The notes under the pieces: model-generated
Database searches by the model: none
What the model was told of the DNA's origin: nothing
The model's input: the letters and a program-made list of their open reading frames with translations, nothing else
Program-made: the position numbers and the translations under genes
Origin: a bacterium
GTDB taxonomy: Bacteria > Patescibacteriota > Minisyncoccia > Phycocordibacterales > UBA2100
DNA: 64,000 nt
NCBI GenBank assembly: GCA_038128225.1
Contig: JAYPJF010000002.1
Span: forward strand, 191,751-255,750
Direction of reading: 5' to 3'
Part shown: positions 1 to 64,000 of the stretch, piece by piece
How positions within the stretch are numbered: position 1 is the stretch's first letter
How the letters are laid out: the number at the start of each line of letters is the position of its first letter

Positions 1-264
1 ACTGAACTTAGGAAGGCGAAAGAGTACACAAAAGGGACGTTGGCTCTTTCGCTTGAGACATCAGACGCCCTTGCTGCGCATATTGCGTTTGATGCTGTCG
101 TTCGAGATCATCTTGAACCACTTGAAGCAACATACGCGCATATAGAACGCGTTACTCCAGCCGACATTCAGCGCGTCGCAAAAGATATTTTCAAGCCTGA
201 GCACGTTCACCTCGCACTTGTGGGGCCGCACGCACCGCAGTCTTTTGAGACTCTCATCTCGTAG
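1..264 (+). CDS. C-terminal fragment of a probable M16-family (insulinase-like) zinc peptidase; the 5' end lies outside the window
   Basis: Open frame runs from base 1 with no stop. The tail ...TPADIQRVAKDIF...LALVGP resembles the conserved C-terminal end of M16 peptidases. Confidence 0.4.
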   Translation, partial: TELRKAKEYTKGTLALSLETSDALAAHIAFDAVVRDHLEPLEATYAHIERVTPADIQRVAKDIFKPEHVHLALVGPHAPQSFETLIS

Positions 265-883
265 AAGTTAATGGACGTGCAACCGCTACTTCATCTTCAA
301 GTGACTGAAGAAGCTGTTCGTACGGTTCCCATGCGCGCATAAGTACTTCCCGCGCAGGATGCCCTTCAAGTTTCTTACGTAAAACACTCACGAGCGCTGC
401 GTACGCTAAGAACCGTGATTTTTGGGCGCCGGTGAAATAGGCGCGAAACTGCTCGTGATCGGCACCGAACTGACTTGTTATGGTCGTGAAGTTGTGTATT
501 TTGTCCCCAGAGGCTATGAGTGTTGTTTCTAAACTTCCCGCTTCAAGTTGCTGCAGATACGCCCGCCATCCATCAGGTGATTTTGGCACCGTAACCGCAC
601 TCACCAGCTTTGCGATTCGCTCGCCGAAATCACGCGCAAGTTCCTCTCGCGTGTATGGTGTGTCTTCAAGTACATCATGGAGAAGGGCCGCAGCGACAAC
701 CTCTTCGTCATCGGAAAAACGCGCAACAAAGCTTGCCGCGATTACGGGATGCACAATATACGGGATGGCACTTGCCCCTTTGCGGACCTGGCCAGCATGA
801 AGCTCGGTTGCTTTTTCAAGCGCCCGTTGTGTCAGTGGTGTCATCGGCATACGGTCAAAAAAGTGTTTTGTTCTTGCTTGCAA
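254..883 (-). CDS. HD-domain protein, RelA/SpoT-type (p)ppGpp hydrolase-like (small alarmone hydrolase)
   Basis: LLHDVLEDT motif typical of the SpoT/RelA HD hydrolase domain. About 209 aa with no synthetase domain. Confidence 0.6.
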   Translation of the reverse strand: MQARTKHFFDRMPMTPLTQRALEKATELHAGQVRKGASAIPYIVHPVIAASFVARFSDDEEVVAAALLHDVLEDTPYTREELARDFGERIAKLVSAVTVPKSPDGWRAYLQQLEAGSLETTLIASGDKIHNFTTITSQFGADHEQFRAYFTGAQKSRFLAYAALVSVLRKKLEGHPAREVLMRAWEPYEQLLQSLEDEVAVARPLTSTR

Positions 884-1688
884 CTGGCGTCACTCGCTCC
901 ATAACTGCCTCAACTGCCCCACGATACCGACAATAGTCACAATCATCAGCCGATTTAGGCAAAGGCCCTTCGAAACACGCACGAATGTCGTGGAGTGTCC
1001 CATCAACCCATGATGCATCCCCCGTGTGCGCGACAAGCGTTACTTCAAACTCGAGCTTTCCATCAAACGCGCGGCGATCCTTACTCGCATTCGCATATAC
1101 AAAATATCCTGTGTTTGAGACAGCAAATCCTGACTGTCGCAGAAGCCATTGATACACTTCCATTTGTCGCTTATAACCATCGTGCCAGTCCTTATCGAGC
1201 GCCTCGATTCTCTCATCCTTACTTGTTGATTTATAGTCAACCACAATGAGCTCCCCTTGGGGGTTTACCCAAATGTCATCAACTGCACCAGAAACACAAA
1301 AGCCAGTCGCGGCATGCTGGTGTTCAATCCCTTTGAAATTTTCTCGCCACACATCCATGCTCGGGTGTTCAAACGGCACTGCATCGACGCCGTACTGCTC
1401 CATGAGCGGGTGGTGTGATTTCGCTCTCCGGTGTATATCAAATTCCTTCTTTAGAAGCGCATCAACCGCGCTGTTGAGATTAAAAGGAAACCCCGGCGGC
1501 CGCGCAACCCCGAGTTTGTTATCGACATAAAAACAGCGCGCGCATTCAATGTACAAATCAATTTTTGAGCGGGACAGGCGAAAACGCTTGCCGCCATAAT
1601 TCCAATCAGGATTTCGATGCGGTTTGTAATATTGACTCACCGCACGAGTATACCATTTATCGAAGCGGCACGTCTCGTTCCTCTGCAT
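855..1688 (-). CDS. PD-(D/E)xK nuclease with C-terminal Cys cluster (Cas4/RecB-like Fe-S nuclease family)
   Basis: IVVDYKS core (D..hDYK) and C-terminal C-x11-C-x2-C plus N-terminal Cys. Start placed at the internal Met MQRNET to limit overlap with the MgtC gene; the longest ORF reaches 1754. Confidence 0.5.
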   Translation of the reverse strand: MQRNETCRFDKWYTRAVSQYYKPHRNPDWNYGGKRFRLSRSKIDLYIECARCFYVDNKLGVARPPGFPFNLNSAVDALLKKEFDIHRRAKSHHPLMEQYGVDAVPFEHPSMDVWRENFKGIEHQHAATGFCVSGAVDDIWVNPQGELIVVDYKSTSKDERIEALDKDWHDGYKRQMEVYQWLLRQSGFAVSNTGYFVYANASKDRRAFDGKLEFEVTLVAHTGDASWVDGTLHDIRACFEGPLPKSADDCDYCRYRGAVEAVMERVTPVASKNKTLF

Positions 1689-2196
1689 CCGGAACACTAT
1701 CGTGATCAAGGTCTGGAGTTTCGGTAATGCGCACTGTCTGATGTTTGTCCGCAAACGCGCGCACTTTCTCTTCTAGAAACCACATAACGGTAAAGACGAG
1801 AAGAGTGAGTATGGTCACCGCAACAGCGAGTGTATACAATCCAAAACCTACCGCCATGCCAACACCGGCGGCAACCCACAACCCTGCGGCAGTGGTGAGG
1901 CCCTGGAGCGCCTGTTCACGAACGAATATTACTCCTGCACCAATAAACCCAATACCTTGAATAATCGCCGCACTGATGCGCATTGGATCAAAATTAACGA
2001 GACCAAGATATAGAGCGGTCACTGACAGTGACATGACAACAAAAAGACACGCACCCATCGCAACAAGCGCATACGTCCGCGAGCCCGCATCTTTGCGCGC
2101 CGATACACGTTCAATACCGATACTCATGCCCAAAAGCGCCGCGAGCACGAGTTTTGCAACCATTACCACTGTTGGATGTGCAAAAAGTACTTCCAT
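1657..2196 (-). CDS. MgtC/SapB family membrane protein
   Basis: Multi-pass hydrophobic N-terminal domain with MgtC-like GIERVSARK.AG.RTYALVA signature. Confidence 0.6.
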   Translation of the reverse strand: MEVLFAHPTVVMVAKLVLAALLGMSIGIERVSARKDAGSRTYALVAMGACLFVVMSLSVTALYLGLVNFDPMRISAAIIQGIGFIGAGVIFVREQALQGLTTAAGLWVAAGVGMAVGFGLYTLAVAVTILTLLVFTVMWFLEEKVRAFADKHQTVRITETPDLDHDSVPDAEERDVPLR

Positions 2197-2198
2197 AG

Positions 2199-2666
2199 TT
2201 ACTGTGTTGTAAACATGGCGATCAACGGGTCGCCTTCTGCTGCGAGAATTGGCAAATCAGTACGCAATTCAAACTCTCGATCACCATCGTCTTCATAAAG
2301 AATCACTGCATACGGTGATGTTGTGGCCGTGTTCCGGAGTAATTCAACTGAGACCAACGAATGTACACCCGCGTCTCTACGCGCAGCGCCAAGCGCGTTT
2401 CCAATATGACTACCGATCATTTCATGTACCACCACCCACCCTGCGCGCGGCAGTCCAACGGCCTCAATAAGAACGGAAGGTCCTGCGGCCTGATCACGTA
2501 CTCGAATGAGTGGCGTTGTGCTTGCATACTGCTGCGCATAGACAGCCGCACCCGATTCATCAGGAGCTGGTGCACTATGCCCTGGTTGCAACCATGTTGC
2601 ATACAGGAGCCATACAATGGTCGCAATAAGTATGATCGCGGTGATCGGCAGGACAAACTTGTTCAC
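2199..2666 (-). CDS. Hypothetical membrane-anchored protein (N-terminal TM helix, soluble C-terminal domain)
   Basis: ORF with hydrophobic anchor VLPITAIILIATIVWLL. GTG start chosen at 2666; the longer in-frame extension would overlap the upstream gene. Confidence 0.3.
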   Translation of the reverse strand: MNKFVLPITAIILIATIVWLLYATWLQPGHSAPAPDESGAAVYAQQYASTTPLIRVRDQAAGPSVLIEAVGLPRAGWVVVHEMIGSHIGNALGAARRDAGVHSLVSVELLRNTATTSPYAVILYEDDGDREFELRTDLPILAAEGDPLIAMFTTQ

Positions 2667-2697
2667 CCCACTATGATGAAGGCTCGAAACGTCACTG

Positions 2698-3558
2698 TCA
2701 AACCGCCTGCTGCAAAACTGGTTGGCGCACGTACGTTGGCTCGCAGAGCGTGCGGGCTTCAGCGAGCACTGCATCAACCGAGCCAGGGCGCACCCCTGCA
2801 GACTCAAGGATTTCAGGTCTTTGTGTAAGCGCACTGCACAATACAATCTTTTGAGCTAAAAGCGCCTGCTTTTCTTTTGATGAAAGACTTACAAGGCACG
2901 TAAGTGGATGAACGCCTGAGCGCTCGATCATATCCTCAATGCCATGTTCGTGTGGGTAATCCCAGCCAATCATCGTAAGTCCTGAGCATCTTCCATACCG
3001 TGTCGCGTTTTTCGTGAGACGCGTGTTGGTGACCAACCATCCTTCGGTGACTCGATCTTTCGGGTTTGGCGCGTTTTTAAGATCTTCAAAACGCGCATAG
3101 ACATACAACGCGTCTTTCAGATCTGTCTTCACTCCTAAGTTGTTATGGAATTTGAGTTCGATGCCCGCGCGGACCCCGTCGCGTTCCGCAAGAATATCGA
3201 CTTCATGCGGAGCGCACTTTCCGTACAACTGCACATCAGTGTGGGTTTGCCACCCTTCAGTGCGCAAAAGCGCAGCAACAAATTGTTCGAAAGGAAACCC
3301 GGATGGGCCAAGATCAAAAACGGCACGTTTGAGTGAATAACGAGCCGCAACATGTGGCGCTTCCCATTTTTTCAAAAGTGCAAAGGCGTGCGCATAAATC
3401 TTTTCGGTTTCGATGCCGTCATACAATTCTTTACGCACGTGCTCAATAACACGATCCTGGATATGTTCAGTAACTCCTGTACGCGTGAGCGAGCTACGCA
3501 ACTTTTCGATCTCGAACAACTCCTGTTCGCCGTCAGCCTTCGTAACGCGCAACTCCAT
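2698..3558 (-). CDS. ATP-cone domain fused to a restriction-endonuclease-like (Mrr_cat / PD-(D/E)xK) domain
   Basis: N-terminus MELRVTKADGEQELFEIEKL is ATP-cone-like. Central EVDILAERDG...IELK fits a D-(D/E)xK nuclease core. Confidence 0.5.
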   Translation of the reverse strand: MELRVTKADGEQELFEIEKLRSSLTRTGVTEHIQDRVIEHVRKELYDGIETEKIYAHAFALLKKWEAPHVAARYSLKRAVFDLGPSGFPFEQFVAALLRTEGWQTHTDVQLYGKCAPHEVDILAERDGVRAGIELKFHNNLGVKTDLKDALYVYARFEDLKNAPNPKDRVTEGWLVTNTRLTKNATRYGRCSGLTMIGWDYPHEHGIEDMIERSGVHPLTCLVSLSSKEKQALLAQKIVLCSALTQRPEILESAGVRPGSVDAVLAEARTLCEPTYVRQPVLQQAV

Positions 3559-3560
3559 GT

Positions 3561-3944
3561 TTAAAGTGCCTGGGCGATACGGATCGGTATCCAGTTGTTG
3601 TTTGCAATTGCCCGAAATTCGAGAGCAGACGATCCAAAAACCTGCACCTGGAATGCGCGCGGCGTGGGCTCATGCTTACAATCTCGATACGGCTGTTCCC
3701 AGGTCTCAAAAACGAGCGCGGTCATACTTCCGTTTATATCTTGTGCGCGCACAAAAAGGTCGTGACATTCTGAAGGCACGGTATACATGCCGCTAATTGA
3801 ATGCACGCCGTTTGCGTAGCGATCATGAACACTAAGCGAGTAGTTTGATGCCTGCGCGTCTGCGGTTAGATACGACGCAAAGAAAAGATGCGCTCCGAGC
3901 GCAAGACACGCACCGAGGCATATAAACCACAACAAGCGTCCCAT
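3561..3944 (-). CDS. Hypothetical secreted protein (signal peptide)
   Basis: N-terminal signal-like MGRLLWFICLGACLALGAHL. No recognisable domain. Confidence 0.35.
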   Translation of the reverse strand: MGRLLWFICLGACLALGAHLFFASYLTADAQASNYSLSVHDRYANGVHSISGMYTVPSECHDLFVRAQDINGSMTALVFETWEQPYRDCKHEPTPRAFQVQVFGSSALEFRAIANNNWIPIRIAQAL

Positions 3945-3982
3945 AGACGCATTGTATCGCGCCCGATGTGCGGTGCACGATC

Positions 3983-5032
3983 TTATTCACACGCTGAAAC
4001 CACGCCGCCGCCAAGACACGCGTCTTGGTGGTACACAACAATCGACTGCCCTTCTGCCACAATCTGGGAATTACTGAATGTAACGCGCGCATGCGCGCCA
4101 CGCACATGCACCTCACACGTCTGCGGAACTTGATGGTAGCGCACTTCCGCAGTGTATGTTCCCTCCGGGACGTGGTGGATCCAGTTACACTGAGAGAGTG
4201 TGAAAACTTTATGTGAGGCACGAAGTGGCTCTGCGGCTACAGTAATCGTGTTGGCTTTGGGTTCAATGCGAACTACATACTGCGGCGTTTGTGCGTGCTC
4301 TTTGTGGGTGATTGTAAAACCGTGACGTTGCCCAACCGTATAGCGTATCGCGCCTGCGTGGACGCCAATTACATGCCCGCTCTCAGATAACACAGAACCC
4401 GGCTTCTGTGGGACGTAGCGTGCCAAAAAGTCCCCTATTGAAACGTCGCCAACAAAACAGAGCCCTTGACTATCAGGGCGCGCCGCCGTCGGCAACCGGC
4501 ACTCACGCGCGAGCGCACGCACTTCATTTTTTGTTTTATCCCCAACAGGAAATAATACGTGCGCAAGATCGTCCTGTGTCAGTGTCCACAAAAAATAACT
4601 TTGGTCTTTTGTTCTGTCTTTTCCACGAATAAGTGCGTATGCGCCATTTTCGGAATGTGTTTGCGCATAGTGCCCTGTCGCAACATAGTCGGCGCCTTCT
4701 TTGTGCGCCCAAGCACGAAAAAAGCCAAACTTGATGTGTCGATTACACAACACATCGGGATTTGGCGTGCGCCCTGCTTGGTACTCTGCAATCATCGAAT
4801 TAATGACGGCATCCTTGTACTCAGATGAAAAATCAACTTCTCGGAATGGGATCTGCAGCGCCGCGGCGACTCGTTTCGCATCAAGGCGATCCTGCTCCCA
4901 GGTGCACTCCAAAAATTCTGGCTGCCAGATTTTAATGAAAGCCCCAGTTACGACATGCCCCGCCTTTTTCAGTAGCGCAGCGGAGACTGAACTGTCCACG
5001 CCGCCTGAAAGACCAACGAATACGTGTGCCAT
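3983..5032 (-). CDS. mnmA: tRNA-specific 2-thiouridylase MnmA
   Basis: PP-loop SGGVDSS at the N-terminus. Full-length collinear MnmA-like sequence with conserved Cys pair. Confidence 0.9.
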   Translation of the reverse strand: MAHVFVGLSGGVDSSVSAALLKKAGHVVTGAFIKIWQPEFLECTWEQDRLDAKRVAAALQIPFREVDFSSEYKDAVINSMIAEYQAGRTPNPDVLCNRHIKFGFFRAWAHKEGADYVATGHYAQTHSENGAYALIRGKDRTKDQSYFLWTLTQDDLAHVLFPVGDKTKNEVRALARECRLPTAARPDSQGLCFVGDVSIGDFLARYVPQKPGSVLSESGHVIGVHAGAIRYTVGQRHGFTITHKEHAQTPQYVVRIEPKANTITVAAEPLRASHKVFTLSQCNWIHHVPEGTYTAEVRYHQVPQTCEVHVRGAHARVTFSNSQIVAEGQSIVVYHQDACLGGGVVSACE

Positions 5033-5094
5033 ACCTCAAATAAACACGTCTTCCGCACAAAACACAAGCATACGTAGCTCGCGAGCCTGGATTT

Positions 5095-6126
5095 CTATGT
5101 CCCTAAATACTGTCTTTTCTTCCGCAAATGTTCTTCGTACGTCTTACTGTAGTGTGTCACGTGAGAATAATCCGCGAGATAAAACAAAAAGTCATGTTTG
5201 ATCGGTGTTGCTGCGGCACGAAGCGCACTTAAGCTCGGGCTTGCAATCGCGCCTGGCGGTAATCCTTTGTATCGGTATGTATTGTATGGCGAATCAATTT
5301 GCAAATCCCGCAGCGTGAGTGTAAACGTACTTTTGCCATTAATGTACAAAAAAGCCGCGTCAACCTGAAGGGGCATGTTGATCGCAACGCGATTCCACAA
5401 CACGCCCGCAATCATGCGCCGATCGTAAAAAGTATGTGCTTCTTTTTCAAGTAGCGATGCCATGACTACTATGTCGTTGAGCGTGCGCCCCGACGCTTGT
5501 ATTTCCTTATCGAGTTCGACAATACGCGCGTCGAAATTGTTGCGCAATGCCTTAAGCACGCTTTCCGCAGTTGCATTTGGCAAGAAAAAGTACGTATCAG
5601 GAAATAAGTACCCCTCGTACGGCTGCGCCAGCGCAACGAATTCGCTTGGGTTAAATCGTGGAAATCGCTCATCAAAAAGCTCGGCAATGCCCTGCGCGGT
5701 TGTTCCCTCGCTAACCCGTACACGCACCGGCTCAAGTCCGTATGCACCCATGATCAATGCGCGCGTCACTGCAAAGACCGTAACTCGATTGGGAAACTGA
5801 TAGTCGCCTGCGTGAACCCGTCGTTCTCCACCGAGAACACGAACGATGACCTGCAACGCCAGCGCTGATCGAACAACATGCCGTGTTTCGAGTTCCTGCG
5901 AAATTTCTTTGAGCGACATGTCCGTTGGCACCGTAACGATTTCTTTAACAGGGAAATCTGCAGGTGCTTGGATATAGAGTACATATGCAACGCTTGCCGG
6001 AATAAGCAGACCCACGATTGTAATTAACGTCCGCTTACTTGCGTGCTTGTTCCATGCTTTAAAAAAGCGATGACGAAACCCTTCAAAGCGCCACCAGGCA
6101 CGTGCTGCATCTTTTTGCAAATCCAT
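5095..6126 (-). CDS. mltG: Endolytic murein transglycosylase MltG (YceG family)
   Basis: YceG-like motifs (LLEKE, PYNTY..GLPPGAI.SP) and N-terminal TM helix. Start at MDLQ abuts the upstream gene. Confidence 0.8.
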   Translation of the reverse strand: MDLQKDAARAWWRFEGFRHRFFKAWNKHASKRTLITIVGLLIPASVAYVLYIQAPADFPVKEIVTVPTDMSLKEISQELETRHVVRSALALQVIVRVLGGERRVHAGDYQFPNRVTVFAVTRALIMGAYGLEPVRVRVSEGTTAQGIAELFDERFPRFNPSEFVALAQPYEGYLFPDTYFFLPNATAESVLKALRNNFDARIVELDKEIQASGRTLNDIVVMASLLEKEAHTFYDRRMIAGVLWNRVAINMPLQVDAAFLYINGKSTFTLTLRDLQIDSPYNTYRYKGLPPGAIASPSLSALRAAATPIKHDFLFYLADYSHVTHYSKTYEEHLRKKRQYLGT

Positions 6127-6130
6127 AATA

Positions 6131-7462
6131 CTACACGGGTAAATTAGGCGGTGCCTCTGATTTTGTTGCAGGAATCCGCTCAAGCCCCGGTGCTCGTATC
6201 GCACGACTCGGGAAATGGAAAATCGTTGCTAATTCCTCGGTCGTCATAACAAAATGCTGTTTCTTGTGAGGTGGATGGAACCATGAACGCCGGCGATACG
6301 CATCAAAAAGTTTTTTGCGTGCCTTATCTTCTGCGCCTCCAAGTTTCTGCCAGGGAAAATTAAAAACTGTCATGCCGCCAGTCGGCACTAATGAATTGAG
6401 ATGCGCTGAACTAAACTGCTTAAAAATGCCAGTCATGCCCACAAAACTCGGCGCACGAAACGCATCTTTTTCCGCAATATAGATCGCACGTATACCAGTA
6501 TCAAACGCCTGCTTGTCGAGACTCCGCCCAATTGCTTTGATTCGTTCGATGTCAGAGGGGGTTGGATTAGGAAATCCTCTCGCTTTCTTGCCCTCTCCGA
6601 CATCATACTCAATCACGCTCGCGTCGCGAATTTTTTGTATCTCTTGTTTCGCTTCAGTCTTCCACCGATCTTCTTTCTCAAACCACGAGACCTTCTTTGT
6701 TTTCGGGTCAACTTTTGGAATCAAATCTTTATTGGTACGAATAAGCACCTGAATCCAAATGCGCTCACCGGGCTTGAGGGTGCTTAGATGCTCGAACAAA
6801 TGCGCGAGTGGATCCACTTTAAATTCTTCCTTAGGATCTTTATCAAGCTCATAGTCGATGTATGTTTTGATTGGGTAGACATCTTTTTGTCCAAGCTTAA
6901 AATCACACCCCCACAAATTGTACTGAGTCGTATTGTATGGAAACTGTTTTGCGTAATCGGGAACGACGAATATTTCTACCTCAGGATACTGCGCATAAAT
7001 TTGCGCCTCGACGATGTCTTTAAGAAATTTGCGTGTCCACACATAAAAATGAATACGCCCTCCTTCTGAAACTATTTCAAACGAATACCAGGGGCGAACT
7101 TTCCCATAAATAAAAAGGTCGATAAACGTGCCTTCGCCCATACCAATGTGAAGCCCAGCAAAGGCAAGCTCCATTGCCCGCGGTGACTTTTCAATGTCGC
7201 GCGGCACTTTGACCTCAAGCAAAATCATTTCCTGTGATGCGATAAAACGTGCCCGCAAAGACCACAAACGGAGATGCCATAAAATAATCGCCAGCAATAG
7301 AGGGAGCCAAGCGGGCGCAGAAACAAACAAAAAACTCAAAATGCCAAGCGCAAGCTCTGGAAATGTAAGTGCGAGACCCAAAAGTCCTCCCAAAAAAAGT
7401 ATGGCGATACTATGTAAACCCTTGATACCAAAACCTTCAAGTGTTTTTATCAGTGACTCCAC
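6131..7462 (-). CDS. Hypothetical multi-pass membrane protein with a large soluble domain
   Basis: 443-aa ORF with an N-terminal cluster of TM helices. No confidently recognised domain. Confidence 0.4.
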   Translation of the reverse strand: MESLIKTLEGFGIKGLHSIAILFLGGLLGLALTFPELALGILSFLFVSAPAWLPLLLAIILWHLRLWSLRARFIASQEMILLEVKVPRDIEKSPRAMELAFAGLHIGMGEGTFIDLFIYGKVRPWYSFEIVSEGGRIHFYVWTRKFLKDIVEAQIYAQYPEVEIFVVPDYAKQFPYNTTQYNLWGCDFKLGQKDVYPIKTYIDYELDKDPKEEFKVDPLAHLFEHLSTLKPGERIWIQVLIRTNKDLIPKVDPKTKKVSWFEKEDRWKTEAKQEIQKIRDASVIEYDVGEGKKARGFPNPTPSDIERIKAIGRSLDKQAFDTGIRAIYIAEKDAFRAPSFVGMTGIFKQFSSAHLNSLVPTGGMTVFNFPWQKLGGAEDKARKKLFDAYRRRSWFHPPHKKQHFVMTTEELATIFHFPSRAIRAPGLERIPATKSEAPPNLPV

Positions 7463-7522
7463 GCATCTATGATAGCAGAGTTTGTGCGCACAAACGCGTA
7501 GCGCACGTGTATCTGTGAGAAA

Positions 7523-8548
7523 TTACACGAGTTCGTACAAACCGTCGTCATTGCGACGAAACGGACCGTTTTGAAGATTCACCAAAATCGTCGCGTCTTT
7601 AACGTAGCGCTCTCGCTTTACGCGCTCAATCAACTCTTCACGAGAAAGCGCGCGTCCCTCGCGTGCGAGTACCCCGCGAATGACATCGCGAACAACACCC
7701 GGTTGATACCCCCACTCAAGGAGTGCATACAAGCCACGTCCCACAAGTACAAAACGTGGGTCTTTAATGAGCTCGTTGTGACATGTTGCTGGATGTGCTT
7801 TGCGACCAAAGAGTTTTTGAATCGCTGCAGCAACTTCCGTAAAATGCATTGGAGAGCCATGTCGCTTGAGCGCAAGGTACGCGAGATCACGCATACTTTT
7901 CACGCGTACATACGGAGACGATGCCCTGCCCCACTCGCCCAACGGATTGCGTCCAAGGCGTTTGGTGATTTCGAGCCAGCGTTGCAATACTTCAGGAGAT
8001 TGTTTTTTGACAATACCTGCTTTCGTGAGGCACGCGCCAAACTGTTGCATAAAATCTTCTTCGGGAATCAGGTGGTCAGGATCAACCGCCTCGTGCAAAT
8101 CGCGTAATGCCCCCTCGACTCGCGTCGCAAGGTCTTCGTTGACATGCCAGCGGCGCACAAAGTGATCATCTTCGCGCGCGTCCACAAACGGGTGGCCCAC
8201 AGTAAGCAAAAAGATCACATGATTGCGATCTTGGGGGTTTTTTGCGACTTCTTGAACGAGGCGACGCTCTGAGATTACGCCCCCGAGTACTTCTATTTGT
8301 TTTTCGAGCTCCGTAATTTCACGCTCATGCGCCTTATATGCAGCCGAATCACGAATGGCGGAAAGGCCATGATTCTCTATTTGGCGAACACGTTCGCGTG
8401 TAATGCCCAAATCCGAGCCGATTGATTCCAATGTCCGTACGACATTGTCTTTATCGAGTCCAAACCGCGCGACCAAGACCCCCCGCGAACGCTCGGGCAA
8501 ACCTGCCAGCAATTCTTTTGTAACTGAACGAGGTGAAAATGTAAGCAT
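7523..8548 (-). CDS. Sigma-70 region 4 (HTH) domain protein with an uncharacterised C-terminal domain
   Basis: LESIGSDLGITRERVRQIENHGLSAIR is a region 4.2 helix-turn-helix. No region 2 is present. Confidence 0.5.
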   Translation of the reverse strand: MLTFSPRSVTKELLAGLPERSRGVLVARFGLDKDNVVRTLESIGSDLGITRERVRQIENHGLSAIRDSAAYKAHEREITELEKQIEVLGGVISERRLVQEVAKNPQDRNHVIFLLTVGHPFVDAREDDHFVRRWHVNEDLATRVEGALRDLHEAVDPDHLIPEEDFMQQFGACLTKAGIVKKQSPEVLQRWLEITKRLGRNPLGEWGRASSPYVRVKSMRDLAYLALKRHGSPMHFTEVAAAIQKLFGRKAHPATCHNELIKDPRFVLVGRGLYALLEWGYQPGVVRDVIRGVLAREGRALSREELIERVKRERYVKDATILVNLQNGPFRRNDDGLYELV

Positions 8549-8701
8549 ACTTGATAGGTATCGTAATACCGTGGGATAATTTGTAAAGCTTTATCACACA
8601 AAAGTCAAGTGCTACGGGTATGCACGCATTATGCACATTATGTGCATCTATGCACGTTTTAGGTCGACTGGCCAAAATATGACCCGTGATAGAATCAGCA
8701 A

Positions 8702-10111
8702 ATGGCAAAAGCAGCACGTACTCCTCCCCAGGATCTTGAGACAGAAAAGATTCTGCTTGGAGCACTCATGTTGCACCCAAATGCGATGTATGAAGTAGTT
8801 GACCTCATATCGCCTGACGCATTTTATGCCCCAAAACATCGAACAATTTATGAAGCGATGCTTGCGCTCTCCGAAAAAGGCGAACCAATTGACTTTGCAC
8901 TCGTCGCGGCAAAAATTGCAGAACGGAAACAACTTGACCAAATCGGAGGCCGTGCATACCTTTCCGAACTTATCGCCCAAGCGCCGTCTGCGGTGCATGC
9001 CGGTAATTATGCCGGTGTCATCCAATCGAAAGGTGTCTTGCGCAACCTCATTGAAGTAGCCGATGAAATTAGCGGACTTGGGTTCTCAGAGGAGCGTCCG
9101 ATTGACGAAGTATTGGATGAAGCTCAGTCAAAAATCTTCAAAATATCAAACCGCGTCGGCCTCAAATCATTCACGTCGCTCTCACAAGAACTCCACGAAA
9201 CATGGGAACGAATCGAGCGTTTAAGCCACACAAAAGACGGCCTTCGGGGGGTACCAACGGGCTTTACTGCGCTCGACAATAAACTTGCAGGGCTGCAAAA
9301 TTCCGACCTCATTATTCTTGCTGCACGCCCTTCGATGGGTAAAACATCGCTTGCGCTTGATATTGTACGGCGCGCCGCACTCGAACATAAAATACCTGTT
9401 GGCTTTTTCGCGCTTGAAATGAGCGCGCAGCAACTTACTGAACGTATGCTCGCCGCCACTGCACATGTTGATGCGTGGCGCCTGCGAACCGGCAAAGGGC
9501 TTTCGGCGACTGACTATGAAAATCTGCAACATGCGATTGGTATGCTCGACGAGGCGCCGATTTATATCGATGATAACTCGACAAACACTGTACTTGCGAT
9601 GCGCTCAGTTGCCCGTAGATTGAAAGCCGAAAAGGGATTGGGACTTATTGTTGTTGACTACCTCCAGCTTATTTCGTCGGCATCGTCACGCCCAAACGAC
9701 AACATCGTGCAGCAAGTCACGGAAATTTCACGCGGTCTTAAAGCAATGGCACGCGATCTTGATGTTCCAGTACTCGCCCTTTCACAGCTTTCCCGTGCCG
9801 TTGAACAGCGCGGAGGTCGCCCTCGTTTGTCAGACCTCCGTGAATCGGGAGCCATCGAGCAGGACGCAGATGTTGTTATGTTCATTCACCGTGAAGACAA
9901 AGACAAACGGTATCATGAAGCCGAGTTTGAAAATGGCCACGACTCGTTTAAGAGCGATACTGTTGATGTTGATATCATTATCGCAAAACACCGTAATGGT
10001 CCTGTTGGCACCGTGCGGCTTAAGTTTCGCGATAACCAAGCGCGTTTCGAGTCAGTTTCTGAAGATTTTAGCGACGCTTCGGCTGAAGCTGCGGTTGATA
10101 TTGCAGACTAA
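8702..10111 (+). CDS. dnaB: Replicative DNA helicase DnaB
   Basis: DnaB N-terminal domain plus RecA-like core with Walker A (ARPSMGKTS). 469 aa. Confidence 0.92.
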   Translation: MAKAARTPPQDLETEKILLGALMLHPNAMYEVVDLISPDAFYAPKHRTIYEAMLALSEKGEPIDFALVAAKIAERKQLDQIGGRAYLSELIAQAPSAVHAGNYAGVIQSKGVLRNLIEVADEISGLGFSEERPIDEVLDEAQSKIFKISNRVGLKSFTSLSQELHETWERIERLSHTKDGLRGVPTGFTALDNKLAGLQNSDLIILAARPSMGKTSLALDIVRRAALEHKIPVGFFALEMSAQQLTERMLAATAHVDAWRLRTGKGLSATDYENLQHAIGMLDEAPIYIDDNSTNTVLAMRSVARRLKAEKGLGLIVVDYLQLISSASSRPNDNIVQQVTEISRGLKAMARDLDVPVLALSQLSRAVEQRGGRPRLSDLRESGAIEQDADVVMFIHREDKDKRYHEAEFENGHDSFKSDTVDVDIIIAKHRNGPVGTVRLKFRDNQARFESVSEDFSDASAEAAVDIAD

Positions 10112-10113
10112 CC

Positions 10114-10701
10114 ATGAGTGCTCTCGAGCGACTTGCGGCACTTTTTGAACGTTTTCCTGGCATTGGTCCTCGACAAGCAATGCGGTTTGTTATGTTCTTA
10201 CTTAAAGCGTCACCCGCGATGCGAAAAGAAATTGCTGATGCGCTTCTCGAGGTTGGTAAAAACGTGCGCCGCTGTAACAATTGTCTCCGTTTCCACGACG
10301 CAACAACACCGTTGTGCTCGATGTGCTCAAGCGCGCGTGACTCCGTTCTCATGGTGGTTGTCCACGATACCGACATTGCAGCTATAGAGCGATCAGGCAC
10401 GTATCGAGGATATTACTTCGTGCTTGGCGGCATGCTCAGCCTTGGCGGCACAACGACCGAAATTCACGAACGCGAACTTGTTGCTCGCCTCAAGAAAAGC
10501 CCCGAGATTACTGAGGTGATCCTTGCGCTCCCCGCGCAACCTGATGGTGACATGACTGCAGCACAGGTGCGTGAAAAAATCACCGCCGCACTCGACACGC
10601 CACCAAAAATAACCACGCTCGGGCGAGGGCTTTCAACAGGAAGTGAGATCGAGTACGCTGACCCCGAAACCATTAGAAACGCCCTCCTGGGACGCCACTA
10701 A
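10114..10701 (+). CDS. recR: Recombination protein RecR
   Basis: N-terminal HhH, C4 zinc finger (C..C...C..C) and Toprim. Tightly coupled to dnaB. Confidence 0.9.
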   Translation: MSALERLAALFERFPGIGPRQAMRFVMFLLKASPAMRKEIADALLEVGKNVRRCNNCLRFHDATTPLCSMCSSARDSVLMVVVHDTDIAAIERSGTYRGYYFVLGGMLSLGGTTTEIHERELVARLKKSPEITEVILALPAQPDGDMTAAQVREKITAALDTPPKITTLGRGLSTGSEIEYADPETIRNALLGRH

Positions 10702-11009
10702 ACCTCAAGAATGCGCACTTTAGTGTACAACTGACGGTGTCCACGCTTTTTGTGATAATTGCTTTTTGCGCGGAATTTTTCAACAATAATCTTTTTTCCT
10801 TTGCCCGCTTCGATTACTTCAGCATTCACCGTTGCGCCTGCAATGTAGGGTGCTCCAACAGTTTGGGTACTACCATCGTCAATAACAAGAACTTTGTCGA
10901 AGACGATCTTTTTGCCCGCATCTGCACCTTCGATTTTTTCGACAGTCAACACCGTGTCGTTAGTGACGACATACTGTTTCCCTCCGGTCTCAACAACTGC
11001 GATTTTCAT
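10698..11009 (-). CDS. rplU: 50S ribosomal protein L21
   Basis: 103 aa with MKIAVVETGGKQY and the characteristic L21 C-terminus. Confidence 0.85.
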   Translation of the reverse strand: MKIAVVETGGKQYVVTNDTVLTVEKIEGADAGKKIVFDKVLVIDDGSTQTVGAPYIAGATVNAEVIEAGKGKKIIVEKFRAKSNYHKKRGHRQLYTKVRILEV

Positions 11010-11134
11010 GTCGCGGAAGTGTACGATATTTATAAGAAATATGCAAGGCGCATTGAATCAGAAATTGACTTAGATGATTAAGGTGGCATTATCCTTAGCG
11101 GCCACCCCAGCGGTGGAAACAATGGAGCTAGGAA

Positions 11135-11551
11135 ATGAAATACGAAAAGGGTTCCGACGCCTCTGTGACCTCTTTGGATTCTTCGGAGCGCGACCGCGAG
11201 ACGCGCTGGTGGCGTGTGCTAATTGAGATCCCGGTAATTTTCTGGGGTCTACTCACCGAGTCGATTAAGTTCGCCGGCATTGTTTTTTGCGGCTGGGTTC
11301 TGTGGAATGCCGCCCAGGAAACCGGTGTCGAACTGATCGGGGTTCTGGACCAAGCGGGAAAGCTTTATATGAAGCTACTTGAACCTGGACCGTGGAACAC
11401 GGAACAGATCACGCTTGCCGCCGCCGTCGCTTTCGGCGTCGGTCTCGCGCTCTACAAGAGTTATATCGTATGGGTGCAACTGCGTTCATGGGCGCGCGAG
11501 CACTTTGGCGGCACACGGAAGGCACGACACCTCACGATCAATCCGAGCTAG
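11135..11551 (+). CDS. Hypothetical membrane protein
   Basis: ORF with several hydrophobic segments. Confidence 0.3.
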   Translation: MKYEKGSDASVTSLDSSERDRETRWWRVLIEIPVIFWGLLTESIKFAGIVFCGWVLWNAAQETGVELIGVLDQAGKLYMKLLEPGPWNTEQITLAAAVAFGVGLALYKSYIVWVQLRSWAREHFGGTRKARHLTINPS

Positions 11552-11623
11552 GAACGCTCGTTTATACTTTGGTGACTCACTACTGGCGGCCGCAGCACTG
11601 CGGCCGTTTCTTTTTTAAACAGC

Positions 11624-12664
11624 TTAATCAAGCAAAGGTTTCTCGAGGAGCGCCGGTTCAATTCCGGGCGCTTCACCAGAGATTTTTAATACATCCTTAT
11701 CGATTTTTCCCAACTCTTTATACGCGGCATTGTAGTGACTTACGGTCGTACCGAGCGCAACGCCAAGTTTTGCATAGTATTCATCATACTTACCGATGTG
11801 ACGCCCGAGGTCTTCTACCCTATTACGTATTTCTTTTGCCGATTCTTCGATTTGAAGCGCCTTAAGTCCTTGCAAAACGGTTTGTAAATAGGCGAGAAAC
11901 GATGTCGGCGAGACAATAATGACTCGGTACGTACCGGCAGATTTTTGCAGCAAATTCTCCTCGTCGCCCCCCACACGATTCGTCAGAAGGTCGTAATAAA
12001 TACTCTCAGACGGTATCACCATAAATGCGAAGTCAGTTGTATTCTCGCTCGGGCGTATGTACTTCGAAGTTTCTTTAATTCGCATTTTCAGATCGTTCAC
12101 AAAAAGTTTCTCGTACCGCTGCTTAGTGTCAGGATCTGTCGCGTCAAGGTATCGCGTATAATTCTCGAGTGAAAATTTTGAATCAACGGGAATGATTTTG
12201 TCTTTGACAAACACCACCGCATCCGCAATCTCGCCATTACTGAACGGGTACTGCATTTGGTATGCATTCGGCGGCAATACATTCTGCAGTACCGCCTCAA
12301 GATAGTATTCACCGAGTACACCACGCTGCTTGGGGTTGGTAAGCGTATCTTGGAGTTTTTTTAGTTGCTCAGCAAACCCAACAACCTGCTTGTTGGTTTC
12401 GCCAAGCCGCGTAAGCCCTTCGGTAACCTCTTTCACAATACGCGTCGACTCGGAAAGTTGTGTGCGCAAACCTTCTTGCATGGTTTTCGCGCTTTCGCCA
12501 AGTTTTGCATCCATTGTTTGTCGCAGCTCCTGGATTGCTTGTTGCAATAAAAGTGATCCCGTATCATCTTTCTGCCCACGCGCACGAGCCAGTACAAAAA
12601 CGAGCGCCGCGACCGCAAGCGCCAAAACACCAATAACAATTAAAAGAATTGTTACCGCTTCCAT
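11624..12664 (-). CDS. rmuC: DNA recombination protein RmuC
   Basis: N-terminal TM helix and coiled coil, with a conserved RmuC C-terminal domain. Confidence 0.8.
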   Translation of the reverse strand: MEAVTILLIVIGVLALAVAALVFVLARARGQKDDTGSLLLQQAIQELRQTMDAKLGESAKTMQEGLRTQLSESTRIVKEVTEGLTRLGETNKQVVGFAEQLKKLQDTLTNPKQRGVLGEYYLEAVLQNVLPPNAYQMQYPFSNGEIADAVVFVKDKIIPVDSKFSLENYTRYLDATDPDTKQRYEKLFVNDLKMRIKETSKYIRPSENTTDFAFMVIPSESIYYDLLTNRVGGDEENLLQKSAGTYRVIIVSPTSFLAYLQTVLQGLKALQIEESAKEIRNRVEDLGRHIGKYDEYYAKLGVALGTTVSHYNAAYKELGKIDKDVLKISGEAPGIEPALLEKPLLD

Positions 12665-12693
12665 GGCCGCAGTGTATCACGACACGTACGTGA

Positions 12694-15318
12694 TTATGAA
12701 AATCGTCGCGCAACCACTTTAAGGGTTTCAATGAGCACAATGTTTGCCACCGCAAAACCAAGCAAGTACAGTGCAAATTGTATAGGAAACGTGGTGAGCG
12801 AGAGAAGTTCACGCATGGGTGCAAGCGTTACGCTCAACACCAAAATCCCGATACTTATACTGAGAGAGACGAGAAGCGACCGGTTGTTGAGAAGTGGTAT
12901 ACGCCACAACGGATTTGAAGGGTCTTTAAGTGACAGTGCAAACGAAAGTGCAGTAATTGAAAGCGCAACAAACATTACACTGCGCATTGTCTCGGCGGGC
13001 AAATGCGCCATAAGAAGCCACCCATAGAACCCGATCAACAGTGCGCTGCCGCCGATACTGACGAGTGTTATGAGTACGCCGAGTTTTCGAGTGAGAATCG
13101 CTTCTCCAAGACCTCGTGGTTTTTCACGCATGACCCCAGTGCGGGCCGGCTCGAACGCATACGGAATACTCATAAAACCTTCGTGGATGATGTTGGTCCA
13201 CAAAAGCTGTGTTGGCAAAAGCGGCAGCGGAGTGCCCATAACGAGCGCGCTCCCAATGACCATAACCTCACTCGCGCTCGTTGAAAGCAAGTAGGTGACA
13301 ATACTCCGCAAATTATCGACGACACGTCTTCCCTCTCGAATCGCAGATACGATAGTCGAAAATTTGTTGTCGAGTAATACCAGGTCGCCTGCTTCTTTTG
13401 CCACATCCGTCCCGCTACCCACGGTAATACCGATGTGTGCTGCAGTAAGTGCGGGCGCATCATTAACACCATCCCCTGTCATCGCAACCACTTCTCCGTG
13501 TTTTTTTAGCACCCGGACAACCCGCAGTTTCTGTTCAGGCAACACACGCGCAAGCACCGTGCACGACGCGAGTTTGGTCGCAAGCGCCTCATCGGAAAGC
13601 TGTTCCATTTCTTCTCCTGTCAGCATCTTCTCAGCGTTAATTCCAACTTCGTGTGCAACCGCGCGCGCGGTTTCTGGGTAATCCCCTGTGAGCATCATGA
13701 TCCTGACACCAGCTCCCTCGACTTCACGTATCGCATCAGGGACATCTTTGCGCACGTGATCTGCAATTGCCAAAAGACCAACAAACACTAGCTGTTCAAG
13801 CGTGCCACCACGTGCGTCGTCAGTTATTTTTTTCTCACGCGTGTCCGCGTACGCAACCGCAAGAAACTTCTGCCCTTGCGCCGCACCATCACGCTGCACT
13901 GCCATAAAATGCTCTCGCGTTTCTTTGTCGAGAATACGCGCGCCTCCCGCCGAAAAACAATGTGTCGCCTGTGCAAGAAGCGGTTCTGGTGCCCCCGATG
14001 CGTACACACGATACGCTCCAACTGGGTTCGCGTTGAGCGAAAGTGCAAAGCGACGCACAGACTCGAATTGAACAAAATCAAGTCGTTCATGACCTTGAGT
14101 GAAAAGTTTCTGCTGCTCTATTCCGTTGGCATAGCCACACTCAATAATTGAACGTTCTACAGGACGGCCACGAAACACGGGTCCTTCAGCAGCGTGTTCC
14201 ACGAACGCATCGGATGCGAGTACCGCCATTTCGATAAGAGCGCGGTTGTCGGGATGATCAACGCCGCCTGCGTGTTCGAGTGTTCGTGCCGTATATAAAT
14301 GTGCGATGCGCATCGCCCCTTCCGTGAGCGTTCCGGTTTTGTCAACAAGAATGACCGTTGTGGCACCCAGCGTTTCCGTTGCAAGCAATCCCCGCACCAA
14401 ACCACCACGGCGCAGAATCGATTCCATGCCAAGCGCGAGTGTAATGGTGACTGCGGCGGGCAATCCTTCTGGCATTGCAGAAACGGCAACCGCAACACTA
14501 ATCAAAAGCATCTCAGCAACTGCAGTCCCACGCAAAAGTCCAACAATGAAGATGGCCGCCAACACCGCCAAAATAAGCAAAGAAATTACTGTCGCAAGCC
14601 GACGCACGCTCGCACTCAGAGGCGTGTGTTCATCTTTTGCATGTAGAGCGAGCGTTGCAATCGTTCCAATCGTTGAGTGCGCCCCCGTCTCAACAACCAC
14701 CCCACGACCGCGCCCCGCAACAACAACCGTACCGCCCCACGCCATATTTTTGCGGGCATTTTTTGGTGCCGTCTCAGGTTCGAGCGCTTCGCTTTTTTCT
14801 ACCGGGTGCCACTCACCGGTAAGCATCGATTCATTAACGTGAAGTCCTTGTGCCTCAAAAATGCGCACGTCAGCCGGCACTACGTGTCCTCCTGCAAGTT
14901 CGACCACATCGCCCGGTACGAGTTCGCGAATAGGAATAATTTTGTGCTCTTCTTGCCGGACCACTTCCGCGGTGGGTGCTTGCGTTGCTTCAAGCGCCTC
15001 AAATATTTTTGAGGCGCGTGCTTCTTGTGCCACGCTTGCACCTACGTTAATACACAGCGCTATCACCAACACCACCGCATCTGCATATTCAGAAAGGAGG
15101 AGCGTTACAATGAGTGCGCCAACAAGAACGAGTGCTAACGGACTCCGAAACTGTCCCACGAGTGCGCGGACAAACGTCCATCGCTGCCCGCGCGTCAGTT
15201 CGTTGTATCCAAATCGCTCCAGGCGTGCCACCGCTTCGCGCGCCGTGATGCCGTGCAATGAAGAATGCAGTTCATCCAACACTGTTGCGACAGTGCGGCT
15301 ATGCCATGGCGAGCTCAT
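12694..15318 (-). CDS. Cation-transporting P-type ATPase (type II, Ca2+/Mg2+-like)
   Basis: DKTGTLT phosphorylation motif, TGDGVNDAPAL hinge and about ten TM segments. Start placed at the internal Met MSSPWHS. Confidence 0.9.
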   Translation of the reverse strand: MSSPWHSRTVATVLDELHSSLHGITAREAVARLERFGYNELTRGQRWTFVRALVGQFRSPLALVLVGALIVTLLLSEYADAVVLVIALCINVGASVAQEARASKIFEALEATQAPTAEVVRQEEHKIIPIRELVPGDVVELAGGHVVPADVRIFEAQGLHVNESMLTGEWHPVEKSEALEPETAPKNARKNMAWGGTVVVAGRGRGVVVETGAHSTIGTIATLALHAKDEHTPLSASVRRLATVISLLILAVLAAIFIVGLLRGTAVAEMLLISVAVAVSAMPEGLPAAVTITLALGMESILRRGGLVRGLLATETLGATTVILVDKTGTLTEGAMRIAHLYTARTLEHAGGVDHPDNRALIEMAVLASDAFVEHAAEGPVFRGRPVERSIIECGYANGIEQQKLFTQGHERLDFVQFESVRRFALSLNANPVGAYRVYASGAPEPLLAQATHCFSAGGARILDKETREHFMAVQRDGAAQGQKFLAVAYADTREKKITDDARGGTLEQLVFVGLLAIADHVRKDVPDAIREVEGAGVRIMMLTGDYPETARAVAHEVGINAEKMLTGEEMEQLSDEALATKLASCTVLARVLPEQKLRVVRVLKKHGEVVAMTGDGVNDAPALTAAHIGITVGSGTDVAKEAGDLVLLDNKFSTIVSAIREGRRVVDNLRSIVTYLLSTSASEVMVIGSALVMGTPLPLLPTQLLWTNIIHEGFMSIPYAFEPARTGVMREKPRGLGEAILTRKLGVLITLVSIGGSALLIGFYGWLLMAHLPAETMRSVMFVALSITALSFALSLKDPSNPLWRIPLLNNRSLLVSLSISIGILVLSVTLAPMRELLSLTTFPIQFALYLLGFAVANIVLIETLKVVARRFS

Positions 15319-15372
15319 ATACGTAAGTATATCGCTACTTGCGCCGCATATGCCCGCTGTTACACTACGCGC

Positions 15373-15822
15373 ATGTTGATAGACACCATACGCGCACATG
15401 CGACCGATGCAATGAAGGCGCGAGACTCCATGCGCGTAACCACGCTCCGGAGCATCATTGCCGCATACACCAATGAACTCGTTGCGAAAGGACGAAAGCC
15501 GACCGAAACGTTAACTGATGAAGAAACCATTCTGGTCTTAAAACGGCTTGTGAAGCAGCGCAAAGAAGCAGCAGAACAGTTTACTGCAGGCAATCGCCCG
15601 GAATTGGCCGAGAAAGAAAAACAAGAACTTGGCATACTCGAAGCCTACGTCCCACAAATGGCCTCACGTGAGGATGTCGAGAAAATTGCGCGAAGCAAGC
15701 AAGCAGAGATGAATGTTGACGCAAAAAGTGCTGGAAAACTTATGGGAGCAGTCATGAAAGAGCTCGGCGGTCGCGCTGATGGCGCTGTGGTAAAGGAAGT
15801 GGTCACTAGCCTATTTCAGTAG
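15373..15822 (+). CDS. GatB/YqeY domain protein
   Basis: About 150 aa with a YqeY-like helical pattern. Start at the internal Met. Confidence 0.6.
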   Translation: MLIDTIRAHATDAMKARDSMRVTTLRSIIAAYTNELVAKGRKPTETLTDEETILVLKRLVKQRKEAAEQFTAGNRPELAEKEKQELGILEAYVPQMASREDVEKIARSKQAEMNVDAKSAGKLMGAVMKELGGRADGAVVKEVVTSLFQ

Positions 15823-15903
15823 TTGACAGTTTTCTAAGTGATTGTAGAATCTAAGCAGCGTACTGCGTCGGTAACAGAGTAGAATCAAACTCTGGAGGCG
15901 CAT

Positions 15904-16179
15904 ATGAGCAGAAAGATTTGTTTTGCCCCGCGCGTTCTTCGCGTGGACTGCGCTGAAGTGGAGGTGGAACTCCCAATCACGGGGGTGATGCTCACCTTTC
16001 GGTGCGGAAAGCGTGATGAGCCGCTCCCGCACAACCTCATCGAAGTTTCTCGCATGACTGCACGCGCACGATGGCACGGGTCAATTCTCGTTTCCGCTGG
16101 TGGGTGGCTGAATGCCAAATCCGCTGGCGCAGATGCCATCCGCGCGCATCGACAAGAAGTTCAAAAACGGCACAGGTAA
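15904..16179 (+). CDS. Hypothetical small protein
   Basis: ORF only. It is followed by a hairpin. Confidence 0.2.
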   Translation: MSRKICFAPRVLRVDCAEVEVELPITGVMLTFRCGKRDEPLPHNLIEVSRMTARARWHGSILVSAGGWLNAKSAGADAIRAHRQEVQKRHR

Positions 16180-16189
16180 AAGTTTTCCG

Positions 16190-16211
16190 CCCCGCGCTCA
16201 CTAGCGCGGGG
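16190..16211. terminator. GC-rich hairpin between convergent genes (putative bidirectional terminator)
   Basis: ccccgcgct-cact-agcgcgggg perfect 9-bp stem. Flanking A/T runs are weak. Confidence 0.4.
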
Positions 16212-16220
16212 TGACTAATT

Positions 16221-17429
16221 TCAATAGGTCTTCACGATGCGTTGCTGTCGTGACAATAGTGACGTGACGACTGATGCGCCCGCTGCAAGGAGTGCGCCGA
16301 TCATGATCGCCACAAGCACTTCGGCTACAAACAGGTATACGATTCCAACAATACACAAGAGCACGACTCTCCCCGCGTTTAATGCAATTTCCTTAAGGAC
16401 CGTATACTCATCAATATATCGCCCACTGTCCGCTGCCTGCTCATACGTAAGCGCCTCAATCGATGTGTGGTGTACCGTTCTCCCAATCCCGTGGAACCCA
16501 TCTACGATGACAACTTGGAATGGCGAACCGACGAATATTTTGAGCACCCACCCCCCCGCAGAAATGATCGCGCCGTACAAAAGAATTCGCCGCTTGTTCC
16601 ATCGATCAAAAAGCGATCCTGTGACCGCACGCGTCACAAGCACAATCAAAAGCGTAAACGTCGCCACGGCACCTAACATGACATACTCCTTTCCAATGAT
16701 TAAATAGACCGCAAGCGGCCATGCAATAAGAACCATCGCCGATTGTATCCCTTCTGCAAGGTGACTAATCACGAGCGGCTGGTTGCGCGGATGAACTAAT
16801 TGTCGAAAGGTTTCTTGATAGGACCACGTGTAGCGATCATACCCAGTTGGAATGTACCCGAGTGGAATGAGTGCGACACAAATGAGACCCGCCCCAAGCA
16901 AAAACAAAGACGAAAAACCTGTCGTTGCTACAATGTAACCACCCACAAATGGTGCAAGAGTAACCAGTATATCCGCACCATTCTCAAGTGTCGCAAGCTG
17001 TCTGCCTCGCCACCCTGATTCAGAAAGGCGCGCCATATCTATTTGATACGGCACCCAATAGAGTGCTCGGTACAGAGCTTCACTCACAACAAAAACTATG
17101 AGCGCGGCAGGAAGCGAAAGCGTATGCGGTGATGATGCAAGAAAATAGAGCGCCCCCACTCCCCCGACGAGTGCTGGCAGCGCGCATGCGATAAGCGTTC
17201 GTATTCCTAAGACACCAATGAGCCGAGCAGCAACGGGCGTCAACGCCGCAGTGGATGCATACAGCAATGCAAAAACTCCAAGAAGATCCGTGAGTGAGGA
17301 GTCAAGTTGCTCGTACAGAAAAACCACTGCAAAAACCCCGAACGCTTGCAGTGCGAGGCGTATAAGTACCCGCTGCGTAAAGAGCGCAGCAAGCCCTACG
17401 CTCATAGGTGTTTGTAAGAAATAATTCAT
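16221..17429 (-). CDS. MFS transporter
   Basis: 402 aa with about 12 TM segments and MFS-like loop motifs. Confidence 0.8.
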   Translation of the reverse strand: MNYFLQTPMSVGLAALFTQRVLIRLALQAFGVFAVVFLYEQLDSSLTDLLGVFALLYASTAALTPVAARLIGVLGIRTLIACALPALVGGVGALYFLASSPHTLSLPAALIVFVVSEALYRALYWVPYQIDMARLSESGWRGRQLATLENGADILVTLAPFVGGYIVATTGFSSLFLLGAGLICVALIPLGYIPTGYDRYTWSYQETFRQLVHPRNQPLVISHLAEGIQSAMVLIAWPLAVYLIIGKEYVMLGAVATFTLLIVLVTRAVTGSLFDRWNKRRILLYGAIISAGGWVLKIFVGSPFQVVIVDGFHGIGRTVHHTSIEALTYEQAADSGRYIDEYTVLKEIALNAGRVVLLCIVGIVYLFVAEVLVAIMIGALLAAGASVVTSLLSRQQRIVKTY

Positions 17430-17478
17430 GCCTACACTCTCGAGTGTAGCAGGAATTATTCTTCAAAAGAGCGCTTGT

Positions 17479-17973
17479 TCACAACCCGCGTATGTAGAGG
17501 CGCAGACGATGCAAAGTCCACGCAACAATAAAAATCGCGACGATGTACGTTACAAGATACGTACCAAATGAAAACGGCAGCTGCCCCGCAAGTCCAAGAA
17601 GCGCTGCGCCCCACCATGACGTAAATGAGATACTTGCGCCGAGCCACAAAGGAACCCATCGCTTGGAAAGCGCGACGGCATTCGCAACAATCGCGACAAA
17701 CATAAGGTCTTTCATCCAAATTTTCTCACTCGAAAAAATCCACATATTGTCCTGAGAGAAATGGTACCAAAACATGCCGATGACTGAGAAAAAAATGATC
17801 GCCATGCCAACACGAATCATGCGGTAATTCACGTGCATAAGCGCGCGCTCATCATCGCTCACTTTTCCATCTCTCAGCGCCTGACTAATCTGAAACTCGG
17901 CAATAGTTGCTCCCCCAGCGCCAAGGACAGTTCCGATCACGTGCCCAGCAACAATCAGCGAGTACACATCCAT
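17479..17973 (-). CDS. Hypothetical multi-pass membrane protein
   Basis: ORF with four to five hydrophobic helices. Confidence 0.4.
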   Translation of the reverse strand: MDVYSLIVAGHVIGTVLGAGGATIAEFQISQALRDGKVSDDERALMHVNYRMIRVGMAIIFFSVIGMFWYHFSQDNMWIFSSEKIWMKDLMFVAIVANAVALSKRWVPLWLGASISFTSWWGAALLGLAGQLPFSFGTYLVTYIVAIFIVAWTLHRLRLYIRGL

Positions 17974-17992
17974 GCCGAAAGTGTATCACGTG

Positions 17993-18065
17993 TGGACCCA
18001 AGGGGGCTCGAACCCCTCACCTCGCCCATGCCATGGGCGCGCTCTACCAGATGAGCTATGGGCCC
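17993..18065 (-). tRNA. tRNA-Ala (anticodon GGC)
   Basis: Hand-folded cloverleaf with G3:U70 identity pair. Anticodon loop ATGGCAT and T-loop GGTTCGAGCCC. Confidence 0.85.
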
Positions 18066-18159
18066 TTCTCGTGGATTCTACCAGAACCACGAGTTTGTAC
18101 AGTCTACGGGCGAAAGGGCAAAAAAGTGACCCGCCGCTTCCTCGCGACGGGTCACCACA

Positions 18160-18618
18160 CTACAACTTCACCCTGCATTCGATATTGTCCTTCCCAAAGT
18201 TCCATTCTCCAGACGAAACGCGACGTAACTGTGTAAAAAGGCGCATCAGCCTCTTGAGTGTTTGGTAGGCAGCCTCTCGCGATGGAAACTGAACATAGTT
18301 CCCATCGATTAGATAAGAGTCTGGCGTGCTTGTACACTTTTCGCTAAGAAACGAGTAATTTCCGTACGGCCCTTCTCCAATCACGAGATGTAGTTCAATA
18401 CCGACATCACATGCAAGTGGCTTTTCAGGCGCGCCCCAGAGTGATGTAAATTTTGGATCAACATGGAGACCCCTCAAAGGCGCCGAGCCGATGCCAGTTA
18501 AAAACACCACCCCTCCGATCATGAAAAGCGCGCAACACGCACTGAAAAAATCTACAAGTGTTCGCATGAGATTTCTCCCGGAATAGAGTTTTCCTATGTA
18601 CCGCATGTACCATAGCAC
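18160..18618 (-). CDS. Hypothetical membrane-anchored or secreted protein
   Basis: ORF lying between two tRNA genes, with an N-terminal hydrophobic segment. Confidence 0.35.
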   Translation of the reverse strand: MLWYMRYIGKLYSGRNLMRTLVDFFSACCALFMIGGVVFLTGIGSAPLRGLHVDPKFTSLWGAPEKPLACDVGIELHLVIGEGPYGNYSFLSEKCTSTPDSYLIDGNYVQFPSREAAYQTLKRLMRLFTQLRRVSSGEWNFGKDNIECRVKL

Positions 18619-18642
18619 ATCGACTCAACCTGGCAATTTTTG

Positions 18643-18714
18643 TGCTCCCGGCAGGAATCGAACCTGCATCGCCTCCTTCGGAGGGAGGTATCCTATCCGT
18701 TGAACGACGGGAGC
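18643..18714 (-). tRNA. tRNA-Arg (anticodon CCG)
   Basis: Cloverleaf with a 7-bp acceptor stem GCTCCCG/CGGGAGC. Anticodon loop CTCCGAA and T-loop GGTTCGATTCC. Confidence 0.8.
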
Positions 18715-18747
18715 CTAAAGGCGTGCGCGCATCTTCGCACGCATATT

Positions 18748-19893
18748 TTAGTATGCAACACGAACTTCTGAACCCAATTCATAAAAACCCTTGCCCACCG
18801 CATACTCAACAAATAATGTTGCCTTGCCAGCTTTTTTTGCAGCAGCGATAGGGGCGCGAGCGACCATACGAGGAAACGTAATATATGATTCCCAAAATGT
18901 GAGCGTCGTAGTATCTGTTATATCAACTTCAGTGAGTATCCAGATGTCGCAGCTATCGGACACGTCGTCTATAGGGATAGCGAACGTGACATTTTTCGGC
19001 ATATCTGCAGAATCACACGTATATGTGTGCATCGCGGTGACATGCGCAAGAAATTCATTAGGTGCGAGCACTTCAACCCACTCATGTGTCAGGCGAATCT
19101 TTTTTGGGGGGTGATGCACGCTACCCGCTTCAACGAGCGCGCATGAAATATGGATGCGTTTTGGAACGATGCTCCCTCCCATGGCAAGATGCGGCAAAAA
19201 GTGCGCGCACACGTCGGGGAATGACTCGCCCATTAAACCTTGGGTGATCGTTTCGGAGAGAAGTACGTCAATTGGAGCGTGCGGTATGTATTGGATTGCG
19301 TCAGCTACTACCAGCTGCACATTGGTGAGATGATGCGCATCAAGAATACTCCGCGCAATCCGCGCAGAATGACGATTGTACTCGATCAAAGTCACCGCGC
19401 TTTCAGGGCGCGCGAGCGCAGCGTAAAGTCCTAGGAGCGGCACTGCGCCACATCCTGCATCGACAATGTGCATGCGCTTGTTCGCAGGGTACTCCGCCAG
19501 CACGTCTCGGATACCTGATAGAAACTTTTTTGTTCGCACCACGTCCTCAAAAGAATTATACGTTGCGCCGCTTTCGAGTGCTCCAGATGCAAGCGACTCG
19601 CCATGTTCTTCGGGAAGCGCTTCGAGTGCATGCGCGTCAGTAAGTGCAAAGAGCCTCAACGTAAGGTCGGTGGGATAGCGCATGCCATGAAACTCTCGCC
19701 CAGGAGCTTCTTCGGATGCCTGTTCAGGAGTATCCGGCAGCGCATCAAGTAGCGTGTCGAATGTGGCACGCGTGAGCGGCTGGTTGCCGAAACGTTTTTG
19801 TCCCTCACTTTGTAATGCTCTGAGCAGCGCGCGCGAATCAAATTTGTTGATGCTCATCACGTCGTACATTACGCTCAATATACGGAATCGCAA
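18748..19893 (-). CDS. Class I SAM-dependent methyltransferase
   Basis: Motif I VDAGCGAVPL in a Rossmann-fold context. The true start may be the internal Met near 19869. Confidence 0.55.
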   Translation of the reverse strand: MRFRILSVMYDVMSINKFDSRALLRALQSEGQKRFGNQPLTRATFDTLLDALPDTPEQASEEAPGREFHGMRYPTDLTLRLFALTDAHALEALPEEHGESLASGALESGATYNSFEDVVRTKKFLSGIRDVLAEYPANKRMHIVDAGCGAVPLLGLYAALARPESAVTLIEYNRHSARIARSILDAHHLTNVQLVVADAIQYIPHAPIDVLLSETITQGLMGESFPDVCAHFLPHLAMGGSIVPKRIHISCALVEAGSVHHPPKKIRLTHEWVEVLAPNEFLAHVTAMHTYTCDSADMPKNVTFAIPIDDVSDSCDIWILTEVDITDTTTLTFWESYITFPRMVARAPIAAAKKAGKATLFVEYAVGKGFYELGSEVRVAY

Positions 19894-20140
19894 TTAAGTG
19901 ATGTATCACGTCGGAAAGCACCAATGCGCCACCTATAACAAATAGCCATGGCATGTGTTCAGAATATGCTGAGCCACCCATCAAAAGAAATCCCGGAAAT
20001 GCGTGGTGTACACGAGGAATCCCAAGTTGCCTTTGAATTTTCTCGCTTTCTAAACAAAAGTGGCACCGCAAGACTATAGTGACGACTTCAAACGCTCCTG
20101 TAAAAAACACGAGCGCAACGATGTGCTGGGGTTCAAGCAT
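19838..20140 (-). CDS. Hypothetical small membrane protein
   Basis: 100-aa ORF with two to three hydrophobic helices. Confidence 0.3.
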   Translation of the reverse strand: MLEPQHIVALVFFTGAFEVVTIVLRCHFCLESEKIQRQLGIPRVHHAFPGFLLMGGSAYSEHMPWLFVIGGALVLSDVIHHLIAIPYIERNVRRDEHQQI

Positions 20141-20217
20141 GTCCCATCATCGTAGCATGGGATGTGCCGCACTTACTGTGGATTGTGATTTTCCTTTATG
20201 CACCAAGCTTTTTCGGC

Positions 20218-20718
20218 TCAGGCTTTTGCCGCTTCATCATTTACTCCCCGCGTGAAAAGACCCCCTTCCGCTATCGACGAAAGTGTTGCGTCTGCTTCTT
20301 TCTCTTGATCGAGAATCTCTTCCAACGCGTCCTTGCCACTGTCGCGCAATTCTCCGGCCCACGCAACGAGCGTGCCATAAATGCCGATTTCGATGTGCTC
20401 AACAAGTTGCGCCGCTGCGATAATGACGGCATCTCTCACCAGTGGTGACTCAACCGTATCAATTTCTTCACCTGCCGAAGCAAGGAGCATGCGAAACGGT
20501 TCGAATGTTTTTATCACACCTTCTCCGCCACACGCGGCAAGCACCCCAGATACTTTGTCGCGCTGCTGCCGAGTAATCTTAAGATGTTCGGAGAGCGCCC
20601 CGACAAGATCAGGATCTTTTGCTTTTGCAATCAGGGGTGGCAAATGTTCGATGATTAAATCTTCGACACAAACTGCTTTAGCGAGTTTGTTAATGTATTC
20701 CGTTTTTAACGTATCCAT
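20218..20718 (-). CDS. Ferritin-like DUF892 (YciE/YciF family) stress protein
   Basis: Length and helical-repeat pattern resemble YciF-type ferritin-like proteins. Confidence 0.45.
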   Translation of the reverse strand: MDTLKTEYINKLAKAVCVEDLIIEHLPPLIAKAKDPDLVGALSEHLKITRQQRDKVSGVLAACGGEGVIKTFEPFRMLLASAGEEIDTVESPLVRDAVIIAAAQLVEHIEIGIYGTLVAWAGELRDSGKDALEEILDQEKEADATLSSIAEGGLFTRGVNDEAAKA

Positions 20719-20907
20719 AGCGTTGAAAATTAATTGCTAACACACGTACTCTACCGAATAGCAAGTGAAGACTTACTGAACACGCTCCACGCTCCTACCG
20801 CGCAACCATTCACGAAGCATTCATCGCCAATTCAATAGAATGGAAAAGAAAGTTCATTCGTGAATTTTCACGTACGGTGTACTTTTATCAAATAACACAC
20901 TTATGTT

Positions 20908-21876
20908 ATGGAGATACATAACTCTACCCCTCGGACCTATGCCAAGCGCATGCTCGAAACGCTGTGGATTGTGATCGGAGTGGCATTCATTACTAGCTTA
21001 GCGCTGAGTGGACTTTTTCTGCTCGCAAACGCGCAGACTACATCCGCGCCCACATGCACGCTGACCCTAACGCCATCGATGCTCAGCGGCACCGGGCAGT
21101 CCACCGTTCTTTCGTGGACGTCTACTAACGCGTATGGGCTAAGTGTCGCGGGAATTGGGAGCGTCTACCCTGCACTCGGTGGCGCACTGACCGTAACACC
21201 GACCAGCACGAGTCAGACATATATCGGAACCGTGACAGGCACCGGTGGTTCCGCGCAGTGTCAGGTAACACTCAATAGCGGCAGCACCCCGAACGGTACA
21301 ACGGCAACATCGACCACGGCGACAACAACGCCAAGTTCAGGTACGGCAACAAGTACTCCGGGTACAGGAACCTCAACGCCACAAACTGGCTCAGGACAAG
21401 TGCCCGGAAGCACAGCAACCTCTACGGGCTCAGGGGGACAAAACCCCACTCCGCCACTTACCATCACGTACCCTGCACCAGGCACCACCCCAGCACCGAT
21501 GGTTCTTGATGTGAGTAGCGACGGAAGAGTCTTGGTGCGAGGAACAGTACTCATGGCGAGCGCAAATCTCATTACCGTGCGTAGCTGGGGCGGCATTTGG
21601 ATTGTGCGCACAACACCACAAAGTGTTGTGATCCCGCAAATAGTACCAGGAGACATGTCTGCGCTTCGTGTAGGTGACTTCGTAGGTATTGACGGATATA
21701 TGTCCGGACAAATCTACACTATCGACGCGACACTGGTGCGCGACTGGACAACACACCCGTATACCGCATCTGCGAACACCTCCTCAACCGATACACAAGA
21801 GATCCAGGCCTCTGATTTGCCAGAAGGTTCTACTGACACAACTGAATCTGACGCAGGTACTGAGTCCGAAGAGTAA
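20908..21876 (+). CDS. Secreted or surface protein with a Thr/Ser/Gly-rich low-complexity linker
   Basis: N-terminal TM/signal segment, a long TSTTATTTPSSGTATSTPGTGTST tract and a C-terminal acidic tail. Confidence 0.45.
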   Translation: MEIHNSTPRTYAKRMLETLWIVIGVAFITSLALSGLFLLANAQTTSAPTCTLTLTPSMLSGTGQSTVLSWTSTNAYGLSVAGIGSVYPALGGALTVTPTSTSQTYIGTVTGTGGSAQCQVTLNSGSTPNGTTATSTTATTTPSSGTATSTPGTGTSTPQTGSGQVPGSTATSTGSGGQNPTPPLTITYPAPGTTPAPMVLDVSSDGRVLVRGTVLMASANLITVRSWGGIWIVRTTPQSVVIPQIVPGDMSALRVGDFVGIDGYMSGQIYTIDATLVRDWTTHPYTASANTSSTDTQEIQASDLPEGSTDTTESDAGTESEE

Positions 21877-22043
21877 TTGTCAAAATCGCTCACGCAAGAG
21901 CAAGCAATTACTCTTTGCAGGAACTAAACAACGTAAGCGAAAACGCTTACGTTGTTTTTTCGTCCCCGCCGTTTAATCATCCTTTCACTTGTCTTTGCAA
22001 TACTGAGTTCGGTCGAATTATTAAGTCACACACACTAAATAGT

Positions 22044-22178
22044 ATGGCTAATAACCGAGATGACCGAGACAAAAAAGGGTCTCGCACAAGTTCAAGCGAC
22101 TCGAACGCAAATCGTCGCAGCTCAAGTGACTCTTCGAACACGAAAAGTGGTGGATCAAGCTCACGAAGCTCAAAATAA
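22044..22178 (+). CDS. Tiny hydrophilic Ser/Arg/Asp-rich protein (possible stress protein)
   Basis: 44-aa ORF below the track's length cut-off. A strong terminator follows at 22414-22439. Confidence 0.2.
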   Translation: MANNRDDRDKKGSRTSSSDSNANRRSSSDSSNTKSGGSSSRSSK

Positions 22179-22413
22179 ATACATAGAGAGGAAAAGAAAG
22201 ATGAGTGGGGCACGAGACGCTTATTAATTAAATATCTCACCATGAATTACTTCGATGATATTCGCGATCCGTACCGCGGCATGGCGAATGACTGGGAGCG
22301 AGGGCGTGTTACGCGTCGCGAGGATGGGAGCGATTGGGATGAAGAAAACCCTGGCGTCCAGCATTCTGAAACAGACGAATAGCAACTGAGGATTGAGACA
22401 CGTAGCATACATC

Positions 22414-22439
22414 AAAAGAGGGGCTCACGCCCCTCTTTT
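22414..22439. terminator. Rho-independent terminator (bidirectional)
   Basis: aaaagaggggc-tcac-gcccctctttt: perfect 11-bp stem with A/T runs on both sides. Confidence 0.75.
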
Positions 22440-22458
22440 GATGTATAGACAAAAGACA

Positions 22459-22722
22459 CTAGACGATAAGATTCGCAGCCAACAAGAGTATCACTGCGCC
22501 GATCACTGCCCACAAAAAACTCGCGATTGATGTTGGCCGTTCAACTCCAGGTTTACCAGCGCCCATATCAACCTGATCTGCGATCCATCCTCCTACGAAC
22601 GCACCAGCAATTCCAACAAGAATATTTCCGAGTATCCCAAGGCCAGGATCATTACCTACGAATATACTTGCAAGCCACCCTGCAATCCCGCCAAAAACTA
22701 CCCACAACAACATGTTAATCAT
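22459..22722 (-). CDS. GlsB/YeaQ/YmgE family transglycosylase-associated stress membrane protein
   Basis: 87 aa with Gly-zipper TM helices (GGIAGWLAS...GIAGAFVGGWIA). Confidence 0.75.
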   Translation of the reverse strand: MINMLLWVVFGGIAGWLASIFVGNDPGLGILGNILVGIAGAFVGGWIADQVDMGAGKPGVERPTSIASFLWAVIGAVILLLAANLIV

Positions 22723-22733
22723 ATGTGTGCGGC

Positions 22734-22937
22734 CTAAAAATTGTAATCATGAGACCCGAGCTCCTCAATGACATCCATCGGGCTTCGGTAAGTGCGGTCT
22801 GGCAACGTGCTAATCGCTGTTAATACATCAGCATCCGCGTCATCTTGATCAGCAGCATCCACTAACGCTCGTTTGTCCGCTGGGTAAGCAGCTCCATCAA
22901 TGTACGTACCTATGATAAACGGGTTTATATTTCTCAT
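22734..22937 (-). CDS. DUF2795 family protein
   Basis: YPADKRALVDAA...VLTAISTLPDRTYRSPMDVIEELG matches the DUF2795 pattern. Confidence 0.55.
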   Translation of the reverse strand: MRNINPFIIGTYIDGAAYPADKRALVDAADQDDADADVLTAISTLPDRTYRSPMDVIEELGSHDYNF

Positions 22938-23106
22938 ACCTAGATGATTGAATTTATAAATCGACCGCACGTCTACACAATAAACTTTGAAAACTTCCGC
23001 TCCTACGCAGTCTCTAGCCTACAGAGGAGTGCATGAACCGTTCGTGAATTCACACAGATAGAGGGGGCCTGTGATACACTTGCGTGGGTAACAAAAGGAG
23101 CACCTC

Positions 23107-23475
23107 ATGCAGGAAACGTGGGCGCGGATCATACATGCCTTAGAGCAATTGTGGCAGCTTATGTTGCAGTTGCTTCAGTTTTTGTATCGCTGGTCGTTTG
23201 GTGAAATCGTCACCATGTTCCAGACAATTTTGCCAAATTTCGGAGCACTTCCACTGTGGAAACAAATTCTTGTGCTGGTGGTGGCAGCGGCTGTCGCCTA
23301 CCTGCTCTATCTGATGTTCAGGGATATCGTCTCCGCAGTCGTGCGCATCTTTGACGCAGTGCTGTCGCTTGTTCGTGCGATAGTGGCAAATCTGCAATAC
23401 GTTTTGGTAGCCGGAATAATCGCCATCGGTGGTTCCTGGGTGATCAACAATATGACGGTCTCATGGCTTCCGTAG
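23107..23475 (+). CDS. Hypothetical membrane protein
   Basis: 122-aa ORF with hydrophobic helices. A terminator follows. Confidence 0.35.
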   Translation: MQETWARIIHALEQLWQLMLQLLQFLYRWSFGEIVTMFQTILPNFGALPLWKQILVLVVAAAVAYLLYLMFRDIVSAVVRIFDAVLSLVRAIVANLQYVLVAGIIAIGGSWVINNMTVSWLP

Positions 23476-23489
23476 CCGAGAGCGCAACG

Positions 23490-23520
23490 CAAAACCGCGA
23501 AGTACATACTTCGCGGTTTT
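23490..23520. terminator. Rho-independent terminator (bidirectional)
   Basis: aaaaccgcgaagta-cat-acttcgcggtttt: 14-bp stem with flanking A and T runs. Confidence 0.75.
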
Positions 23521-23539
23521 CGTGTTTGCGTGCGCTGTA

Positions 23540-24631
23540 TTAGCGCCAACTTCGATCAAAATCTTGAAAGACGTTTTTTGTGATTCTTTCTACTTGATCA
23601 GTTGCGTAGGAACTAACACGATCGTGTGTTTCTTTTGCCCACGCCTGTTGCCCATATTCATTCCAAGAATCTACGCTATCGGAATTTTTTTTCCAATCGT
23701 CCGCGTCATAGTCATGTGACTTCCATGATTGGTTTTTGTCTCTTCCATGGCCATCCTCATATGAGCCCTTACCCCATCCACTGTCATCCTTCTTGTCCCA
23801 GTCGTTTTTTTCATGATCGTCTTTAGCGTATCCATGCCTACCGTCTTTGCCATCCTTACCGTCTTTACCGCCACCGTGCTGCCATGTCATCCAGTAATCA
23901 TTCTGGTACCCATCCGCGTCATACCACCAACTATGCTTGGAATCTTTCTTGTCGCTAGACTTTGCGTGCGAGTGGTCATCATAGCACCATGTGTTTCCTC
24001 CATCGTGTGTGTGTTTTTTTGAATCATCACACCATCCGTCCTTACAGGTGTTGTGACCGTCATCACCATACGCGAAGGTGCCTGAAACCTGTCCGCGAAT
24101 TTCACCGTTCGGGTAGTCAGTGGTGTGCACGTTTACATAGATCTGTCCATTTGCCATCTGTCGCTTGAGGTCATCGACGGTCGCTATTGTCTGAGCGCAG
24201 CCTGCGTTTAACCGAATTGATCCTTGCTCAATAGACCCAGACGCGAGCACGCCATTGAGTGTTGTCGTAGCCATGCCGCCGTTGTAGAGCGTAACCACTA
24301 CTGGACCGTTTACGCCAGGTGCCCCACAGTGTAAGTGTGCCTCGGTTACCTTGTCGATGGCACTGACATTCAATGTAAAGCGTAGGTTTTCGTTTGTATT
24401 TTGTGATGCGCTGAACGAACCTGACGCGCTCGTTGATACCTGAGGAACTTCCTGCGACCCACTGAGGTTTGCTTCAGCTGAGAAGGCTCTCTCACTTCCA
24501 CTTCCGTACTCTATTGTCGAATACACTTCCGCGTGCGCATCATGCGCAAAGAATATTCCTAGCGCGAGCACCATGAAAGGTACGATGATACGCCCAGCTA
24601 CCTTTCGTTTTATGTGTTTTTTCTTTTCCAT
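23540..24631 (-). CDS. Secreted CHRD-domain protein with a long Trp/Asp/Lys/His/Gly-rich C-terminal tail
   Basis: Signal peptide, then AHLHCGAPGVNGPVVVTLYNG...GEIRGQV (CHRD signatures). Start at MEKKK. Confidence 0.6.
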   Translation of the reverse strand: MEKKKHIKRKVAGRIIVPFMVLALGIFFAHDAHAEVYSTIEYGSGSERAFSAEANLSGSQEVPQVSTSASGSFSASQNTNENLRFTLNVSAIDKVTEAHLHCGAPGVNGPVVVTLYNGGMATTTLNGVLASGSIEQGSIRLNAGCAQTIATVDDLKRQMANGQIYVNVHTTDYPNGEIRGQVSGTFAYGDDGHNTCKDGWCDDSKKHTHDGGNTWCYDDHSHAKSSDKKDSKHSWWYDADGYQNDYWMTWQHGGGKDGKDGKDGRHGYAKDDHEKNDWDKKDDSGWGKGSYEDGHGRDKNQSWKSHDYDADDWKKNSDSVDSWNEYGQQAWAKETHDRVSSYATDQVERITKNVFQDFDRSWR

Positions 24632-24784
24632 ACTGTTTTTATTAAGGCTATTAATAATGGTGGCACTGTGCCACAAATTCGGGAGCGCCGAACATACCTC
24701 CACACTAAAGAAGATGCGTGAATAGTGAGTGAATGCGCGAGTACTTAATCCTGAATTCACCAGAGTTTCTGTACAATCGACGAT

Positions 24785-25429
24785 ATGCGAAACAAACAAA
24801 ACAAACAGAAGGGCGCAAAACAAAACACGGGGGCGAAAAGCGGTTCGCGCGTTAGCATGCAGAAACGTTCAGACAGCGCGCGGAGCTCGAAACATTCCAC
24901 ACAGCCATCGCCCAATAGATATCCGACCGAATGGGGCGCGACGCCACTCCGTGACGTATTCGATCGTTTGTACGAACAAATGTTGGCGGAGCCGATAGAT
25001 TTTTTGCGAACGCCACGACTGCTTTCATATATGAACCGCGCATATTTCCCCCACGCAGATGTTCGGGAAACCGGCGACATCATCGAAGTGCGCGCGGATA
25101 TCCCAGGAGTTGCTCCTGAAAAACTTGAAGTTTATGTGCGCAACGATGGGCTTCATATCGCGGGTAGTATTGAGCAAAAGCGTGAACCGACAGAACCGAA
25201 TGAAGAAGCGAATCGTGGATATCGATTTGAGCGTATACATGGCACATTTCACCGGGTTCTTAGTTTGCCTGCAGAAGTTGATAAAGATGCGGTACGTGCA
25301 GTGTGCATGAACGGTGTCCTTACCGTGACACTGCCAAAGATACAAGGGTCGCATGCACGTATCCCCATTGAGGTCGATGACTCAACGGAACAAAAATCTG
25401 TTGTTAATAAAAACAATCAAAAAACCTAG
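24785..25429 (+). CDS. Hsp20/alpha-crystallin small heat-shock protein
   Basis: ACD core ([18 protein letters not shown]...GVLTVTLPK). An alternative start lies at 24857. Confidence 0.8.
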
Positions 25430-25430
25430 T

Positions 25431-25622
25431 ATGCTTTACGCTACCTTTCTGTTTCTCGTACTAGCGCTTGTTGCAGGATATTTCGGCTTCTTTAGCGTTG
25501 CTAGCGCATCAGCCGGAATTGCACAGGTGCTTTTTTTCCTATTTCTAATTTTGCTTGCTCTTTCACTTGTCGCCCGATTTGCGCGCAGTGCGGATGAAAT
25601 CGTAGAACGAGAGTTGGAGTGA
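25431..25622 (+). CDS. DUF1328 (UPF0391/YtjA) small membrane protein
   Basis: [20 protein letters not shown]...[17 protein letters not shown] pattern. Confidence 0.65.
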
Positions 25623-25683
25623 CTACTTCGAGGGAAGACAGAACAGGCGAACGAAATGCTCGCTCGCCCGTTTCCCTTGTTCG

Positions 25684-26136
25684 CTATTCAACAGTCTGCA
25701 TCTCATCAGTGAGGTGCAGAATACGTGCCGCTGCTCCACCAAGAATCCACGCGTCGTAGACAACCACGGCAATGGTCATGCATCCGATCACAAGATTTAG
25801 TGACGAAACCGGATACAAGTTGACCAGATCGAGCACGATCATAAAGAGCCCAGGGATCGCAGGGAGGAGCGATAAAATTGCATCGATAGTTTGCGCTCCA
25901 GGTGTGCCAAGCTTCGCGTACCCGAGAGGATACCCTTGCACTGTAAGATACACGAGCCCAAGCAGCGCAACTCCCATGCCAAACGCAAAACCTTCAGGCG
26001 CACTCTCGATTCCCATACTCGCAAAACTTGCTTGCGGTGCAAAGGCATAGAGTGCGATGAGTGCCGCAGTCAAAATCAATGACGCAAATGCACGAGTTCG
26101 GATTGCTCTCATATCATTCTCTCCATGTTCTCCCAT
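25684..26136 (-). CDS. Hypothetical membrane protein
   Basis: ORF with four to five TM helices. Confidence 0.35.
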   Translation of the reverse strand: MGEHGENDMRAIRTRAFASLILTAALIALYAFAPQASFASMGIESAPEGFAFGMGVALLGLVYLTVQGYPLGYAKLGTPGAQTIDAILSLLPAIPGLFMIVLDLVNLYPVSSLNLVIGCMTIAVVVYDAWILGGAAARILHLTDEMQTVE

Positions 26137-26279
26137 ACACGTGCATGGGACTTGTTACACGCTACCCTTTTCGCAATGAATGTTTTGTTAAGCACCGTCG
26201 GCGCTGTTAACGAGTCCTTCATCACTCATATCTACAATAGGTGTGGTCGAACATTATTCGTTTCGAACCAAAAACCACT

Positions 26280-26489
26280 ATGGTAAACGACACAAAATCA
26301 AGCTCAGATGGACGCGGGTTTGCATCAATGGATGAGGAACGCCGTCGAGAGATTGCTTCAAAAGGTGGACAAAGCCAGGGAAAGGAAAACAATCCAGGTA
26401 ACTTCGCAAACGACCCTGAGCGTGCCGCAGAAGCGGGACGCAAGGGCGGCCAAAGCCGAAGTAATAATTCTGAAAGCGCAAACGAATAG
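26280..26489 (+). CDS. KGG-repeat stress-induced protein (YciG/Con-10 family)
   Basis: Repeated KGGQS and RKGGQSR motifs in a 69-aa hydrophilic protein. A terminator follows. Confidence 0.7.
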   Translation: MVNDTKSSSDGRGFASMDEERRREIASKGGQSQGKENNPGNFANDPERAAEAGRKGGQSRSNNSESANE

Positions 26490-26505
26490 CACGTAACTGG
26501 CAAAA

Positions 26506-26532
26506 CAAAAACGCGCGGTACCGCGCGTTTTT
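26506..26532. terminator. Rho-independent terminator
   Basis: aaaaacgcgcgg-ta-ccgcgcgttttt hairpin with a T-run. Confidence 0.7.
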
Positions 26533-26570
26533 GTTGTACGTCCGTTTTAACTCCGAACAAGTCCGTATGG

Positions 26571-26643
26571 TGGACCCTACCGGATTTGAACCGGTGACCT
26601 CCTCATTGCAAATGAGGCGCTCTACCAACTAAGCTAAGGGCCC
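26571..26643 (-). tRNA. tRNA-Ala (anticodon TGC)
   Basis: Cloverleaf with G3:U70. Anticodon loop TTTGCAA and T-loop GGTTCAAATCC. Confidence 0.85.
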
Positions 26644-26736
26644 AAACACAGGGATTCACCCCTGGCGAAACACTATACCACACCACTTTCTTTTTGAAAC
26701 TACAGGCATGATATCTCCTTGTCACAAGGTCATTCC

Positions 26737-26758
26737 TTGTTCGGGCTGCCGGGAATCG
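26737..26758 (-). repeat. 22-nt exact copy of the tRNA-Pro(GGG) 3' end (last 18 nt of the tRNA plus 4 nt of trailer)
   Basis: ttgttcgggctgccgggaatcg is identical to 26877-26898. Flanking sequence diverges immediately and no full tRNA can be folded here. Confidence 0.6.
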
Positions 26759-26880
26759 GTCATTAGTTTTGCTTTGCAAACTATCGACCCCGCCTCGGCT
26801 GTCTTATTGCATTCGACATGCCTCCGGCTTTCGATTCCGGACGCTGCACGCTCAAGCGCGCGTCTCATCCCTCACTTTGT

Positions 26881-26951
26881 TCGGGCTGCCGGGAATCGAA
26901 CCCGGTCTACACCCACCCCATGGGCGCGTACTACCGGTATACTACAGCCCG
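26881..26951 (-). tRNA. tRNA-Pro (anticodon GGG)
   Basis: Acceptor CGGGCTG/CAGCCCG, anticodon loop ATGGGGT, T-arm CCGGGTTCGATTCCCGG and a 4-nt variable loop. Confidence 0.7.
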
Positions 26952-26970
26952 CACTTGTGGAATCCTTTTG

Positions 26971-27041
26971 TCGGGATGCCGGGAATCGAACCCGGTCTTT
27001 ACGCACCCGAAGCGCACGTACTACCGGTATACTACATCCCG
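26971..27041 (-). tRNA. tRNA-Pro (anticodon CGG)
   Basis: Acceptor CGGGATG/CATCCCG, anticodon loop TTCGGGT and the same D- and T-arms as the neighbouring tRNA-Pro. Confidence 0.75.
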
Positions 27042-27058
27042 AAAAAAGAACTCCACGG

Positions 27059-27132
27059 TGCATCCTGAAGGATTCGAACCTTCGACCTTTCGAATGTGAA
27101 TCGAATGCTCTAGCCAACTGAGCTAAGGATGC
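27059..27132 (-). tRNA. tRNA-Val (anticodon CAC)
   Basis: Acceptor GCATCCT/AGGATGC, D-arm GCTCAGTTGGCTAGAGC, anticodon loop TTCACAT and T-loop GGTTCGAATCC. Confidence 0.8.
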
Positions 27133-27232
27133 GTACACGCCAGTATGCCAAAGATACGAGGAAGTTCCACTCGCGCTCATTGCTACCACAACACACTCGC
27201 TCGGATACAGTATACCGATTAATCTGCAAGAG

Positions 27233-27260
27233 TTGCAAATTATGATTATTATTGTAGAAT
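27233..27260 (+). promoter_or_regulatory. Sigma-70-like promoter (TTGCAA, 16-nt spacer, TAGAAT) followed by a strong SD
   Basis: Hexamers read directly. SD AAGAGGAGGAGG lies at 27276-27288, 4-6 nt before the TTG start of the 27292 gene. Confidence 0.5.
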
Positions 27261-27291
27261 CTTTTCCGGCAACAAAGAGGAGGAGGTCGCC

Positions 27292-27528
27292 TTGAGCTAC
27301 GAATTGTTCCCACTGCCGCTCCTACTGGCAGTTACGGCGGGCATGCTCGCCGCGTATACAGTCGGATCACTCATACTTCTCTTGCTTATAGGCAGGGGGC
27401 AGGAGGATCCGAAGGCACCAATCAAAATACGGGTGTCGCAGGTTGCTGTCGGGATTGGACATGCGCTAGCACTTACTCTGCTTGCGCTCCTGGCTGGCAA
27501 TTTTTTGAGATACTTCGGCATGCTGTAG
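27292..27528 (+). CDS. Hypothetical small membrane protein (TTG start)
   Basis: Excellent RBS and promoter upstream. Two TM helices. Confidence 0.5.
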   Translation: MSYELFPLPLLLAVTAGMLAAYTVGSLILLLLIGRGQEDPKAPIKIRVSQVAVGIGHALALTLLALLAGNFLRYFGML

Positions 27529-27583
27529 GTAGCCGGTTTGCGCAGCGAAGCTTTGCTTTCGCTGCGCATTCGCTTTGTAAATT

Positions 27584-28048
27584 TTACGCCGAGTGAGCCC
27601 CGATACGCCCAACCATTTGAGAAAGATTCTGCAAAAACGACCCGACCGCAGCAACCGCGAGAATAACGACAAAGAACGTGCCGAGCGGATTCACAAAATA
27701 CAAAACCGAGACAAGAAGCGCTGCCCATAACCCAGTACACCAAAGACATTCGATCATTTCAGCCATGAGTCTCCTGAAACCACCGGCAGGTTTTTTGTGC
27801 TCATCTCCCACTTTGTCCATAAACCATTCACGCACAAACGCAAAGATTTTATCGAAGGTTACGAGTCGTATTATGCGGAAAGTAGCAAGCGAGAGCACGA
27901 CCATGTCGAACCCATTAATATGGTACATCCAGCGCCCTAAACCGCGGCCGCCGGTAAGTACGGCAAACCCAACTCCTACAAGCACCGCAAACACAACCAG
28001 CGCAAGAAAATTCCAAAACACCTGATCCTTGGGCATGTGATTCGACAT
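27584..28048 (-). CDS. DUF1360 family membrane protein
   Basis: LATFRIIRLVTFDKI and C.WCTGLWAA motifs characteristic of DUF1360. Confidence 0.55.
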   Translation of the reverse strand: MSNHMPKDQVFWNFLALVVFAVLVGVGFAVLTGGRGLGRWMYHINGFDMVVLSLATFRIIRLVTFDKIFAFVREWFMDKVGDEHKKPAGGFRRLMAEMIECLWCTGLWAALLVSVLYFVNPLGTFFVVILAVAAVGSFLQNLSQMVGRIGAHSA

Positions 28049-28092
28049 GAATGAAGCTATTATACCTTACTACACAGTAAGGAGTACTAAGA

Positions 28093-28500
28093 CTACGCTA
28101 TGTTCACATCCGTTTTTCGCATTGCCCCGACACTCATAGGGCCTGTGCCATGAATTATCACTGCGAGCAATCCACCGATGATACCAAGGTTCTTAAGCGC
28201 TTGTGTGAGCTGGTTTGCATCAGCAAAATTACTATGCGCAACCACAATTGTGACCAGCACAAACCCGATTAAAGCCCACGCTGCCCATTCTCCTTTGTAT
28301 CCCAGAAGGAGCATAAGTCCTCCGCCGACTTTCACCGCAATAACAATCGCGGCTGCAAGTGTACCCATCGGTACGATACTGCCGATAAAAGCCGCGGTTT
28401 GGCCAAAACTAAAAAGCATCCCTGTGCCCGAGACAATAAAAAGAGCCGAGAGACAAACTCGCATTATTAAAGGACCCCATTCACGTAATATTGTTTGCAT
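28093..28500 (-). CDS. DoxX family membrane protein
   Basis: 135 aa with four TM helices and a DoxX-like pattern. Confidence 0.65.
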   Translation of the reverse strand: MQTILREWGPLIMRVCLSALFIVSGTGMLFSFGQTAAFIGSIVPMGTLAAAIVIAVKVGGGLMLLLGYKGEWAAWALIGFVLVTIVVAHSNFADANQLTQALKNLGIIGGLLAVIIHGTGPMSVGAMRKTDVNIA

Positions 28501-28581
28501 ATAAGCACGCGACTACCTACATAATAATTTCCAAAGCATAGCCCCCGCGAGATGCGGGGGCAAGATCGATATGCACAGCCT

Positions 28582-28797
28582 CTATGGTCGTTCGAGCGCG
28601 TCGCCAGGAAGCCCAAGCCATGTAAGGTACTCGAGGCACGCCTCAAACGTCATGCGGCAAGTCAGAACACAGTGGCAAAGATAATCAAGAAGGTTGCCTG
28701 TTCCTTCGGCAGAGGCTAGGTTAAAAACTCTCACACCTTCCGGAGTTTTAAGCGTAACACTTTCGAATCTACGTGTCTTTGCAACAAAGTGGGCCAT
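28582..28797 (-). CDS. Hypothetical small protein
   Basis: ORF only. Confidence 0.25.
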   Translation of the reverse strand: MAHFVAKTRRFESVTLKTPEGVRVFNLASAEGTGNLLDYLCHCVLTCRMTFEACLEYLTWLGLPGDALERP

Positions 28798-28878
28798 GGG
28801 AGTTCTCCGTTAGTAACGTATGCTCGCGCCACTGTAGAATGCCTTACAAAAAAGTAAAGTGAGCTCGTCCGAAACTCT

Positions 28879-29133
28879 TCACATCTGAGCCTCGGCATCT
28901 GTGTTGTCAGTGTGTTCCAAAAGCCTATTAAATTCTTCATCAGTGATTGTCCCGTCTTCCATAATTTTTTCTGGCACAATGTCTTTCTTGTTTTCTTCTG
29001 TTGATTCTTGTGCCTCGGTAGATGGTAGTGATTTTTCTGGCTTGATTTCTCCCCACAAGAGTGCCCCGCAAAGAAGTACCGCCATCCCCAAAAGCACAAC
29101 GCGCATTACTACCGTACTTTTTTGCATACTCAA
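28879..29133 (-). CDS. Hypothetical small membrane-anchored acidic protein
   Basis: N-terminal TM helix followed by an acidic tail. Confidence 0.3.
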   Translation of the reverse strand: MSMQKSTVVMRVVLLGMAVLLCGALLWGEIKPEKSLPSTEAQESTEENKKDIVPEKIMEDGTITDEEFNRLLEHTDNTDAEAQM

Positions 29134-29247
29134 TTATAAAATATAAGAAACATTGGAGTCTAGTATAACAGTGCAGCGATGAAGCCAACTATAATCTATA
29201 CAGGGCGCCGCGGCAGAAGCCGGGCGCCCTGAATACTACTGCGAAAC

Positions 29248-29781
29248 CTACTTTTTGATCCGAGAACGGATCTTGGAATCATAGTTTCTTTCAACAATTG
29301 CCAGTATTACCATCCCTAATGCGGTTGCTATGCCCATTGCAACGGCGCCGACCACTGCGGGTCCCATATACAGATCAAATGTCACATGATGTGCAAAATC
29401 CGCGTCGAGTAAAAGGAACACAAAGACGCTACATATGATCTGCGAAAGACCATACAAAAGCGCAAAAAATACACCAGCGAACAGAGCGTTTTCGAGACAT
29501 TTTCCGCGCCCATCAAAGTACATCTCGATTCCTTGCAATCCAAGCGCCAAGTAGAAACTACACATTCCTCCAAGAAGTGAGCAGCCCGCGATTACTCGAT
29601 CCCAGCGATTCCTTATTAGCACCTCTTCGAGCAAAAGAAGAAATGCGGGTTTGTAGTCTGTTGGGAATCCACCTGGCAAAATGAAATACGCCGCACCTAT
29701 CACAAGAATGATTCCCGCAAGCGCAAGGAGACACATCCGGACTCCTTCCGCGAGTAATTTTTTGTTCAACTCCTGTTCCAC
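29248..29781 (-). CDS. Hypothetical multi-pass membrane protein
   Basis: ORF with five TM helices. Confidence 0.35.
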   Translation of the reverse strand: MEQELNKKLLAEGVRMCLLALAGIILVIGAAYFILPGGFPTDYKPAFLLLLEEVLIRNRWDRVIAGCSLLGGMCSFYLALGLQGIEMYFDGRGKCLENALFAGVFFALLYGLSQIICSVFVFLLLDADFAHHVTFDLYMGPAVVGAVAMGIATALGMVILAIVERNYDSKIRSRIKK

Positions 29782-29871
29782 TTTTGCCTCCGCTTCTGGC
29801 CATCTACGGACACTGAAAGTACTCTACAATACTATTTTCAATTTGCAATATACGGTTTAGAAGCCCGCTCC

Positions 29872-31446
29872 TCACTTTGCAGCTACCTGCAAACGCCCAA
29901 GCAAAAAATTCCGATCAAGCGTGGCGAGAAACCACCCCGCCTGCGGGCCGGAGTCGCGGCCGAGAAACGCCTGGTAAATACCTCCGAAAAGCTGCTTCGC
30001 ATCCATCCCGAGCTCTGCTTTAAGCGCATGGAGATGCGCGTGCAACTCTGCCCCATCAATCACGTTGTGCGCTGCAACAAATACCGCGATTCGCGCGAAC
30101 GCGTCTTTTTGTAGTGCGGAAAACTGCTGCATTGAAGCGGGAGGCGTTTGCTGTAATTCAAACTTATACGCATCAGGCGCGTATGTTGACAGCCAGGTTT
30201 TTACATATGCCACACGCTCGTTAAGTACATCAATTTCACTGCTCGTGAGCGCCCCCCCTTTAAGCGCCGAAACTTCTTTTTCAAGATTAAGGTGTGGCAT
30301 CTGCGCCACAAACACAACAGTTGAAAAGCGCGGCAAGTACATGCGTTCAGGCGGTGTATGTGCATGCACGAGTTCAAAAAGTCGTGCGTCATCATCGGCC
30401 ACACCACTCCAGTATTTTTCTGCAATCTTGTCATACCAATCAAACCAGAGCGGAATTGTTTCGCCCGCAGGGTCGAGATTCATCGCGCGCTCCGGTTGTG
30501 CGCCGAGAAGCGCCAGTCGGAAGATGTGCTGGGGTACTAAATCGGAAACTTCTTTAGCAGAAGAACCACGCCCTTTCGATGATGACATCTTCGCACCGCC
30601 AACAAGGAAAAATTCATAGGGAATATCAAGCGGTGGTTCGTACCCAAACACATCTTTTGAGATGTGATTTGCTACATCACGAGACCCGCCGCGTGTGGAA
30701 TGATCTTTACCCGCGCCCTCGATATGCACGCCAACTACTTTCCATTTTGCCGGCCACTCAACTTTCCACGGTAGTTTTGCATTGCCGTTCCACGGTGTAT
30801 CACTTCCTTCGTAGCCACACCCTTCTGCACCGCCTGCGCCTGCAATGCACCGGTAGGAAACTTTTTCACCGTCAAACGTGTACGCATGCGTGGTACCGAT
30901 CTTGCCGCACTGGGCACACACCATAGAAACAGGCAGCCAGTCGTCTTTTTTTTGAGAACCTGAGACTTCTTTGTAAATGCGACGGATGTCAGCAGTGTGC
31001 TCAAGCGCTATTCGCAGCACGTCGTTCATCTTTCCGGAGAGATACAATTCACTTCCGCGATAAAACGTAGGTGTAAATCCCGCTTTCGTGATGACCTCGC
31101 AAAATTCAGCAGCATAAAATTCTGCAAAATTTTTTGCACGCCCATCCGGTGACGGTACGCGATTCAGTGGCATCCCAAGATACTGCTTCCATTCTGCCTC
31201 GGTAAGCATCGCCGGAATGCCATCCATTGGATCAAAATCGTTAATCTCATAACTAAAGAGTGCCTTAGTACCAGCGCGCGTGAGCACATCAGAAACCACG
31301 TCGTGAATCGCTACGCCGCGCATCGAGCCAACATGGACTCTACCGGATGCGGTTTTTTCATCACGTACAACAAGAACCTCCCCCGCGTCACTCTGCGCTT
31401 TAAATTTACGCCGCGCTTCTTCTTTTACCTTGTCTGCCCAGAACAT
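29872..31446 (-). CDS. lysS: Lysine--tRNA ligase, class I (archaeal-type LysRS)
   Basis: HIGH-like region (VHVGSMRG) and KMSSSKG (KMSKS). Class I LysRS architecture with a Cys-rich insertion. Confidence 0.85.
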   Translation of the reverse strand: MFWADKVKEEARRKFKAQSDAGEVLVVRDEKTASGRVHVGSMRGVAIHDVVSDVLTRAGTKALFSYEINDFDPMDGIPAMLTEAEWKQYLGMPLNRVPSPDGRAKNFAEFYAAEFCEVITKAGFTPTFYRGSELYLSGKMNDVLRIALEHTADIRRIYKEVSGSQKKDDWLPVSMVCAQCGKIGTTHAYTFDGEKVSYRCIAGAGGAEGCGYEGSDTPWNGNAKLPWKVEWPAKWKVVGVHIEGAGKDHSTRGGSRDVANHISKDVFGYEPPLDIPYEFFLVGGAKMSSSKGRGSSAKEVSDLVPQHIFRLALLGAQPERAMNLDPAGETIPLWFDWYDKIAEKYWSGVADDDARLFELVHAHTPPERMYLPRFSTVVFVAQMPHLNLEKEVSALKGGALTSSEIDVLNERVAYVKTWLSTYAPDAYKFELQQTPPASMQQFSALQKDAFARIAVFVAAHNVIDGAELHAHLHALKAELGMDAKQLFGGIYQAFLGRDSGPQAGWFLATLDRNFLLGRLQVAAK

Positions 31447-31471
31447 AGAGGCATACTAGCAGAAGTGCAGA

Positions 31472-31942
31472 CTATTTCACGTTCACAATTTTATATTTTT
31501 GTCTTCCCTTTGGAGTTTCAAACTCAAATGACTCGCCTTTCTTTTTTCCCATCAGCGCCGCCCCCATCGGAGAAAGGTGTGAAATCTTTCGCTCGAGCAT
31601 GTTCGCTTCTGCAGAGCCCACGAGCTCATATGTATGTTCCTCTTTTTCTCCGACTTTTTGGATGACAACCTGACTCCCGAGAGTGACTTTTCCTCCTTTG
31701 GCTTTTTGATCGATAATCTGCGCATGTCCAAGCATCTCCTCGATCTGTCGAATGCGTTCTTCTGTTGCCGCTTGCAAGTCCCGCGCTTCTTGATATTCAG
31801 CGTTTTCCGAAAGATCACCAAGTGAACGAGCGTATTCCAGCTGTTCGGCAATCTCGCGACGACGTGTCGTTTTGAGATGATCCAATTCGGTGGTTAATTC
31901 GTCAAATTTTTCTTGAGTAAGATAATTATTGTCTTCAGTCAT
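31472..31942 (-). CDS. greA: Transcription elongation factor GreA
   Basis: N-terminal coiled coil with conserved acidic tip (LSENAEYQEARD) and C-terminal FKBP-like domain. Confidence 0.9.
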   Translation of the reverse strand: MTEDNNYLTQEKFDELTTELDHLKTTRRREIAEQLEYARSLGDLSENAEYQEARDLQAATEERIRQIEEMLGHAQIIDQKAKGGKVTLGSQVVIQKVGEKEEHTYELVGSAEANMLERKISHLSPMGAALMGKKKGESFEFETPKGRQKYKIVNVK

Positions 31943-31990
31943 GTTGGCGCCATTGTATCGGTTCGCGGCAAGAGCGCAATGTGGACTGTA

Positions 31991-33655
31991 CTAGCGAATA
32001 TAGTCTGGCTTTTCGACGAGCAACCAATCAAAAAAAGGGCGCAGCCCTGGTGCTGCACCGGAAAGGGTACCCGCGGGAGCACGCTCGAGCACTACTGCAA
32101 ACGCATATCGCGGCGCCTCATATGGCCAAAAACCAACTACCCACGAGTTCATCCATTGTTTTTTGTTTCCTACTTCAGCGGTACCTGTTTTTCCAGCAAT
32201 GCGCATGTCGGGAAGATACAACGCTTGCGCGGTACCTCCCGGTTCAGCAGCTTTCTTCATGCCCTCACGAACGACAGAAAGATCCTGTGGTGTGATTGCG
32301 ATTTTAGTGCGCTCGGGTGTCGTACTCGCACGCACGTGCGGCGTGAGCAAGTCGCCCCCATTTGCGATCGCGGCGATTGCACGCACCATTTGTATGGGTG
32401 TTACTTGAAAGCCATATTGTCCGATCGCGGTATTATACGTATCGCCGATGCGCCATATTTCGTCTGCGCCAAACACTTCCTCCTTCCACTCAGGTGTAGG
32501 GATCACCCCCTCGGCCTCACCAGAAAGCGCAATCCCGGTCTCTGCCCCCAAACCAAACATCTGAGCATACGAGTCGAGTCGTGCAATACCAAGCCCTCGC
32601 TGGTCTTCGTAGCCGCCTCCGATTGCAAAAAAATACACATCCGACGAAACAGCGATCGCTTCTTGCATGTTGGTCCACCCGTGCGCACGCCAGTCCTTTA
32701 TGATTGTCGGCACATCAGGATTGTATGGATTTGGTATTGAGATAAAACCCGGGCTGAAAATCTTTTTTTCTGGGTCAATGATTTTTTCTGCCAAGGCAGC
32801 AGCTGCGAACAAAGGCTTTACTATGGAACCAGGCGCATACAACCCAGAGATTGCACGATTGAGGAACGGTGTACGCGTGTCGTTTGTATATGATTCGAGC
32901 GCTTCGCTATCACCTGATGTCAATGCGGCAAGATCGTAACTTGGAAAACTGGTGAGCGCGAGCAACTCGCCGCTGTGCACATCCATGATGATCGCCGCGC
33001 CGCCCTGAAACCCTTGCGCAACCGCATGCGCCGAAAGTTGTTCATATAATTTTTTCTGGACCTCATAGTCAATGGTGAGCGTGATATTTTCTCCATGTTC
33101 CGGCGGCTCAATTATTCCCCGCCGTTGCACAACATTATGCGCATCAACCTCAATCAATTCTCGCCCGTTCTTGCCAGAGAGAAGCTCGTCAAAAACTTGC
33201 TCAGCACCAGAGACTCCCGAAAATTCTGTGCGCCACCACAGACCTGAGGCGTCCTTTTTTGGATAGCGCACATACCCCATGAGGTGCGCAATACTTGGTG
33301 AATCTGCATAGCGTCGTTCAGCATACGGGAGTCCGTCTTGTGATTCATTCCACGCTAACTCCACGTGCGTCCGATCATACAGTACTCCCCGCACCGAAAA
33401 AAGGATCTGGTGCGCGAGCGTATTTCTCTCTGCTGCTTGTGCGAAAAAAGCGCCCTGCACAACTTGTAAGTATGCGGCGCGCCCCATAAAAACTAGCATG
33501 ACGAGCACAAACACCACTCCAATACCAAAGAGTGACCGCCGCGATACCGGCTGAATCACCCGACCTTCAAATTGCTCTATATCAAGGCCGGGCAAATTAG
33601 ACGCATCGAGAAGTACGTCACCCGGATCGATTTCATGTCGTGACCATCTCACCAT
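31991..33655 (-). CDS. mrdA: Penicillin-binding protein 2 (peptidoglycan D,D-transpeptidase MrdA)
   Basis: N-terminal TM helix, dimerisation domain and transpeptidase with SxxK, SxN and KTG(T) motifs. It precedes mreDCB. Confidence 0.85.
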   Translation of the reverse strand: MVRWSRHEIDPGDVLLDASNLPGLDIEQFEGRVIQPVSRRSLFGIGVVFVLVMLVFMGRAAYLQVVQGAFFAQAAERNTLAHQILFSVRGVLYDRTHVELAWNESQDGLPYAERRYADSPSIAHLMGYVRYPKKDASGLWWRTEFSGVSGAEQVFDELLSGKNGRELIEVDAHNVVQRRGIIEPPEHGENITLTIDYEVQKKLYEQLSAHAVAQGFQGGAAIIMDVHSGELLALTSFPSYDLAALTSGDSEALESYTNDTRTPFLNRAISGLYAPGSIVKPLFAAAALAEKIIDPEKKIFSPGFISIPNPYNPDVPTIIKDWRAHGWTNMQEAIAVSSDVYFFAIGGGYEDQRGLGIARLDSYAQMFGLGAETGIALSGEAEGVIPTPEWKEEVFGADEIWRIGDTYNTAIGQYGFQVTPIQMVRAIAAIANGGDLLTPHVRASTTPERTKIAITPQDLSVVREGMKKAAEPGGTAQALYLPDMRIAGKTGTAEVGNKKQWMNSWVVGFWPYEAPRYAFAVVLERAPAGTLSGAAPGLRPFFDWLLVEKPDYIR

Positions 33656-33678
33656 GAGGCGAGTATATCAAACGCGCT

Positions 33679-33933
33679 CTACAAAGAGAGCTGCCGACGA
33701 AATGGCTCGAACCCGATAAGCGCGAGCCCCAAAAGCATTGTTGCCGGCAAGGGCACCCCATAAAAACCGGCCGGCCCGAGGTACAATAAGTCGATCAGTA
33801 GCCCAACGCCGATTACTTCCCATGCGCGATATCGAAGCGTGAGTATTCCTGAAAGAATAAGTGGGAGCCATGGCGGCGCAAGAAAAACACTCGCACATGC
33901 GCCAATCGTGAGCACTACGCGAATGCGCGTCAT
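33679..33933 (-). CDS. mreD: Rod shape-determining protein MreD (short form)
   Basis: Small polytopic membrane protein lying between mreC and the PBP2 gene. Confidence 0.55.
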   Translation of the reverse strand: MTRIRVVLTIGACASVFLAPPWLPLILSGILTLRYRAWEVIGVGLLIDLLYLGPAGFYGVPLPATMLLGLALIGFEPFRRQLSL

Positions 33934-34712
33934 AAGCGAGGCGTGAGTAGAACAACGTTGATTGACTGAATTGCAAACGGTAAGCCAATCAGTACTTTTT
34001 TCGTAGGTTCTGCAGAATCTTCAGTGATCGCTGCAATAGTGCCCACAGTCGCATACGTATCAGCGAGCAGTACGGTTTGGCCAATGTTCGCCGCGAGTGC
34101 CCGCGGTACCAGTATTTCAGCATTGTTGCTACCTCGTCCTACCATTTCAAGATTTGCGGCTCCGGGTATATCAACGGTCGTTTTAACTCCTGGCGCAGTA
34201 AACAATTGCACCAGCGCGGTAGACTCATGCACTTCAACAACACTCCCAATCGCGATGCGCTCACCAACAAGCACAACATCATCACTATGAACTTCAGAAC
34301 CCGGCGCAAACGCAACAACGATCGTCCCGTACGGTGAATGCGCGGGATTTGATACTACACGTGCACCGATGCCAGAAGATGTCGCTGTTTGCATACGCAA
34401 CAATTCGCGTAGCGCCGCGTTTTCTGTTTTAAGTACATCATTTACCACAATACTCCACTGTGCATTCTTGACCTCCTCTTGTAGCCGCGCATTATCCGCT
34501 ATAAGCGACGCCTCGTTCGTTAGTAGTTTCGAGTTTCCGACCGCTTGAACTGCAGAGGCATATGAGCTCCACAACACTGTGGCACCAGTGCGCGCAGCGC
34601 CGCGCGCCAGGTCGCCCCAAAAAAAGACCGTGAACGACAGTACGCCAATAGCCAAAATCGCAACGAGCGCTTGCGTACGTTCTGGTTTTCTATTGGGTAG
34701 GTACGATCTCAT
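33930..34712 (-). CDS. mreC: Rod shape-determining protein MreC
   Basis: N-terminal TM helix, coiled coil and MreC beta domain. Position between mreB and mreD. Confidence 0.8.
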   Translation of the reverse strand: MRSYLPNRKPERTQALVAILAIGVLSFTVFFWGDLARGAARTGATVLWSSYASAVQAVGNSKLLTNEASLIADNARLQEEVKNAQWSIVVNDVLKTENAALRELLRMQTATSSGIGARVVSNPAHSPYGTIVVAFAPGSEVHSDDVVLVGERIAIGSVVEVHESTALVQLFTAPGVKTTVDIPGAANLEMVGRGSNNAEILVPRALAANIGQTVLLADTYATVGTIAAITEDSAEPTKKVLIGLPFAIQSINVVLLTPRL

Positions 34713-35769
34713 CGTCAGAAGTTAGCAAAGATTCACGATACTGTTCCAAGTCGTCGAGAATTGATGCGGTACCGCGAACCACCGCAGTAAGCGGATCCTC
34801 TGCTACACGCACAGTAACACCAAACACTTCTGTAAGCAGTACAGGAAGCCCCCGCAAAAGCGCTCCACCCCCTGCCAGGTATACTCCCCGCTGCATAACA
34901 TCGGAGAGTACCTCAGGCGGCGTCGCTTCAATTGTTTCTTTTATGGCATCAACAAGCTCTTCAATCGAATGTAAAATTGCATGTCTCACATCGCGGTCAG
35001 TTACATCAACTTCGCGCGGCAACCCGGAAACCAAATCACGCCCCCGCACCTTTGTGGTGAGAGGCGCTTCTAATTCTAACACGGACCCCACATTGATTTT
35101 TACCTCTTCTGCTGTTTTTTCACCGATGACCAATTTAAATTCGTTCCTGATATGCGCAATAATGTCGGTGTTTAATCGATCACCCGCAATGCGTATGTTC
35201 CGCGCACCGACGAGCCCCCCGAGGGAAACTATGCCGATGTCAGTGGTTCCACCACCAATGTCAATCACCATACTTCCTGTCGGAGCATGCACCGGCAATC
35301 GAATGCCGATCGCCGCTGCCATAGGTTCTTCAACGATATACACTTGCCGTGCGCCAGCGTTGTGCGCCGCGTCACGAACAGCTCGCACTTCTACCGAGGT
35401 GATCCCGGACGGCACACCAATAACGACCCGCGGCCCAAGTAGTTTAGTGTGTTTATCTTGCGCTTTGTGGAGAAGATACGAGAGCATTTCTTCAGTGATT
35501 TCGAAATCAGAGATGACTCCGTCAATCACCGGCCGTACCGCGTCAATGTGTGGCGGGGTGCGCCCGAGCATTTCTTTCGCTTGGGTGCCAACCGCAACTA
35601 CCTGGCCGGTTTTTCGATTAATTGCAACAATCGAGGGTTCGTTGATAACAATACCGCGTCCTTTCACATACACGAGCGTGTTTGCAGTCCCGAGATCAAT
35701 GCCGATATCGTTAGAAAACGGCGCAAGCACCCGATCGAGCCATCGTCCAACTGTGCGTCGTCTGCTCAT
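34690..35769 (-). CDS. mreB: Rod shape-determining protein MreB
   Basis: GIDLGTANTLVYV phosphate-1 and DIGGGTTD phosphate-2. Full actin fold. Confidence 0.92.
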   Translation of the reverse strand: MSRRRTVGRWLDRVLAPFSNDIGIDLGTANTLVYVKGRGIVINEPSIVAINRKTGQVVAVGTQAKEMLGRTPPHIDAVRPVIDGVISDFEITEEMLSYLLHKAQDKHTKLLGPRVVIGVPSGITSVEVRAVRDAAHNAGARQVYIVEEPMAAAIGIRLPVHAPTGSMVIDIGGGTTDIGIVSLGGLVGARNIRIAGDRLNTDIIAHIRNEFKLVIGEKTAEEVKINVGSVLELEAPLTTKVRGRDLVSGLPREVDVTDRDVRHAILHSIEELVDAIKETIEATPPEVLSDVMQRGVYLAGGGALLRGLPVLLTEVFGVTVRVAEDPLTAVVRGTASILDDLEQYRESLLTSDDEIVPTQ

Positions 35770-35771
35770 AG

Positions 35772-37028
35772 TTATTGTGCATTAACATAATCAACGAGCG
35801 CGGGTTCAGGCATAAATTGCGTTTGTCCGCTCGCTCGATTCGTAACCTCCACGCCGCCTTCAGCAATAGTCTTTTCAGAAATAACCACGCGCGTCGGAAT
35901 ACCTATAAGATCCGCGTCTGCAAATTTTTCTCCAGCGCGAACATCGCGATCGTCGTACAAAACGTCAACGCCGCTTTCAGTGAGTTCGTCATACAGTCGA
36001 TCTGCCTCAGATGCAACTGCCGGATTTTTTCCCACGATGGAAATAAGGTGTACAGGAAACGGCGCGAGTTCTTTTGGCCACACCATGTTCTCTGCGGTGC
36101 CAAGCACCTCGGCGACCGTACCCATAAGCCGATTGGGGCCGATGCCGTAAGAGCCCATAATAACCGGTTGGCTGTTCCCATTTTCGTCTTTAAATGTGAG
36201 GTTGAGCGCGCTCGAAAATTTCGTGCCAAGTGAAAATATATTTCCAACCTCAATAGACGTGCGCTGTTCCAGTTCGTCGCGAGTCACGCCTAATTCAGAA
36301 AGATCTGCGGCGCCAAGAACCTCTTCGTTTACCGCGACACCTTTTTTTTCATTGACATAAATAACATCTTCGCCGGCGTCTGAAAGCGTCTGAAACTCGT
36401 GGCTAAATTTTGAAAACGCACCCCCTGAAGCGAACGTGCGGTATGTTTTGTGCCCTATGCCCGCGCGCGTGAACACCCGCATGTACGCAGCAGCGCACTT
36501 CTCATAAAAATCAGTATGTTCTTTTTCGGTCCGGGAAAAAGAGTACAAATCTTTCATGAAAAACTCCCGTGTGCGCATAATTCCGCTCTTTGCGCGCACT
36601 TCATTGCGAAACTTATTTTGTATATGGTATGCGTAGAGCGGCAAATCTTTATACGACTGAACGTATTCAGTCATAATCCCGGTGATAGTCTCTTCATGCG
36701 TCCATGCAAAACCCACTTCTCCACCTGCCTTAAGTTCAGATTTGAACCACACATCCACAACGTCGTCATCCCAGCGGTTAGTTTTTTTCCAGATTTCAGG
36801 GTTTTGCAGCGAGGGCATAAAAAACTCCTGGCCACCGATTCCGTTCATTTCCTCGCGAATAATGCGCATGCCATTCTCTAAAACCCGAAGCCCGAGCGGC
36901 AAATAGGAATACACACCCGCCATCTCTTTATGAATGAAGCCCGCGCGAATTAAAAGCTGCGCGTTTTTCGAGACTTCGTCTTTCGGCGCTTCTTTTCTGG
37001 TTTTGGTAAAGAGATGCGATTGCCTCAT
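35772..37028 (-). CDS. proS: Proline--tRNA ligase (bacterial-like N-terminus, no INS editing domain)
   Basis: MRQSHLFTKTRKEAP...LLIRAGFIHKEMAGVYSYLPLG class II motifs. 418 aa. Confidence 0.85.
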   Translation of the reverse strand: MRQSHLFTKTRKEAPKDEVSKNAQLLIRAGFIHKEMAGVYSYLPLGLRVLENGMRIIREEMNGIGGQEFFMPSLQNPEIWKKTNRWDDDVVDVWFKSELKAGGEVGFAWTHEETITGIMTEYVQSYKDLPLYAYHIQNKFRNEVRAKSGIMRTREFFMKDLYSFSRTEKEHTDFYEKCAAAYMRVFTRAGIGHKTYRTFASGGAFSKFSHEFQTLSDAGEDVIYVNEKKGVAVNEEVLGAADLSELGVTRDELEQRTSIEVGNIFSLGTKFSSALNLTFKDENGNSQPVIMGSYGIGPNRLMGTVAEVLGTAENMVWPKELAPFPVHLISIVGKNPAVASEADRLYDELTESGVDVLYDDRDVRAGEKFADADLIGIPTRVVISEKTIAEGGVEVTNRASGQTQFMPEPALVDYVNAQ

Positions 37029-37088
37029 GTTCCGCTATTGTACGCGGGTTTGAAAAATCGCCAAATTGACAGTTCTAAAATTTGAGGT

Positions 37089-38186
37089 TTACACCAGCAG
37101 GCGCACAATGTCGTTGTAGGTTACCGCAACCATCAAGAAAATAATGAGCGCGAATCCAAAGGTGTTAAACACGCGCGAGACGATTGCGGGAATACGGCGT
37201 TGGATGACTGCTTCAATACCTACAAACAACAAGCGTCCGCCGTCGAGCGCCGGGATCGGTATGAGATTCACGATCGCCAAGTTCAAGGAAATGAACGCTG
37301 CAAGACTGAGTAAATACCCAGCTCCATATCCAGCTGCTCCTCCTACCACATCAACAAGACCGACCGGTCCGACCAAGGCCGTAATGTCTGGTTTCCCAAA
37401 TACGGCATCGCGCACCAGTGCACCAAGACTTACCGCAACCGTTTTGAGTGCGCTCCACGTATGACCAAAAGAAGCAGAAAGCGCTTCCGCAAAAGTGAGT
37501 TTCTGCTCGGCGACAAGTGCAAGTGCCACCCCAATCGCAGGACGCCCCGCCTCTTGTGCAAGAACTGCGTGCGCCGGCACGAGTGCGACCGTGCTCGATT
37601 GTGTACCACGCACGTACGCAAGTTCGATTGGTTTACCCGGATGTGTTTCAATAAATGACACTACGCTTTCGGGAGTAAGGACGGTTATTTCTTCTTTCGT
37701 TTTCGGGTCCGCGAGATACACGATGGTATCACCTGCACGCAGACCGCTTTGTGCCGCTGGCGAATCCGACACAACGCTGCTTATCATCAGGCGCGCGCCT
37801 TCGGTGCCCTCAGGAACCACTGTGGTTGTCCCGCTCATAAACGCCCCAACAAACAAGAGCCAGCCCACGAGGACGTTTGCGAGTACTCCCGCAGCAAGAA
37901 TAATCGCTTGATGCCCTTTCGGCGCTGCGGCAAAACCGCCGACTTTCAAACGGGTTTCTTCCGACCGAGGAGGATCTTCTTCAAGGAGTCGTACGAATCC
38001 GCCAAACGGAAGCCAGTTAAGCGTGTATTCGGTCCCGCGCCACTTTCCAAGCGAAAAAGCGCGCGGTGGATATCCAACTCCAAACTCTTCCACGGTGACT
38101 TTAAAAAACTTTGCAGTAATAAAATGCCCAAACTCATGCGCAACAATGAGCGCGACAAGTATGACGATGACTATAAGTACAGCCAT
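37089..38186 (-). CDS. rseP: RseP-like site-2 protease (M50 zinc metalloprotease with PDZ domain)
   Basis: HEFGHF zinc motif in TM1, a central PDZ domain and a C-terminal LDGG motif. Confidence 0.85.
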   Translation of the reverse strand: MAVLIVIVILVALIVAHEFGHFITAKFFKVTVEEFGVGYPPRAFSLGKWRGTEYTLNWLPFGGFVRLLEEDPPRSEETRLKVGGFAAAPKGHQAIILAAGVLANVLVGWLLFVGAFMSGTTTVVPEGTEGARLMISSVVSDSPAAQSGLRAGDTIVYLADPKTKEEITVLTPESVVSFIETHPGKPIELAYVRGTQSSTVALVPAHAVLAQEAGRPAIGVALALVAEQKLTFAEALSASFGHTWSALKTVAVSLGALVRDAVFGKPDITALVGPVGLVDVVGGAAGYGAGYLLSLAAFISLNLAIVNLIPIPALDGGRLLFVGIEAVIQRRIPAIVSRVFNTFGFALIIFLMVAVTYNDIVRLLV

Positions 38187-38187
38187 G

Positions 38188-38739
38188 CTACTGTGTCATT
38201 TCCTGTTCTTTCTTTTTAAACTGTTCTTCAAGCGCATTGTTCGCCGCATCAACTTTCTTTTGAATTTCATCTTTCAAACGAAACTTGTCATCTTCACTCA
38301 TGCCGCCTTCGCGCTCTTGCGCCTGCACACCACTCCATACCTCGTCACGTGCCGCGCGCACTGCCACACGCGCCTCTTCCAGTTTCTGTTTTGCGAGCTT
38401 CACAAATTCTTGGCGCCGCTCACTGGTAAGTTCGGGAAAGGTGACTCGAACCGTTGCATCAGACGAGGAAACACCGAGACCCAAATCTGCCGCAGTGATT
38501 GCCTTCTCGATTTCTTTTGAAAGTGACGCATCAAACGGTGCTACACGAAGCGTCCTTGAATCCTCAACCGACACACTTGCTACTTGCTTTAGCGGCATAC
38601 TTGACCCGTAGGCACTCACCTGCACGCTATCAAGGATGACTGGCGTCGCCCTTCCTGTTCGAAGTCCCTGATATTCGCGGCTTAGCCACTCGCGGGCTTC
38701 GGTCAATTTCTTATCAAATGGTGCGAAGTTGTGATTCAT
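38188..38739 (-). CDS. frr: Ribosome recycling factor
   Basis: Length and conserved RRF sequence (VRVAPFD...RRQEFVKLAK). Confidence 0.9.
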   Translation of the reverse strand: MNHNFAPFDKKLTEAREWLSREYQGLRTGRATPVILDSVQVSAYGSSMPLKQVASVSVEDSRTLRVAPFDASLSKEIEKAITAADLGLGVSSSDATVRVTFPELTSERRQEFVKLAKQKLEEARVAVRAARDEVWSGVQAQEREGGMSEDDKFRLKDEIQKKVDAANNALEEQFKKKEQEMTQ

Positions 38740-38766
38740 AGTGCGAGTATACGAGTTCATGTGCGC

Positions 38767-39390
38767 TCACACAAGAAGCGCGACGTGCTCAAGTAATATT
38801 TTTGCCGAGGCACCTGTTTGCGTCAGGTATCGCTTTGCATCATACACGGCGCGCATTGCACTAGGTGCTGGTGACTTTTTCGCAAGCGCTGTTTCTAGTG
38901 CATTAAGAAACACAAGCGCCTGACTGGAGCCAAACGCGTCATCTCCGACCATTTCCTTGATTTGATCCAGGCGCTGCGTCTTGCTCGCGCTTAAAAAACC
39001 TGAAACATCAGGTGCGCTGCACGTTCCTTCCAGCATCTGTACGCGCGAACGAAATGTTGGCAAAAGCCGATCGGGCTGCAGTACAAAAAGGAAAAACTGA
39101 GAACTCGCGGGTTCTTCAAAAGTTTTGAGAAGTGTATTTTGGGCATCGGCACTCATTGTTCCAGCGCTCATAATAAAAATGTTTTTATCGTTCTGAAGTG
39201 GGTGTAAAAGAGCGCGATCGCGAAGTGCGCGAGCTTCGGTGACTCCGCACGACTCAACATGGTCGACGAAAAAATCAGGGCTCTGTGCTTCAATCACCTT
39301 TTCCTCAATGAGGTGCTCGCGTAACCGCTCTGCTTCCGCTCTGCCACCAGTGCCTATGTATGCATGATGTTCAAACGAAGTGGGCCACAT
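38767..39390 (-). CDS. holB: DNA polymerase III delta/delta' subunit-like clamp-loader protein
   Basis: NTLLKTFEEP and TFRSRVQ clamp-loader boxes. Shortened, with no intact Walker A. Confidence 0.6.
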   Translation of the reverse strand: MWPTSFEHHAYIGTGGRAEAERLREHLIEEKVIEAQSPDFFVDHVESCGVTEARALRDRALLHPLQNDKNIFIMSAGTMSADAQNTLLKTFEEPASSQFFLFVLQPDRLLPTFRSRVQMLEGTCSAPDVSGFLSASKTQRLDQIKEMVGDDAFGSSQALVFLNALETALAKKSPAPSAMRAVYDAKRYLTQTGASAKILLEHVALLV

Positions 39391-39470
39391 GGGTACAGTG
39401 TACCAAAAGAGGCACCCCCGCAGCTGCGGGGGTGTCGAATTCTCGCCAGGAACGACAAATTCTTCTTTTT

Positions 39471-39788
39471 CTAGGATCCGGGCCGCACTTTCGTTGTCTC
39501 GTCACGCTTGATCACGAAGCCTGGCGGGCATAGCCAGAGTTTCTCAGTCTCCTCGTAAACGCAGCGCCCGTCATCCTTTTCGGCTCTGACGATGCTGCTG
39601 GAGGACAGCCAATTCAATCTCATGACGTACTTGACGCCATTAGGGCATACCCATTCCTCCGTTTCGCCTCCGATCAGTTTCCAGTAAACGTACGTACACA
39701 CCTCCACATTGAGTCCTGTTACAACAGGTTCCTCTGCAGACGCCGCAGTGGCGGCGAGCGCAAACGCCAGTGCAAGAGTGTTCCTCAT
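39471..39788 (-). CDS. Hypothetical small secreted protein with four Cys
   Basis: Signal peptide MRNTLALAFALAATAASA. CxxxYW...C...C...C pattern. Confidence 0.35.
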   Translation of the reverse strand: MRNTLALAFALAATAASAEEPVVTGLNVEVCTYVYWKLIGGETEEWVCPNGVKYVMRLNWLSSSSIVRAEKDDGRCVYEETEKLWLCPPGFVIKRDETTKVRPGS

Positions 39789-39935
39789 TTTTTCCTCCTT
39801 CTATCCCAGCCAACGGGTACTTTACAACTGTCTGCACTTATATCAAATGCATGCGTCCAGCTCACCTACACACGTCTACAAGCTTTAGTGCCAAACATTT
39901 CAAGGTAGTAAATAGAGGACGACTCAAAAATCTAT

Positions 39936-40946
39936 TTATCTTTTGGAAATAACCGCCTTTTTATATACGTCGAGGTGTTTGATTGCCTCGCCTGTTCCCT
40001 TCGCAACACAATATTGTGGATCTTTTGCGATACGCGCTTTCACTCCCGTGCGCCGATAAACTAATTCAGCAAAATGGCGCAACTGCGAGGAACCACCAGT
40101 CATAATAATGCCCTGGTCGATAATATCGGCGGAAAGTTCGGGAGGGGTTTCTTGCAGCACGTCTTTCATTGCGCCAATCATCTGCCGCAACTCTTTACTT
40201 ATCGCTCGTACTACTTCATTTGTTCCCAACTCAACTGAACGCGGAAGGCCGGTGAGATAGTCGCGCCCTTTCACCTGCATGGTCAACTCTTCTTCAAGCG
40301 GCACCGCAGAACCGATCGTGATTTTAATATTTTCTGCCATCTTGTCGCCAATCGCGATGTTATGCGTTTTCTTCACATAATCTGCGATTGCATGATCAAT
40401 GCGGTTCCCTGCACACTTTACTGACGTTGAAGCAACGATGCCTCCAAGCGAGATCACCGCAACATCGGTCGTTCCGCCACCAATATCAACCACCATATGC
40501 CCGCGCGCTTCATAAATAGGAATCCCCGCGCCGATTGCGGCGAGGATTGGTTCTTTCACCACAAACGCTTCACGCGCGCCTGCTTTCGTTGCAGCCTCCA
40601 CAACCGCGCGCCGCTCAGTTGATGTCACCCCTGCCGGTACTGAAATAAGCACTTCGGGTTTAAAAAAATTAAATCGCCCGAGCGCTTTTCCCATGTAATA
40701 GCGGAGCATCGCTTCGGTGACACGGTAGTCTGCAATAACTCCGTCTTTCATTGGTCGATACGCGATGATGTCGTCAGGCGTGCGCCCTATCATCTCTTTT
40801 GCCTCGTTCCCTACGGCCAAAATCTTGTTGTCTTTCGACACCGCGACTACCGACGGCTCGTTGAGCACGATGCCTTTGCCAGGAGAAAAAACGAGTACCG
40901 TGGTGGTACCGAGGTCAATGCCGAGCTTTGGATTGAGCCGAAACAC
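39936..40946 (-). CDS. MreB-like actin homolog (second paralog)
   Basis: GIDLGTTTVLVF and DIGGGTTD motifs. GTG start at 40946 chosen because a strong terminator hairpin sits inside the longer ATG-started ORF. Confidence 0.8.
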   Translation of the reverse strand: MFRLNPKLGIDLGTTTVLVFSPGKGIVLNEPSVVAVSKDNKILAVGNEAKEMIGRTPDDIIAYRPMKDGVIADYRVTEAMLRYYMGKALGRFNFFKPEVLISVPAGVTSTERRAVVEAATKAGAREAFVVKEPILAAIGAGIPIYEARGHMVVDIGGGTTDVAVISLGGIVASTSVKCAGNRIDHAIADYVKKTHNIAIGDKMAENIKITIGSAVPLEEELTMQVKGRDYLTGLPRSVELGTNEVVRAISKELRQMIGAMKDVLQETPPELSADIIDQGIIMTGGSSQLRHFAELVYRRTGVKARIAKDPQYCVAKGTGEAIKHLDVYKKAVISKR

Positions 40947-40965
40947 TGGAGCATTGTAGGAGAGA

Positions 40966-41003
40966 TTGCAAAAAATGAAAGCCGCCCACGTCCGTGGGCG
41001 GCT
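40966..41003 (-). terminator. Rho-independent terminator (minus strand) for the gene at 41014-41268
   Basis: agccgcccacg-tc-cgtgggcggct 11-bp stem followed on the minus strand by TTTCATTTTTTG. Confidence 0.7.
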
Positions 41004-41013
41004 CTTGAAAAAA

Positions 41014-41268
41014 TCACTCTTTCCCCTCACCTACACTCCGATGCTTCATACGTGCCGCCTTAAGGGCATACCCCTGGGCTTGGTCTAGATGCACTTTCGC
41101 ACCAAGCGCGTATCCTTCCGCGATTGCATCCATGCCTGCCTTCTTAAGACTCGCGACCTGCAGTAAACTTTCAGCCCAACAAAGCAGTTGAAATCCTGCG
41201 AGATCAACATACTCCTCGTAACCAGGTTTGGCTTTCTTTGCTGATGCCCGTTTTGACTTTCGCGCCAT
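41014..41268 (-). CDS. Hypothetical small basic protein
   Basis: ORF with Lys/Arg-rich N-terminus and its own terminator. Confidence 0.35.
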   Translation of the reverse strand: MARKSKRASAKKAKPGYEEYVDLAGFQLLCWAESLLQVASLKKAGMDAIAEGYALGAKVHLDQAQGYALKAARMKHRSVGEGKE

Positions 41269-41294
41269 CCCATGCTCCTTGCTGGATTACGGCG

Positions 41295-41498
41295 TCAGCA
41301 CCGTTCCACCAAAAAATCCCCGCTCCGTGTAGCCAACTCCGCCTCGTAGCGCTTCGCCACTTTCTCGCACTGATCGGCGCAGTCGCCCTTGCCGCTTCCG
41401 CGAGCCGAGGAGGCACGCCGACGATACACGCGGATACGTTCCTCGAGCTGCCCTTTGGCAAGATTGGCGAGCACTGTGTCGAGCGAATCCATTTCCAT
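41295..41498 (-). CDS. Hypothetical small protein
   Basis: ORF only. An alternative overlapping frame exists at 41287-41541. Confidence 0.2.
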   Translation of the reverse strand: MEMDSLDTVLANLAKGQLEERIRVYRRRASSARGSGKGDCADQCEKVAKRYEAELATRSGDFLVERC

Positions 41499-41560
41499 TG
41501 TTTATTCCTTTCTCTACCTCCGCTAGTGCGCGATAGTACAATCTTATCTCTACTTGTCAA

Positions 41561-41842
41561 TTATCTATCCCCACGCCCATTTTTGAGTTTCCCCTTCACT
41601 TCCCACCAAAACTTTTTAGAAAAGTTCTTTGCGTCCTTGCAAACGCTTTGAAGATAGTACAGATCTTTGGTCGGAATCCCTTGGAGCATATACCCCATGC
41701 GCGCTATCGTTATCTTCGGAAGTCCATCTTGAACGCGCGAAACGTTCAGTTCCGCGCAAAAATAGCGCAGTAGCTCTCCGCGCTCTGTTTCTTTTCCCTG
41801 TGCAAGCGCCCGCTGTTTCAGAATATCTTTGATGTGCTTCAT
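41561..41842 (-). CDS. Hypothetical protein
   Basis: ORF; start chosen at MKHIKDIL. Confidence 0.3.
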   Translation of the reverse strand: MKHIKDILKQRALAQGKETERGELLRYFCAELNVSRVQDGLPKITIARMGYMLQGIPTKDLYYLQSVCKDAKNFSKKFWWEVKGKLKNGRGDR

Positions 41843-41884
41843 GTTTCCTTTCGCTCCCGTACACCGTATAGTAATAATACTTGT

Positions 41885-42409
41885 ATGATCGTAAAAGCCC
41901 CGCATGCAGTATTGCGCACCGTTGCCCAAACAGTTGATCTCCTAGAACTCAAAACGGCCAAGTTTAAGGCACTTGTCACCACAATGAAAAAAGCTCTGCA
42001 CGCCGCTCAGTACGGCGTTGCAATCGCCGCACCACAGATTGGAGAATCAAAAAGAATCTTTGTGGTCGCAGGGCACGTATACGCTGCGCGCGCAAAAGAA
42101 GAATACGACCCTAAAAAACACCTCGACCATGTTTTTGTAAACCCCGAAATAATTTCCCGCTCAAAAAAAGTATCAAAGAAGCACGAAGGATGCTTGTCAG
42201 TTGAGAGCGAAAACGGGCGTATGCTCTGGGGCGACGTACCGCGCGCCGAAAAAGTTACATTAAAAGCTTTTGACCACGAAGGTACAGCACTGCGCATTGG
42301 CACCTCGGGGCTCCTTGCACAAATCTTCCAACACGAAGTCGATCATTTGAATGGAATTTTATATGTGGACCACGTAGACGTACTGTATGAGGAAAAACCA
42401 AGCGAATAA
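41885..42409 (+). CDS. def: Peptide deformylase
   Basis: EGCLSV and HEVDHLNG metal-binding motifs. Confidence 0.9.
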   Translation: MIVKAPHAVLRTVAQTVDLLELKTAKFKALVTTMKKALHAAQYGVAIAAPQIGESKRIFVVAGHVYAARAKEEYDPKKHLDHVFVNPEIISRSKKVSKKHEGCLSVESENGRMLWGDVPRAEKVTLKAFDHEGTALRIGTSGLLAQIFQHEVDHLNGILYVDHVDVLYEEKPSE

Positions 42410-43280
42410 AGACATCCGGTTTATCTTTTTCGGAACACCAGATATTGCGGTGACCGCACTCGAAGCTCTTGCCGAAAGTAACTTACTTCCAGCACTTATC
42501 ATCACGCAGCCCGATGCGCCGAAAGGCCGCGGCCGCATCATGACCGCGCCGCCGGTTAAGACATGGGCGCAACAACACGGGATTGATGTATTGCAACCAG
42601 AAAAAATAACTCACGATGTCGCGGCTGAACTTCACAATACAGAATGGGACGTGTTTGTCGTTGTGGCATATGGCGCCCTCTTACCACAAAGTCTTCTCGA
42701 TATTCCGCGACACGGTGTTCTTAATATGCACCCCTCGCTTCTTCCGCGCCTGCGCGGCCCTTCGCCTATTCAGTCGGCAATTCTTATGGACGAACGCACG
42801 GTTGGAGTTTCGATAATGCTTTTGGACGAAAAAATGGATCATGGAGCTGTCCTTACACAGGCACGCGTAGAACTAGATGAGTGGCCACCGGGAGCGCGTC
42901 TTCTGGAAGGAATTCTTGCTCAAGAAGGATCATCACTCCTTGCGGAAACATTGCCACAGTGGGTCGCGGGTGACATCAATGCAGTGCCGCAAAATGACAA
43001 TGAAGCCACGTTTTGCGAAATGATTGAAAAGGAAGACGCGCTGATTTCATTTTCTGACGCTCCATACCTCAACCTGTTGAAAATACGCGCCTTCGAGGTT
43101 TGGCCCGTTGCGTATACTTTTTTTAAACGGGGCGATCGTACTATACGGGTACAGCTTCTCAGTGCCCATATGGAAGATGAGCAACTTGTCATCGATTCGG
43201 TGAAACCTGAGGGTAAAAGTGAAATGGCATATGCGGATTTTTTGCGCTCAGGAGCAGCTCCGCTTGACAATATGAACTGA
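42387..43280 (+). CDS. fmt: Methionyl-tRNA formyltransferase
   Basis: N-terminal formyltransferase domain with HPSLLP and C-terminal domain. Located downstream of def. Confidence 0.9.
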   Translation: MRKNQANKDIRFIFFGTPDIAVTALEALAESNLLPALIITQPDAPKGRGRIMTAPPVKTWAQQHGIDVLQPEKITHDVAAELHNTEWDVFVVVAYGALLPQSLLDIPRHGVLNMHPSLLPRLRGPSPIQSAILMDERTVGVSIMLLDEKMDHGAVLTQARVELDEWPPGARLLEGILAQEGSSLLAETLPQWVAGDINAVPQNDNEATFCEMIEKEDALISFSDAPYLNLLKIRAFEVWPVAYTFFKRGDRTIRVQLLSAHMEDEQLVIDSVKPEGKSEMAYADFLRSGAAPLDNMN

Positions 43281-43431
43281 AACAGTATAGTCTCCAGTAG
43301 TGAAAGCGGTGGTAGCCCACTCCTCCCGGGCAACCACCACAGCTCCTCCTCGCAAATTAGGCGAGGAGGAGCACTAACCGCTGCAGATTGTCCCTCTGCA
43401 GCGACAGTCGGAGCCCACTCCGACTGAGGCG

Positions 43432-43471
43432 CGGCCAGCTTCTCCCCCCGAGAGCTGGCCGCATCTTTTTA
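43432..43471 (+). terminator. Rho-independent terminator of the def-fmt operon
   Basis: gcggccagc...gctggccgc stem followed by ATCTTTTT. Confidence 0.65.
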
Positions 43472-43482
43472 TCACTCAGCAG

Positions 43483-43848
43483 CTAGGAACCAAACCGCAA
43501 CCACTCTTTTAGCTTTGCGCCTCCACGCCGCAGTAAGTTGTCGTCTTTTTTGTTTGTTCGTCGAAGAATGTGCATCATCTCGTCTTTCGCTTCATCCACC
43601 GCCGCATTAATGGTTTCTCCGCGCGCCTCGGCACGATAAAATTCGCCTGCAATGCGCAAATTAATTTCCACGCGCCACACATTCCCGTGCGCCCCTGTTG
43701 TTTCGCGCCCCACTTCCACATCGCATTTCACCGCTTCTTCGTCAGCGCGTATGAGTTTTGAAAGTGCACCGAGCTTGTCCTCAATATACTGCCGCGCTTC
43801 TGTGGTGAGCTCATAATGCGTACCTTTAATATTTGGAATGACTGTCAT
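43483..43848 (-). CDS. hpf: Ribosome hibernation promoting factor / RaiA (S30AE family)
   Basis: 121 aa with S30AE fold signatures (NIKGTHYELT..ARQYIEDKL). Confidence 0.8.
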   Translation of the reverse strand: MTVIPNIKGTHYELTTEARQYIEDKLGALSKLIRADEEAVKCDVEVGRETTGAHGNVWRVEINLRIAGEFYRAEARGETINAAVDEAKDEMMHILRRTNKKDDNLLRRGGAKLKEWLRFGS

Positions 43849-44111
43849 ATGCGCATGGTAACACTCAAAATCTTGCGACGCGAGGTGTGCCCCCTACTAA
43901 TGCGCACTGCCGTAACAGGCACACCAAAATGGAGTGCAATCAACTCACGGACTCGCGTATTTGCGTAATTGCCCGAAGCTTTCTCTTTTACACGAACAGC
44001 AAAAAAATCCTTATACTCGCGGAGGCGCTCGTTACGCGCTCCTGCGACCACTTCCACAGTGATTTCACGCGTATGTGTTTTTGAGATGAGCGATGATTGC
44101 CTCCGATTCAT
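43845..44111 (-). CDS. DUF167 (YggU/UPF0235) family protein
   Basis: VEVVAGARNERL...VRVKEKASGNYANTRV...VRISRGHTSRRKIL matches the YggU pattern. Confidence 0.6.
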   Translation of the reverse strand: MNRRQSSLISKTHTREITVEVVAGARNERLREYKDFFAVRVKEKASGNYANTRVRELIALHFGVPVTAVRISRGHTSRRKILSVTMRI

Positions 44112-44295
44112 ACATTTCTGTATTGTGCTCGGTATCTACTAAATAAGGCGTCTGAAGCTTACCCCCTCGCTTGAGAAGTTCCGCCTCCACCGCAGGGTCT
44201 GCAATATTTTTTAGCGTCAGTGCAACATGTAATTCGGCGGCGAGCTCGAGTACGTCCGCCGAGTGCGGGCAGCCAATTTTCACAAATAATTCCAT
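44065..44295 (-). CDS. Glutaredoxin-like (thioredoxin-fold) protein
   Basis: 76 aa with GCPHS active-site-like motif and a TPYL(V) cis-Pro region. Confidence 0.5.
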   Translation of the reverse strand: MELFVKIGCPHSADVLELAAELHVALTLKNIADPAVEAELLKRGGKLQTPYLVDTEHNTEMYESEAIIAHLKNTYA

Positions 44296-44297
44296 GT

Positions 44298-44933
44298 CTA
44301 TTTTCGCGCGTACGTACCGATGAGAGAAGTCTCTTGCAAAATATGTCCTTCCATGGCTGCAAGCACCTCGGTTTTTGTACTTCCCTCCGGCACGTCAAGC
44401 ATCCCATCAAGCGCGTATAACGTGAACACGTACCGATGCTCTTGAGGATCGTATTGTGAGGGCGGACACGGCCCGGCGTACGCTTGTGCGTTATTCGAAC
44501 TTACACCCATACGCGCAAGAGGCTTTGAGTTTTCGCCAATCACCGTTGTTGAAACCGGGAGATTGAACAAAACCCAATGATCATACACGGCAATTCCTCG
44601 CTCCTTTTTGATCGCTTCGGGAATATCAGGATCTTCCATCAAAAGAACGAGAGATTGTGCATTAGCAGGAACGCCCGAAATTGAAAGCGGTGGATTGACA
44701 CCTTCGCCATCGCACGTGTAGCGCGCTGGTATTGCAGTATTATGCTCAAACGCTGAACTTGTTAGCTCAAAACGTGCCTCAGATGCTTGCGCCATAGATT
44801 CAGTATTGCCGATGTCGGTGAAAAGCATATTAGCTTCCTGTTGAATAGGGCTGTTCGGTTTTACGAGCACATAGAAAAAAAGTGCGACTGCGCCGAGCAT
44901 AAACACGAGCGCTACAGTCCATAAGACCCGCAT
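44298..44933 (-). CDS. YbhB/YbcL family Raf-kinase-inhibitor-like (PEBP) protein
   Basis: PEBP signatures (DPDIPEA..HWVLFNLP...GPCPP..HRYVFTLYALD). N-terminal TM helix. Confidence 0.8.
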   Translation of the reverse strand: MRVLWTVALVFMLGAVALFFYVLVKPNSPIQQEANMLFTDIGNTESMAQASEARFELTSSAFEHNTAIPARYTCDGEGVNPPLSISGVPANAQSLVLLMEDPDIPEAIKKERGIAVYDHWVLFNLPVSTTVIGENSKPLARMGVSSNNAQAYAGPCPPSQYDPQEHRYVFTLYALDGMLDVPEGSTKTEVLAAMEGHILQETSLIGTYARK

Positions 44934-45040
44934 GTAAAAACTATACCATGCAAAATTGCAATGCGAGACTAAAAAAGGTACAGTTTGCTCGTGCCTGCGG
45001 GCACTGTTGTTTTAAGGACTGGCTCCGGCCAGCAATATAT

Positions 45041-45113
45041 TCCGCGGTAGCTCAGTCGGTAGAGCGGCTCGCTGTTAACGAGTTGGTCGTAGGTTCGAAT
45101 CCTACCCGCGGAG
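45041..45113 (+). tRNA. tRNA-Asn (anticodon GTT); CCA is encoded at 45114-45116
   Basis: TCCGCGG/CCGCGGA acceptor, anticodon loop CTGTTAA and T-loop GGTTCGAATCC. Confidence 0.85.
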
Positions 45114-46814
45114 CCAGTTAGGAATAGAGGCGGCGAAAGCTGCCTCTTTCCTTTTGGTGTAGCCCTTCTTTTCAGGTTCGAGCGTAGCAAGTAGCTGTTT
45201 CTGGTCCCGAAGCTCGTTTTCAATGAGCAAATACGGGTGCAGCCTTTCAATGCTTAGTTTTTTGTCCTTAAGGGTTAGGTTCGAGCCGATGGTTGAAAAT
45301 ATCTCCCGTTTCTTCTGTAACGGAGCGTCTTCGTTGAAATGTCTTTTCGCAAAGGCACAGAAATTGAACGTACGTTCAGCAACGGCGAGGTCATGGTCAA
45401 ACTTCTCTCTAGTACCACCCATTTCTTTTTCAATGCGCGTTCGCTCCGTGACTAAAGCTTTTTTCTCTTGAGCAAATTCATCGGGGGTATACAGCTCGTG
45501 GTGAGAATTCTGTGGTGAGGTAAATATCTTGCTCAAATTAGCAAGCCTTGTTTGGCAGTCATCATATGCCGCCTGAAGAGACACGCGCACCGTCTTCTCT
45601 TCTTTAGTAGAGGTCTTCTGCTTTTCCTGAAGGTAATCGAGGGCTAAGGTTAGGTAATCCTCATCAATGGTAATTTTCTCAAGCTCCTTGTTGAATTGTG
45701 ATTCTAGGTCTTCTACACGCACATGCTTTTGCGTGCAGTCCCGATTCTTTTTCTTGGTGCAGTGATAGTAAACATATTTCAAAATGACAGGATTCTGCAT
45801 TTCGGAAACGTCAGTCAAACATTTCGGGCAATCAGTCCTGTTTTGACTTGAAAACTTGAATTTGCAGTTTGAGCAAATAATCTGATTTTTCTCTTCAGCC
45901 GTGATGGTCGAATCACATTCACCGCAGCGCATTAGACCTGTGAAAGCGAACTCGTGGAGCTGCATTCGAGGCTTACCTTTCTTGCCTAAAAGAAGCTGCG
46001 CACGCTGATACTCCTTTTCAGTAATCATTGGAGGATGATTACCTTTTATCATTTTCTCTTCGCCAGTTTCAGGGTCTGTCCAAGGAAAATAGCCGTAATA
46101 AAAAGGGTCTTTTAGGATGTTGTACATGTGGCTCATCGTAGGAGGATTGCCACCAATCTTCCTGTGCTTGAGGGTTCTCAAGCCCCACTCGTTTATTGCA
46201 ATGTCACGAATCTTGGAAACAGGATAGCTTCCCGTAAGAAAGAGGTCCCATATTTTTCTCACCAACTCAAAACGTTCTGGGTCCGCAGCAATAGTTTTGC
46301 TGCCTTTTTCAGTGCCAACGTTGATATATCCAATCGGACCACCTGAAGGTCGCCAACCGCGTTGAGCTTTACTGTTCAAACCACGTTTAACAACTCTCGA
46401 AAGTCGCATGACGTAATCTGTCGCACGACCACTCTCTATACTCATCAGAAGCCCCGCGTCCTGCGGATAATACGAGCGTGTAGGAGTTTTTATAACTTTA
46501 ATAACCTCATTCTGCAGCATCCACTGGAGCCTGCCGCTATCAATGGGATTTCGAGAAAGACGGTCTACGTCCCAGCAAATTAGCGCGTTTGCCTCTTCGC
46601 GCTCGATACGCTCAAGCATTTGATTAAAGACACTTCGACCAGGGGCTTTCGCACTGCGCTCTTCAGTAAAAGGTTTTGCGACCAACACCAAACTCTCTCG
46701 CTCGCACTGCTTTTTGAGCGCTCCGATTTGGTCGTCTATGGATGCAATCTGGCGTTGAGAATCCTCGGAACTTTTACGACAGTATGCAAAGAATTTAAGA
46801 GTTTCCGTTTTCAT
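45102..46814 (-). CDS. Large serine recombinase (resolvase/invertase N-terminal domain, recombinase domain, zinc ribbon)
   Basis: YCRKSSEDSQRQ catalytic Ser motif. About 570 aa with a C-terminal Cys-rich zinc ribbon and coiled coil. Confidence 0.85.
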   Translation of the reverse strand: MKTETLKFFAYCRKSSEDSQRQIASIDDQIGALKKQCERESLVLVAKPFTEERSAKAPGRSVFNQMLERIEREEANALICWDVDRLSRNPIDSGRLQWMLQNEVIKVIKTPTRSYYPQDAGLLMSIESGRATDYVMRLSRVVKRGLNSKAQRGWRPSGGPIGYINVGTEKGSKTIAADPERFELVRKIWDLFLTGSYPVSKIRDIAINEWGLRTLKHRKIGGNPPTMSHMYNILKDPFYYGYFPWTDPETGEEKMIKGNHPPMITEKEYQRAQLLLGKKGKPRMQLHEFAFTGLMRCGECDSTITAEEKNQIICSNCKFKFSSQNRTDCPKCLTDVSEMQNPVILKYVYYHCTKKKNRDCTQKHVRVEDLESQFNKELEKITIDEDYLTLALDYLQEKQKTSTKEEKTVRVSLQAAYDDCQTRLANLSKIFTSPQNSHHELYTPDEFAQEKKALVTERTRIEKEMGGTREKFDHDLAVAERTFNFCAFAKRHFNEDAPLQKKREIFSTIGSNLTLKDKKLSIERLHPYLLIENELRDQKQLLATLEPEKKGYTKRKEAAFAASIPNWLRG

Positions 46815-46815
46815 A

Positions 46816-47067
46816 TCACCTCAAAAGAGAACGAATTTTTCCTGTAAGCTGCTGTAACTTAGTCTCAAGCTGAACAACATATTCCAAAAAAGAATCGTCC
46901 CGAAAGTACACACCGAAACATTTGGAGCATGCGTATTTTTCAGTACCCCAAATCCTCTTAAGTTTACAGGAAAGACAAGGTTTTTTCATGGCAATTTTGC
47001 TTGCTTTGTAATATGTGCTGCCAAGCTGCCAACCTGATTCCTTAAGGAAAGAAAAACAACTTGGCAA
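46816..47067 (-). CDS. Small zinc-finger protein (CxxC...CxxC)
   Basis: 83-aa ORF with two CxxC pairs, directly upstream of the recombinase. Confidence 0.35.
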   Translation of the reverse strand: MPSCFSFLKESGWQLGSTYYKASKIAMKKPCLSCKLKRIWGTEKYACSKCFGVYFRDDSFLEYVVQLETKLQQLTGKIRSLLR

Positions 47068-47082
47068 TTTGGCAATGGATTA

Positions 47083-48225
47083 TTAAATATCATCAAAAAT
47101 CGAATTTTCTTCTGTGGGAGATACTATCCCTGCAAGGGCTTCCTCCTCTTTAGGCAAGAAGTAGGAATTCTGCTTACCAACCTTTACGGAATTAATTTTG
47201 CCTAAAAGAACTAGCTCTCGAAGCGCCTGGCGAACATTCTTTTGACCCGCATCTTTTTTAGTGATTTCAAGTAGCTCGTTAGTTGTTCGCATCTCGCCTG
47301 AAGAGAGAACATCCAATATCAGGGATTTGGCGGTCTCTTTCTTGTTTGCATCTTCTTCAATTTCACCTAGGTAGTCGAACTTAAAGACAGTACGACCGTC
47401 CTCCACGCCATCGGTAATCTTCACCGCAAAAGGCTTTATTTCGCTCCCTAGGCGATTTTTACGCTGATAGAAGTGTGTCTCCCCAGACACTTCATCTTTC
47501 CTGAGCATGAGGAGTGTTTCTACACTCGCTACCTTGTCTTGAGAACCAAAAAGCTGCTCTTTTTTTGGTATTTTTCCTTCAAACTGCTGATTCTTGCGTA
47601 GGTGTTCTGTGAATATGACCGACACGCCAGAATTTTTCAGAATCTGGAACTTCTGGAAGAAATGCCGTACTTCTTCTGCCTTTTCTTCGCGCATCCCGCC
47701 TGTGGCAGGACGGAAGGTATCAATGATGAGAACATCAATTTTGTTCTTAAGGATATAGTTCAGAAGCCAACGGTATTTCTTATCTTCTTCGCCCGTACCG
47801 TTCAAATTAAAATCATCCTCATTGAGGATAAAAAGGTTTTCATTTGAAGGGTCAAATTTCATCATTCGACCTCGCCTCTGCATTTCGCTCACTGCCATTT
47901 CCAGATTTACATACAGAACTCTGCATTTTTCAGTTTTGAATCGTGTATCCCCAAACCAGGGTGTACCTGTTGTAAGGCACTCCGACAGATGCATTATGGC
48001 TATAGACTTTCCTTCACCAGAAACAGAAGCCACGATTGATACGCCTTCTTTTGGGAAAAGGTCTTTAACTAGCCATCGGTCATCTGGGAAAGAAAGCTTA
48101 TCTATGTCCGCCCAAAGCACAGGTTCAGGCTGTTTGCGTTCCTCGCGCACAAAATCCCATTCGCGCGGTGCGCCACCTAGACTTTCGATATGCTCTTCAA
48201 GCTTTTGCCATTTTTCTTCCTGCAT
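47083..48225 (-). CDS. RecA-like P-loop ATPase of the RepA/AAA_25 type with C-terminal winged-helix
   Basis: Walker A SGEGKS and Walker B DVLIIDT. Domain order typical of plasmid/ICE RepA-like helicase loaders. Confidence 0.55.
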   Translation of the reverse strand: MQEEKWQKLEEHIESLGGAPREWDFVREERKQPEPVLWADIDKLSFPDDRWLVKDLFPKEGVSIVASVSGEGKSIAIMHLSECLTTGTPWFGDTRFKTEKCRVLYVNLEMAVSEMQRRGRMMKFDPSNENLFILNEDDFNLNGTGEEDKKYRWLLNYILKNKIDVLIIDTFRPATGGMREEKAEEVRHFFQKFQILKNSGVSVIFTEHLRKNQQFEGKIPKKEQLFGSQDKVASVETLLMLRKDEVSGETHFYQRKNRLGSEIKPFAVKITDGVEDGRTVFKFDYLGEIEEDANKKETAKSLILDVLSSGEMRTTNELLEITKKDAGQKNVRQALRELVLLGKINSVKVGKQNSYFLPKEEEALAGIVSPTEENSIFDDI

Positions 48226-48406
48226 ACACTTTCGGCAGAATTACCTCGTCTGCCTTAAGGTGGCTCGTAATTGAACCGACCAGACAAACTAATTTTTCAA
48301 AATACTCAAGAGCCATCTCGTCAGAGATGGTTGTACGGTTTTTTATTTCGTAGAGCGCCTTAAACCTCTTGATGTATTTTTCTTTTTCGACCATGTGATG
48401 CGGCAT
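48197..48406 (-). CDS. Hypothetical small protein
   Basis: ORF only; overlaps the ATPase gene start. Confidence 0.25.
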   Translation of the reverse strand: MPHHMVEKEKYIKRFKALYEIKNRTTISDEMALEYFEKLVCLVGSITSHLKADEVILPKVYAGRKMAKA

Positions 48407-48867
48407 CTGCCGTATCTTGAAAATAGCAATCCGTTATATAAAAGAGAATCCCAATTCTAGGATTCTTTTTTAAAAAATAATGTAGGAAAAAAATAATTAG
48501 TATCAACTCAATATGTCTTAAATATTGGGTCAGTACTAAAACACCTCAACTTAATATCTGGTCAGTATTTTCTTAGTACTAAGCACTTATGCACAGATTT
48601 TCCATGTTCCAAAATACTTTCTTCCTTAAGGCAAGAGTGATTGCTATTTGGGACGAAAATCAGGCATAATGGAAAGACAACTGAATATTGGCTCGCAAGA
48701 GCAGCGACCTAAACCGTCTGAAAAGGCGGCATGGTCGAGGAATCGCGTTCAACATAAAAAACCCGTTATTAGGGCGTTGAACGCGTTATGGAGGGAAACT
48801 TCCATAGAGGTCTTCGGACCTTCCTAGTAGCGGGCTTTTTGTTTGGTTGCTTATCAAAGAAACCAAA

Positions 48868-49119
48868 TATATGTCATTTCTTTTACATGCGTTGCAGGCA
48901 CTAGGTCTGTATCTTCTTTACGGCAAAATCTCTGCCCTTTTATGGTGGGGATTGCTTGCCCTTTTCGTGGCTTTCTATTTTGCAGGAAAAACCTACTACA
49001 ACGTATCGGATTCAGACGACCAAAAGGTAAAAGCTTTTTGGTATCAGATTCGGTCTCTCGTATTTATTACTGATATCGTTTCAGTGTTAGCTCTATATGG
49101 CTATTTCTTCCTACGATAA
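48868..49119 (+). CDS. Hypothetical small membrane protein
   Basis: Three hydrophobic helices. Lies immediately upstream of the 804-aa gene. Confidence 0.3.
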   Translation, partial: YMSFLLHALQALGLYLLYGKISALLWWGLLALFVAFYFAGKTYYNVSDSDDQKVKAFWYQIRSLVFITDIVSVLALYGYFFLR

Positions 49120-49173
49120 TGGATTTTTACTGTATGCCCCAAAAGTCTTCATTTTTGCTAAAATTAATACCTA

Positions 49174-51588
49174 ATGAAAGGCACCGCAAACGTAAAACTT
49201 AGACCTCTGAAATTTGCCTTTTTGGTGAATCCAAATGATTCTAAAAGTCTTGCGCGTGCTTTGGAACTCAACGCTTCTTTATGGGGTGGCAGTTACAACC
49301 CGATAATTCCAACTTTCAATCGTATTCCAGCAGTTTGGCGTAAACGTGGAGATGTTTTTGGACACACAGGTAAAACCATCCTCAAGGGGTATATTGATGC
49401 CTTTAACCCAGACTTTCTGGTTCCACTGGGTGACTGTAAAAAAATGAAGCTTGATGATTTTGGTCGTGATGTAGTTGATGATAAAAATCTTGAGGTAAAC
49501 ACCGCAGACGGAACACCAAATTACGGTGTGGGCATTTTTGAAGTGCTGAAAGGCTTTTTCGATAAAGAACTGAAATTCAAAAGACGATATCCAATAAATT
49601 TTATTTTTCCTATTCTTCCTAAAAAGAATAGGCTTTTTTATCAGAGCATCTTTGGATTACCTTCTAAAGAAATACAAGATGTTCTTGTTGAACATTGGCG
49701 AGAACCGCTTGGCGCTACAGATAAAGAGATAGGCTTTGAGAACTATCTTACTGAAATGCTCGCTTATTATCCAAGAAAGCTGATGCGGTTTGAGATTGAA
49801 GCTTCAAATCGTTCGGGTTGGCAGAAAGGTGAATGCATATTTTTAATGGACGCAAGCAATAATCACGACATTATTGATTATTGGAACCTAAGAGCTAATG
49901 GCTGGTCGGTGCTGCCCGTTGCCATTCAAGGCATGCATCTTGATGCGGTAAAAAACGAGGCTCAAAAATTCATCGAGGAGACTTCGGGTGTTAGTAGGCA
50001 CAATACTCAAATTTATTATCACGCCAATTTGATGAAGGCGCGAAGTGTAGATGAGAAGCATGTAAAAGATTTTGCCGCCTCGCTTTCTCCTAAGCCTGAC
50101 GAAAAGGCACGAGGTTCACGATTCTCAATTCAAGCTTGGTATCCGCGAATGTGGGATGAGTGGGCACGCCATAAAGATGGAGTTGGATTTTGTGAAGTCG
50201 AGAGCAAGTCTAAAAGCTATGACTTTAATGATGAGTCTGATGAGGTTTCGGTAAAAACAGTAGACCCTAAATTTGCTTTTAGGTTCGGAGGACACAACAG
50301 TTATTTTAGGTTTGCGAATGACGTTGCGACTAATAACTACAGTTACGATGACCTATATGCTGATGTGATACCTGAAGGTGGAGAACATCTCACCCGCGCA
50401 CTTAGCTCAATTCATTTTGATGAATGGCGTTTTTCCAAAAGAGGAGCCACTTACATGTCCAAATTTAAAGGTTGGACCATTCATATAAAAGTTCCGAAAG
50501 CAGAAGATGTTTTTACAGCCTGGATGAAAGACCAAGGTCTAGAAATAAACCTGTCTGCTCCAGGGAAAATAGCCAAGCAGATGATAAAACACCTGGGAGG
50601 CATACACGGTACAAATACCCTCGCTAACGAGCACATGATTGCTCTCCTGAAGAACATGGAGTCGGGCAAAGAAATGAATAAGGACCAGTTTTGGGGTGAA
50701 ATATCCAAAGTGGCTTCAACCAGAACCTTTAGGCAAGATGCATCAGAACTACTGAAACATTACGTTGAGAAAAAAATGTTTCAGCTAGGAGTTACTCTTC
50801 AGTGTCCAACCTGCACGCACAGTTCTTGGTACGACATTAAAGCTCTTAATTATGTCGTTACATGTACGAACTGCTTGGAGGAGTTTAATATCCCCACCCA
50901 TTCGCCTAATGATATTAAATGGGCGTACAAAACAAGCGGACCTTTTGGACTTCCTAAAAGAGCAGAAGGCGTGTATCCCACACTTCTAACTTTGCGCATT
51001 TTCTCTTCTCTTTTTCACCATAGCCCAATAACTCCGATGCTTAGTTTTGAAACTAAAATCAAAAATGTGGCGATGGAAGTTGACCTTGGTTTATTTTTCA
51101 GGAAATCTCAATTTAGAGAGGAGGACGAAACACGAGTTATTTTTGCTGAATGCAAATCTGAAAACAGCTTTGCTAAAAGTGATATAGATAAGATGAAATT
51201 AATCGCCGAAAAGTTCCCTGGTGCTGTATTGGTATTTGCGACTCTTAAGGAAGAGCTAAACTCAAAAGAAGTTGCTCTACTCAAACCACTTGTAAATAAA
51301 TGCCGCCGATATTACAAAAACGAGGAGCCTTATAACCCAGTAATGATTCTCACCAAGACAGAATTGTTTTCTTCTTGGGATTTGAATCAGACCTGGAAAG
51401 AAAAAGGCGGTAAATATGCCCCCTTCGGCGACAGACACTATTACGGCGATGAGTTGCTTAGCGTGTGTGATGCAACGCAGCAACTATATTTAGGCATGAA
51501 GCCTTGGAATGATTTTATACACGAGCAGTTTGAAAAGAGGAGGAAAAAGAAAGCATTAGCAACACCAGGAACGGCGCTAAACCCGTGA
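49174..51588 (+). CDS. Large orphan protein (804 aa) with central CxxC...CxxC zinc ribbon and C-terminal PD-(D/E)xK-like motif
   Basis: CPTCTHSSWYDIKALNYVVTCTNC zinc ribbon. EVDLGLFF...RVIFAECKS fits hhD...ExK. No match to any family I recognise. Confidence 0.45.
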   Translation: MKGTANVKLRPLKFAFLVNPNDSKSLARALELNASLWGGSYNPIIPTFNRIPAVWRKRGDVFGHTGKTILKGYIDAFNPDFLVPLGDCKKMKLDDFGRDVVDDKNLEVNTADGTPNYGVGIFEVLKGFFDKELKFKRRYPINFIFPILPKKNRLFYQSIFGLPSKEIQDVLVEHWREPLGATDKEIGFENYLTEMLAYYPRKLMRFEIEASNRSGWQKGECIFLMDASNNHDIIDYWNLRANGWSVLPVAIQGMHLDAVKNEAQKFIEETSGVSRHNTQIYYHANLMKARSVDEKHVKDFAASLSPKPDEKARGSRFSIQAWYPRMWDEWARHKDGVGFCEVESKSKSYDFNDESDEVSVKTVDPKFAFRFGGHNSYFRFANDVATNNYSYDDLYADVIPEGGEHLTRALSSIHFDEWRFSKRGATYMSKFKGWTIHIKVPKAEDVFTAWMKDQGLEINLSAPGKIAKQMIKHLGGIHGTNTLANEHMIALLKNMESGKEMNKDQFWGEISKVASTRTFRQDASELLKHYVEKKMFQLGVTLQCPTCTHSSWYDIKALNYVVTCTNCLEEFNIPTHSPNDIKWAYKTSGPFGLPKRAEGVYPTLLTLRIFSSLFHHSPITPMLSFETKIKNVAMEVDLGLFFRKSQFREEDETRVIFAECKSENSFAKSDIDKMKLIAEKFPGAVLVFATLKEELNSKEVALLKPLVNKCRRYYKNEEPYNPVMILTKTELFSSWDLNQTWKEKGGKYAPFGDRHYYGDELLSVCDATQQLYLGMKPWNDFIHEQFEKRRKKKALATPGTALNP

Positions 51589-51830
51589 AGACCTCGAACT
51601 TGACACATTTTGACAACCCTCCAGTAGACAAAGTAAAATATGAGGACAGTATGATGACGCGAGAGAAATTTCTGACCCTTAAGGAAGTTGCGAAAATTCT
51701 GCGTGTCAGCGAGAGGTCAATTTTCCGTTATATTCACGGCGGCAAGTTGAAGGCAAGCAAAATTGGGTACTGGCGAATACGCGAAAAGGACCTTGAGGAC
51801 TTTCTCGCAAAGAACCGCGCTTCAAAGTAA
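51585..51830 (+). CDS. Excisionase/MerR-like HTH (HTH_17) DNA-binding protein
   Basis: LTLKEVAKILRVSERSIFRYI helix-turn-helix. GTG start overlaps the upstream stop. An alternative Met start lies near 51651. Confidence 0.55.
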   Translation: MKTSNLTHFDNPPVDKVKYEDSMMTREKFLTLKEVAKILRVSERSIFRYIHGGKLKASKIGYWRIREKDLEDFLAKNRASK

Positions 51831-51834
51831 CAAT

Positions 51835-52767
51835 ATGAAAACGGCAACTGCATCAAAAATGACAATCAACAAGAAACCTGCAAAGAAGGCGGCAAAAAAG
51901 ACGTACAAAATTATTGACCTTTTTGCGGGTATCGGCGGCTTTCACATTGCTTTCCACAATCTCGGCGTAGAAACAGTTTTTGCGAGCGAATGGGACGAGC
52001 ACGCACGTAAAACTTACGAGCACAATTTCAAGAAAATTACGCCTTCTCTTTTTGAGAACGGAAACTTTGCAGGCGACATCACAAAGGTAGATGCGGCTTC
52101 AATCCCTGATTTTGATATTTTGACCGGCGGTTTCCCTTGCCAGCCGTTCAGTCAGGCGGGTTTCAAAAAAGGTTTTTCTGATGTGCGCGGGACACTTTTC
52201 TTTGACATCGTTCGCATCATTGATACAAAACGCCCAGTCGCTTTCTTTATTGAAAATGTACGTCATCTCCTCAACCACGATGACGGCAAAACCTTTGCGA
52301 CAATCAAAAAAGTAATTGAGGAGGACTTGGGGTACTCTTTCCACGCAAAAATAATAAAAGCGTCCGACTTCGGCTTGCCGCAACACCGACCTCGCCTGTA
52401 TATGGTCGGTTTCCGTGACAAAAAAATACCTTTCAATTTCCCTGAACCGATACCGCTTCAAGCGAGTATGTCTGATGTATTCGGAGCACCCGTGAACAAA
52501 AAAGTGGGTTATACCCTCCGACTTGGCGGCCGCGGTTCTGGTCTGCACGACCGCAGAAATTGGGATACTTACCTCGTCAAAGGAAAGGCCCGCAGATTGT
52601 CACCGAAAGAAGGAAAGAAAATGATGGGCATACCAGACGATTTTGAGTTTCCTGTGTCAGAAGCACAGGCAATGAGGCAACTCGGCAACAGTGTCGCTGT
52701 AAATGCGATACAGGCCACTGCCGCGGAAATTATCAACTCACTCAACAACTACTATGGCAAAAGGTAA
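51835..52767 (+). CDS. DNA (cytosine-5)-methyltransferase
   Basis: Motif I DLFAGIGGF, motif IV GFPCQPFS and motif VI ENV. C-terminal QLGNSV. Confidence 0.9.
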   Translation: MKTATASKMTINKKPAKKAAKKTYKIIDLFAGIGGFHIAFHNLGVETVFASEWDEHARKTYEHNFKKITPSLFENGNFAGDITKVDAASIPDFDILTGGFPCQPFSQAGFKKGFSDVRGTLFFDIVRIIDTKRPVAFFIENVRHLLNHDDGKTFATIKKVIEEDLGYSFHAKIIKASDFGLPQHRPRLYMVGFRDKKIPFNFPEPIPLQASMSDVFGAPVNKKVGYTLRLGGRGSGLHDRRNWDTYLVKGKARRLSPKEGKKMMGIPDDFEFPVSEAQAMRQLGNSVAVNAIQATAAEIINSLNNYYGKR

Positions 52768-53833
52768 TAAAGGCGAATGGAGTGAGTTCTATACGTTCCT
52801 GAAACTGCTTGCAGAAAAGCAGTTGAACGGTGCGGACGAAAATCTGCAAAAGATAGAGGATATTTTCTATCCGATTTTGAAAGTAATCCGCGAAGAAGCA
52901 ACGGGCAGAATGGATTACGAACTTGCCGAAAACAACAAAGTGAAGGTTGTGCAAACAGGTACAGAAGTCGCCCTCGTAGATGCTTCGGACCTCAAGTCGA
53001 AAGTGGTCCAGATATTTCAGACAATACGCGACAATCAGGATACTACTTTTGAAATCCCAGAAGCGGACGAACTGATGACTCGGTTCCATTCAAAGAAGTT
53101 GAGCGCTGGTAACTCTCACAAGGAAGACATCACTCTCAAAATTCACGACCGTATTACGGGCGCAATGCCGGAAGTCGGGTTCAGCATCAAATCAATGCTC
53201 GGTGCGGCATCCACACTTCTCAACCCTTCCGCCGCAACCAACTTTATTTACAAAATCTCGGGCCTTGATGAGAGTAAGATAGACGAAATAAACGCAATTG
53301 ATACTCGCTCAAAAGTACGTGACCGTCTTTCAGCAATTGTTGCGGCTGGCGGCAGTTTCTCCTATGCGGGCATCAGTTCAGATACGTTCACAAAAAACTT
53401 GAGGCGGGTGGATACGGTTCTGCCTGAAATAATGGCGCAGCTTCTTCTTGCCTTCTATCTCGGTAAGGGCAACGGGTTGCCAGACCTTATTTCAAATTTG
53501 GGTGACGGAGAAACCAACATTCTCACCTTCACGCTGGACCGCTCCGATTACGAGTTCAAGGTCAAAGGTCTCTTGCACAATGTAGCCCTCGGAATGGTGC
53601 CCGATACCGCTTGGGACGGCCTTATACGCGCTCACGGGGGCTATATCATCGTCAGGGAGGACGGAGAGGTGGTCTGTTACCACGTCTACAACGCAGATGC
53701 TTTCAGGTCTTACCTGTACAAGAACACCCGATTTGATACCCCCAGCACGACCCGCTACGGGTTCGGGAAGGTCTACAAGGAAGGCAACGACCTTTTCATG
53801 AAACTGACCCTGCAAATCAGGTTCATCAGATAA
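52754..53833 (+). CDS. Type II restriction endonuclease (HpaII-family-like) paired with the C5-methyltransferase
   Basis: Overlaps the methyltransferase stop by 14 nt. N-terminus MAKGNKGEWSEFYTFLKLL resembles R.HpaII-family proteins as I recall them. Confidence 0.5.
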   Translation: MAKGNKGEWSEFYTFLKLLAEKQLNGADENLQKIEDIFYPILKVIREEATGRMDYELAENNKVKVVQTGTEVALVDASDLKSKVVQIFQTIRDNQDTTFEIPEADELMTRFHSKKLSAGNSHKEDITLKIHDRITGAMPEVGFSIKSMLGAASTLLNPSAATNFIYKISGLDESKIDEINAIDTRSKVRDRLSAIVAAGGSFSYAGISSDTFTKNLRRVDTVLPEIMAQLLLAFYLGKGNGLPDLISNLGDGETNILTFTLDRSDYEFKVKGLLHNVALGMVPDTAWDGLIRAHGGYIIVREDGEVVCYHVYNADAFRSYLYKNTRFDTPSTTRYGFGKVYKEGNDLFMKLTLQIRFIR

Positions 53834-53837
53834 AAAT

Positions 53838-54251
53838 ATGGCGGACCGCATCTCACAATCACAGCGGTCAAAAAATATGGCCGCAGTCAAAAGCCGCGGC
53901 AATAAAACCACGGAGCAAAAACTTCTCGTTCTTTTGAGAGAAAATAAAATTACAGGTTGGCGCAGGCACTACAAGAAACTTGCCGGCACACCCGACTTTG
54001 CCTTTCCTAAACGGAAGGTGGCGGTCTTCGTTGACGGCTGTTTCTGGCACGGGTGCGAATGCTCAAGTATTCCTAAAACAAACAGAAAGTTTTGGAAAGA
54101 GAAGATAAATGGAAATATCAAAAGAGACAAACTCGTGGTTTCACTGCTACGTAAAAAGGGATGGTTTCCAATCCGCATCAAAGAACATGAATTCAAAAAT
54201 AATAAAATACCCACCAACCTTTTAAACAGACTTGGTGTTAAATACGGATGA
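53838..54251 (+). CDS. vsr: Very short patch repair endonuclease Vsr
   Basis: FVDGCFWHGC motif and about 137 aa. Located downstream of the C5-methyltransferase and endonuclease. Confidence 0.85.
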   Translation: MADRISQSQRSKNMAAVKSRGNKTTEQKLLVLLRENKITGWRRHYKKLAGTPDFAFPKRKVAVFVDGCFWHGCECSSIPKTNRKFWKEKINGNIKRDKLVVSLLRKKGWFPIRIKEHEFKNNKIPTNLLNRLGVKYG

Positions 54252-54291
54252 CTTTTGGATAGGTTGTCCTGTGGCGGTATTTCCTCGGCAC

Positions 54292-54330
54292 GGGGGGCCA
54301 CTTTGGGGGGATACCTAGGGGGTATGGGGG
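54292..54330 (+). repeat. Four consecutive G5-6 tracts (G-quadruplex-forming motif)
   Basis: GGGGGG-N7-GGGGGG-N7-GGGGG-N3-GGGGG read directly. Confidence 0.5.
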
Positions 54331-54758
54331 TATTTTTTAACTTAATACTAAGTCAGTACTACGCAGCTCTGGCACATAAAAATCGTCCGAGTTATCCTGA
54401 ATCCACGTTCGGATTGCCTCAACGGTGTGGAGCTTGGTAACGCTTGGGATTTCTTGTGAATCGTTGTTTGTCGCCTTTAAGTGTCTATACTTAGTGCATG
54501 ACAAACAATGATGTAGAACTTGTAGATGTGGTTGATGAGAAGGGCAATGTTTTGGAAGTAGTGCCTAAACCGGACGCTCATAAGCGGGGGCTTCTTCACA
54601 AGACAGTAATGGAGCATTACGCAACGACTATCTCTGAGGCCGATAACTTCAAATACCGATTATTTCTTTTTAGTTTCGCCCGCTAATATTGACATACTGT
54701 CGTATCTGTGATATCGTTAGTGCGGCTATCGTGTCCTTTAGATATTGGGAGAAAGCAA

Positions 54759-55172
54759 ATGAGCCTCACCATTGAGGACGAAATCTCTGGCAAGCCCGTC
54801 GTCATCGAGCGTCCGCTTCTGGCCGAGCACATCAAGGTCAACCAGGTGCTCTGGTACAACGGCTTCACCAGCGTCGGCAGCTGGGATTGCCCCGCAATCA
54901 TCACGCAGGTGGACGACAAGAAGAAGCGTTTCCGCGTCCGCTCGCTCGACGACATGAGAGAGCAAGACCAATGGTACAAGTTCTCCGTCTCGAAGCATTC
55001 GTCGGGAAGCCGCAAGACGATGCGTGTCGTCGAGCCTACCGAGGTCAAAGCGTACCTCGAGAAGCGCAGGCCGCAGCTCCAGGAGGCCGTCGAGGACGAG
55101 AAAGCGTCCCTTCAGCGGGCAGAAGCCGCTCTGAAGCACTTCGACGACATCCTGGCGACTCTGAACATCTGA
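54759..55172 (+). CDS. Hypothetical protein (GC3-rich, foreign-looking)
   Basis: RBS GGGAGA. Strong G/C third-position bias unlike its neighbours. A UUCG-loop terminator follows. Confidence 0.4.
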   Translation: MSLTIEDEISGKPVVIERPLLAEHIKVNQVLWYNGFTSVGSWDCPAIITQVDDKKKRFRVRSLDDMREQDQWYKFSVSKHSSGSRKTMRVVEPTEVKAYLEKRRPQLQEAVEDEKASLQRAEAALKHFDDILATLNI

Positions 55173-55194
55173 AGTGTCGCTGCACCGCCCTATC

Positions 55195-55230
55195 GAGAGC
55201 CGCCTGGCTTCGGTCGGGCGGTTTTCATTT
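55195..55230 (+). terminator. Rho-independent terminator
   Basis: gccgcctggc-ttcg-gtcgggcgg hairpin followed by TTTTCATTT. Confidence 0.6.
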
Positions 55231-55428
55231 GGCTAAGTCGGGAATGTAAAAGTACCCCGAATGTGTCTGGAAATAGGTTCTGACTTCAGACACAATGTGG
55301 AGCAAACGATTTTTAGTTTTAACAGAGCCGCTTTATTTTTAATCCGTGAAGAGAGTAGTAGAGTCGTAGCCTCGACAATTTTTATAAGTAAAGTATAACG
55401 AATTTGGCAACAGTTGGAGGACGCACCG

Positions 55429-55932
55429 ATGTCAGACAAAGGAATGGTTGAGAACGCTCGCGAGGCGGGCAAGCCAGCGCAACAGCCTGGCGATCGAGAA
55501 CTTTTGCTTCAGGTCGTAATGTTGCAAACAATGCTGAACTCGAAAATGTTTGAGTTTATGCGCGAATATCAGCAGCAAGACAACTGGGGAACCGACCGAG
55601 CCTTATTCCGAGATGGGTCTGGCCGCAAAACAAAGGTAGCTAATTTATTCGATGAGGTGAACCGGGTTGGTTGCTTGTTGAGTGAGGCCGTCTCCGCGTT
55701 TGCAGGAGAACGACTGTACGAAAAGCGAGATGAGAACGGCCGGGTAGTTGCCTTTTGCACAGTATGCGAAAAAGAAACTCCTTTCAGAAGGGAAATCGAC
55801 TCCCCTTACGGAATGCTTGAAGCGTATTTTCGTGATTGCGAACGACTCGTATGCACGATTTGCGATCGCGATACGATCTATCCCGGCGATGAACGGTTGC
55901 CTAGACTCAACTCGATCTTTCGTACCAGGTAG
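55429..55932 (+). CDS. Hypothetical protein with C-terminal zinc ribbon (CTVC...CTIC)
   Basis: GGAGG RBS 8 nt upstream. A terminator follows. Confidence 0.4.
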   Translation: MSDKGMVENAREAGKPAQQPGDRELLLQVVMLQTMLNSKMFEFMREYQQQDNWGTDRALFRDGSGRKTKVANLFDEVNRVGCLLSEAVSAFAGERLYEKRDENGRVVAFCTVCEKETPFRREIDSPYGMLEAYFRDCERLVCTICDRDTIYPGDERLPRLNSIFRTR

Positions 55933-55962
55933 CAACCTCGCGAGTACAGCGAACAAGCGAGA

Positions 55963-55994
55963 CCGCTTGGCATCTGCCAGGCGGTTTTCTTTTT
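55963..55994 (+). terminator. Rho-independent terminator
   Basis: ccgcttggca..tgccaggcgg stem followed by TTTTCTTTTT. Confidence 0.65.
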
Positions 55995-56103
55995 AAACAA
56001 TCGGCATCTGCATCCTTTCTGTCTGTACTGAAAAAGGATCGAGGCCCAGAAACAGATGCGGCCGCCCTTGTGGGCGGCCGCATTATACTTTCCTTGCCGC
56101 GAC

Positions 56104-57975
56104 TTATTCGCCAATGAGTATAAGACGCGGAGCAAGTGTCATATTTGAGGCATCGACCGCTCCTTCTTTTGAGTAATATTCGATGCGACCGTTTTGATTC
56201 TCGTTTGTTTTTCTAATGAGCCACTCCGTGCGCCCATTGAGCACATCCGCGGTCACATCCCACCTAACTTCCCCTGTTTGGTTGTTAGTGTGAGTCACAG
56301 GCGAGGCTGTCGCCGCACCATACGTGCCCCCGTTCCATTGTGGATTACAATTGGCGACTTGATTTTCAATCGCAGTATCGATCGCGCAATTCCAAGTCAC
56401 ACCACTGCCAGTTCCTCGAGTTGCCTGCGCGGGTGGGAGACCTTCACCTTTGCCATTTCCCTCTGCAAATGTGGCAACGAGCGGATGTGCATCAACTGTC
56501 CGGCCAGTTCCCCAGTTGTTTCCATTTTCTGCAATCGTAAGCACAAGCTCTGCGGAGACATTTTCATGCTCTGTGAGAAACGCCGCAACTTCTGAAGCAT
56601 CGAAGCCGACGAGTGCGCGGTTATTGCCATCACTACGCACCATAAGATGCGGATTTGCGCCTTCGTTGCGATTACTCTGCCCAGCGCGCACGAACGCATC
56701 GGCGTTTGTTGTAAGCGTCACGCTTTCAAGCGGATTAAAGATGCGAGCGACAATCTCTCGGGGACTTGTGCCTTGTTGTGACTCCCATGTGGCTACGAAC
56801 ACGCCGTCTTGGAGTTGCGCCACCGGCTGAACAGTTGCACGCTGCGGTCCAGTTGAATACACGTTCATTTGGAAATCTGTGCCGATCTGCTGCCCGTCGA
56901 GATCTAAGAACTGTCCGTACACACCCAAATTACTTCCATCACGCTCATACACGTTCCACGTGAGAAGAATGGTTGAAGGATCATACAAGACCGCGCTGAA
57001 TCGTTCTTTTTGATTCGTCTCATCAGCGGTCACCAGAAATTCCGAGGTAAGCGGTGTGGCATTTTCATCGTAAAGCCGACCATAAACACCATGATCATCC
57101 TGCATGCGCAGGGCGATGAAGTTACCGTTGGGCAACGCGAGAACAAAACTTCGCCCTTCGTCACCACTGGTATTTTGATTCACCTGAAATTGCGTCCCCA
57201 CAAGAGTACCGTCATTTTCCATAAGCTGTCCGTAGACACCACCGGCGCTGCCATCTTCCTGCCACGAATTCCAAACCATTATGATTCTGCCGTTCGTAAG
57301 CTGTGTAATTGTCGGCCCTTCCTTCTGCCCGTTGCCACTCACTAGTATCTCGGTGCCAATCGGCGTGCCGTTTTCCGCATAGATGCGTGCTCGTACATCA
57401 GCCGGACTACCAACAGCTTTGTCGGTCCACGCTGCGATGAAGTTTCCACTCTGAAGAGGCACCACCGTCGAGCCAAATTGGTCATCCTCACTGTTCGTGT
57501 TTACGTGGAATTCTGATCCGACTTTGTTTCCATACTCGTCAAAGAGCTGTGCAAATATGCCGTAATCACTGCTAGTTCCGCCGTACTCTTGACCAATCGA
57601 CTCAGTGAGCACAACAAATCCGCCGTTTGCAAGCGGCGCAACATGCGAAGGAAACTGATCGCCAGAGGTAAATGTATTGATCTGAAATTCAGAACTTATT
57701 GCATTTCCTGCTCGATCGAAAAGTCGCCCATACCCCCCGTAACCGCTACCGTCCTGCCCAAGAGAAGCCCAAATGACGACAAAATCTCCGTTCGCAAGCG
57801 TTGCAACCTTTGGTTCGATTTGGTCGTTGTCGGTAGATGCGTTCACGACAAACTCGGCTCCACCATTTGCCGATTGCGCCTGTGCAATTAATGGAGAGAG
57901 AAACATGACCACCGCGAGTAATGAAAAAACAAAAAACTCTACGCAGAATTTCTGCGCAAAAAGCGAGGTATTCAT
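56104..57975 (-). CDS. Secreted protein with about eight tandem ~55-aa repeats (probable beta-propeller) plus a C-terminal domain
   Basis: Signal peptide and a repeating F.VN..T.GDQ..P.V..L.NG.FVV.W.S...DGS..GVYGQLFD unit. Confidence 0.5.
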   Translation of the reverse strand: MNTSLFAQKFCVEFFVFSLLAVVMFLSPLIAQAQSANGGAEFVVNASTDNDQIEPKVATLANGDFVVIWASLGQDGSGYGGYGRLFDRAGNAISSEFQINTFTSGDQFPSHVAPLANGGFVVLTESIGQEYGGTSSDYGIFAQLFDEYGNKVGSEFHVNTNSEDDQFGSTVVPLQSGNFIAAWTDKAVGSPADVRARIYAENGTPIGTEILVSGNGQKEGPTITQLTNGRIIMVWNSWQEDGSAGGVYGQLMENDGTLVGTQFQVNQNTSGDEGRSFVLALPNGNFIALRMQDDHGVYGRLYDENATPLTSEFLVTADETNQKERFSAVLYDPSTILLTWNVYERDGSNLGVYGQFLDLDGQQIGTDFQMNVYSTGPQRATVQPVAQLQDGVFVATWESQQGTSPREIVARIFNPLESVTLTTNADAFVRAGQSNRNEGANPHLMVRSDGNNRALVGFDASEVAAFLTEHENVSAELVLTIAENGNNWGTGRTVDAHPLVATFAEGNGKGEGLPPAQATRGTGSGVTWNCAIDTAIENQVANCNPQWNGGTYGAATASPVTHTNNQTGEVRWDVTADVLNGRTEWLIRKTNENQNGRIEYYSKEGAVDASNMTLAPRLILIGE

Positions 57976-58158
57976 AAAAATGTGTGCAAACTTATTAAAG
58001 GCGTACCAAACCCTAATAAAGCTGTCTTCAGTGTAGCATGAATTTTGCTGTGTTTTGAAACATAGCGGACAAAGTGGTTGTTGATTCCGGGCATTGTTTT
58101 TTCCTTAATAATATGTAGACTTTGCGCGGACCATAAGGTTCATAGGTAAACGAGAGGA

Positions 58159-58899
58159 TTGAAAATGAAGGAAGGGGTCCCAGCGTTTGCGTGGAGTAAC
58201 TACGCAGAACTTGGTCGCAACTTGTACCCTGGCAGAGGTATCGTGGTAGGCCGCGATGAAACCGGAAAATATTTAATCCAAGTGTATTGGGTTACAGGGC
58301 GAAGCGAAAAAAGCAGAAATCGCATTTTCGACGCGGACTACGATGCGGGGCGTCTTTTCACTGAAGCAGCGGACGCCGCGAAGATGATGGACCCGAGCCT
58401 CGTCATCTACAACGCGATGCGCGAACGGGGGTCTTTTTATATCGTTGGCAATGGAGACCAGACCGACACCGTTGCGGATTCTCCGCACTTACCACACCTG
58501 AACACTGCGCTACAAGGACGCATATACGAGCCGGACTCACCCAACTTTACACAGCGCATTACTGCGGTGTGCGTTCTGCAGGCACGCCCATGCGTTCAAA
58601 TGTCCATCCTGCGGAAATCGGTGATCGGGGAAACGTGCGACCGAATGTTCTATGAGTTCGTACTGAAACCGGGTTGCGGTTATTGCATTATGACCTATGC
58701 GGGTGACGGTGATCCCCTGCCTCCGTTCCGTGCAGAGCCTCTTCTGATGCCGCTTTGCGGCAGTATGATAGATATTGCGAACGCGTACTGGAATGCGCTT
58801 AACGAAAGCAATCGTGTGTCGCTTGCGGTGAAGTTTGTGAAAATCCGCAGCGGGCGATCAACTATTCACATCATCAACAAGTACGAAAAAGTCGGGTAG
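58159..58899 (+). CDS. purO: IMP cyclohydrolase PurO-like (archaeal type)
   Basis: YPGRGIVVGRDETGKYLIQVYWVTGRSEKSRNR...VIYNAMRERGSFYIVGNGDQTDTVADS resembles the PurO family N-terminal pattern as I recall it. Confidence 0.5.
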   Translation: MKMKEGVPAFAWSNYAELGRNLYPGRGIVVGRDETGKYLIQVYWVTGRSEKSRNRIFDADYDAGRLFTEAADAAKMMDPSLVIYNAMRERGSFYIVGNGDQTDTVADSPHLPHLNTALQGRIYEPDSPNFTQRITAVCVLQARPCVQMSILRKSVIGETCDRMFYEFVLKPGCGYCIMTYAGDGDPLPPFRAEPLLMPLCGSMIDIANAYWNALNESNRVSLAVKFVKIRSGRSTIHIINKYEKVG

Positions 58900-59052
58900 A
58901 AGTCTCTGGCACATTGGAAGCCGCAGCGCGCACTGCGGCTTTTTGCTATATTATGTAAGTATCAGTTGGCGTTTTGTGGGTTCATGTGTGCTGCGCGTCC
59001 TTTCGTACTGTACTCTTTGAGAAACTCAAACTATGCTACCATTGCGGACACA

Positions 59053-59646
59053 ATGAAAAACGAAATCGAAGCGACCTTTGTCAACATCGACCACGAGTTT
59101 ATGCGCCAAAAGTTACGAGAATTTGGAGCTCAACTCGTGCGTCCGGAGCGTCTTAACCGGCGCACGATTTTTGACTACGAAGATTTGCGTCTCGATAAGA
59201 AAGCTGCATGGATACGCCTCCGAGACGAAGGTGACTCTGTTACGCTCACCTTTAAGCAAAGAAATGGTGAGACTATTGACGGCATGAAAGAAATAGAGGT
59301 GGTAGTAAGCGACTACGAGAAAACGAAAGCCTTGTTGCTTGCGACAGGCCTATCGGTAAAAGCCGAACAAGAAACTAAGCGCGAACTTTGGGAACATGAG
59401 GGTGTCCAAATCATGCTCGACACCTGGCCATGGCTCAACCCCATCATTGAGATCGAAGGGCAAAGTGAGGAGCATGTGAAAGCATTTTCCGAGCGCCTTG
59501 GTTTCAATTGGAGCGAGGCTGTTTTTGATAGTGCCGATAAACTATATCAACTTGTTTTCGATGTAAGTCGGACAGAAATATCTACCTGCCCAATACTATT
59601 TGGCCCCGTCCCCGTGTGGTTGGAGAAAAAGCGTCGCATCGGGTAA
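59053..59646 (+). CDS. CYTH-like (triphosphate tunnel metalloenzyme / class IV adenylyl cyclase-like) domain protein
   Basis: N-terminal NEIEATF beta-strand with paired Glu and roughly 190 aa. Match is weak. Confidence 0.4.
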   Translation: MKNEIEATFVNIDHEFMRQKLREFGAQLVRPERLNRRTIFDYEDLRLDKKAAWIRLRDEGDSVTLTFKQRNGETIDGMKEIEVVVSDYEKTKALLLATGLSVKAEQETKRELWEHEGVQIMLDTWPWLNPIIEIEGQSEEHVKAFSERLGFNWSEAVFDSADKLYQLVFDVSRTEISTCPILFGPVPVWLEKKRRIG

Positions 59647-59714
59647 GCGAATGTTTTAGCAGTGTACCCGCGCATGTGCTGACGTTTCCGCTGAAAAACG
59701 GTACAATACTGCCA

Positions 59715-60194
59715 ATGCGCACAAAAAATATAATCGAGGCCGCAGTCGCCATTATAGTGTGCGAAGCTGCTGGGATTGCGGGATCGTTCTTTACAGCCCC
59801 CTCCATTCCCACGTGGTACGCCGACCTTATCAAAGGACCGCTCAATCCGCCTTCTTGGATTTTTGCACCCGTATGGACCACGCTCTATGCTCTTATGGGT
59901 ATTGCCGCATACCTTGTATGGAAACAAGGCATGCATCGCCGCGACGTGCAGATCGCTCTCGTTCTTTTCGGCGTGCAACTTGTCCTCAACATGCTCTGGT
60001 CTTACATCTTTTTCGGACTTCGCGCACCAGGACTTGCCTGTGTTGAAGTTGTTTTGTTGTGGATTACAATTGCTGCCACACTGTGGGCGTTTGCGAAAAT
60101 TTCCAAACCCGCTGCGTGGCTCCTCGTACCGTACATCGCATGGGTCAGCTTTGCCGCTTACCTCAACTATACGCTCTGGATACTTAATTCGTGA
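59715..60194 (+). CDS. tspO: TspO/MBR family tryptophan-rich sensory protein
   Basis: TWYADLIKGPLNPPSWIFAPVWTTLYALMGIAAYLVW and five TM helices. Confidence 0.85.
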   Translation: MRTKNIIEAAVAIIVCEAAGIAGSFFTAPSIPTWYADLIKGPLNPPSWIFAPVWTTLYALMGIAAYLVWKQGMHRRDVQIALVLFGVQLVLNMLWSYIFFGLRAPGLACVEVVLLWITIAATLWAFAKISKPAAWLLVPYIAWVSFAAYLNYTLWILNS

Positions 60195-60219
60195 TCGGCC
60201 ACTATTCTAAGTGTCATTT

Positions 60220-60846
60220 CTACGTTCTCGGATCACTTCTCAGCCATTCCCGCGCATCAGTTGTTGTCCGCTCGAATGCGCTTGCAGGTCTGAGAATGCG
60301 TCGATTGACTTTCGGCACCAAGGCGTAGTGCTTCTGCTCATCGAGGGCGTGTGCGATGTAGTGAAGGTTCTTTTCATCAGTGACCCACCCAGAGCCGAAC
60401 TTGCGAAGATCGAGTGGGCGTGAGTAGCTCACAAGCGTCTTAACCCCATTGTTACTCATGTAGTACTCGTGAAAATACGAGAGTGCGAGCTCACGTATAT
60501 TTTTGTAGATCGGATCACGATAGCGAAGTACCGCATGGTTCGTTTTGCTCAGTGCACCCCAGTATCCGCCCACACGAAACAAGGCAACCACGTGATCATC
60601 GTCATACGACTTCGAGGTAAGATCCATGAGAAGCGGCCGTGTGCCATGGATCCACAGCGCGCATGCGGCAAGGAGCGCACCTTCAAGACAGTGCGCCTTG
60701 CCTGTCTTTAACACACGCCTCGGCGACATGTACGTTTGGCCTTTTTTCTCAAAATTAACGGGTATCGTGTCGAGAAAATCTTGAATTTTTTTCGCGGTCG
60801 TTAACCTTCTAAATAACCGCATTTCTGAATCACTAAGCCCAAACAT
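60220..60846 (-). CDS. Hypothetical protein, possibly transglutaminase-like Cys-protease fold
   Basis: GKAHCLEGALLAACAL then a downstream His and Asp. Weak. Confidence 0.3.
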   Translation of the reverse strand: MFGLSDSEMRLFRRLTTAKKIQDFLDTIPVNFEKKGQTYMSPRRVLKTGKAHCLEGALLAACALWIHGTRPLLMDLTSKSYDDDHVVALFRVGGYWGALSKTNHAVLRYRDPIYKNIRELALSYFHEYYMSNNGVKTLVSYSRPLDLRKFGSGWVTDEKNLHYIAHALDEQKHYALVPKVNRRILRPASAFERTTTDAREWLRSDPRT

Positions 60847-60896
60847 CGTCTCAGTATACGCGAAAGTTCAGCACGCCACTTACACCGCGTTGTTCG

Positions 60897-61709
60897 CTAC
60901 TCTTGCCGATATTGTATCTTGTCTTGGTATATCAATGACACGAGTGCAAAACTAAGAACAAGCAATAAAAACCACGAACCGATCTTTTCAGGCGCAACAA
61001 GGTGCCACGTAATAACTTGTGACGGATAGAGCCATATGTGTGCAAATGTGCCGATGTTTTCAGCAACCCAAACACATACCGCGGTTAAAAATGCGGTGAG
61101 TAATAACGGCAACGTGCGCTCTTTTTTATACACGCAAAATCGTGCAGTAGTTTTCCAAAAAATGTAGACTGCGTACACGAAAAGTACGTATCGAATGTCA
61201 TAGAAAAAGTGGTGCGTGAAAAAGTTTACATAGATGAGTGCCGCGATAATCCAGAGGTGGTGCCGTTGAGGAAAATTTTCGTATGAAAGCTTTAAAAAGA
61301 CAAAGGCTCGTGATATATAGCTCCCTACGGCTGAATACAAAAAGCCGGTAAAAAGTGGCACGGTTCCCAACGCAAATATGGTACCAGGTAACTCCGGATA
61401 TATCCACGAACCAATTGTCGGATGCGTTTTAAACAATTCCATACCTGTTGCAAGCGCATGGAAAAGTAAGATTACAAAAAACTCTTTCAAACGCTCCACC
61501 TTAAATACGAGCACGCATACTTGAAAAAGAACCGCTGCAAGAAAGATAAGATCATATCTGCTTATCCACGGAACCGAGAAAAACTCGGTAAGAAGAAACA
61601 CCGCAAGGAGAAACGCCCCGAAGTAACTCGCCCGCGCGTTCGCGATACAAAAGTGCCACAGTTCGATTACCCACGACATCATACGCTTACGTAAGCAATG
61701 GTAGCGCAA
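60897..61709 (-). CDS. Polytopic membrane protein (DUF817-like)
   Basis: About eight TM helices and a His-rich loop. Confidence 0.4.
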   Translation of the reverse strand: MRYHCLRKRMMSWVIELWHFCIANARASYFGAFLLAVFLLTEFFSVPWISRYDLIFLAAVLFQVCVLVFKVERLKEFFVILLFHALATGMELFKTHPTIGSWIYPELPGTIFALGTVPLFTGFLYSAVGSYISRAFVFLKLSYENFPQRHHLWIIAALIYVNFFTHHFFYDIRYVLFVYAVYIFWKTTARFCVYKKERTLPLLLTAFLTAVCVWVAENIGTFAHIWLYPSQVITWHLVAPEKIGSWFLLLVLSFALVSLIYQDKIQYRQE

Positions 61710-62778
61710 CGGAAAATGTTGAACCTTTACCGAAAACGCTTGTAACGGAAATCGTGCCTTTGTGCTGTTTTACTATCTCCTGTGCGACATGCAAACCGAT
61801 CCCTGACCCAGGGGTGGTGTCATCACACATAGCGGTAGGCGCACGATAGTAGCGCTCAAAAATCCTCCGCACATCCTGTTTTTTGATGCCATAGCCAAAA
61901 TCTTGAATCGTGCACGTAAAAGTTGTGTTGCGTTTTTGTAACGTCACGATCACCCGTGTATTTGTGGGTGAGTATCGCAGCGCGTTCGAAATGAGGTTTG
62001 TAAACACTTGTGCAATCCGTACCTCATTGCCATGCATAAAGCAGCGTAGACGCGGTTTTTTAAACACAATCGTTCGCGTCGTGAGGTGGCGAATGTCCTT
62101 TACCACCCGGGCGACACAATCACATATCCGAAATACTTTCCAACTCTTGCGCTCAGTATCATCTGACAGACGGGCTAAGTTCAAATTATCAGTGACGAGC
62201 CGATCGAGCCGTCGCACTTGTGCATCAAGATCATACAGTATACGCTCGATCTCTTCGCGTTTTACATTCTCCTGGACGCTCTCTTTTGCAAGCGACAGTT
62301 GCGTGCGAAGTACGGCAAGCGGCGTCTTAAGTTCATGACTGATGGTCCCCATAAATTCATCCTTCTTTTGTTCCAATTTTTTTTGGTGCGTGATATCGAG
62401 CGCAAAACTCACCCCAAGCTTAGGTCGTAGGCGAATCTGTGTTGCGCCTACCAAAACCGGAACTATGTGCCCTTTCTTGTGAATATACGCTTTCTCAAAA
62501 GGCTCAATCGTTTTCCGCTGTTCAAGCGTCCGCAACTTTCGCTGATCTAAAGCTGAATAATCAGCAGGAGTTATCCGTGTCCAGGTGACAACGCCTTTTT
62601 TAAGATCCGTGTGTGTATATCCAATTATTTTTAGAAACGCATCGTTTGCTTCCAAAATTCTTTCATCGAGATCAGTGATGACAATGCCGATCATGTTTGA
62701 TTCAAAGAGCGCCCGAAAGCGTTCCCGGTTTTCGCGGATTATTTCGGAATACTTTTGAGTTGGCCGTTTTCGCGTCAT
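61687..62778 (-). CDS. Sensor histidine kinase (PAS, HisKA, HATPase_c)
   Basis: PAS segment, H-box TISHELKTPL, and N, G1 (DFGYGI) and G2 (GSGIGL) boxes. Confidence 0.85.
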   Translation of the reverse strand: MTRKRPTQKYSEIIRENRERFRALFESNMIGIVITDLDERILEANDAFLKIIGYTHTDLKKGVVTWTRITPADYSALDQRKLRTLEQRKTIEPFEKAYIHKKGHIVPVLVGATQIRLRPKLGVSFALDITHQKKLEQKKDEFMGTISHELKTPLAVLRTQLSLAKESVQENVKREEIERILYDLDAQVRRLDRLVTDNLNLARLSDDTERKSWKVFRICDCVARVVKDIRHLTTRTIVFKKPRLRCFMHGNEVRIAQVFTNLISNALRYSPTNTRVIVTLQKRNTTFTCTIQDFGYGIKKQDVRRIFERYYRAPTAMCDDTTPGSGIGLHVAQEIVKQHKGTISVTSVFGKGSTFSVALPLLT

Positions 62779-62878
62779 GACGATGCCATTTATCATCTTT
62801 GCTGCCACACACAACTACGCACGCATCCTACACACAAAGAATAGCCGCGCCACAAAATTATGGCGCGGTCTATCCACC

Positions 62879-63535
62879 TCATGTTTCCAGACGCCGAAAG
62901 AGCTCCTCCGAACTTATTCGCTGTACGCCGCCAAGTACATCTGCCATGTAGTTTACATTGTACATTAAATAATCTTTGCCATCACCACGCACTGCAAACC
63001 GCACTGCGTGATCCTCTGTTCTCTTTCTCGGAGCATACGGCAACAACTGCGTAATATGACCACACACATCAAGCAGCTTCTCGCGCAGCTCATTGATTTC
63101 TTCCATATAGAGTCGCATGCAGCTGTAGAGAAAATACGCTGACCCGATGTGCATGATGTAGTAGCTCTGCGTTACTAGTGATGCCGGCTTGTAACTTGTA
63201 TGCCCTGGTCGTTGTCGTGCCCGAGCCTCACTTTCGCGCTTCTTCTTCAGTCCACTGAGAATCGTCTGCAGGCTTAAATATACTACCTGCACTTCGAGTT
63301 CTCCGACTCTGATGATTTCTGGCCGGCGCGCACCATCTTGCTCAACATAGGCTATGCACCCATGGAGTCCGTACGTATCTCGATACTGCTTGGAAGCAAG
63401 CATCTCACGGTGAACGATATGTGTTCTTTCTCTCACCCTGTTCCCTGGTGCAAGTACTAGGCAAAAGTGCGACGTGGGATTTTGCTTATGTCGGACATCA
63501 TGCGTTGCTCCGCGACTACCACGCGGCTGATTCAT
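62879..63535 (-). CDS. Hypothetical protein
   Basis: ORF only. Confidence 0.3.
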   Translation of the reverse strand: MNQPRGSRGATHDVRHKQNPTSHFCLVLAPGNRVRERTHIVHREMLASKQYRDTYGLHGCIAYVEQDGARRPEIIRVGELEVQVVYLSLQTILSGLKKKRESEARARQRPGHTSYKPASLVTQSYYIMHIGSAYFLYSCMRLYMEEINELREKLLDVCGHITQLLPYAPRKRTEDHAVRFAVRGDGKDYLMYNVNYMADVLGGVQRISSEELFRRLET

Positions 63536-63728
63536 GTGGACTCTCCTCTCAAAGGCCCTCGCCCTGCGCTAAGAGTGTTCGGTATTTATGTCTGTGTCAA
63601 CATCTGTTGGTGCGCGGTAGAGGTATCCCCACTGTAAACACGACACATATCTCTCAAATAAAAACGTGCTTGCACAGTCCGCGCATACGTGTATTGTGCA
63701 CGCGGCATCAAGACCGATGGAGGAAGAT

Positions 63729-63908
63729 ATGCATATGCGCTCTTGGGTCGTCCTTGGGTTGGCTATCGTTTGTGTCTGCGTGTATCACTACTACGGACAA
63801 GTGCAGTTTGATCGCACGTGTAACGCTGCGGGTGGAAAGCGAATCTGGGATTGGGGCTTTGGAAACGTGTGTGTGAGGCCCGGCTCACCTTTCTATCCGA
63901 CTGAGTAG
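63729..63908 (+). CDS. Hypothetical small secreted or membrane Cys-containing protein
   Basis: GGAGGAAG RBS, a signal-like hydrophobic segment and four Cys. Confidence 0.35.
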   Translation: MHMRSWVVLGLAIVCVCVYHYYGQVQFDRTCNAAGGKRIWDWGFGNVCVRPGSPFYPTE

Positions 63909-64000
63909 CGCATACCTGCACGAGCCGCCAACAAGGCGGCTCGCTTGTTTTCGTCAAAAAACCTTTTTAGCGCCACTGCTGCGCCACGCCCCACTTTATC

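What the first reader, a model, noticed from the sequence alone, without database searches (positions are those of the whole stretch)
2698..3558. ATP-cone domain fused to an Mrr-like restriction-endonuclease fold
ATP-cones are allosteric (d)ATP sensors, best known from NrdR and ribonucleotide reductase. Here one is fused to a D-(D/E)xK nuclease core. This could be a nucleotide-pool-gated nuclease, a potential defence or abortive-infection effector that senses dNTP changes, and as far as I know it has not been characterised biochemically.
Basis: partly seen in the sequence, partly recalled or inferred. Interest (0 to 1): 0.55.

Follow-up and report, generated by a model that had tools for sequence, protein, structure and literature searches.

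The report
ATP-cone fused to Mrr-like nuclease
This is a real gene for a nucleotide-sensor domain fused to an intact DNA-cutting enzyme. It belongs to a very large, conserved but untested family that sits among housekeeping and energy-stress genes, not among anti-phage defence genes.

Summary
The closest solved relative is the uncharacterised structural-genomics protein AF1548 (1Y88), which lacks the ATP-cone.

Over 399 homologs the catalytic E91, D121, E134 and K136 are 100% conserved. The ATP-cone residues that contact nucleotide in E. coli NrdR are 94-100% conserved at eight positions and less so at three.

No biochemical study was found.

The defence or abortive-infection reading is not supported:
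- There is no PADLOC match, no phage hit, and only 2 hits in 72,556 plasmids.
- In Patescibacteria the gene is as conserved as MnmA and lies in a fixed housekeeping gene string.
- In Bacteroidota, Chlamydiota and Acidobacteriota it heads a cassette of beta-CASP nuclease, AMP-phosphorylase-like enzyme and PRPP-synthetase-like enzyme, inside energy-stress islands.
- The window's genuine defence island, a HpaII restriction-modification pair, lies 42 kb away.

Best guess: an adenine-nucleotide-gated housekeeping nuclease for nucleic-acid turnover or salvage.

The parts
2698..3558 (-). Whole gene, 286 aa: ATP-cone + Mrr_cat PD-(D/E)xK nuclease + AF1548-like C-terminal domain
   Evidence: ORF. The same gene is called on 6 independent contigs. 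Domains. Model pLDDT 91.2.
3325..3549 (-). ATP-cone domain (residues 4-78): beta-hairpin lid plus helical bundle, the putative adenine-nucleotide sensor
3286..3312 (-). Linker motif L83-G-P-S-G-F-P-F-E91, the most conserved stretch of the family. It joins the ATP-cone directly to the first catalytic glutamate.
   Evidence: G84 100%, P85 99%, G87 99%, F90 100%, E91 100%. The tool chose this motif as the family-specific search pattern.
2983..3300 (-). Mrr_cat / PD-(D/E)xK nuclease core (residues 87-192)
3151..3198 (-). Catalytic block H118-E119-x-D121 ... E134-x-K136
   Evidence: D121, E134 and K136 are 100% conserved, H118 and E119 99%. They correspond to the predicted catalytic D38, E51 and K53 of AF1548 (PMC1821046; PMC1874628).
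2743..2961 (-). C-terminal helical domain (residues ~200-272), AF1548-like_C, probably a helix-hairpin-helix-type DNA-binding module
   Evidence: Aligned to 1Y88 through residue 270. PF22357 scores 26.3 bits, above the 23.9 threshold, in homolog P0014. Helices at 207-214, 227-235, 242-246, 249-253 and 258-272. The helix-hairpin-helix assignment is my inference from the sequence pattern and is not tested.
3561..3944 (-). Context: upstream 127-aa predicted membrane or secreted protein, no Pfam family. Its stop codon lies 2 nt before the target's ATG.
   Evidence: Homologs sit at position -1 in 8 related loci (cluster 15).
3983..5032 (-). Context: MnmA (tRNA 2-thiouridylase), a conserved upstream neighbour
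   Evidence: Pfam. It lies at -1 to -3 on the same strand in 49 of 76 loci analysed, and in none of the 22 Bacteroidota loci.
855..1688 (-). Context: Cas4-like PDDEXK_1 nuclease with a Cys cluster, a conserved downstream neighbour
   Evidence: Pfam PF12705. Weak match to TIGR00372 cas4. It lies at +1 to +5 (32 of 33 at +1 to +3) on the same strand in 33 related loci.
1657..2196 (-). Context: MgtC family membrane protein, a frequent downstream neighbour
   Evidence: Pfam. Cluster 6 occupies +1 or +2 in 29 loci. An MgtC gene also lies in the Psychroserpens island.

Best explanation
The gene encodes a chromosomal, vertically inherited, adenine-nucleotide-gated nuclease. It is not a defence effector.

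Three parts make up the enzyme:
- The C-terminal helical domain holds nucleic acid.
- The Mrr-like PD-(D/E)xK core (E91, D121, E134, K136) cuts it.
- The N-terminal ATP-cone is joined to the first catalytic glutamate by the near-invariant LGP(S/T)GxPFE linker. It binds ATP/dATP (possibly ADP/AMP) and switches the enzyme on or off.

The switch most probably works through a nucleotide-dependent change of oligomeric state, as ATP-cones do in NrdR and in ribonucleotide reductases.

The physiological role I think most likely is controlled nucleic-acid turnover or nucleotide salvage, tied to the cell's energy and nucleotide status. Outside Patescibacteria the gene heads a cassette that could take nucleic acid to nucleotides (nuclease plus beta-CASP RNase) and then to ribose phosphates (AMP-phosphorylase-like enzyme plus PRPP-synthetase-like enzyme). 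In Patescibacteria it is embedded in a core housekeeping string, often followed by a Cas4-like nuclease and less often by DNA-repair genes.

Shown here: the architecture, the folds, conservation of the catalytic and nucleotide-contact residues, the distribution, and the gene neighbourhoods.
Inferred: nucleotide binding, which ligand binds, the direction of regulation, the substrate (DNA or RNA), and the physiological role.
For: Architecture and folds.

Active site: E91, D121, E134 and K136 are 100% conserved in 399 members.

ATP-cone: K7, F/Y15, K19, T/S51 and Y74 are 97-100% conserved (five further aligned positions are 63-97%, see the full report). They align with the E. coli NrdR inner-site contacts V51, K53, E59, F61, K65, L66, S105, I108 and the gatekeeper Y131 (bioRxiv 10.1101/2025.03.28.645925; alignment). 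E. coli NrdR itself has Ser, not Arg, after the Lys, so the family's K-A/S motif does not disqualify it. NrdR's inner site accepts ATP, ADP and AMP.

Housekeeping behaviour:
- A conserved string in Patescibacteria: sigma-r4/HARE-HTH, DUF8128, YceG, MnmA, target, (DUF7282/MgtC), PDDEXK_1, with an MGMT-type DNA-binding protein or UDG in some loci.
- Mean pairwise identity 49.2% against 48.2% for MnmA in the same 49 genomes, with correlated divergence (Spearman 0.37-0.63 against four neighbours).
- The gene's GC content, 0.505, equals the genome background.

Nucleotide and energy context elsewhere:
- A beta-CASP/RMMBL nuclease lies immediately downstream, often overlapping, in 13 of 33 loci outside the Patescibacteria-type string.
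- An archaeal-type phosphorylase (TIGR03327 AMP phosphorylase, 506 bits) and a Prs (PRK07199) follow in Bacteroidota, Chlamydiota and Acidobacteriota.
- The surrounding genes include USP, type II GAPDH, 2-hydroxyacid dehydrogenase, PFK, phosphoketolase, acetate kinase, GlgP, PPK2, PEP synthase and P-type ATPases.
- In Bradyrhizobium diazoefficiens an MBL/Prs/thymidine-phosphorylase-family trio (bll3115-3117) belongs to the core microoxic proteome (PMC6515984).
Against: - No experiment exists for any member. Nucleotide binding, cleavage and substrate are all unverified.
- The window's own neighbourhood contains none of the beta-CASP, phosphorylase, Prs, USP, GAPDH2 or PPK2 genes (no tblastn hit in the 64 kb). 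The salvage role is therefore extrapolated from other phyla.
- In the small, compact genomes of Patescibacteria, conserved synteny can reflect ancestry rather than function.
- I did not show that the Bradyrhizobium trio is orthologous to the cassette here, or that an ATP-cone nuclease lies beside it. bll3114 and bll3118 were absent from the paper.
- The canonical Arg of the ATP-cone 'KR' motif is missing (A8, 78% Ala in the family).
- One Planctomycetota homolog lies next to an SNF2/NOV_C helicase, a context more like repair or defence.
Confidence: 0.45

Rival explanations
1. Anti-phage defence or abortive-infection effector. The ATP-cone senses the collapse or surge of dNTP/ATP pools caused by phage infection and unleashes an Mrr-type nuclease on phage or host DNA.
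For: The catalytic domain belongs to the Mrr_cat family, whose best-known member is a type IV restriction enzyme (PMC3424549). Its structural neighbours include many ligand-gated defence nucleases: Can2, Card1, Cdn1, NucC and Cap4. The logic of a sensor domain fused to a PD-(D/E)xK nuclease is typical of defence effectors. One Planctomycetota homolog lies beside an SNF2/NOV_C helicase.
Against: - There is no significant PADLOC match (best E=0.047).
- No defence family recurs among 125 Bacteroidota neighbours; each hit occurs in at most 2 members.
- There are 0 hits in 50,697 phage genomes and 2 in 72,556 plasmids.
- Synteny with housekeeping genes is fixed, and conservation matches that of MnmA. 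This is unlike the patchy, fast-evolving, island-borne pattern of defence genes.
- The GC content is native, whereas the window's real restriction-modification island has GC 0.434, a tRNA-Asn and a serine recombinase.
- There is no modified-DNA reader domain such as Mrr_N.
Confidence: 0.1
2. DNA-repair or recombination endonuclease: structure-specific, like NucS/EndoMS, Hjc or XPF. Its activity is coupled by the ATP-cone to the dATP/ATP level, that is, to the capacity for replication and repair synthesis.
Against: Outside Patescibacteria, neighbours with an annotated repair function are not seen. The recurrent partner there is a beta-CASP nuclease whose best-scoring named model after Cas14 is the ribonuclease aCPSF1, together with nucleotide- and energy-metabolism genes. 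There is no PCNA or beta-clamp motif and no mismatch-binding domain like those of NucS. This rival overlaps the best explanation, since both propose a housekeeping nucleotide-gated nuclease. It differs only in the physiological role.
Confidence: 0.25
3. Non-catalytic regulator. An NrdR-like, nucleotide-sensing DNA-binding protein uses a nuclease fold only to bind DNA, for example as a transcriptional repressor.
For: NrdR shows that an ATP-cone can drive nucleotide-dependent DNA binding. PD-(D/E)xK folds have sometimes been recruited as inactive DNA binders (general knowledge).
Against: All four catalytic residues are 100% conserved over 399 diverse members, as are R156, D159 and N178. Such conservation is not expected for an inactivated fold. 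No RNR or other candidate regulon gene is linked to it in the roughly 90 loci inspected.
Confidence: 0.05

Closest known systems
AF1548 of Archaeoglobus fulgidus (PDB 1Y88, structural genomics, function unknown)
   Different: The AF1548 chain is 199 residues long and starts about 21 residues before the nuclease helix, so it has no ATP-cone. It is archaeal. Only in-silico nuclease predictions exist for it.
NrdR (ATP-cone transcriptional repressor of ribonucleotide reductase genes)
   Different: In NrdR the output is a Zn-ribbon DNA binder placed N-terminal to the cone. Here it is a catalytic PD-(D/E)xK nuclease plus a helical domain placed C-terminal to the cone. No NrdR box or RNR linkage was seen. 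The NCBIfam NrdR model scores only 11.8 bits against a cutoff of 124.65, so the protein is not a member.
ATP-cone 'activity site' of ribonucleotide reductases (NrdA, NrdB, NrdD)
   Different: The enzyme being regulated is a nuclease, not a reductase. The canonical Lys-Arg pair is Lys-Ala/Ser here.
Mrr and other Mrr_cat type IV restriction enzymes
   Same: The catalytic domain family is the same (PF04471, above threshold).
   Different: There is no Mrr_N winged-helix reader of modified DNA and no defence-island context. Inheritance looks vertical. Membership holds at the domain level only.
Ligand-gated PD-(D/E)xK nucleases of CRISPR type III and CBASS (Can2, Card1, Cdn1, NucC, Cap4)
   Different: The sensor here is an ATP-cone, not a CARF or SAVED domain. 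The presumed ligand is a housekeeping adenine nucleotide, not a cyclic oligonucleotide. No cyclase or CRISPR genes lie nearby.

Membership tests
Pfam ATP-cone (PF03477) | Profile match above the curated gathering score | tested here: met
   31.1 bits against a threshold of 25.8, residues 4-78. Precomputed PF03477 hits appear in nearly all homologs.
Pfam ATP-cone (PF03477) | Fold: beta-hairpin lid over a helical bundle | tested here: met
Pfam ATP-cone (PF03477) | Conserved nucleotide-contact residues (Lys of the lid, Glu, Phe, Lys/Leu of helix 1, Ser/Thr and Ile of helix 3, Tyr of helix 4; canonical Lys-Arg pair) | tested here: inconclusive
   Eight contact positions are 94-100% conserved when like residues are pooled: K7, F/Y15, K19, T/S51, Y74, L20 (L/I/V), I54 (I/L/V) and V5 (I/V/L). 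E13 is 63% and R26 is 76% (84% with K). They align with NrdR contacts. The canonical Arg is Ala (A8, 78%), but E. coli NrdR has Ser there.
Pfam ATP-cone (PF03477) | Binds ATP/dATP and transmits an allosteric signal | not testable with these tools
   Needs binding assays (ITC, MST) and oligomerisation assays.
PD-(D/E)xK nucleases, Mrr_cat (PF04471) | Profile match above the gathering score | tested here: met
   26.8 bits against a threshold of 21, residues 87-192.
PD-(D/E)xK nucleases, Mrr_cat (PF04471) | Catalytic E ... D ... (D/E)-x-K residues present and conserved | tested here: met
   E91, D121, E134 and K136 are 100% conserved in 399 sequences. They equal D38, E51 and K53 of 1Y88.
PD-(D/E)xK nucleases, Mrr_cat (PF04471) | Restriction-endonuclease-like alpha/beta core fold | tested here: met
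PD-(D/E)xK nucleases, Mrr_cat (PF04471) | Metal-dependent phosphodiester cleavage | not testable with these tools
   No biochemical data were found for any member.
Type IV restriction enzyme Mrr (whole-protein family) | N-terminal modified-DNA reader domain (Mrr_N winged helix) | tested here: not met
   The N-terminus is an ATP-cone, and no other Pfam domain was found.
Type IV restriction enzyme Mrr (whole-protein family) | Defence-island or mobile-element context with patchy distribution | tested here: not met
AF1548-like proteins (1Y88: nuclease + AF1548-like_C) | Significant sequence and fold match across both AF1548 domains | tested here: met
Known anti-phage defence systems (PADLOC-DB v2) | Match to a defence-protein model, or a recurrent defence partner gene | tested here: not met
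   The best match is PDC-S02 at E=0.047. Among 125 neighbours no family recurs in more than 2 members.
NrdR | Zn-ribbon plus ATP-cone, matching the equivalog model TIGR00244 | tested here: not met
   11.8 bits against a cutoff of 124.65. There is no Zn-ribbon.

The most novel reading that the evidence does not exclude
The ATP-cone nuclease is the gatekeeper of a previously undescribed catabolic route for nucleic acids that is controlled by energy charge. When adenylate levels fall, in hypoxia, starvation or dormancy, the cone releases the nuclease. Together with the adjacent beta-CASP RNase, an AMP-phosphorylase-like enzyme and a Prs-like enzyme, it converts cellular or scavenged nucleic acid into ribose phosphates that feed fermentative ATP production. 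In Patescibacteria, which are generally reported to lack de novo nucleotide synthesis (my background knowledge, not checked here), the stand-alone gene would be a core regulator of nucleotide salvage.
Probability: 0.25. Interest if true: 0.7.

Novelty: new variant of a known kind. Interest (0 to 1): 0.5.

Why it matters
ATP-cones are known experimentally only as switches of ribonucleotide reductases and of their repressor NrdR. A nuclease under ATP-cone control would extend this sensor to nucleic-acid degradation. It would also be a housekeeping counterpart of the cyclic-oligonucleotide-gated nucleases used in immunity.

The family is very large (thousands of clusters and about 600 or more species genomes) and strongly conserved. 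It is present in cultured, tractable Bacteroidota (Pontibacter actiniarum, Chitinophaga pinensis, Cyclobacterium lianum, Psychroserpens ponticola), and a solved homolog exists (1Y88), so the question is directly testable.

Its recurrent cassette is a beta-CASP nuclease, an AMP-phosphorylase-like enzyme and a Prs-like enzyme. This points to an unstudied link between energy or oxygen stress and nucleic-acid catabolism. It could also explain how minimal Patescibacteria control nucleotide salvage.

For annotation, the result warns against filing Mrr_cat fusions as 'restriction endonuclease' or defence genes by default.

Tried and rejected
1. Defence island. I scanned the protein and 125 Bacteroidota neighbours against PADLOC. 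Nothing recurred, so I rejected this as the main reading.
2. Mobile-element carriage. tblastn against phages gave no hit. Against plasmids it gave 2 hits, both inside metabolic islands.
3. A Cas4/AddB-like Fe-S 'iron staple'. Four cysteines (C115, C191, C241, C272) are 78-97% conserved. Their spacing does not match the C...CxxC...C pattern, and I had no coordinates to measure distances. This is left unexplained (note 4).
4. A degenerate ATP-cone. I suspected one because Ala replaces the canonical Arg. I dropped the idea after finding that E. coli NrdR has Ser at that position, contacting the gamma-phosphate, and that most other aligned contact positions are conserved.
5. Cassette genes in the window. 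I looked for beta-CASP, phosphorylase, Prs, PPK2, USP and GAPDH2 genes in the 64-kb window and found none.
6. Promoter and terminator scan of 1-9000. Counts were near the shuffle expectation and not informative.
7. Literature. Searches for ATP-cone with restriction endonuclease, nuclease, Mrr, or defense plus phage, and for the phrase 'ATP cone domain-containing protein', found no study of this family.
8. Bradyrhizobium. I tried to find whether an ATP-cone gene lies next to bll3115-3117. Neither the paper nor its supplements mention the flanking genes.
Full report
OBSERVATION. The ORF listing shows an ATG-initiated ORF of 286 aa at exactly 2698..3558 on the minus strand. Its start codon lies two nucleotides after the TAA stop of the upstream gene (sequence ...TAA AC ATG GAG...). 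The identical protein is called on six independent metagenomic contigs.

Pfam finds an ATP-cone (PF03477, residues 4-78, 31.1 bits against a gathering score of 25.8). It also finds an Mrr_cat restriction-endonuclease domain (PF04471, residues 87-192, 26.8 bits against 21). Against the PDB, residues 92-270 match one entry strongly. This is 1Y88, the structural-genomics protein AF1548 of Archaeoglobus fulgidus (E=6.7e-33).

What it missed is a third domain at residues ~200-272, which Pfam calls AF1548-like_C (PF22357). It is above threshold in the close homolog P0014, and the 1Y88 alignment covers it in the window protein.

IS THE NUCLEASE INTACT? Two papers predicted the catalytic residues of AF1548 as D38, E51 and K53 (PMC1821046; PMC1874628). 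These correspond to D121, E134 and K136 of the window protein in the motif H-E-V-D...I-E-L-K.

I aligned 399 family members. They came from two homology searches and one representative search, spanned about 35-100% identity to the window protein, and included several phyla. In that alignment E91, D121, E134 and K136 are each 100% conserved. So are G84, F90, G113, R156, D159, N178 and P218.

IS THE ATP-CONE LIKELY TO BIND NUCLEOTIDE? The family motif is K-[A/S]-[D/S/N]-G, not the canonical K-R-D-G, which at first suggested degeneration. However, the structural paper on E. coli NrdR lists the inner-site contacts as Val51, Lys53, Ser54, Glu59, Pro60, Phe61, Lys65, Leu66, Ser105 and Ile108, with the gatekeeper Tyr131 and Arg72 (bioRxiv 10.1101/2025.03.28.645925). 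NrdR itself therefore has Ser after the Lys.

In a MAFFT alignment these residues fall on V5, K7, A8, E13, L14, F15, K19, L20, T51, I54, Y74 and R26 of the window protein.

Family-wide conservation is:
- K7 99%
- G10 98%
- F/Y15 100%
- K19 97%
- L/I20 92%
- T/S51 99%
- I/L54 93%
- Y74 97%
- E13 63%
- R26 76% (84% with K)

The domain is thus under strong selection at most of the aligned ligand-contact positions (E13 and R26 less so). Binding of an adenine nucleotide is a well-founded inference, but it has not been shown.

The most conserved stretch of the whole protein is the linker L83-G-P-[S/T]-G-x-P-F-E91. It runs from the end of the cone straight into the first catalytic glutamate. This fits tight allosteric coupling between the two domains, although that is an inference.

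HOW BIG AND HOW OLD IS THE FAMILY? The counts are:
- 2,128 clusters at 90% identity match at E<=1e-3 when searching from the window protein. The top hits are all Patescibacteria (Kaiserbacteria, Paceibacterota) with the same architecture.
- At least 6,551 clusters match at E<=1e-20 when searching from a Chlamydiota member.
- 433 clusters at 50% identity match at E<=1e-30.

Carriers include Patescibacteria, cultured Bacteroidota (Chitinophaga pinensis, Pontibacter, Cyclobacterium lianum, Psychroserpens ponticola), Chlamydiota, Acidobacteriota and Planctomycetota.

Databases already label these proteins 'ATP cone domain-containing protein' or 'restriction endonuclease'. The fusion is thus catalogued but not studied: five literature searches found no characterisation.

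DEFENCE OR HOUSEKEEPING? Several independent tests argue against the defence or abortive-infection reading.

(i) There is no significant PADLOC match.

(ii) The family has no hit in 50,697 phage records and only 2 in 72,556 plasmids.

(iii) In the window the gene lies in a tight co-directional array with gaps of 2-62 nt or small overlaps. The array runs sigma-r4/HARE-HTH, DUF8128, YceG, MnmA, a 127-aa protein, the target, DUF7282, MgtC, a Cas4-like PDDEXK_1 nuclease, then an HD_4 hydrolase.

(iv) I called ORFs around 76 loci and clustered the neighbours. This order is conserved across the 54 loci that are not Bacteroidota, nearly all of them Patescibacteria. All of the following lie on the target's strand:
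- MnmA directly upstream, 49 loci
- DUF8128, 43 loci
- YceG, 37 loci
- the sigma-like protein, 33 loci
- PDDEXK_1 downstream, 33 loci
- MgtC, 29 loci
- DUF7282, 15 loci
- an MGMT-type DNA-binding protein, 15 loci
- a family-4 UDG, 10 loci

(v) Across the same 49 genomes the target's mean pairwise identity is 49.2%, against 48.2% for MnmA. Its divergence correlates with that of its neighbours (Spearman 0.37-0.63). This is the behaviour of a vertically inherited core gene.

(vi) The window does contain a genuine mobile defence island, but at 45.1-53.8 kb. It holds a tRNA-Asn, a large serine recombinase, an AAA_25 protein, a C5-cytosine methyltransferase and an HpaII restriction endonuclease. Its GC content is 0.434 against 0.50 for the rest of the window. 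The target's GC content is 0.505.

WHAT THE OTHER PHYLA ADD. Outside Patescibacteria the context differs but again does not point to defence.

A beta-CASP/RMMBL metallo-beta-lactamase nuclease lies immediately downstream on the same strand in 9 of 22 Bacteroidota loci and in one mis-binned locus (L067). The same arrangement occurs on the Pontibacter actiniarum plasmid and the Criblamydia sequanensis plasmid, where the genes overlap or abut. It occurs again in a Chlamydiia MAG with a 10-nt overlap and on a 370-kb contig.

In Owenweeksia, Cyclobacterium, L067, Pontibacter and Criblamydia this pair is followed by a 'thymidine phosphorylase family' protein of about 500 aa and a ribose-phosphate diphosphokinase. 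In an Acidobacteriota genome the phosphorylase and Prs follow the target even without the beta-CASP gene.

NCBIfam places these proteins as follows:
- The phosphorylase falls in the archaeal-type group. It scores 601.6 bits to TIGR02645 and 506 bits to the AMP-phosphorylase equivalog, just below that model's cutoff of 535.
- The Prs falls in subfamily PRK07199.
- The beta-CASP protein scores highest to the Cas14 beta-CASP model (405 bits, cutoff 800) and next to the ribonuclease aCPSF1 (299 bits, cutoff 580). Both are below cutoff.

The surrounding genes are universal stress proteins, type II GAPDH, D-2-hydroxyacid dehydrogenase, PFK, DeoC-family aldolase, phosphoketolase, acetate kinase, glucan phosphorylase, PPK2, PEP synthase, MgtC and P-type ATPases. 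A locus of unknown phylum has transketolase and transaldolase directly upstream.

In Bradyrhizobium diazoefficiens an adjacent trio annotated MBL-fold hydrolase, Prs and thymidine-phosphorylase-family protein (bll3115-3117) belongs to the core microoxic proteome and transcriptome (PMC6515984). I did not establish orthology to the cassette here, nor the presence of an ATP-cone gene beside it.

Among 125 Bacteroidota neighbours no PADLOC family recurs in more than two proteins. The one exception is a Planctomycetota locus where the gene sits near an SNF2/NOV_C helicase.

MOST LIKELY MECHANISM. These findings point to a housekeeping nuclease whose activity is set by adenine-nucleotide occupancy of its ATP-cone. 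The switch most probably works through nucleotide-dependent oligomerisation, which is how ATP-cones act in NrdR and in RNRs (and established knowledge).

The NrdR inner site accepts ATP, ADP and AMP. A read-out of energy charge is therefore as plausible as the ATP/dATP ratio.

The cassette suggests a pathway. Nuclease plus beta-CASP RNase would give nucleotides. An AMP-phosphorylase-like enzyme and a Prs-like enzyme would then give ribose phosphates, which feed glycolytic and phosphoketolase fermentation in a low-oxygen or energy-stress island.

In Patescibacteria the gene stands without that cassette, often with a Cas4-like nuclease downstream and, in a minority of loci, DNA-repair genes. A repair or recombination role therefore remains a serious alternative for the window's own gene.

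Which ligand binds, whether it activates or inhibits, and whether the substrate is DNA or RNA all remain unknown.

My confidence is about 0.45 for the turnover or salvage version and 0.25 for the repair version. It is about 0.1 for defence and 0.05 for a non-catalytic regulator.

COMPARISON WITH WHAT IS KNOWN.
- At the domain level the protein is a member of ATP-cone, Mrr_cat and AF1548-like_C.
- It is not an Mrr-type type IV enzyme, because it has no Mrr_N reader domain and no defence context.
- It is not NrdR (11.8 bits against a cutoff of 124.65, and no Zn-ribbon).
- It is not a CARF/SAVED-gated nuclease, although it may work by the same logic.
- Its nearest solved relative, AF1548, lacks the cone. 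This supports the view that the cone is a regulatory add-on to an autonomous unit made of a nuclease and a DNA-binding domain.

VERDICT. The feature is real and the domain assignment is right. The 'nucleotide-gated nuclease' idea remains the best mechanistic reading, but the defence framing is not supported. The gene is a typical member of a very large, already annotated but experimentally untouched family, so I rate it a new variant of a known kind (an ATP-cone-regulated enzyme or ligand-gated nuclease).

Interest is moderate (0.5). The fusion itself will not surprise specialists who browse domain architectures. The family's size, its strict conservation, the tractable hosts, the solved homolog and the newly noted nucleotide- and energy-stress cassette make it a good, testable target.

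Noticed in passing
window 45041-53833: A low-GC island (0.434 against 0.50 for the rest of the window) lies next to tRNA-Asn (45041-45116). It holds a large serine recombinase (45102-46814, minus strand), an AAA_25 protein (47083-48225, minus strand), an 804-aa ORF with no Pfam match (49174-51588), a C5-cytosine DNA methyltransferase (51763-52767) and an HpaII restriction endonuclease (52703-53833). It looks like an integrated mobile element carrying a type II restriction-modification system, in a Patescibacteria-like genome.
   Followed up: partly
window 855-1688 (minus strand), and +1 to +5 in 33 related loci (L005-L084): A Cas4-like PDDEXK_1 nuclease with N- and C-terminal Cys motifs is a conserved downstream neighbour of the target in Patescibacteria. 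It is more conserved than MnmA (59.6% mean pairwise identity). No CRISPR context was seen, and its role is unknown.
   Followed up: partly
window 6131-7462 (minus strand) and 7523-8548 (minus strand): A 443-aa protein has no hit in my Pfam scan, though precomputed hits label it DUF8128. An unusual 341-aa protein combines sigma-70 region 4 with a HARE-HTH domain. The two form a conserved pair upstream of YceG-MnmA in 33-43 Patescibacteria loci.
   Followed up: no
target residues C115, C191, C241, C272 (window ~3214-3216, 2986-2988, 2836-2838, 2743-2745): Four cysteines spread over the nuclease and C-terminal domains are 97%, 97%, 88% and 78% conserved in 399 homologs. AF1548 keeps at least three of them. 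They could form a metal or redox site, but I could not check this without coordinates.
   Followed up: partly
L085 (Pontibacter actiniarum plasmid NZ_CP021236) 1972-6597; L086 (Criblamydia sequanensis plasmid NZ_LK031773) 8001-12608; also L045, L064, L067, L088: A four-gene cassette is conserved across Bacteroidota and Chlamydiota, and partly in Acidobacteriota: ATP-cone nuclease, beta-CASP/RMMBL nuclease, archaeal-type (AMP-phosphorylase-like) phosphorylase, and Prs (PRK07199). It lies inside islands with USP, phosphoketolase, acetate kinase, GlgP, GAPDH and P-type ATPase genes. A similarly annotated MBL/Prs/TP trio (bll3115-3117) is induced by microoxia in Bradyrhizobium diazoefficiens (PMC6515984).
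   Followed up: partly
window 1657-2196 (minus strand); L091 3304-4572: MgtC-family genes recur next to the target in Patescibacteria (29 loci). One also appears, fused to DUF4010, in the Psychroserpens stress island. From my own recollection, not checked here, Salmonella MgtC has been reported to lower ATP levels by acting on the F1Fo ATP synthase, so the pairing with an ATP-sensor nuclease may not be accidental.
   Followed up: no
window 254-883 (minus strand): A stand-alone HD_4 (RelA/SpoT-type hydrolase domain) protein of about 200 aa, possibly a small alarmone hydrolase, closes the gene string. Homologs occur downstream of the target in 5 loci (cluster 21).
   Followed up: no
proteins P0266, P0286, P0287 (Planctomycetota cluster); L089 9394-12978: Some Planctomycetota members are 462-522 aa long, with an N-terminal extension of about 240 residues of unknown nature. 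The 280-aa Planctomycetota member lies 550 nt upstream of a 1,194-aa SNF2/ResIII helicase with a NOV_C domain. This is the only context seen that looks like repair or defence.
   Followed up: no
window 2199-2666 (minus strand) and 3561-3944 (minus strand): The target is flanked by two small predicted membrane or secreted proteins: DUF7282 downstream and a 127-aa protein with no family upstream. Both recur in related Patescibacteria loci (15 and 8 loci). It is unclear why a cytoplasmic nuclease would share an operon with envelope proteins.
   Followed up: no

Follow-up and report, generated by a model that had tools for sequence, protein, structure and literature searches.

What occupies the interval at positions 48407-49173 of a 64,000-nt stretch of bacterial DNA (the whole of which is referred to here as the window), and what does it do between the genes on either side? 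A first-pass annotation described an AT-rich, 770-bp gap with iteron-like 18-19-bp repeats and long inverted repeats, and proposed a replication origin or an att site. The interval is not empty, as it contains the gene of a structured RNA, LOOT, as well as an 82-aa ORF at 48871-49119. The AT-rich description holds for 48407-48676 only (31.5% GC); the RNA gene at 48677-48846 has 48.8% GC, close to the 49.1% of the whole window. What had been taken for DNA structures of an origin or att site, a long inverted repeat and a UUCG hairpin, are the LOOT helices P2 and P4. The repeat itself had been given as a perfect 12 bp; it is perfect over 10 bp only (48744-48753 / 48776-48785), or 11/12, since AACGCGTTCAAC does not occur in the sequence and the left arm reads ATCGCGTTCAAC.

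Identity and Extent of the LOOT RNA

To our knowledge, LOOT has been known from metagenomes only. In the window, LOOT RNA (Rfam RF03000) is matched at 48706-48822 with 75.6 bits against a threshold of 46.4 (E 4e-13); the match covers the whole covariance model (model positions 1-121 of 121) and lies above the curated gathering threshold. The stretch 48672-48850 scores 188 bits with R1, a covariance model made in this analysis. The LOOT motif (Weinberg et al. 2017, PMC5737381) is displayed in the Rfam 14 paper (PMC7779021) and is typed in Rfam as Gene; sRNA, and no host, context or function is given for it in the literature searched.

The transcript is probably ~170 nt in length, running from about 48677 to 48846 on the + strand from its own promoter. 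This extended RNA is drawn from the Rfam match, R1, pair counts, loop-tail duplex tests and conformer energies. It starts with ACAACUGAAUA, followed by P0, a GCAA hairpin (48691-48702), P1 with its receptor-like loop CCUAAAC/GCAUGG (48706-48736), P2 (48744-48753 / 48776-48785), P3, a GAAA hairpin (48787-48806), P4, the UUCG hairpin noted earlier (48807-48822), and a 3' tail (48823-48842) that includes the U-tract and pairs with the P2 loop (48754-48773). Family and locus have in common helices P1-P4, the CCUAAAC/GCAUGG internal loop and the GAAA loop. In comparison with the 121-position Rfam model, the inferred transcript is ~50 nt longer and adds the conserved 5' ACAACUGAAUA, an optional GNRA hairpin and the 3' tail; where the Rfam consensus shows the tip of P2 as a local helix, the P2 loop here pairs with that tail.

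Covariation and a Second, Probably Competing Helix

Among 90 distinct sequences, P2 is 99.3% paired with double changes at 10/10 pairs and P3 is 98.5% paired with double changes at 8/8 pairs; P1 and P4 are likewise supported by pair counts, all of these counts coming from an alignment fitted to P1-P4. The P3 sequence GGAAAC is invariant, and the P1 loop CCUAAaC / GCAUGG is present together with the P3 GAAA loop. The P2 loop and the 3' tail also pair with each other, in a 19-bp helix absent from the Rfam model. In an alignment not fitted to this loop-tail helix, 16 of its 19 pairs show double changes and 85-93% are paired. The median duplex energy is -24.9 kcal/mol for cognate loop and tail, compared to -13.5 for non-cognate combinations, and the sense strand outperforms the antisense strand in 84/86 cases, with 259 G-U pairs.

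The loop-tail stem ACCCGUUAUUAGG / CCUAGUAGCGGGC is G+C-rich and is followed directly on its 3' side by UUUUU, as in intrinsic terminators; the short hairpin loop of such terminators is not seen, the loop being ~55 nt and holding P3 and P4. The U-tract columns of the helix are conserved, with AU in 44-83 of 90 sequences. The linker between P2 and the loop-tail helix is 0-1 nt, which on steric grounds suggests that the two helices cannot coexist. A covarying helix that ends in a U-tract and is incompatible with P2 suggests a terminator switch. In energy terms the two conformers of the window sequence differ by 1.1 kcal/mol; when helices are forced by alignment columns, P2 is favoured by a median of 4.3 kcal/mol and the long-range conformer is more stable in 17/92 sequences.

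This preference for P2 speaks against the switch, as do two further points: A-tract/U-tract pairing could simply lengthen the helix of a stable small RNA, and a structured loop of ~55 nt is atypical for a terminator.

The P1 loop resembles the 11-nt GAAA tetraloop receptor of group I/II introns (CCUAAG...UAUGG): LOOT has CCUAA(A/C)C...G(C/U)AUGG closing a hairpin, and the GAAA loop of P3 is invariant. Where the receptor has G-U at position 6 and its partner, LOOT has A/C or C/U, and docking of the P3 loop is putative. The search pattern for the LOOT P1 loop also matched P6 and P8 regions of group I introns. A broad version of the pattern, run on viral contigs, returned mostly chance matches and these P6/P8 receptors, and two levivirus-like contigs ending in a P1-pattern module (L165, L187) are not LOOT by Rfam (E up to 10) or R1.

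Promoter and Genomic Context of LOOT

A sigma-70-type promoter sequence (TTGCTA, 18 nt, CATAAT; 48641-48670, + strand) precedes the RNA. In 109/126 LOOT loci a TANNNT hexamer lies 4-9 nt upstream of ACAACUGAAUA, compared to 22 at a control position. A metagenome scan produced at least 120 LOOT loci; as both the 5' motif and the P1 loop were built into the retrieval pattern, their conservation in the metagenome set is circular. Full-length R1 matches were found in 122/131 sources.

LOOT is present in 7/7 islands retrieved through homologs of the neighbouring AAA_25 protein (59-79% identical), with 65-80 bits. In all seven it diverges from the same backbone, an operon of a small ORF, a helicase-like AAA_25 gene and a serine recombinase, and lies upstream of a small ORF and of cargo that differs between islands. 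Among the matches listed, a large serine recombinase occurs in 24 of the 29 metagenome loci whose flanks extend 3 kb or more in each direction, and in this set it is mostly upstream of and divergent from LOOT. The next same-strand ORF begins a median of 45 nt past the U-tract (25 nt in the window), and 62% of the ORFs following LOOT have a TM-like N-terminus, compared to a background of 14%. The hosts are probably Patescibacteria-like MAGs from groundwater and wetland metagenomes, with LOOT on islands and prophage-like contigs; the locus of the window is contained in the assembly of run SRR26337526. This work places an orphan RNA family in mobile elements with serine integrases. LOOT gains a probable host lineage and a fixed genomic position, next to large serine recombinases and where the variable cargo slot begins.

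Two other associations were considered and rejected. A link between LOOT and the 804-aa cargo protein fails as the P1 pattern occurs in 0/80 genome loci of the 804-aa family, and 15 of these 80 loci, the closest included, have no Rfam LOOT match; since this family is found in 80 other genomes without LOOT, LOOT belongs to the backbone. A role as a recombinase guide RNA, similar to bridge RNA, was also set aside: in duplexes between LOOT and att junctions, cognate pairs were no better than non-cognate ones, and in this crude test the cognate ranks were evenly spread over 24 loci.

Island Ends and the Split Recombinase Gene

The att sites of the element lie outside the interval. A tRNA-Asn(GTT) gene (45041-45116, + strand; ARAGORN, Rfam tRNA 73.5 bits) forms attL with its 3' end, which carries the core GGAGC at 45110-45114, and the attR core GGAGC is at 54429-54433. 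The element is an island of about 45112-54431 in the tRNA-Asn gene of a probable Patescibacteria genome. The 570-aa large serine recombinase (45102-46814, - strand) matches Pfam Resolvase, Recombinase and Zn_ribbon_recom, and PHROG integrase at E 2e-55; in the integrated state its final codons, ..WLRG and the stop, extend into the tRNA. Its split-off 3' end is found at 54337-54433 (- strand), encodes ..LHTVEAIRTWIQDNSDDFYVPELRSTDLVLS and the stop codon, and includes the attR core and a third copy of the 18-mer. The reading frame from recombinase to tail is continuous through the core, and the recombinase of island L206 reads ..SIPDWLRTVDAFRT across the junction. Att mapping predicts a circle junction of ..GGTGTGGAGC joined to CAGTTAGG.. 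(also written ..CCTCAACGGTGTGGAGC joined to CAGTTAGGAATAGAGG..) and an empty site of ..CCCGCGGAGC joined to TTGGTAACG.. (also written ..CCCGCGGAGC joined to TTGGTAACGC..). The intact recombinase/attP junction AAYTGGCTCCNNACCGTTGA was not found in viral contigs or in the retrieved loci.

The third 18-mer, TAATACTAAGTCAGTACT, is indeed present at 54343-54360; it had been taken as a possible end of a nested cassette of ~5.8 kb. On the minus strand it encodes the last residues of the recombinase tail, ..RSTDLVLS and the stop, and the tail peptide is conserved in L203, L207 and L002. The 18-mers do not mark a boundary between element and host: the third copy lies 70-85 bp inside attR, within coding sequence, and the repeats at 48.5 kb lie 3.4 kb inside the island.

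The Leftward Operon

The backbone gene nearest the interval, p69, is a small ORF at 48197-48406 (- strand), with the ATG at 48394 as the likely true start. AlphaFold2 predicts a hairpin of two helices (pLDDT 71.8) rather than a helix-turn-helix, and no fold match was found in a structure search; with such a predicted fold, p69 was set aside as the candidate DNA binder. It is followed by the AAA_25 protein, a RepA/DnaB-like helicase ATPase (47083-48225, - strand; Pfam AAA_25 E 1e-31, PHROG primase/helicase families), residues 297-361 of which give a weak C-terminal winged-helix (MarR-like) match (E 0.0015). Some AAA_25 homologs are fused to Prim-Pol. No relatives of the AAA_25 protein were found in viral and metagenome contigs, and none of it or of the 804-aa family in the PDB. 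Between the helicase-like gene and the recombinase lies p83 (46816-47067, - strand), an 83-aa ORF without a family match; a small ORF occupies the equivalent position in L203-L208. No Pfam, NCBIfam, PADLOC or PHROG match was found for p69, p83, p82 or the 804-aa protein.

Repeats and Palindromes of the AT-Rich Spacer

An imperfect palindrome, GATGCGGCATCTGCCGTATC (48397-48416), lies just upstream of the p69 start, and its arms covary in L202, L203 and L205. The hairpin AGAATCC..GGATTCT reported earlier with a T-run is present (stem-loop 48445-48466, or 48445-48472 with its flanking T/A runs); read from either strand it resembles a terminator, and it sits between the two divergent transcription units. 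In L202 and L205 the corresponding position is taken by another A/T hairpin. The two tandem repeats are also where they had been placed, copy 1, TAAATATTGGGTCAGTACT, at 48519-48537 and copy 2, TAATATCTGGTCAGTATT, at 48552-48569, both on the + strand, as is the palindrome CTTAGTACTAAG (48572-48583), which has AGTACTAA in common with copy 1. The left half of copy 2, ACTTAATAT, recurs in L203, L204 and L205. At 48587-48595 (+ strand), TTATGCACA fits the DnaA-box consensus TTATNCACA, and GTTATCCCCA or GTTATCCACA aligns at this position in L202-L205; as a DnaA box it was rejected, as TTATNCACA has 3 matches in the window, which is the chance frequency.

The two copies are 14/18 identical with a start-to-start spacing of 32-33 nt. 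By our own binomial estimate, chance should yield about one 14/18 direct repeat in a 220-bp AT-rich stretch, so the tandem pair is not significant alone; what supports it is that the motif recurs in related islands. The core GTCAGTAYT occurs 3 times in the 64 kb, always on the + strand and within the island, compared to a shuffle mean of 0.49, with 3 reached in 0/100 shuffles. Four close relatives also have ACTTAATAT and AAGTCARTACT / AAGTTGATA in this intergenic region, where the sequence is otherwise poorly alignable, with 1-3 copies of the core in either orientation (inverted in L202); the motif is absent from L206-L208, AAA_25 islands that are more distant. Both upstream 18-mers are probably protein-binding sites, and the neighbouring RepA-like protein may be what binds them, as iterons or as operators.

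Cargo of the Island

The p82 ORF (48871-49119, + strand) encodes 82 aa with three hydrophobic segments, a membrane protein, and starts 25 nt after the LOOT U-tract region. The cargo that follows (49174-54251, + strand) comprises an 804-aa protein not assigned to a family, which has a Zn ribbon and a D..ExK motif, an HpaII-type C5 methylase, HpaII endonuclease and Vsr. A G-rich block, CACGGGGGGCCACTTTGGGGGGATACCTAGGGGGTATGG, closes the cargo region at 54289-54327 and is conserved in L002 and L202-L205 despite their different cargo. Across related islands the cargo includes HpaII R-M plus Vsr, Shedu-like SduA_C, an OLD/AAA_15 pair and STAND-like NTPases. As in P2/P4-like elements and defence islands, a conserved backbone carries variable cargo at one position; the differences from those hotspots are the Patescibacteria-like host, the serine integrase and the structured RNA at the entry of the cargo slot. 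A family of small tRNA-integrating defence islands is defined here.

A Probable Divergent Control Region and Its Alternatives

The interval is likely to be the divergent control region of this ~9.3-kb tRNA-Asn island, with LOOT as the 5' leader and switch of the rightward unit and the 18-mers as binding sites. The leftward unit would be the operon of p69, the AAA_25 helicase-like/winged-helix protein, p83 and the large serine recombinase; the rightward unit would run from the promoter at 48641-48670 through the ~170-nt LOOT RNA to p82, 25 nt further on, and the defence cargo. LOOT would switch between two conformers. P2 would be closed in the first, where the P3 GAAA loop probably docks in the P1 CCUAAAC/GCAUGG loop, bracing the fold; in the second, the 20-nt P2 loop and the 3' tail would form the 19-bp helix leading into the conserved U-tract, an intrinsic terminator. 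As P2 and the loop-tail helix would exclude each other, a factor that stabilises P2 would permit transcription to continue into p82 and the cargo, and the choice between P2 closure and the terminator helix could be set by a ligand, a protein or the state of the element. The 18-mers, in the ~135-bp spacer between the divergent promoters, are most likely sites for an island-encoded DNA-binding protein, for which the winged-helix end of the AAA_25 protein is the best candidate. That LOOT is in general a cis-acting switch specific to Patescibacteria serine-integrase elements, both islands and prophages, gating membrane-protein and defence or lytic genes, is a tentative extension.

The alternative for LOOT itself is a separate small RNA acting in trans, with its 3' end at the U-tract; the loop-tail helix would then be just its terminator or part of one stable fold, and the downstream genes would not be under its control. 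This is possible, if doubtful: the Rfam class, the RNA's own promoter and conserved U-tract, and the invariant 5' end ACAACUGAAUA, as expected of a recognised RNA end, are in agreement with it, but the downstream ORF follows closely (at 25 nt in the window there is no space for another promoter) and P2 and the loop-tail helix both covary while being unable to coexist across so short a linker. For the 18-mers, a chance or neutral relic repeat without function is rather improbable. The chance estimate given above and the caution from repeat tools that short two-copy families often arise by chance speak for it; confinement of GTCAGTAYT to the island within 64 kb and the recurrence of ACTTAATAT and the related forms in the intergenic regions of four relatives speak against it.

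An iteron-type origin made up of the 18-mers, the AT-rich stretch 48467-48512 and TTATGCACA, fired by the AAA_25 protein after excision in the manner of SaPI/PICI islands, is unlikely. Its attraction lies in the phage primase/helicase families matched by the AAA_25 domain, the weak MarR-like C-terminus and Prim-Pol-fused homologs, the low GC of 48407-48676, the motif core in the same region of L202-L205, and the TTATNCACA-like box that aligns across five islands. Iteron origins usually have an array of at least three regularly spaced, near-identical 17-22-bp direct repeats, whereas here there are two copies, 14/18 identical at 32-nt spacing and near chance expectation for the stretch; copy number and orientation vary among relatives, TTATNCACA is at chance level, and the island has no primase gene. 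The 31.5% GC of 48407-48676, beside the gene of the helicase-like protein with its weak winged-helix match, would suit an unwinding region next to an initiator gene, and is equally usual in promoter regions. The resemblance to SaPI/PICI islands and iteron plasmids lies in the small size of the integrative island and in a helicase-like candidate Rep adjoining an AT-rich repeat region; it is limited by the serine rather than tyrosine integrase and by two weak repeats that lie upstream, not downstream, of the rep-like gene. Least probable by far is the nested cassette, in which the 18-mers would serve as att sites or delimit a ~5.8-kb unit (48.5-54.3 kb). Copies 2 and 3 match at 17/22 and flank the LOOT-cargo segment, and cargo differs among islands with the same backbone; this reading is largely refuted by the island junctions at the tRNA-Asn 3' end and 54429-54433 with their common core, by the coding role of copy 3 (protein conserved in L203 and L002), by a similarity between intergenic region and tail block of p about 0.02 only, and by L202, L204 and L205, which swap cargo yet have no tail block.

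Comparison with Known Systems

With the divergent control region as the preferred reading, LOOT compares with riboswitch and attenuator platforms (terminator versus anti-terminator) and with processive antitermination leaders such as HK022 put RNA in being a structured RNA directly between promoter and operon, and in having two covarying helices that would exclude each other, the one leading into a U-tract. It differs in that the competition would be steric or topological, by loop closure without sharing of nucleotides, and in a terminator loop that would be ~55 nt with two hairpins. The family gains a defined promoter, a 5' end and a second covarying helix incompatible with P2, and its function becomes a concrete question of termination versus read-through under two competing helices. 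If the switch is real, it would be a new class of riboregulator for cargo expression in a lineage with almost no known regulation.

The island ends have a precedent in SSV1-type integrases, in which attP lies within the gene and integration splits the integrase gene. The attP core here is likewise in the recombinase coding sequence, and once the element has integrated into the tRNA gene, the 3' part of the recombinase gene is found at its opposite end. This rewriting of the serine recombinase 3' end may help integrase mining. Unlike the SSV1 type, the enzyme is a large serine recombinase and only its last ~31 codons are exchanged, so that the integrated gene is nearly full length.

A LOOT RNA gene in the intergenic interval

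The interval 48407-49173, described in the first-pass annotation as an AT-rich gap with iteron-like repeats, is a real, conserved cis-regulatory region, in which the most conspicuous "repeats" form an RNA gene from a known orphan family. The supposed gap contains this RNA gene and a small protein gene, as seen from an Rfam match, a promoter and an ORF. Rfam scores a full-length LOOT RNA (RF03000; 48706-48822, + strand) at 75.6 bits (E 4e-13), above the family's gathering score of 46.4. It is closely preceded by a sigma-70-like promoter (TTGCTA, 18 nt, CATAAT) at 48641-48670 (+) and followed, from 48871 (+), by an ORF for 82 aa that include three hydrophobic segments. The long inverted repeat, real but perfect over 10 bp and not the 12 claimed (48744-48753/48776-48785), is LOOT helix P2, and the UUCG hairpin at 48807-48822 is helix P4. 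AT-richness holds for 48407-48676 only (31.5% GC), as the next 170 nt have 48.8% GC; an AGAATCC..GGATTCT hairpin with a T-run is indeed present at 48445-48472. For LOOT, the locus supplies a promoter and 5' end, a constant association with serine-integrase elements, a probable host lineage, and a second covarying helix which suggests a testable switch.

A TANNNT hexamer occurs 4-9 nt upstream of the motif ACAACUGAAUA in 109 of 126 loci, compared to 22 at a control position, implying that the RNA starts at or just before the motif, at ~48677 in the window. The motif is also exact in 5/7 islands that were fetched by protein, independently of the DNA pattern. Some LOOT members have a short GNRA hairpin (P0) ahead of P1. 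P1 bears CCUAA(A/C)C...G(C/U)AUGG, a loop resembling the 11-nt GAAA-tetraloop receptor, and the same pattern also matched group I introns in their P6 and P8 regions. The P3 loop is an invariant GAAA, and we infer that P3 may dock into P1. In two short IMG/VR contigs, L165 (1-60, -) and L187 (1243-1310, +), a CCUAAACC-hairpin-GGCAUGG module precedes LOOT-like hairpins at the contig end, and one of the two has a levivirus maturation-protein match; neither Rfam nor R1, a covariance model of the extended RNA, called these modules as LOOT.

A second helix and a proposed switch

P2 has a terminal loop of ~20 nt whose complement is found in the ~20 nt after P4, a stretch which ends in a U-tract. This pairing lies outside the Rfam model, which stops at P4 and shows a local helix at the tip of P2. 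Over 92 sequences, comparison with shuffled tails gives a median z-score of -5.5, and median duplex energy is -24.9 kcal/mol for cognate versus -13.5 for non-cognate partners. The LOOT-sense strand beats the antisense in 84/86 cases owing to G-U pairs (259/1535), indicating that the pairing is selected at the RNA level. In alignment A5, which was not fitted to the helix, 19 pairs are 85-93% paired and 16 are changed on both sides; P2 in the same alignment is 99% paired, with double changes in 10/10. The linker from the P2 5' strand to the loop-tail helix is only 0-1 nt, and on our steric argument, which is not a computed one, a 19-bp helix inside a P2-closed loop is impossible, so the two helices must be alternatives. 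The window conformers have energies of -69.3 and -68.2 kcal/mol, 1.1 apart, and over the 92 sequences the median advantage of P2 is 4.3 kcal/mol.

LOOT is favoured to be a leader switching between two states: closure of P2 would allow RNA polymerase to read through, and formation of the loop-tail helix with the U-tract would terminate transcription. This reading rests on the next same-strand ORF, which begins a median of 45 nt past the U-tract (25 nt in the window), leaving no space for a further promoter. A TM-like N-terminus is found in 62% of the ORFs next after LOOT against a 14% background, a comparison to be read with caution as the ORF calls were mechanical. A serious rival is that LOOT is a stand-alone small RNA whose 3' end is the U-tract. 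Complementarity of LOOT to the recombinase-end junctions was not found in a crude test.

Island backbone and variable cargo

The ~9.3-kb island lies in a region of low G+C (45-55 kb). After tRNA-Asn (45041-45116), the minus strand encodes in order a 570-aa large serine recombinase, an 83-aa ORF, an AAA_25 protein and the small ORF p69; to the right of LOOT, the plus strand encodes the 82-aa ORF, an 804-aa protein without a family, an HpaII-type methylase, HpaII endonuclease and Vsr. Residues 30-250 of the AAA_25 protein match phage primase/helicase families, and residues 297-361 weakly match a MarR-type winged helix. The nearest homologs are named Patescibacteria, Taylorbacteria, Paceibacterota and Parcubacteria, making a host of the Patescibacteria group probable.

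LOOT was present in 7/7 contigs fetched via AAA_25 homologs (59-79% identical; 65-80 bits). In all seven islands it is divergent from a backbone of small ORF, AAA_25, small ORF and serine recombinase, and is followed by a small ORF and then differing cargo, for example a STAND-like 1359-aa protein, an OLD/AAA_15 pair, MutH with Dcm and SduA_C, or TPR/SEC-C proteins. The P1 pattern was found in 0/80 fetched loci of the 804-aa family, and Rfam LOOT had no match in 15 of these 80, the closest (81% and 67% identical) included; LOOT is therefore part of the island backbone, and marks the entrance of a cargo slot whose content varies and is mostly of the defence type.

The 804-aa protein (49174-51588, +) has 441 homologs at E<1e-5 in many phyla, with 367 genome loci, and no match in Pfam, NCBIfam, PADLOC, PHROG or PDB. 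The family holds invariant C544/C547/C564/C567 (Zn ribbon) and D637...E659-C-K661 (PD-(D/E)xK-like), and is a candidate new defence nuclease. In L002, a Patescibacteria MAG locus, the homolog is followed by a pP_pnuc_1 (pPIWI-associated nuclease) protein; at 1234-1640 of this locus, all that is kept of the recombinase is a ~170-bp remnant of its 3' end beside a tRNA, adjoining the 804-aa homolog directly, with LOOT, AAA_25 and the small ORFs absent, which is a decayed island copy.

Related islands L202 (1184-1288), L204 (3517-3629) and L205 (3612-3732) have the same backbone and a right junction adjoining a DUF4142/DUF305 gene, with three different cargos. A G-rich block (..CACGGGGGGYCACTTCTGGGGGTATGG; 54289-54327 in the window, also in L002 and L202-L205) lies between the cargo end and the recombinase-tail stop codon, and is kept regardless of cargo; the exchanged cargo seems to be bounded by the LOOT side and this conserved end block. 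Downstream of island L206 (11857-14674), an HTH gene, a BanI-type restriction-modification pair and a second large serine recombinase suggest islands in tandem.

Wider distribution of LOOT

Scanning with a DNA pattern of the conserved 5' end and P1 loop gave 3 viral contigs and at least 120 metagenome loci; groundwater, aquifer and wetland samples supplied many of the latter. R1 (179 positions) had full-length matches in 122/131 sources, and only one in the window. When all ORFs of the listed LOOT loci were clustered, a Pfam-confirmed large serine recombinase was found at 46 loci among the matches listed; of the 29 listed loci flanked by 3 kb or more on each side, 24 have one. The gene mostly lies upstream, in divergent orientation. 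The next commonest families among the matches listed were terminase-small-subunit-like proteins, N6/N4 and C5 methylases, AAA_25 and a terminase-large-subunit-like cluster; LOOT thus resides in serine-integrase elements, both islands and prophage-like contigs.

The 18-mers and the divergent promoters

The tandem 18/19-mers (48519-48537 and 48552-48569) and the neighbouring palindrome CTTAGTACTAAG (48572-48583) are present as first described, as is a third copy at 54343-54360. Copies 1 and 2 lie between the LOOT promoter and a predicted leftward one (-35 at 48501-48506), in a spacer of ~135 bp. Across the 64-kb window their core GTCAGTAYT has three occurrences, every one of them on the + strand inside the island (shuffle mean 0.49). 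By our own binomial estimate, chance would yield about one 14/18 direct repeat in a stretch of this kind, so the tandem pair by itself is not significant. The iteron-type origin proposed for these repeats is unproven: they do not form the regular multi-copy array that defines one, and TTATNCACA is at chance frequency in the window. Reading them as att sites or ends of a ~5.8-kb cassette is wrong, as the junction cores map to 45110-45114 and 54429-54433, and copy 3 encodes ..RSTDLVLS*, 70-85 bp inside attR. Copy 3 has a modest likeness to the intergenic motif in five close islands (shuffling p 0.013-0.028), and no significant likeness in three distant islands.

When the five close islands are aligned, conserved intergenic footprints stand out: the p69 start bears a palindrome that covaries, the cores ACTTAATAT and AAGTCARTACT / AAGTTGATA recur (L202 and L205 have them inverted), and there are also a GTTATNCACA box and, close to the LOOT -35, a CCTTAAGG block. 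This pattern fits putative regulator binding sites, for which the best candidate regulator is the AAA_25 protein with its winged-helix end; p69 is modelled as a helical hairpin. The imperfect palindrome GATGCGGCATCTGCCGTATC (48397-48416) adjoins the p69 start codon, and its arms covary in L202, L203 and L205; as an operator, or else as an RNA hairpin, it would control the leftward operon.

Island ends and a split recombinase gene

The minus strand of 54337-54433 encodes ..LHTVEAIRTWIQDNSDDFYVPELRSTDLVLS*, a peptide that L203, L207 and L002 also conserve at their distal ends. The integrated recombinase has the C-terminus ..IPNWLRG*, within the tRNA, and its frame stays open across the shared core GCTCC and on into the tail; spanning this point, the L206 recombinase has ..SIPDWLRTVDAFRT. 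The conserved tail and continuous frame place attP in the 3' end of the recombinase gene, so integration into tRNA-Asn shifts the last ~31 codons to the far island end. In many LOOT-linked recombinases, the terminal peptides are translated tRNA genes. In L203, a group I intron match (11170-11417, -; 63.6 bits) directly follows the recombinase gene, where other islands have a tRNA, and may be an intron-bearing tRNA as integration target. Just outside the island, two GC-rich hairpins with a T-run (55200-55230 and 55963-55993, 81% identical) are probably terminators, and one of them overlaps a weak sX6 match (17 bits).

Follow-up and report, generated by a model that had tools for sequence, protein, structure and literature searches.

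A mobile HpaII-family restriction-modification cassette with a Vsr repair gene on a serine-recombinase island of a probable CPR bacterium

Three tightly packed genes in the 64,000-nucleotide stretch of bacterial DNA analysed here (the window) form a functional-looking HpaII-family type II restriction-modification cassette with a dedicated repair gene, a reading to which we give a probability of roughly 85%; CCGG is the likely recognition site. The genes encode a C5-cytosine methyltransferase (M), a restriction endonuclease (R) and a T:G-mismatch endonuclease (Vsr), and they sit on an integrated island (Table 1). All three open reading frames are intact and lie on the forward strand, and PADLOC calls their products MTase_II, REase_II and Vsr. 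Together with matches to PF00145, PF09561 and PF03852/TIGR00632, these calls bear out the first-pass annotation, which had proposed a complete 5-methylcytosine type II module with an associated Vsr. It had also put the overlap between the M stop and the next gene at 14 nt, and the ORF listing and a direct reading of the junctions both give exactly this figure; vsr does follow R, as had been noted, with 4 nt between the R stop and the vsr start. An NCBI assembly has identical M and R proteins with the same start codons, encoded on a 345-kb contig. No Shine-Dalgarno sequence is evident upstream of M, R or Vsr when the junctions are read directly. The module is an ordinary and already recognisable kind of bacterial defence system.

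Table 1. Features of the cassette and of the island that carries it (positions in the window).
Feature	Position	Strand	Evidence or remarks
tRNA-Asn	45041-45116		beside the island
Integrated island, approximate extent (~10 kb)	45117..55492		low GC, GATC-free, CCGG-poor, GCGC-poor
Large serine recombinase of the island	45102..46814	-	PF00239, PF07508, PF13408; PHROG 95 integrase E=2e-55
AAA_25 (RepA / primase-helicase-like ATPase)	47083..48225	-	PF13481 E=9.5e-32; PHROG primase/helicase matches
Uncharacterised 804-aa predicted PD-(D/E)XK nuclease with 4-Cys ribbon	49174..51588	+	neighbouring cargo gene
Small HTH_17 / excisionase-like DNA-binding protein	51585..51830	+	PF12728 E=9e-16, TIGR01764, PADLOC mad1 E=8e-10
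M, C5-cytosine DNA methyltransferase, 310 aa, short target-recognition domain	51835..52767	+	ATG 51835, TAA 52767
R, HpaII-family type II restriction endonuclease, 359 aa	52754..53833	+	ATG 52754, TAA 53833
Vsr, T:G-mismatch (very-short-patch repair) endonuclease, 137 aa	53838..54251	+	ATG 53838, TGA 54251

The family membership of the three proteins follows from strong full-length matches. M matches PF00145 (E=2.5e-81, 274 bits, cut-off 22) and TIGR00675 (E=2.2e-83, 280.7 bits, cut-off 100.65), and the canonical motifs ascribed to it at first reading are all there and in canonical order: I (FAGIGG, at 30), IV (PCQ, 101), VI (ENV, 140), VIII (QHRPR, 183), IX (RRLSPKE, 253) and X (GNSV, 284). 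The distance between motifs VIII and X is 101 aa, as against 149 aa in M.HpaII-type enzymes, a type defined by a long recognition domain (KYYLS...KGNGFGYEII...GGMGRERN) and by at least about 77% identity among its members. M scores 228 bits as M.HpaII-type, where true members reach 550-820, and its alignment with an M.HpaII-like protein (P0121) gives 39% identity, with a gap of ~48 residues in the recognition domain. Judged by sequence, M is not of the M.HpaII type. Among solved structures its best match is M.HhaI (E=2e-67), a GCGC C5 methyltransferase (PDB 1mht and others), and M is about equally close to M.HhaI (~230 bits) and to M.HpaII. M and M.HhaI are of similar small size (310 and 327 aa) and have in common a TL dipeptide and a YLVxGKxRxLxPxE segment leading into motif IX; the C-terminal part of the M recognition domain is more M.HhaI-like than M.HpaII-like (YLVKGKARRLSPKE vs YLVNGKTRKLHPRE). 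However, ~40 recognition-domain residues of M.HhaI (roughly 196-235) have no counterpart in M, the first recognition loop of HhaI is not recognisable there, and R comes from another family than R.HhaI. M also differs from Dcm, reaching only 169 bits on the Dcm subfamily model (cut-off 710 bits).

R matches PF09561 (RE_HpaII) over profile positions 1-359 of 359 (E=4.8e-112, 375.3 bits, cut-off 25), so that its placement in the R.HpaII family, first suggested from the N-terminus, holds over the full length; the match to PADLOC REase_II profile PDLC03563 has E=1.6e-101. Of the 63 alignment columns conserved at 95% or more in 80 family sequences, it keeps 62. The conserved blocks are an N-terminal GNKGEWSE, K123/D125, GFSIKS and a C-terminal block, and the putative catalytic centre D125...S144-x-K146 is retained. 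Alignment with a prototype-like R, encoded beside an M.HpaII-like gene, is colinear over the full length with 40% identity. Single-sequence and profile searches against all PDB chains returned no relative of R, and its fold was therefore taken from prediction. In the predicted structure, the nearest neighbours of R are the monomeric PD-(D/E)XK endonucleases MspI (CCGG), R.HhaI and HinP1I (both GCGC). Relatives that are 83% identical to R have already been named “HpaII family restriction endonuclease” by NCBI.

Vsr matches PF03852 (E=3.3e-20, 72.2 bits, cut-off 27), and TIGR00632 (106.3 bits, cut-off 97.85, positions 1-119 of 119). In its alignment with E. coli Vsr (structure 1cw0, E=1.6e-17), the PDF, GCFWH and RD motifs line up. 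We take the catalytic Asp/His/Asp and the four zinc ligands of 1cw0 to be those assigned in the Vsr structure papers. PDF and RD retain their Asp and GCFWH is kept, and the last Cys zinc ligand (WEC in 1cw0) is aligned with a His (KEH). Identity to the Vsr of a prototype-like locus is 38%. The genetic linkage of a C5 methyltransferase to a T:G-repair Vsr is shared with E. coli Dcm-Vsr, but there dcm overlaps vsr directly, while here the R gene separates M from vsr; moreover, Dcm is a solitary methyltransferase with the site CCWGG, from which the cassette's probable site differs.

The HpaII system of Haemophilus parainfluenzae consists of M.HpaII, R.HpaII and V.HpaII, and its site is C^CGG. The cassette has the same three gene families, M before R with overlapping genes and an associated Vsr, and an endonuclease of the same Pfam family. 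M stands immediately before R in 74 of the 78 distinct related loci; of the four exceptions, one has M downstream, one is without M in the stretch covered, and two have it further upstream. The proposal that M-R-Vsr is the HpaII arrangement did not survive comparison, however: prototype-like loci (L081-L083), whose M proteins are 93-98% identical to the M.HpaII sequence, run valS-vsr-M-R, with Vsr upstream rather than downstream of R. Our literature search found no text on the gene order of the prototype HpaII locus. A Vsr downstream of R is instead typical of the cassette's branch, in which 14 other loci have it directly behind R on the same strand. The R tree splits into two clean clades, each with its own M type, and the cassette R is not in the clade of the prototype; mean R identity is 41% between the branches and 48% within the cassette's branch (minimum 36%). 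Going by its sequences, the cassette belongs to the branch with a short-recognition-domain M and Vsr downstream, and not to the Haemophilus prototype branch. A further difference is its setting on a serine-recombinase island of a bacterium that is probably a member of the CPR. On 5-methylcytosine restriction-modification in Patescibacteria, the literature search likewise found no text.

If the proteins act as their families do, M would methylate a cytosine at C5 within a short palindrome, CCGG being the likeliest, and R would cut the unmethylated site, for example in incoming phage or plasmid DNA. Where 5-methylcytosine deaminates to thymine, Vsr would nick beside the T:G mismatch and very-short-patch repair would then restore the C, thus limiting the mutational cost of methylation. 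So close a spacing, with M and R overlapping by 14 nt and R and vsr 4 nt apart, suggests a single transcript with coupled translation, in which M would come first.

A large serine recombinase has inserted the island next to tRNA-Asn, and the last 15 nt of the recombinase gene overlap the 3' end of the tRNA. The island contains no GATC, where 31.5 are expected, and 44630-55492 is the longest GATC-free stretch of the window; GCGC, at ~12 per kb in the host, drops to 2-3 per kb within the island. Neither long direct repeats nor a repeated piece of tRNA-Asn turned up to mark the island ends, so the right end is placed on composition only. In DNA, the match to an island in a Paceibacterota MAG is confined to the cassette (51866-54055, 76% identity), and the rest of the two islands differs. 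M, R and Vsr move as a unit, and the cassette travels between different serine-recombinase islands.

Family and island composition together make CCGG the likely recognition site of the cassette, at about two in three. Comparing two islands with the cassette and one without, CCGG is observed 4 times against 24.4 expected in the present island and 3 times against 17.6 in the other cassette-bearing one, whereas in the related, cassette-free island it is not avoided (18 against 10.2); GCGC is avoided in none of the three. The CCGG depletion that the first-pass annotation had proposed to look for genome-wide is found in the island; in the host part of the window there is no clear avoidance (observed/expected 0.89, z=-1.7). 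In the pooled flanks of the prototype branch (47 loci), CCGG is the most avoided palindrome (0.52); in those of the cassette's branch (34 loci) it stands at 0.70, and GGCC, ACGT and GATC are avoided as much. It is possible, though clearly less probable than CCGG, that architecture and mechanism are as described and that the branch recognises something other than plain CCGG, either another four-base site centred on CG, for example GCGC, or a longer one that includes CCGG. R and M do diverge in parallel, forming two clean clades whose M recognition domains differ, the nearness of M to the GCGC enzyme M.HhaI extends to the segment before motif IX, and two GCGC cutters are among the structural neighbours of the R model. 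Against this, the 62 conserved positions kept by R are common to both clades and many are polar, R identity between the clades is hardly below that within the cassette's clade, and it is CCGG, not GCGC, that the two cassette-bearing islands avoid, GCGC itself occurring in the host at about 2.7 times the expected frequency. The presence of two systems of the cassette's branch (L023 and L057) in one MAG (ELA345) speaks for another site, but such co-occurrence says little since the prototype clade has same-branch duplicates too (L045, L039/L080). M types interleaved on the R tree were not seen; with two clean clades there is no M swapping that would prove equal specificity. A stronger version, in which the short-recognition-domain M and downstream Vsr mark a functionally distinct HpaII-like subfamily, common in CPR/Patescibacteria MAGs and with a site or methylated position unlike that of HpaII, is more doubtful still. 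If true, the HpaII endonuclease scaffold, modelled as MspI/HinP1I/HhaI-like, would have acquired a new specificity in step with a methyltransferase whose recognition domain is minimal.

That the host does not clearly avoid CCGG might also suggest that R is inactive or decaying and that the locus is an orphan methyltransferase with Vsr, serving as an epigenetic or repair module and not in defence; solitary C5 methyltransferases paired with Vsr-like proteins do exist (PMC12907096). We consider this very improbable. R is full length and free of frameshifts, matches the whole Pfam profile and keeps 62 of the 63 conserved positions, including the putative catalytic centre; its near relatives (83-89% identical) are just as intact, and recent acquisition of the cassette on an island accounts for the missing avoidance in the host. 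Hardly more probable is a five-gene defence operon, MADS-like or methylation-associated, in which the 804-aa nuclease and the HTH protein would join M, R and Vsr and cooperate with the methyltransferase. All five genes share a strand, and each either overlaps the next or lies 4 nt from it, the HTH gene ending 4 nt ahead of M; the HTH protein matches PADLOC mad1 and, weakly, NCBIfam MADS1, and homologues of the 804-aa protein have GmrSD and a HEPN protein as neighbours and also lie within a type I restriction-modification operon. Yet neither gene adjoins any of the other 79 HpaII-family loci, the sister island included, where DNA homology begins only at M; the sole HTH match (L016) lies >1 kb downstream on the opposite strand. 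The 804-aa family is also found without any C5 methyltransferase, the fold matched by the HTH protein is a generic excisionase type, and a strong promoter-like site (51610-51639, 11/12 consensus positions, the best of the region) separates the body of the 804-aa gene from the HTH and M genes. Because it is absent from the other family loci, the HTH gene is treated as island context and not as a conserved part of the cassette, and a role as its C-protein-like controller was dropped on the same grounds.

The three-gene HpaII-family cassette predicts that its host, probably a member of the CPR, restricts unmodified DNA and has 5-methylcytosine in its genome at a short site, for which CCGG is the likely sequence. 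This is useful for reading methylation calls, for planning cloning and transformation, and for tracing gene flow in these uncultured lineages; beyond its mobility and the methylation prediction, the cassette is routine annotation. The most unusual feature nearby is the 804-aa predicted nuclease, which belongs to a large family found in defence neighbourhoods.

The same-strand ORFs match exactly the three genes that the first-pass annotation had placed within 51835-54251, including the 14-nt overlap between the genes for the C5-methyltransferase (M, 310 aa) and the endonuclease (R, 359 aa), which are followed by the gene for the T:G-mismatch endonuclease Vsr (137 aa). M carries the canonical motifs that had been claimed for it, with I, IV (PCQ), VI (ENV), VIII (QHRPR), IX and X found in order, and it matches the domain models PF00145 (E=2.5e-81) and TIGR00675 (E=2.2e-83). 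The nearest solved methyltransferase is M.HhaI (E=2e-67). The proposed likeness of R to the R.HpaII family is borne out by PF09561 (RE_HpaII, E=4.8e-112), all 359 profile positions being covered. Vsr matches PF03852 (E=3.3e-20) and exceeds the curated cut-off of TIGR00632; against E. coli Vsr (1cw0, E=1.6e-17) the PDF, GCFWH and RD segments align, with His instead of Cys at one zinc ligand position. Together with the PADLOC labels MTase_II, REase_II and Vsr, these Pfam and TIGRFAM matches uphold the reading as a 5mC type II R-M module with Vsr. An NCBI assembly contains identical R and M sequences on a 345-kb contig. Patescibacteria/Paceibacterota MAGs supply the closest relatives of R (83-89% identity), named "HpaII family restriction endonuclease" by NCBI, which makes a CPR bacterium the probable source of the window. 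Right after the vsr stop, 54252-54340 is an unusual stretch rich in G-runs (GGGGGGCCACTTTGGGGGGATACCTAGGGGGTATGGGGGTATTTTTT).

Positions of the cassette genes and the neighbouring tRNA gene in the window
Feature	Position	Strand	Basis
M	ATG 51835 to TAA 52767	+	ORF listing, junctions read directly
R	ATG 52754 (inside M end) to TAA 53833	+	ORF listing, junctions read directly
Vsr	53838-54251, start 4 nt after R	+	ORF listing, junctions read directly
tRNA-Asn	45041-45116		

Judging from their families, M would methylate the C5 of cytosine within the site, R would cleave unmethylated sites on incoming DNA, and Vsr would act where deamination of 5mC has produced T:G mismatches, nicking them 5' of the T, with short-patch repair then restoring C:G. 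Vsr action on T:G mismatches is described in general terms elsewhere (PMC12907096). The gene overlap points to coupled expression in which M is translated first. The module had been correctly recognised and well located, and the system is an ordinary one: an HpaII-family type II R-M system with Vsr, from a distinct but populous branch.

The prototype was approached through the M.HpaII sequence, which matches database proteins (P0121 and P0122) at 97-98% identity; 84%-identical relatives bear the JGI label "modification methylase hpaII". On the contigs carrying M.HpaII-like genes (L081-L083) the order is valS-vsr-M-R, the R gene being of the RE_HpaII family. M-R-Vsr had been taken for the HpaII arrangement, but these prototype-like loci show vsr-M-R. 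Compared with such a locus, the window R is colinear at 40% identity (E=6e-94), Vsr shares 38% identity, and M, which lacks ~48 residues of the M.HpaII recognition domain, shares 39%. The assignment to the HpaII family is correct. M.HpaII-type methyltransferases show remarkably little divergence across a range that takes in Pasteurellaceae, Neisseria and Flavobacteria (77-84% identity), and are often Vsr-methyltransferase fusions of ~560 aa (P0152, P0160, P0162, P0182, P0223 and others; locus L033, 2335-3999).

Scanning one genome per species gave 79 loci. Of the 78 distinct related ones, 74 have M immediately 5' of R. The partner M is either of a short type, with 101-104 aa between motifs VIII and X, to which the window M belongs, or of the M.HpaII type, with 149 aa. 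The R neighbour-joining tree has two clean clades, each with its own M type. In the short-type clade, Vsr follows R directly on the same strand (n=14), lies downstream on the other strand (n=3) or lies upstream (n=1); in the prototype clade, one locus excepted, any nearby Vsr either lies 5' of M or forms the N-terminal part of a fusion with it. By Vsr placement and M type across these loci, the window system is a typical member of the short-type branch. In six loci (L025, L026, L028, L029, L037, L057; M at ~2305-3981 in each), the short-type C5 methyltransferase upstream of the HpaII-family endonuclease is a RadC fusion, a single ORF of 558-561 aa with an N-terminal RadC-like JAB domain, UPF0758_N and a helix-hairpin-helix; this sub-branch has no Vsr nearby. 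One Tenacibaculum gallaicum contig (L045) holds two M-R pairs of the M.HpaII-type branch ~2 kb apart (2-2022 and 4110-6019), and two family members also occur together in one Cellulophaga MAG (L039, L080) and in MAG ELA345 (L023, L057).

To our knowledge, HpaII (C^CGG) is the only biochemically characterised family member; its site is stated in PMC2441816. We put the probability that the window system recognises CCGG at about two in three. In favour of that site, besides the HpaII precedent, the window R keeps 62 of 63 columns, many of them polar, in which conservation over the two clades is 95% or more, and mean R identity between the clades (41%) is close to that within a clade (48%, minimum 36%). 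Also in its favour, CCGG is strongly avoided in the window island (4 observed, 24.4 expected); the sister island L001, a Paceibacterota MAG locus with the same cassette, has 3 against 17.6 expected, and L084, a related Patescibacteria island that lacks the cassette, does not avoid it (18 against 10.2 expected). GCGC is avoided in none of the three. The remaining observations are contrary to CCGG or neutral. The M recognition domain is unlike that of M.HpaII, its last segment resembling M.HhaI, and M types are never exchanged between the two R clades. CCGG in host DNA outside the island stands at an observed/expected ratio of 0.89 and is not depleted, and avoidance in the pooled flanks of family loci is not decisive.

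R has no sequence relative among PDB entries by sequence search. Its AlphaFold2 model, built with 20 family members, is of high confidence (pLDDT 92, pTM 0.88), and Foldseek places HinP1I at the top with a match that is not significant. D125 and S144-I-K146 are invariant and lie on adjacent predicted strands; they would fit a D...(N/Q/S)-x-K centre of the kind in MspI and HinP1I. In 2008 no fold had yet been assigned to the family (PMC2441816); its placement in the PD-(D/E)XK superfamily dates from 2012 (PMC3424549).

The cassette lies on an integrated element. A large serine recombinase gene (570 aa) overlaps the tRNA-Asn 3' end, followed by an AAA_25 ATPase gene, an 804-aa gene, a small HTH_17 gene and M-R-Vsr. 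A search for att repeats came up empty, in keeping with a serine recombinase, and the right end of the island is placed at ~55.5 kb on composition. GC is 0.42 in the backbone, 0.465 in the cassette and ~0.50 in the host, and GCGC falls from ~12 per kb in the host to 2-3 in the island. DNA similarity to L001 is limited to 51866-54055 (76% identity), and the two islands have no more than remotely related recombinases and differ in their remaining cargo; the three genes are therefore a mobile cassette. The HTH_17 gene, whose product matches PADLOC mad1, and the 804-aa gene are co-oriented with M and closely joined to it; they were considered as cassette parts and are treated as separate cargo, since neither adjoins any other HpaII-family locus in the survey. 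The 804-aa protein, a predicted nuclease, has no match in four domain libraries. Its family counts 2212 representatives, mostly full length and all annotated hypothetical, with D637, E659-C-K661 and four Cys invariant; its homologues occur within a type I R-M operon, next to GmrSD and a HEPN protein, and on a further serine-recombinase island.

The longest GATC-free stretch in the window is 44630-55492; where 31.5 GATC would be expected the island has 0, and GATC, CCGG and GGCC are all absent from its backbone (45117-51834). Two other Patescibacteria serine-recombinase islands (L001 5001-12300, L084 1-9000) are also GATC-free, and their host flanks are not. Together this suggests strong, general selection against GATC on such mobile elements. 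In the host (1-45116 and 55493-64000), GCGC on the left side, at ~12 per kb, is 2.7x the base-composition expectation, and CGCG is 2.2x. Downstream of vsr, 54750-55250 has a GC of 0.59, with ORFs (54708-55172, 55414-55932) without family matches. Two copies of an 18-nt motif (AATATTGGGTCAGTACTA and variants, 78-83% identity) lie where the AAA_25-side genes and the 804-aa gene diverge, in the intergenic region (48521-48538, 48553-48570), and a third lies just downstream of vsr (54344-54361); the motif may serve as a binding site for a regulator or a recombinase, or may be chance.
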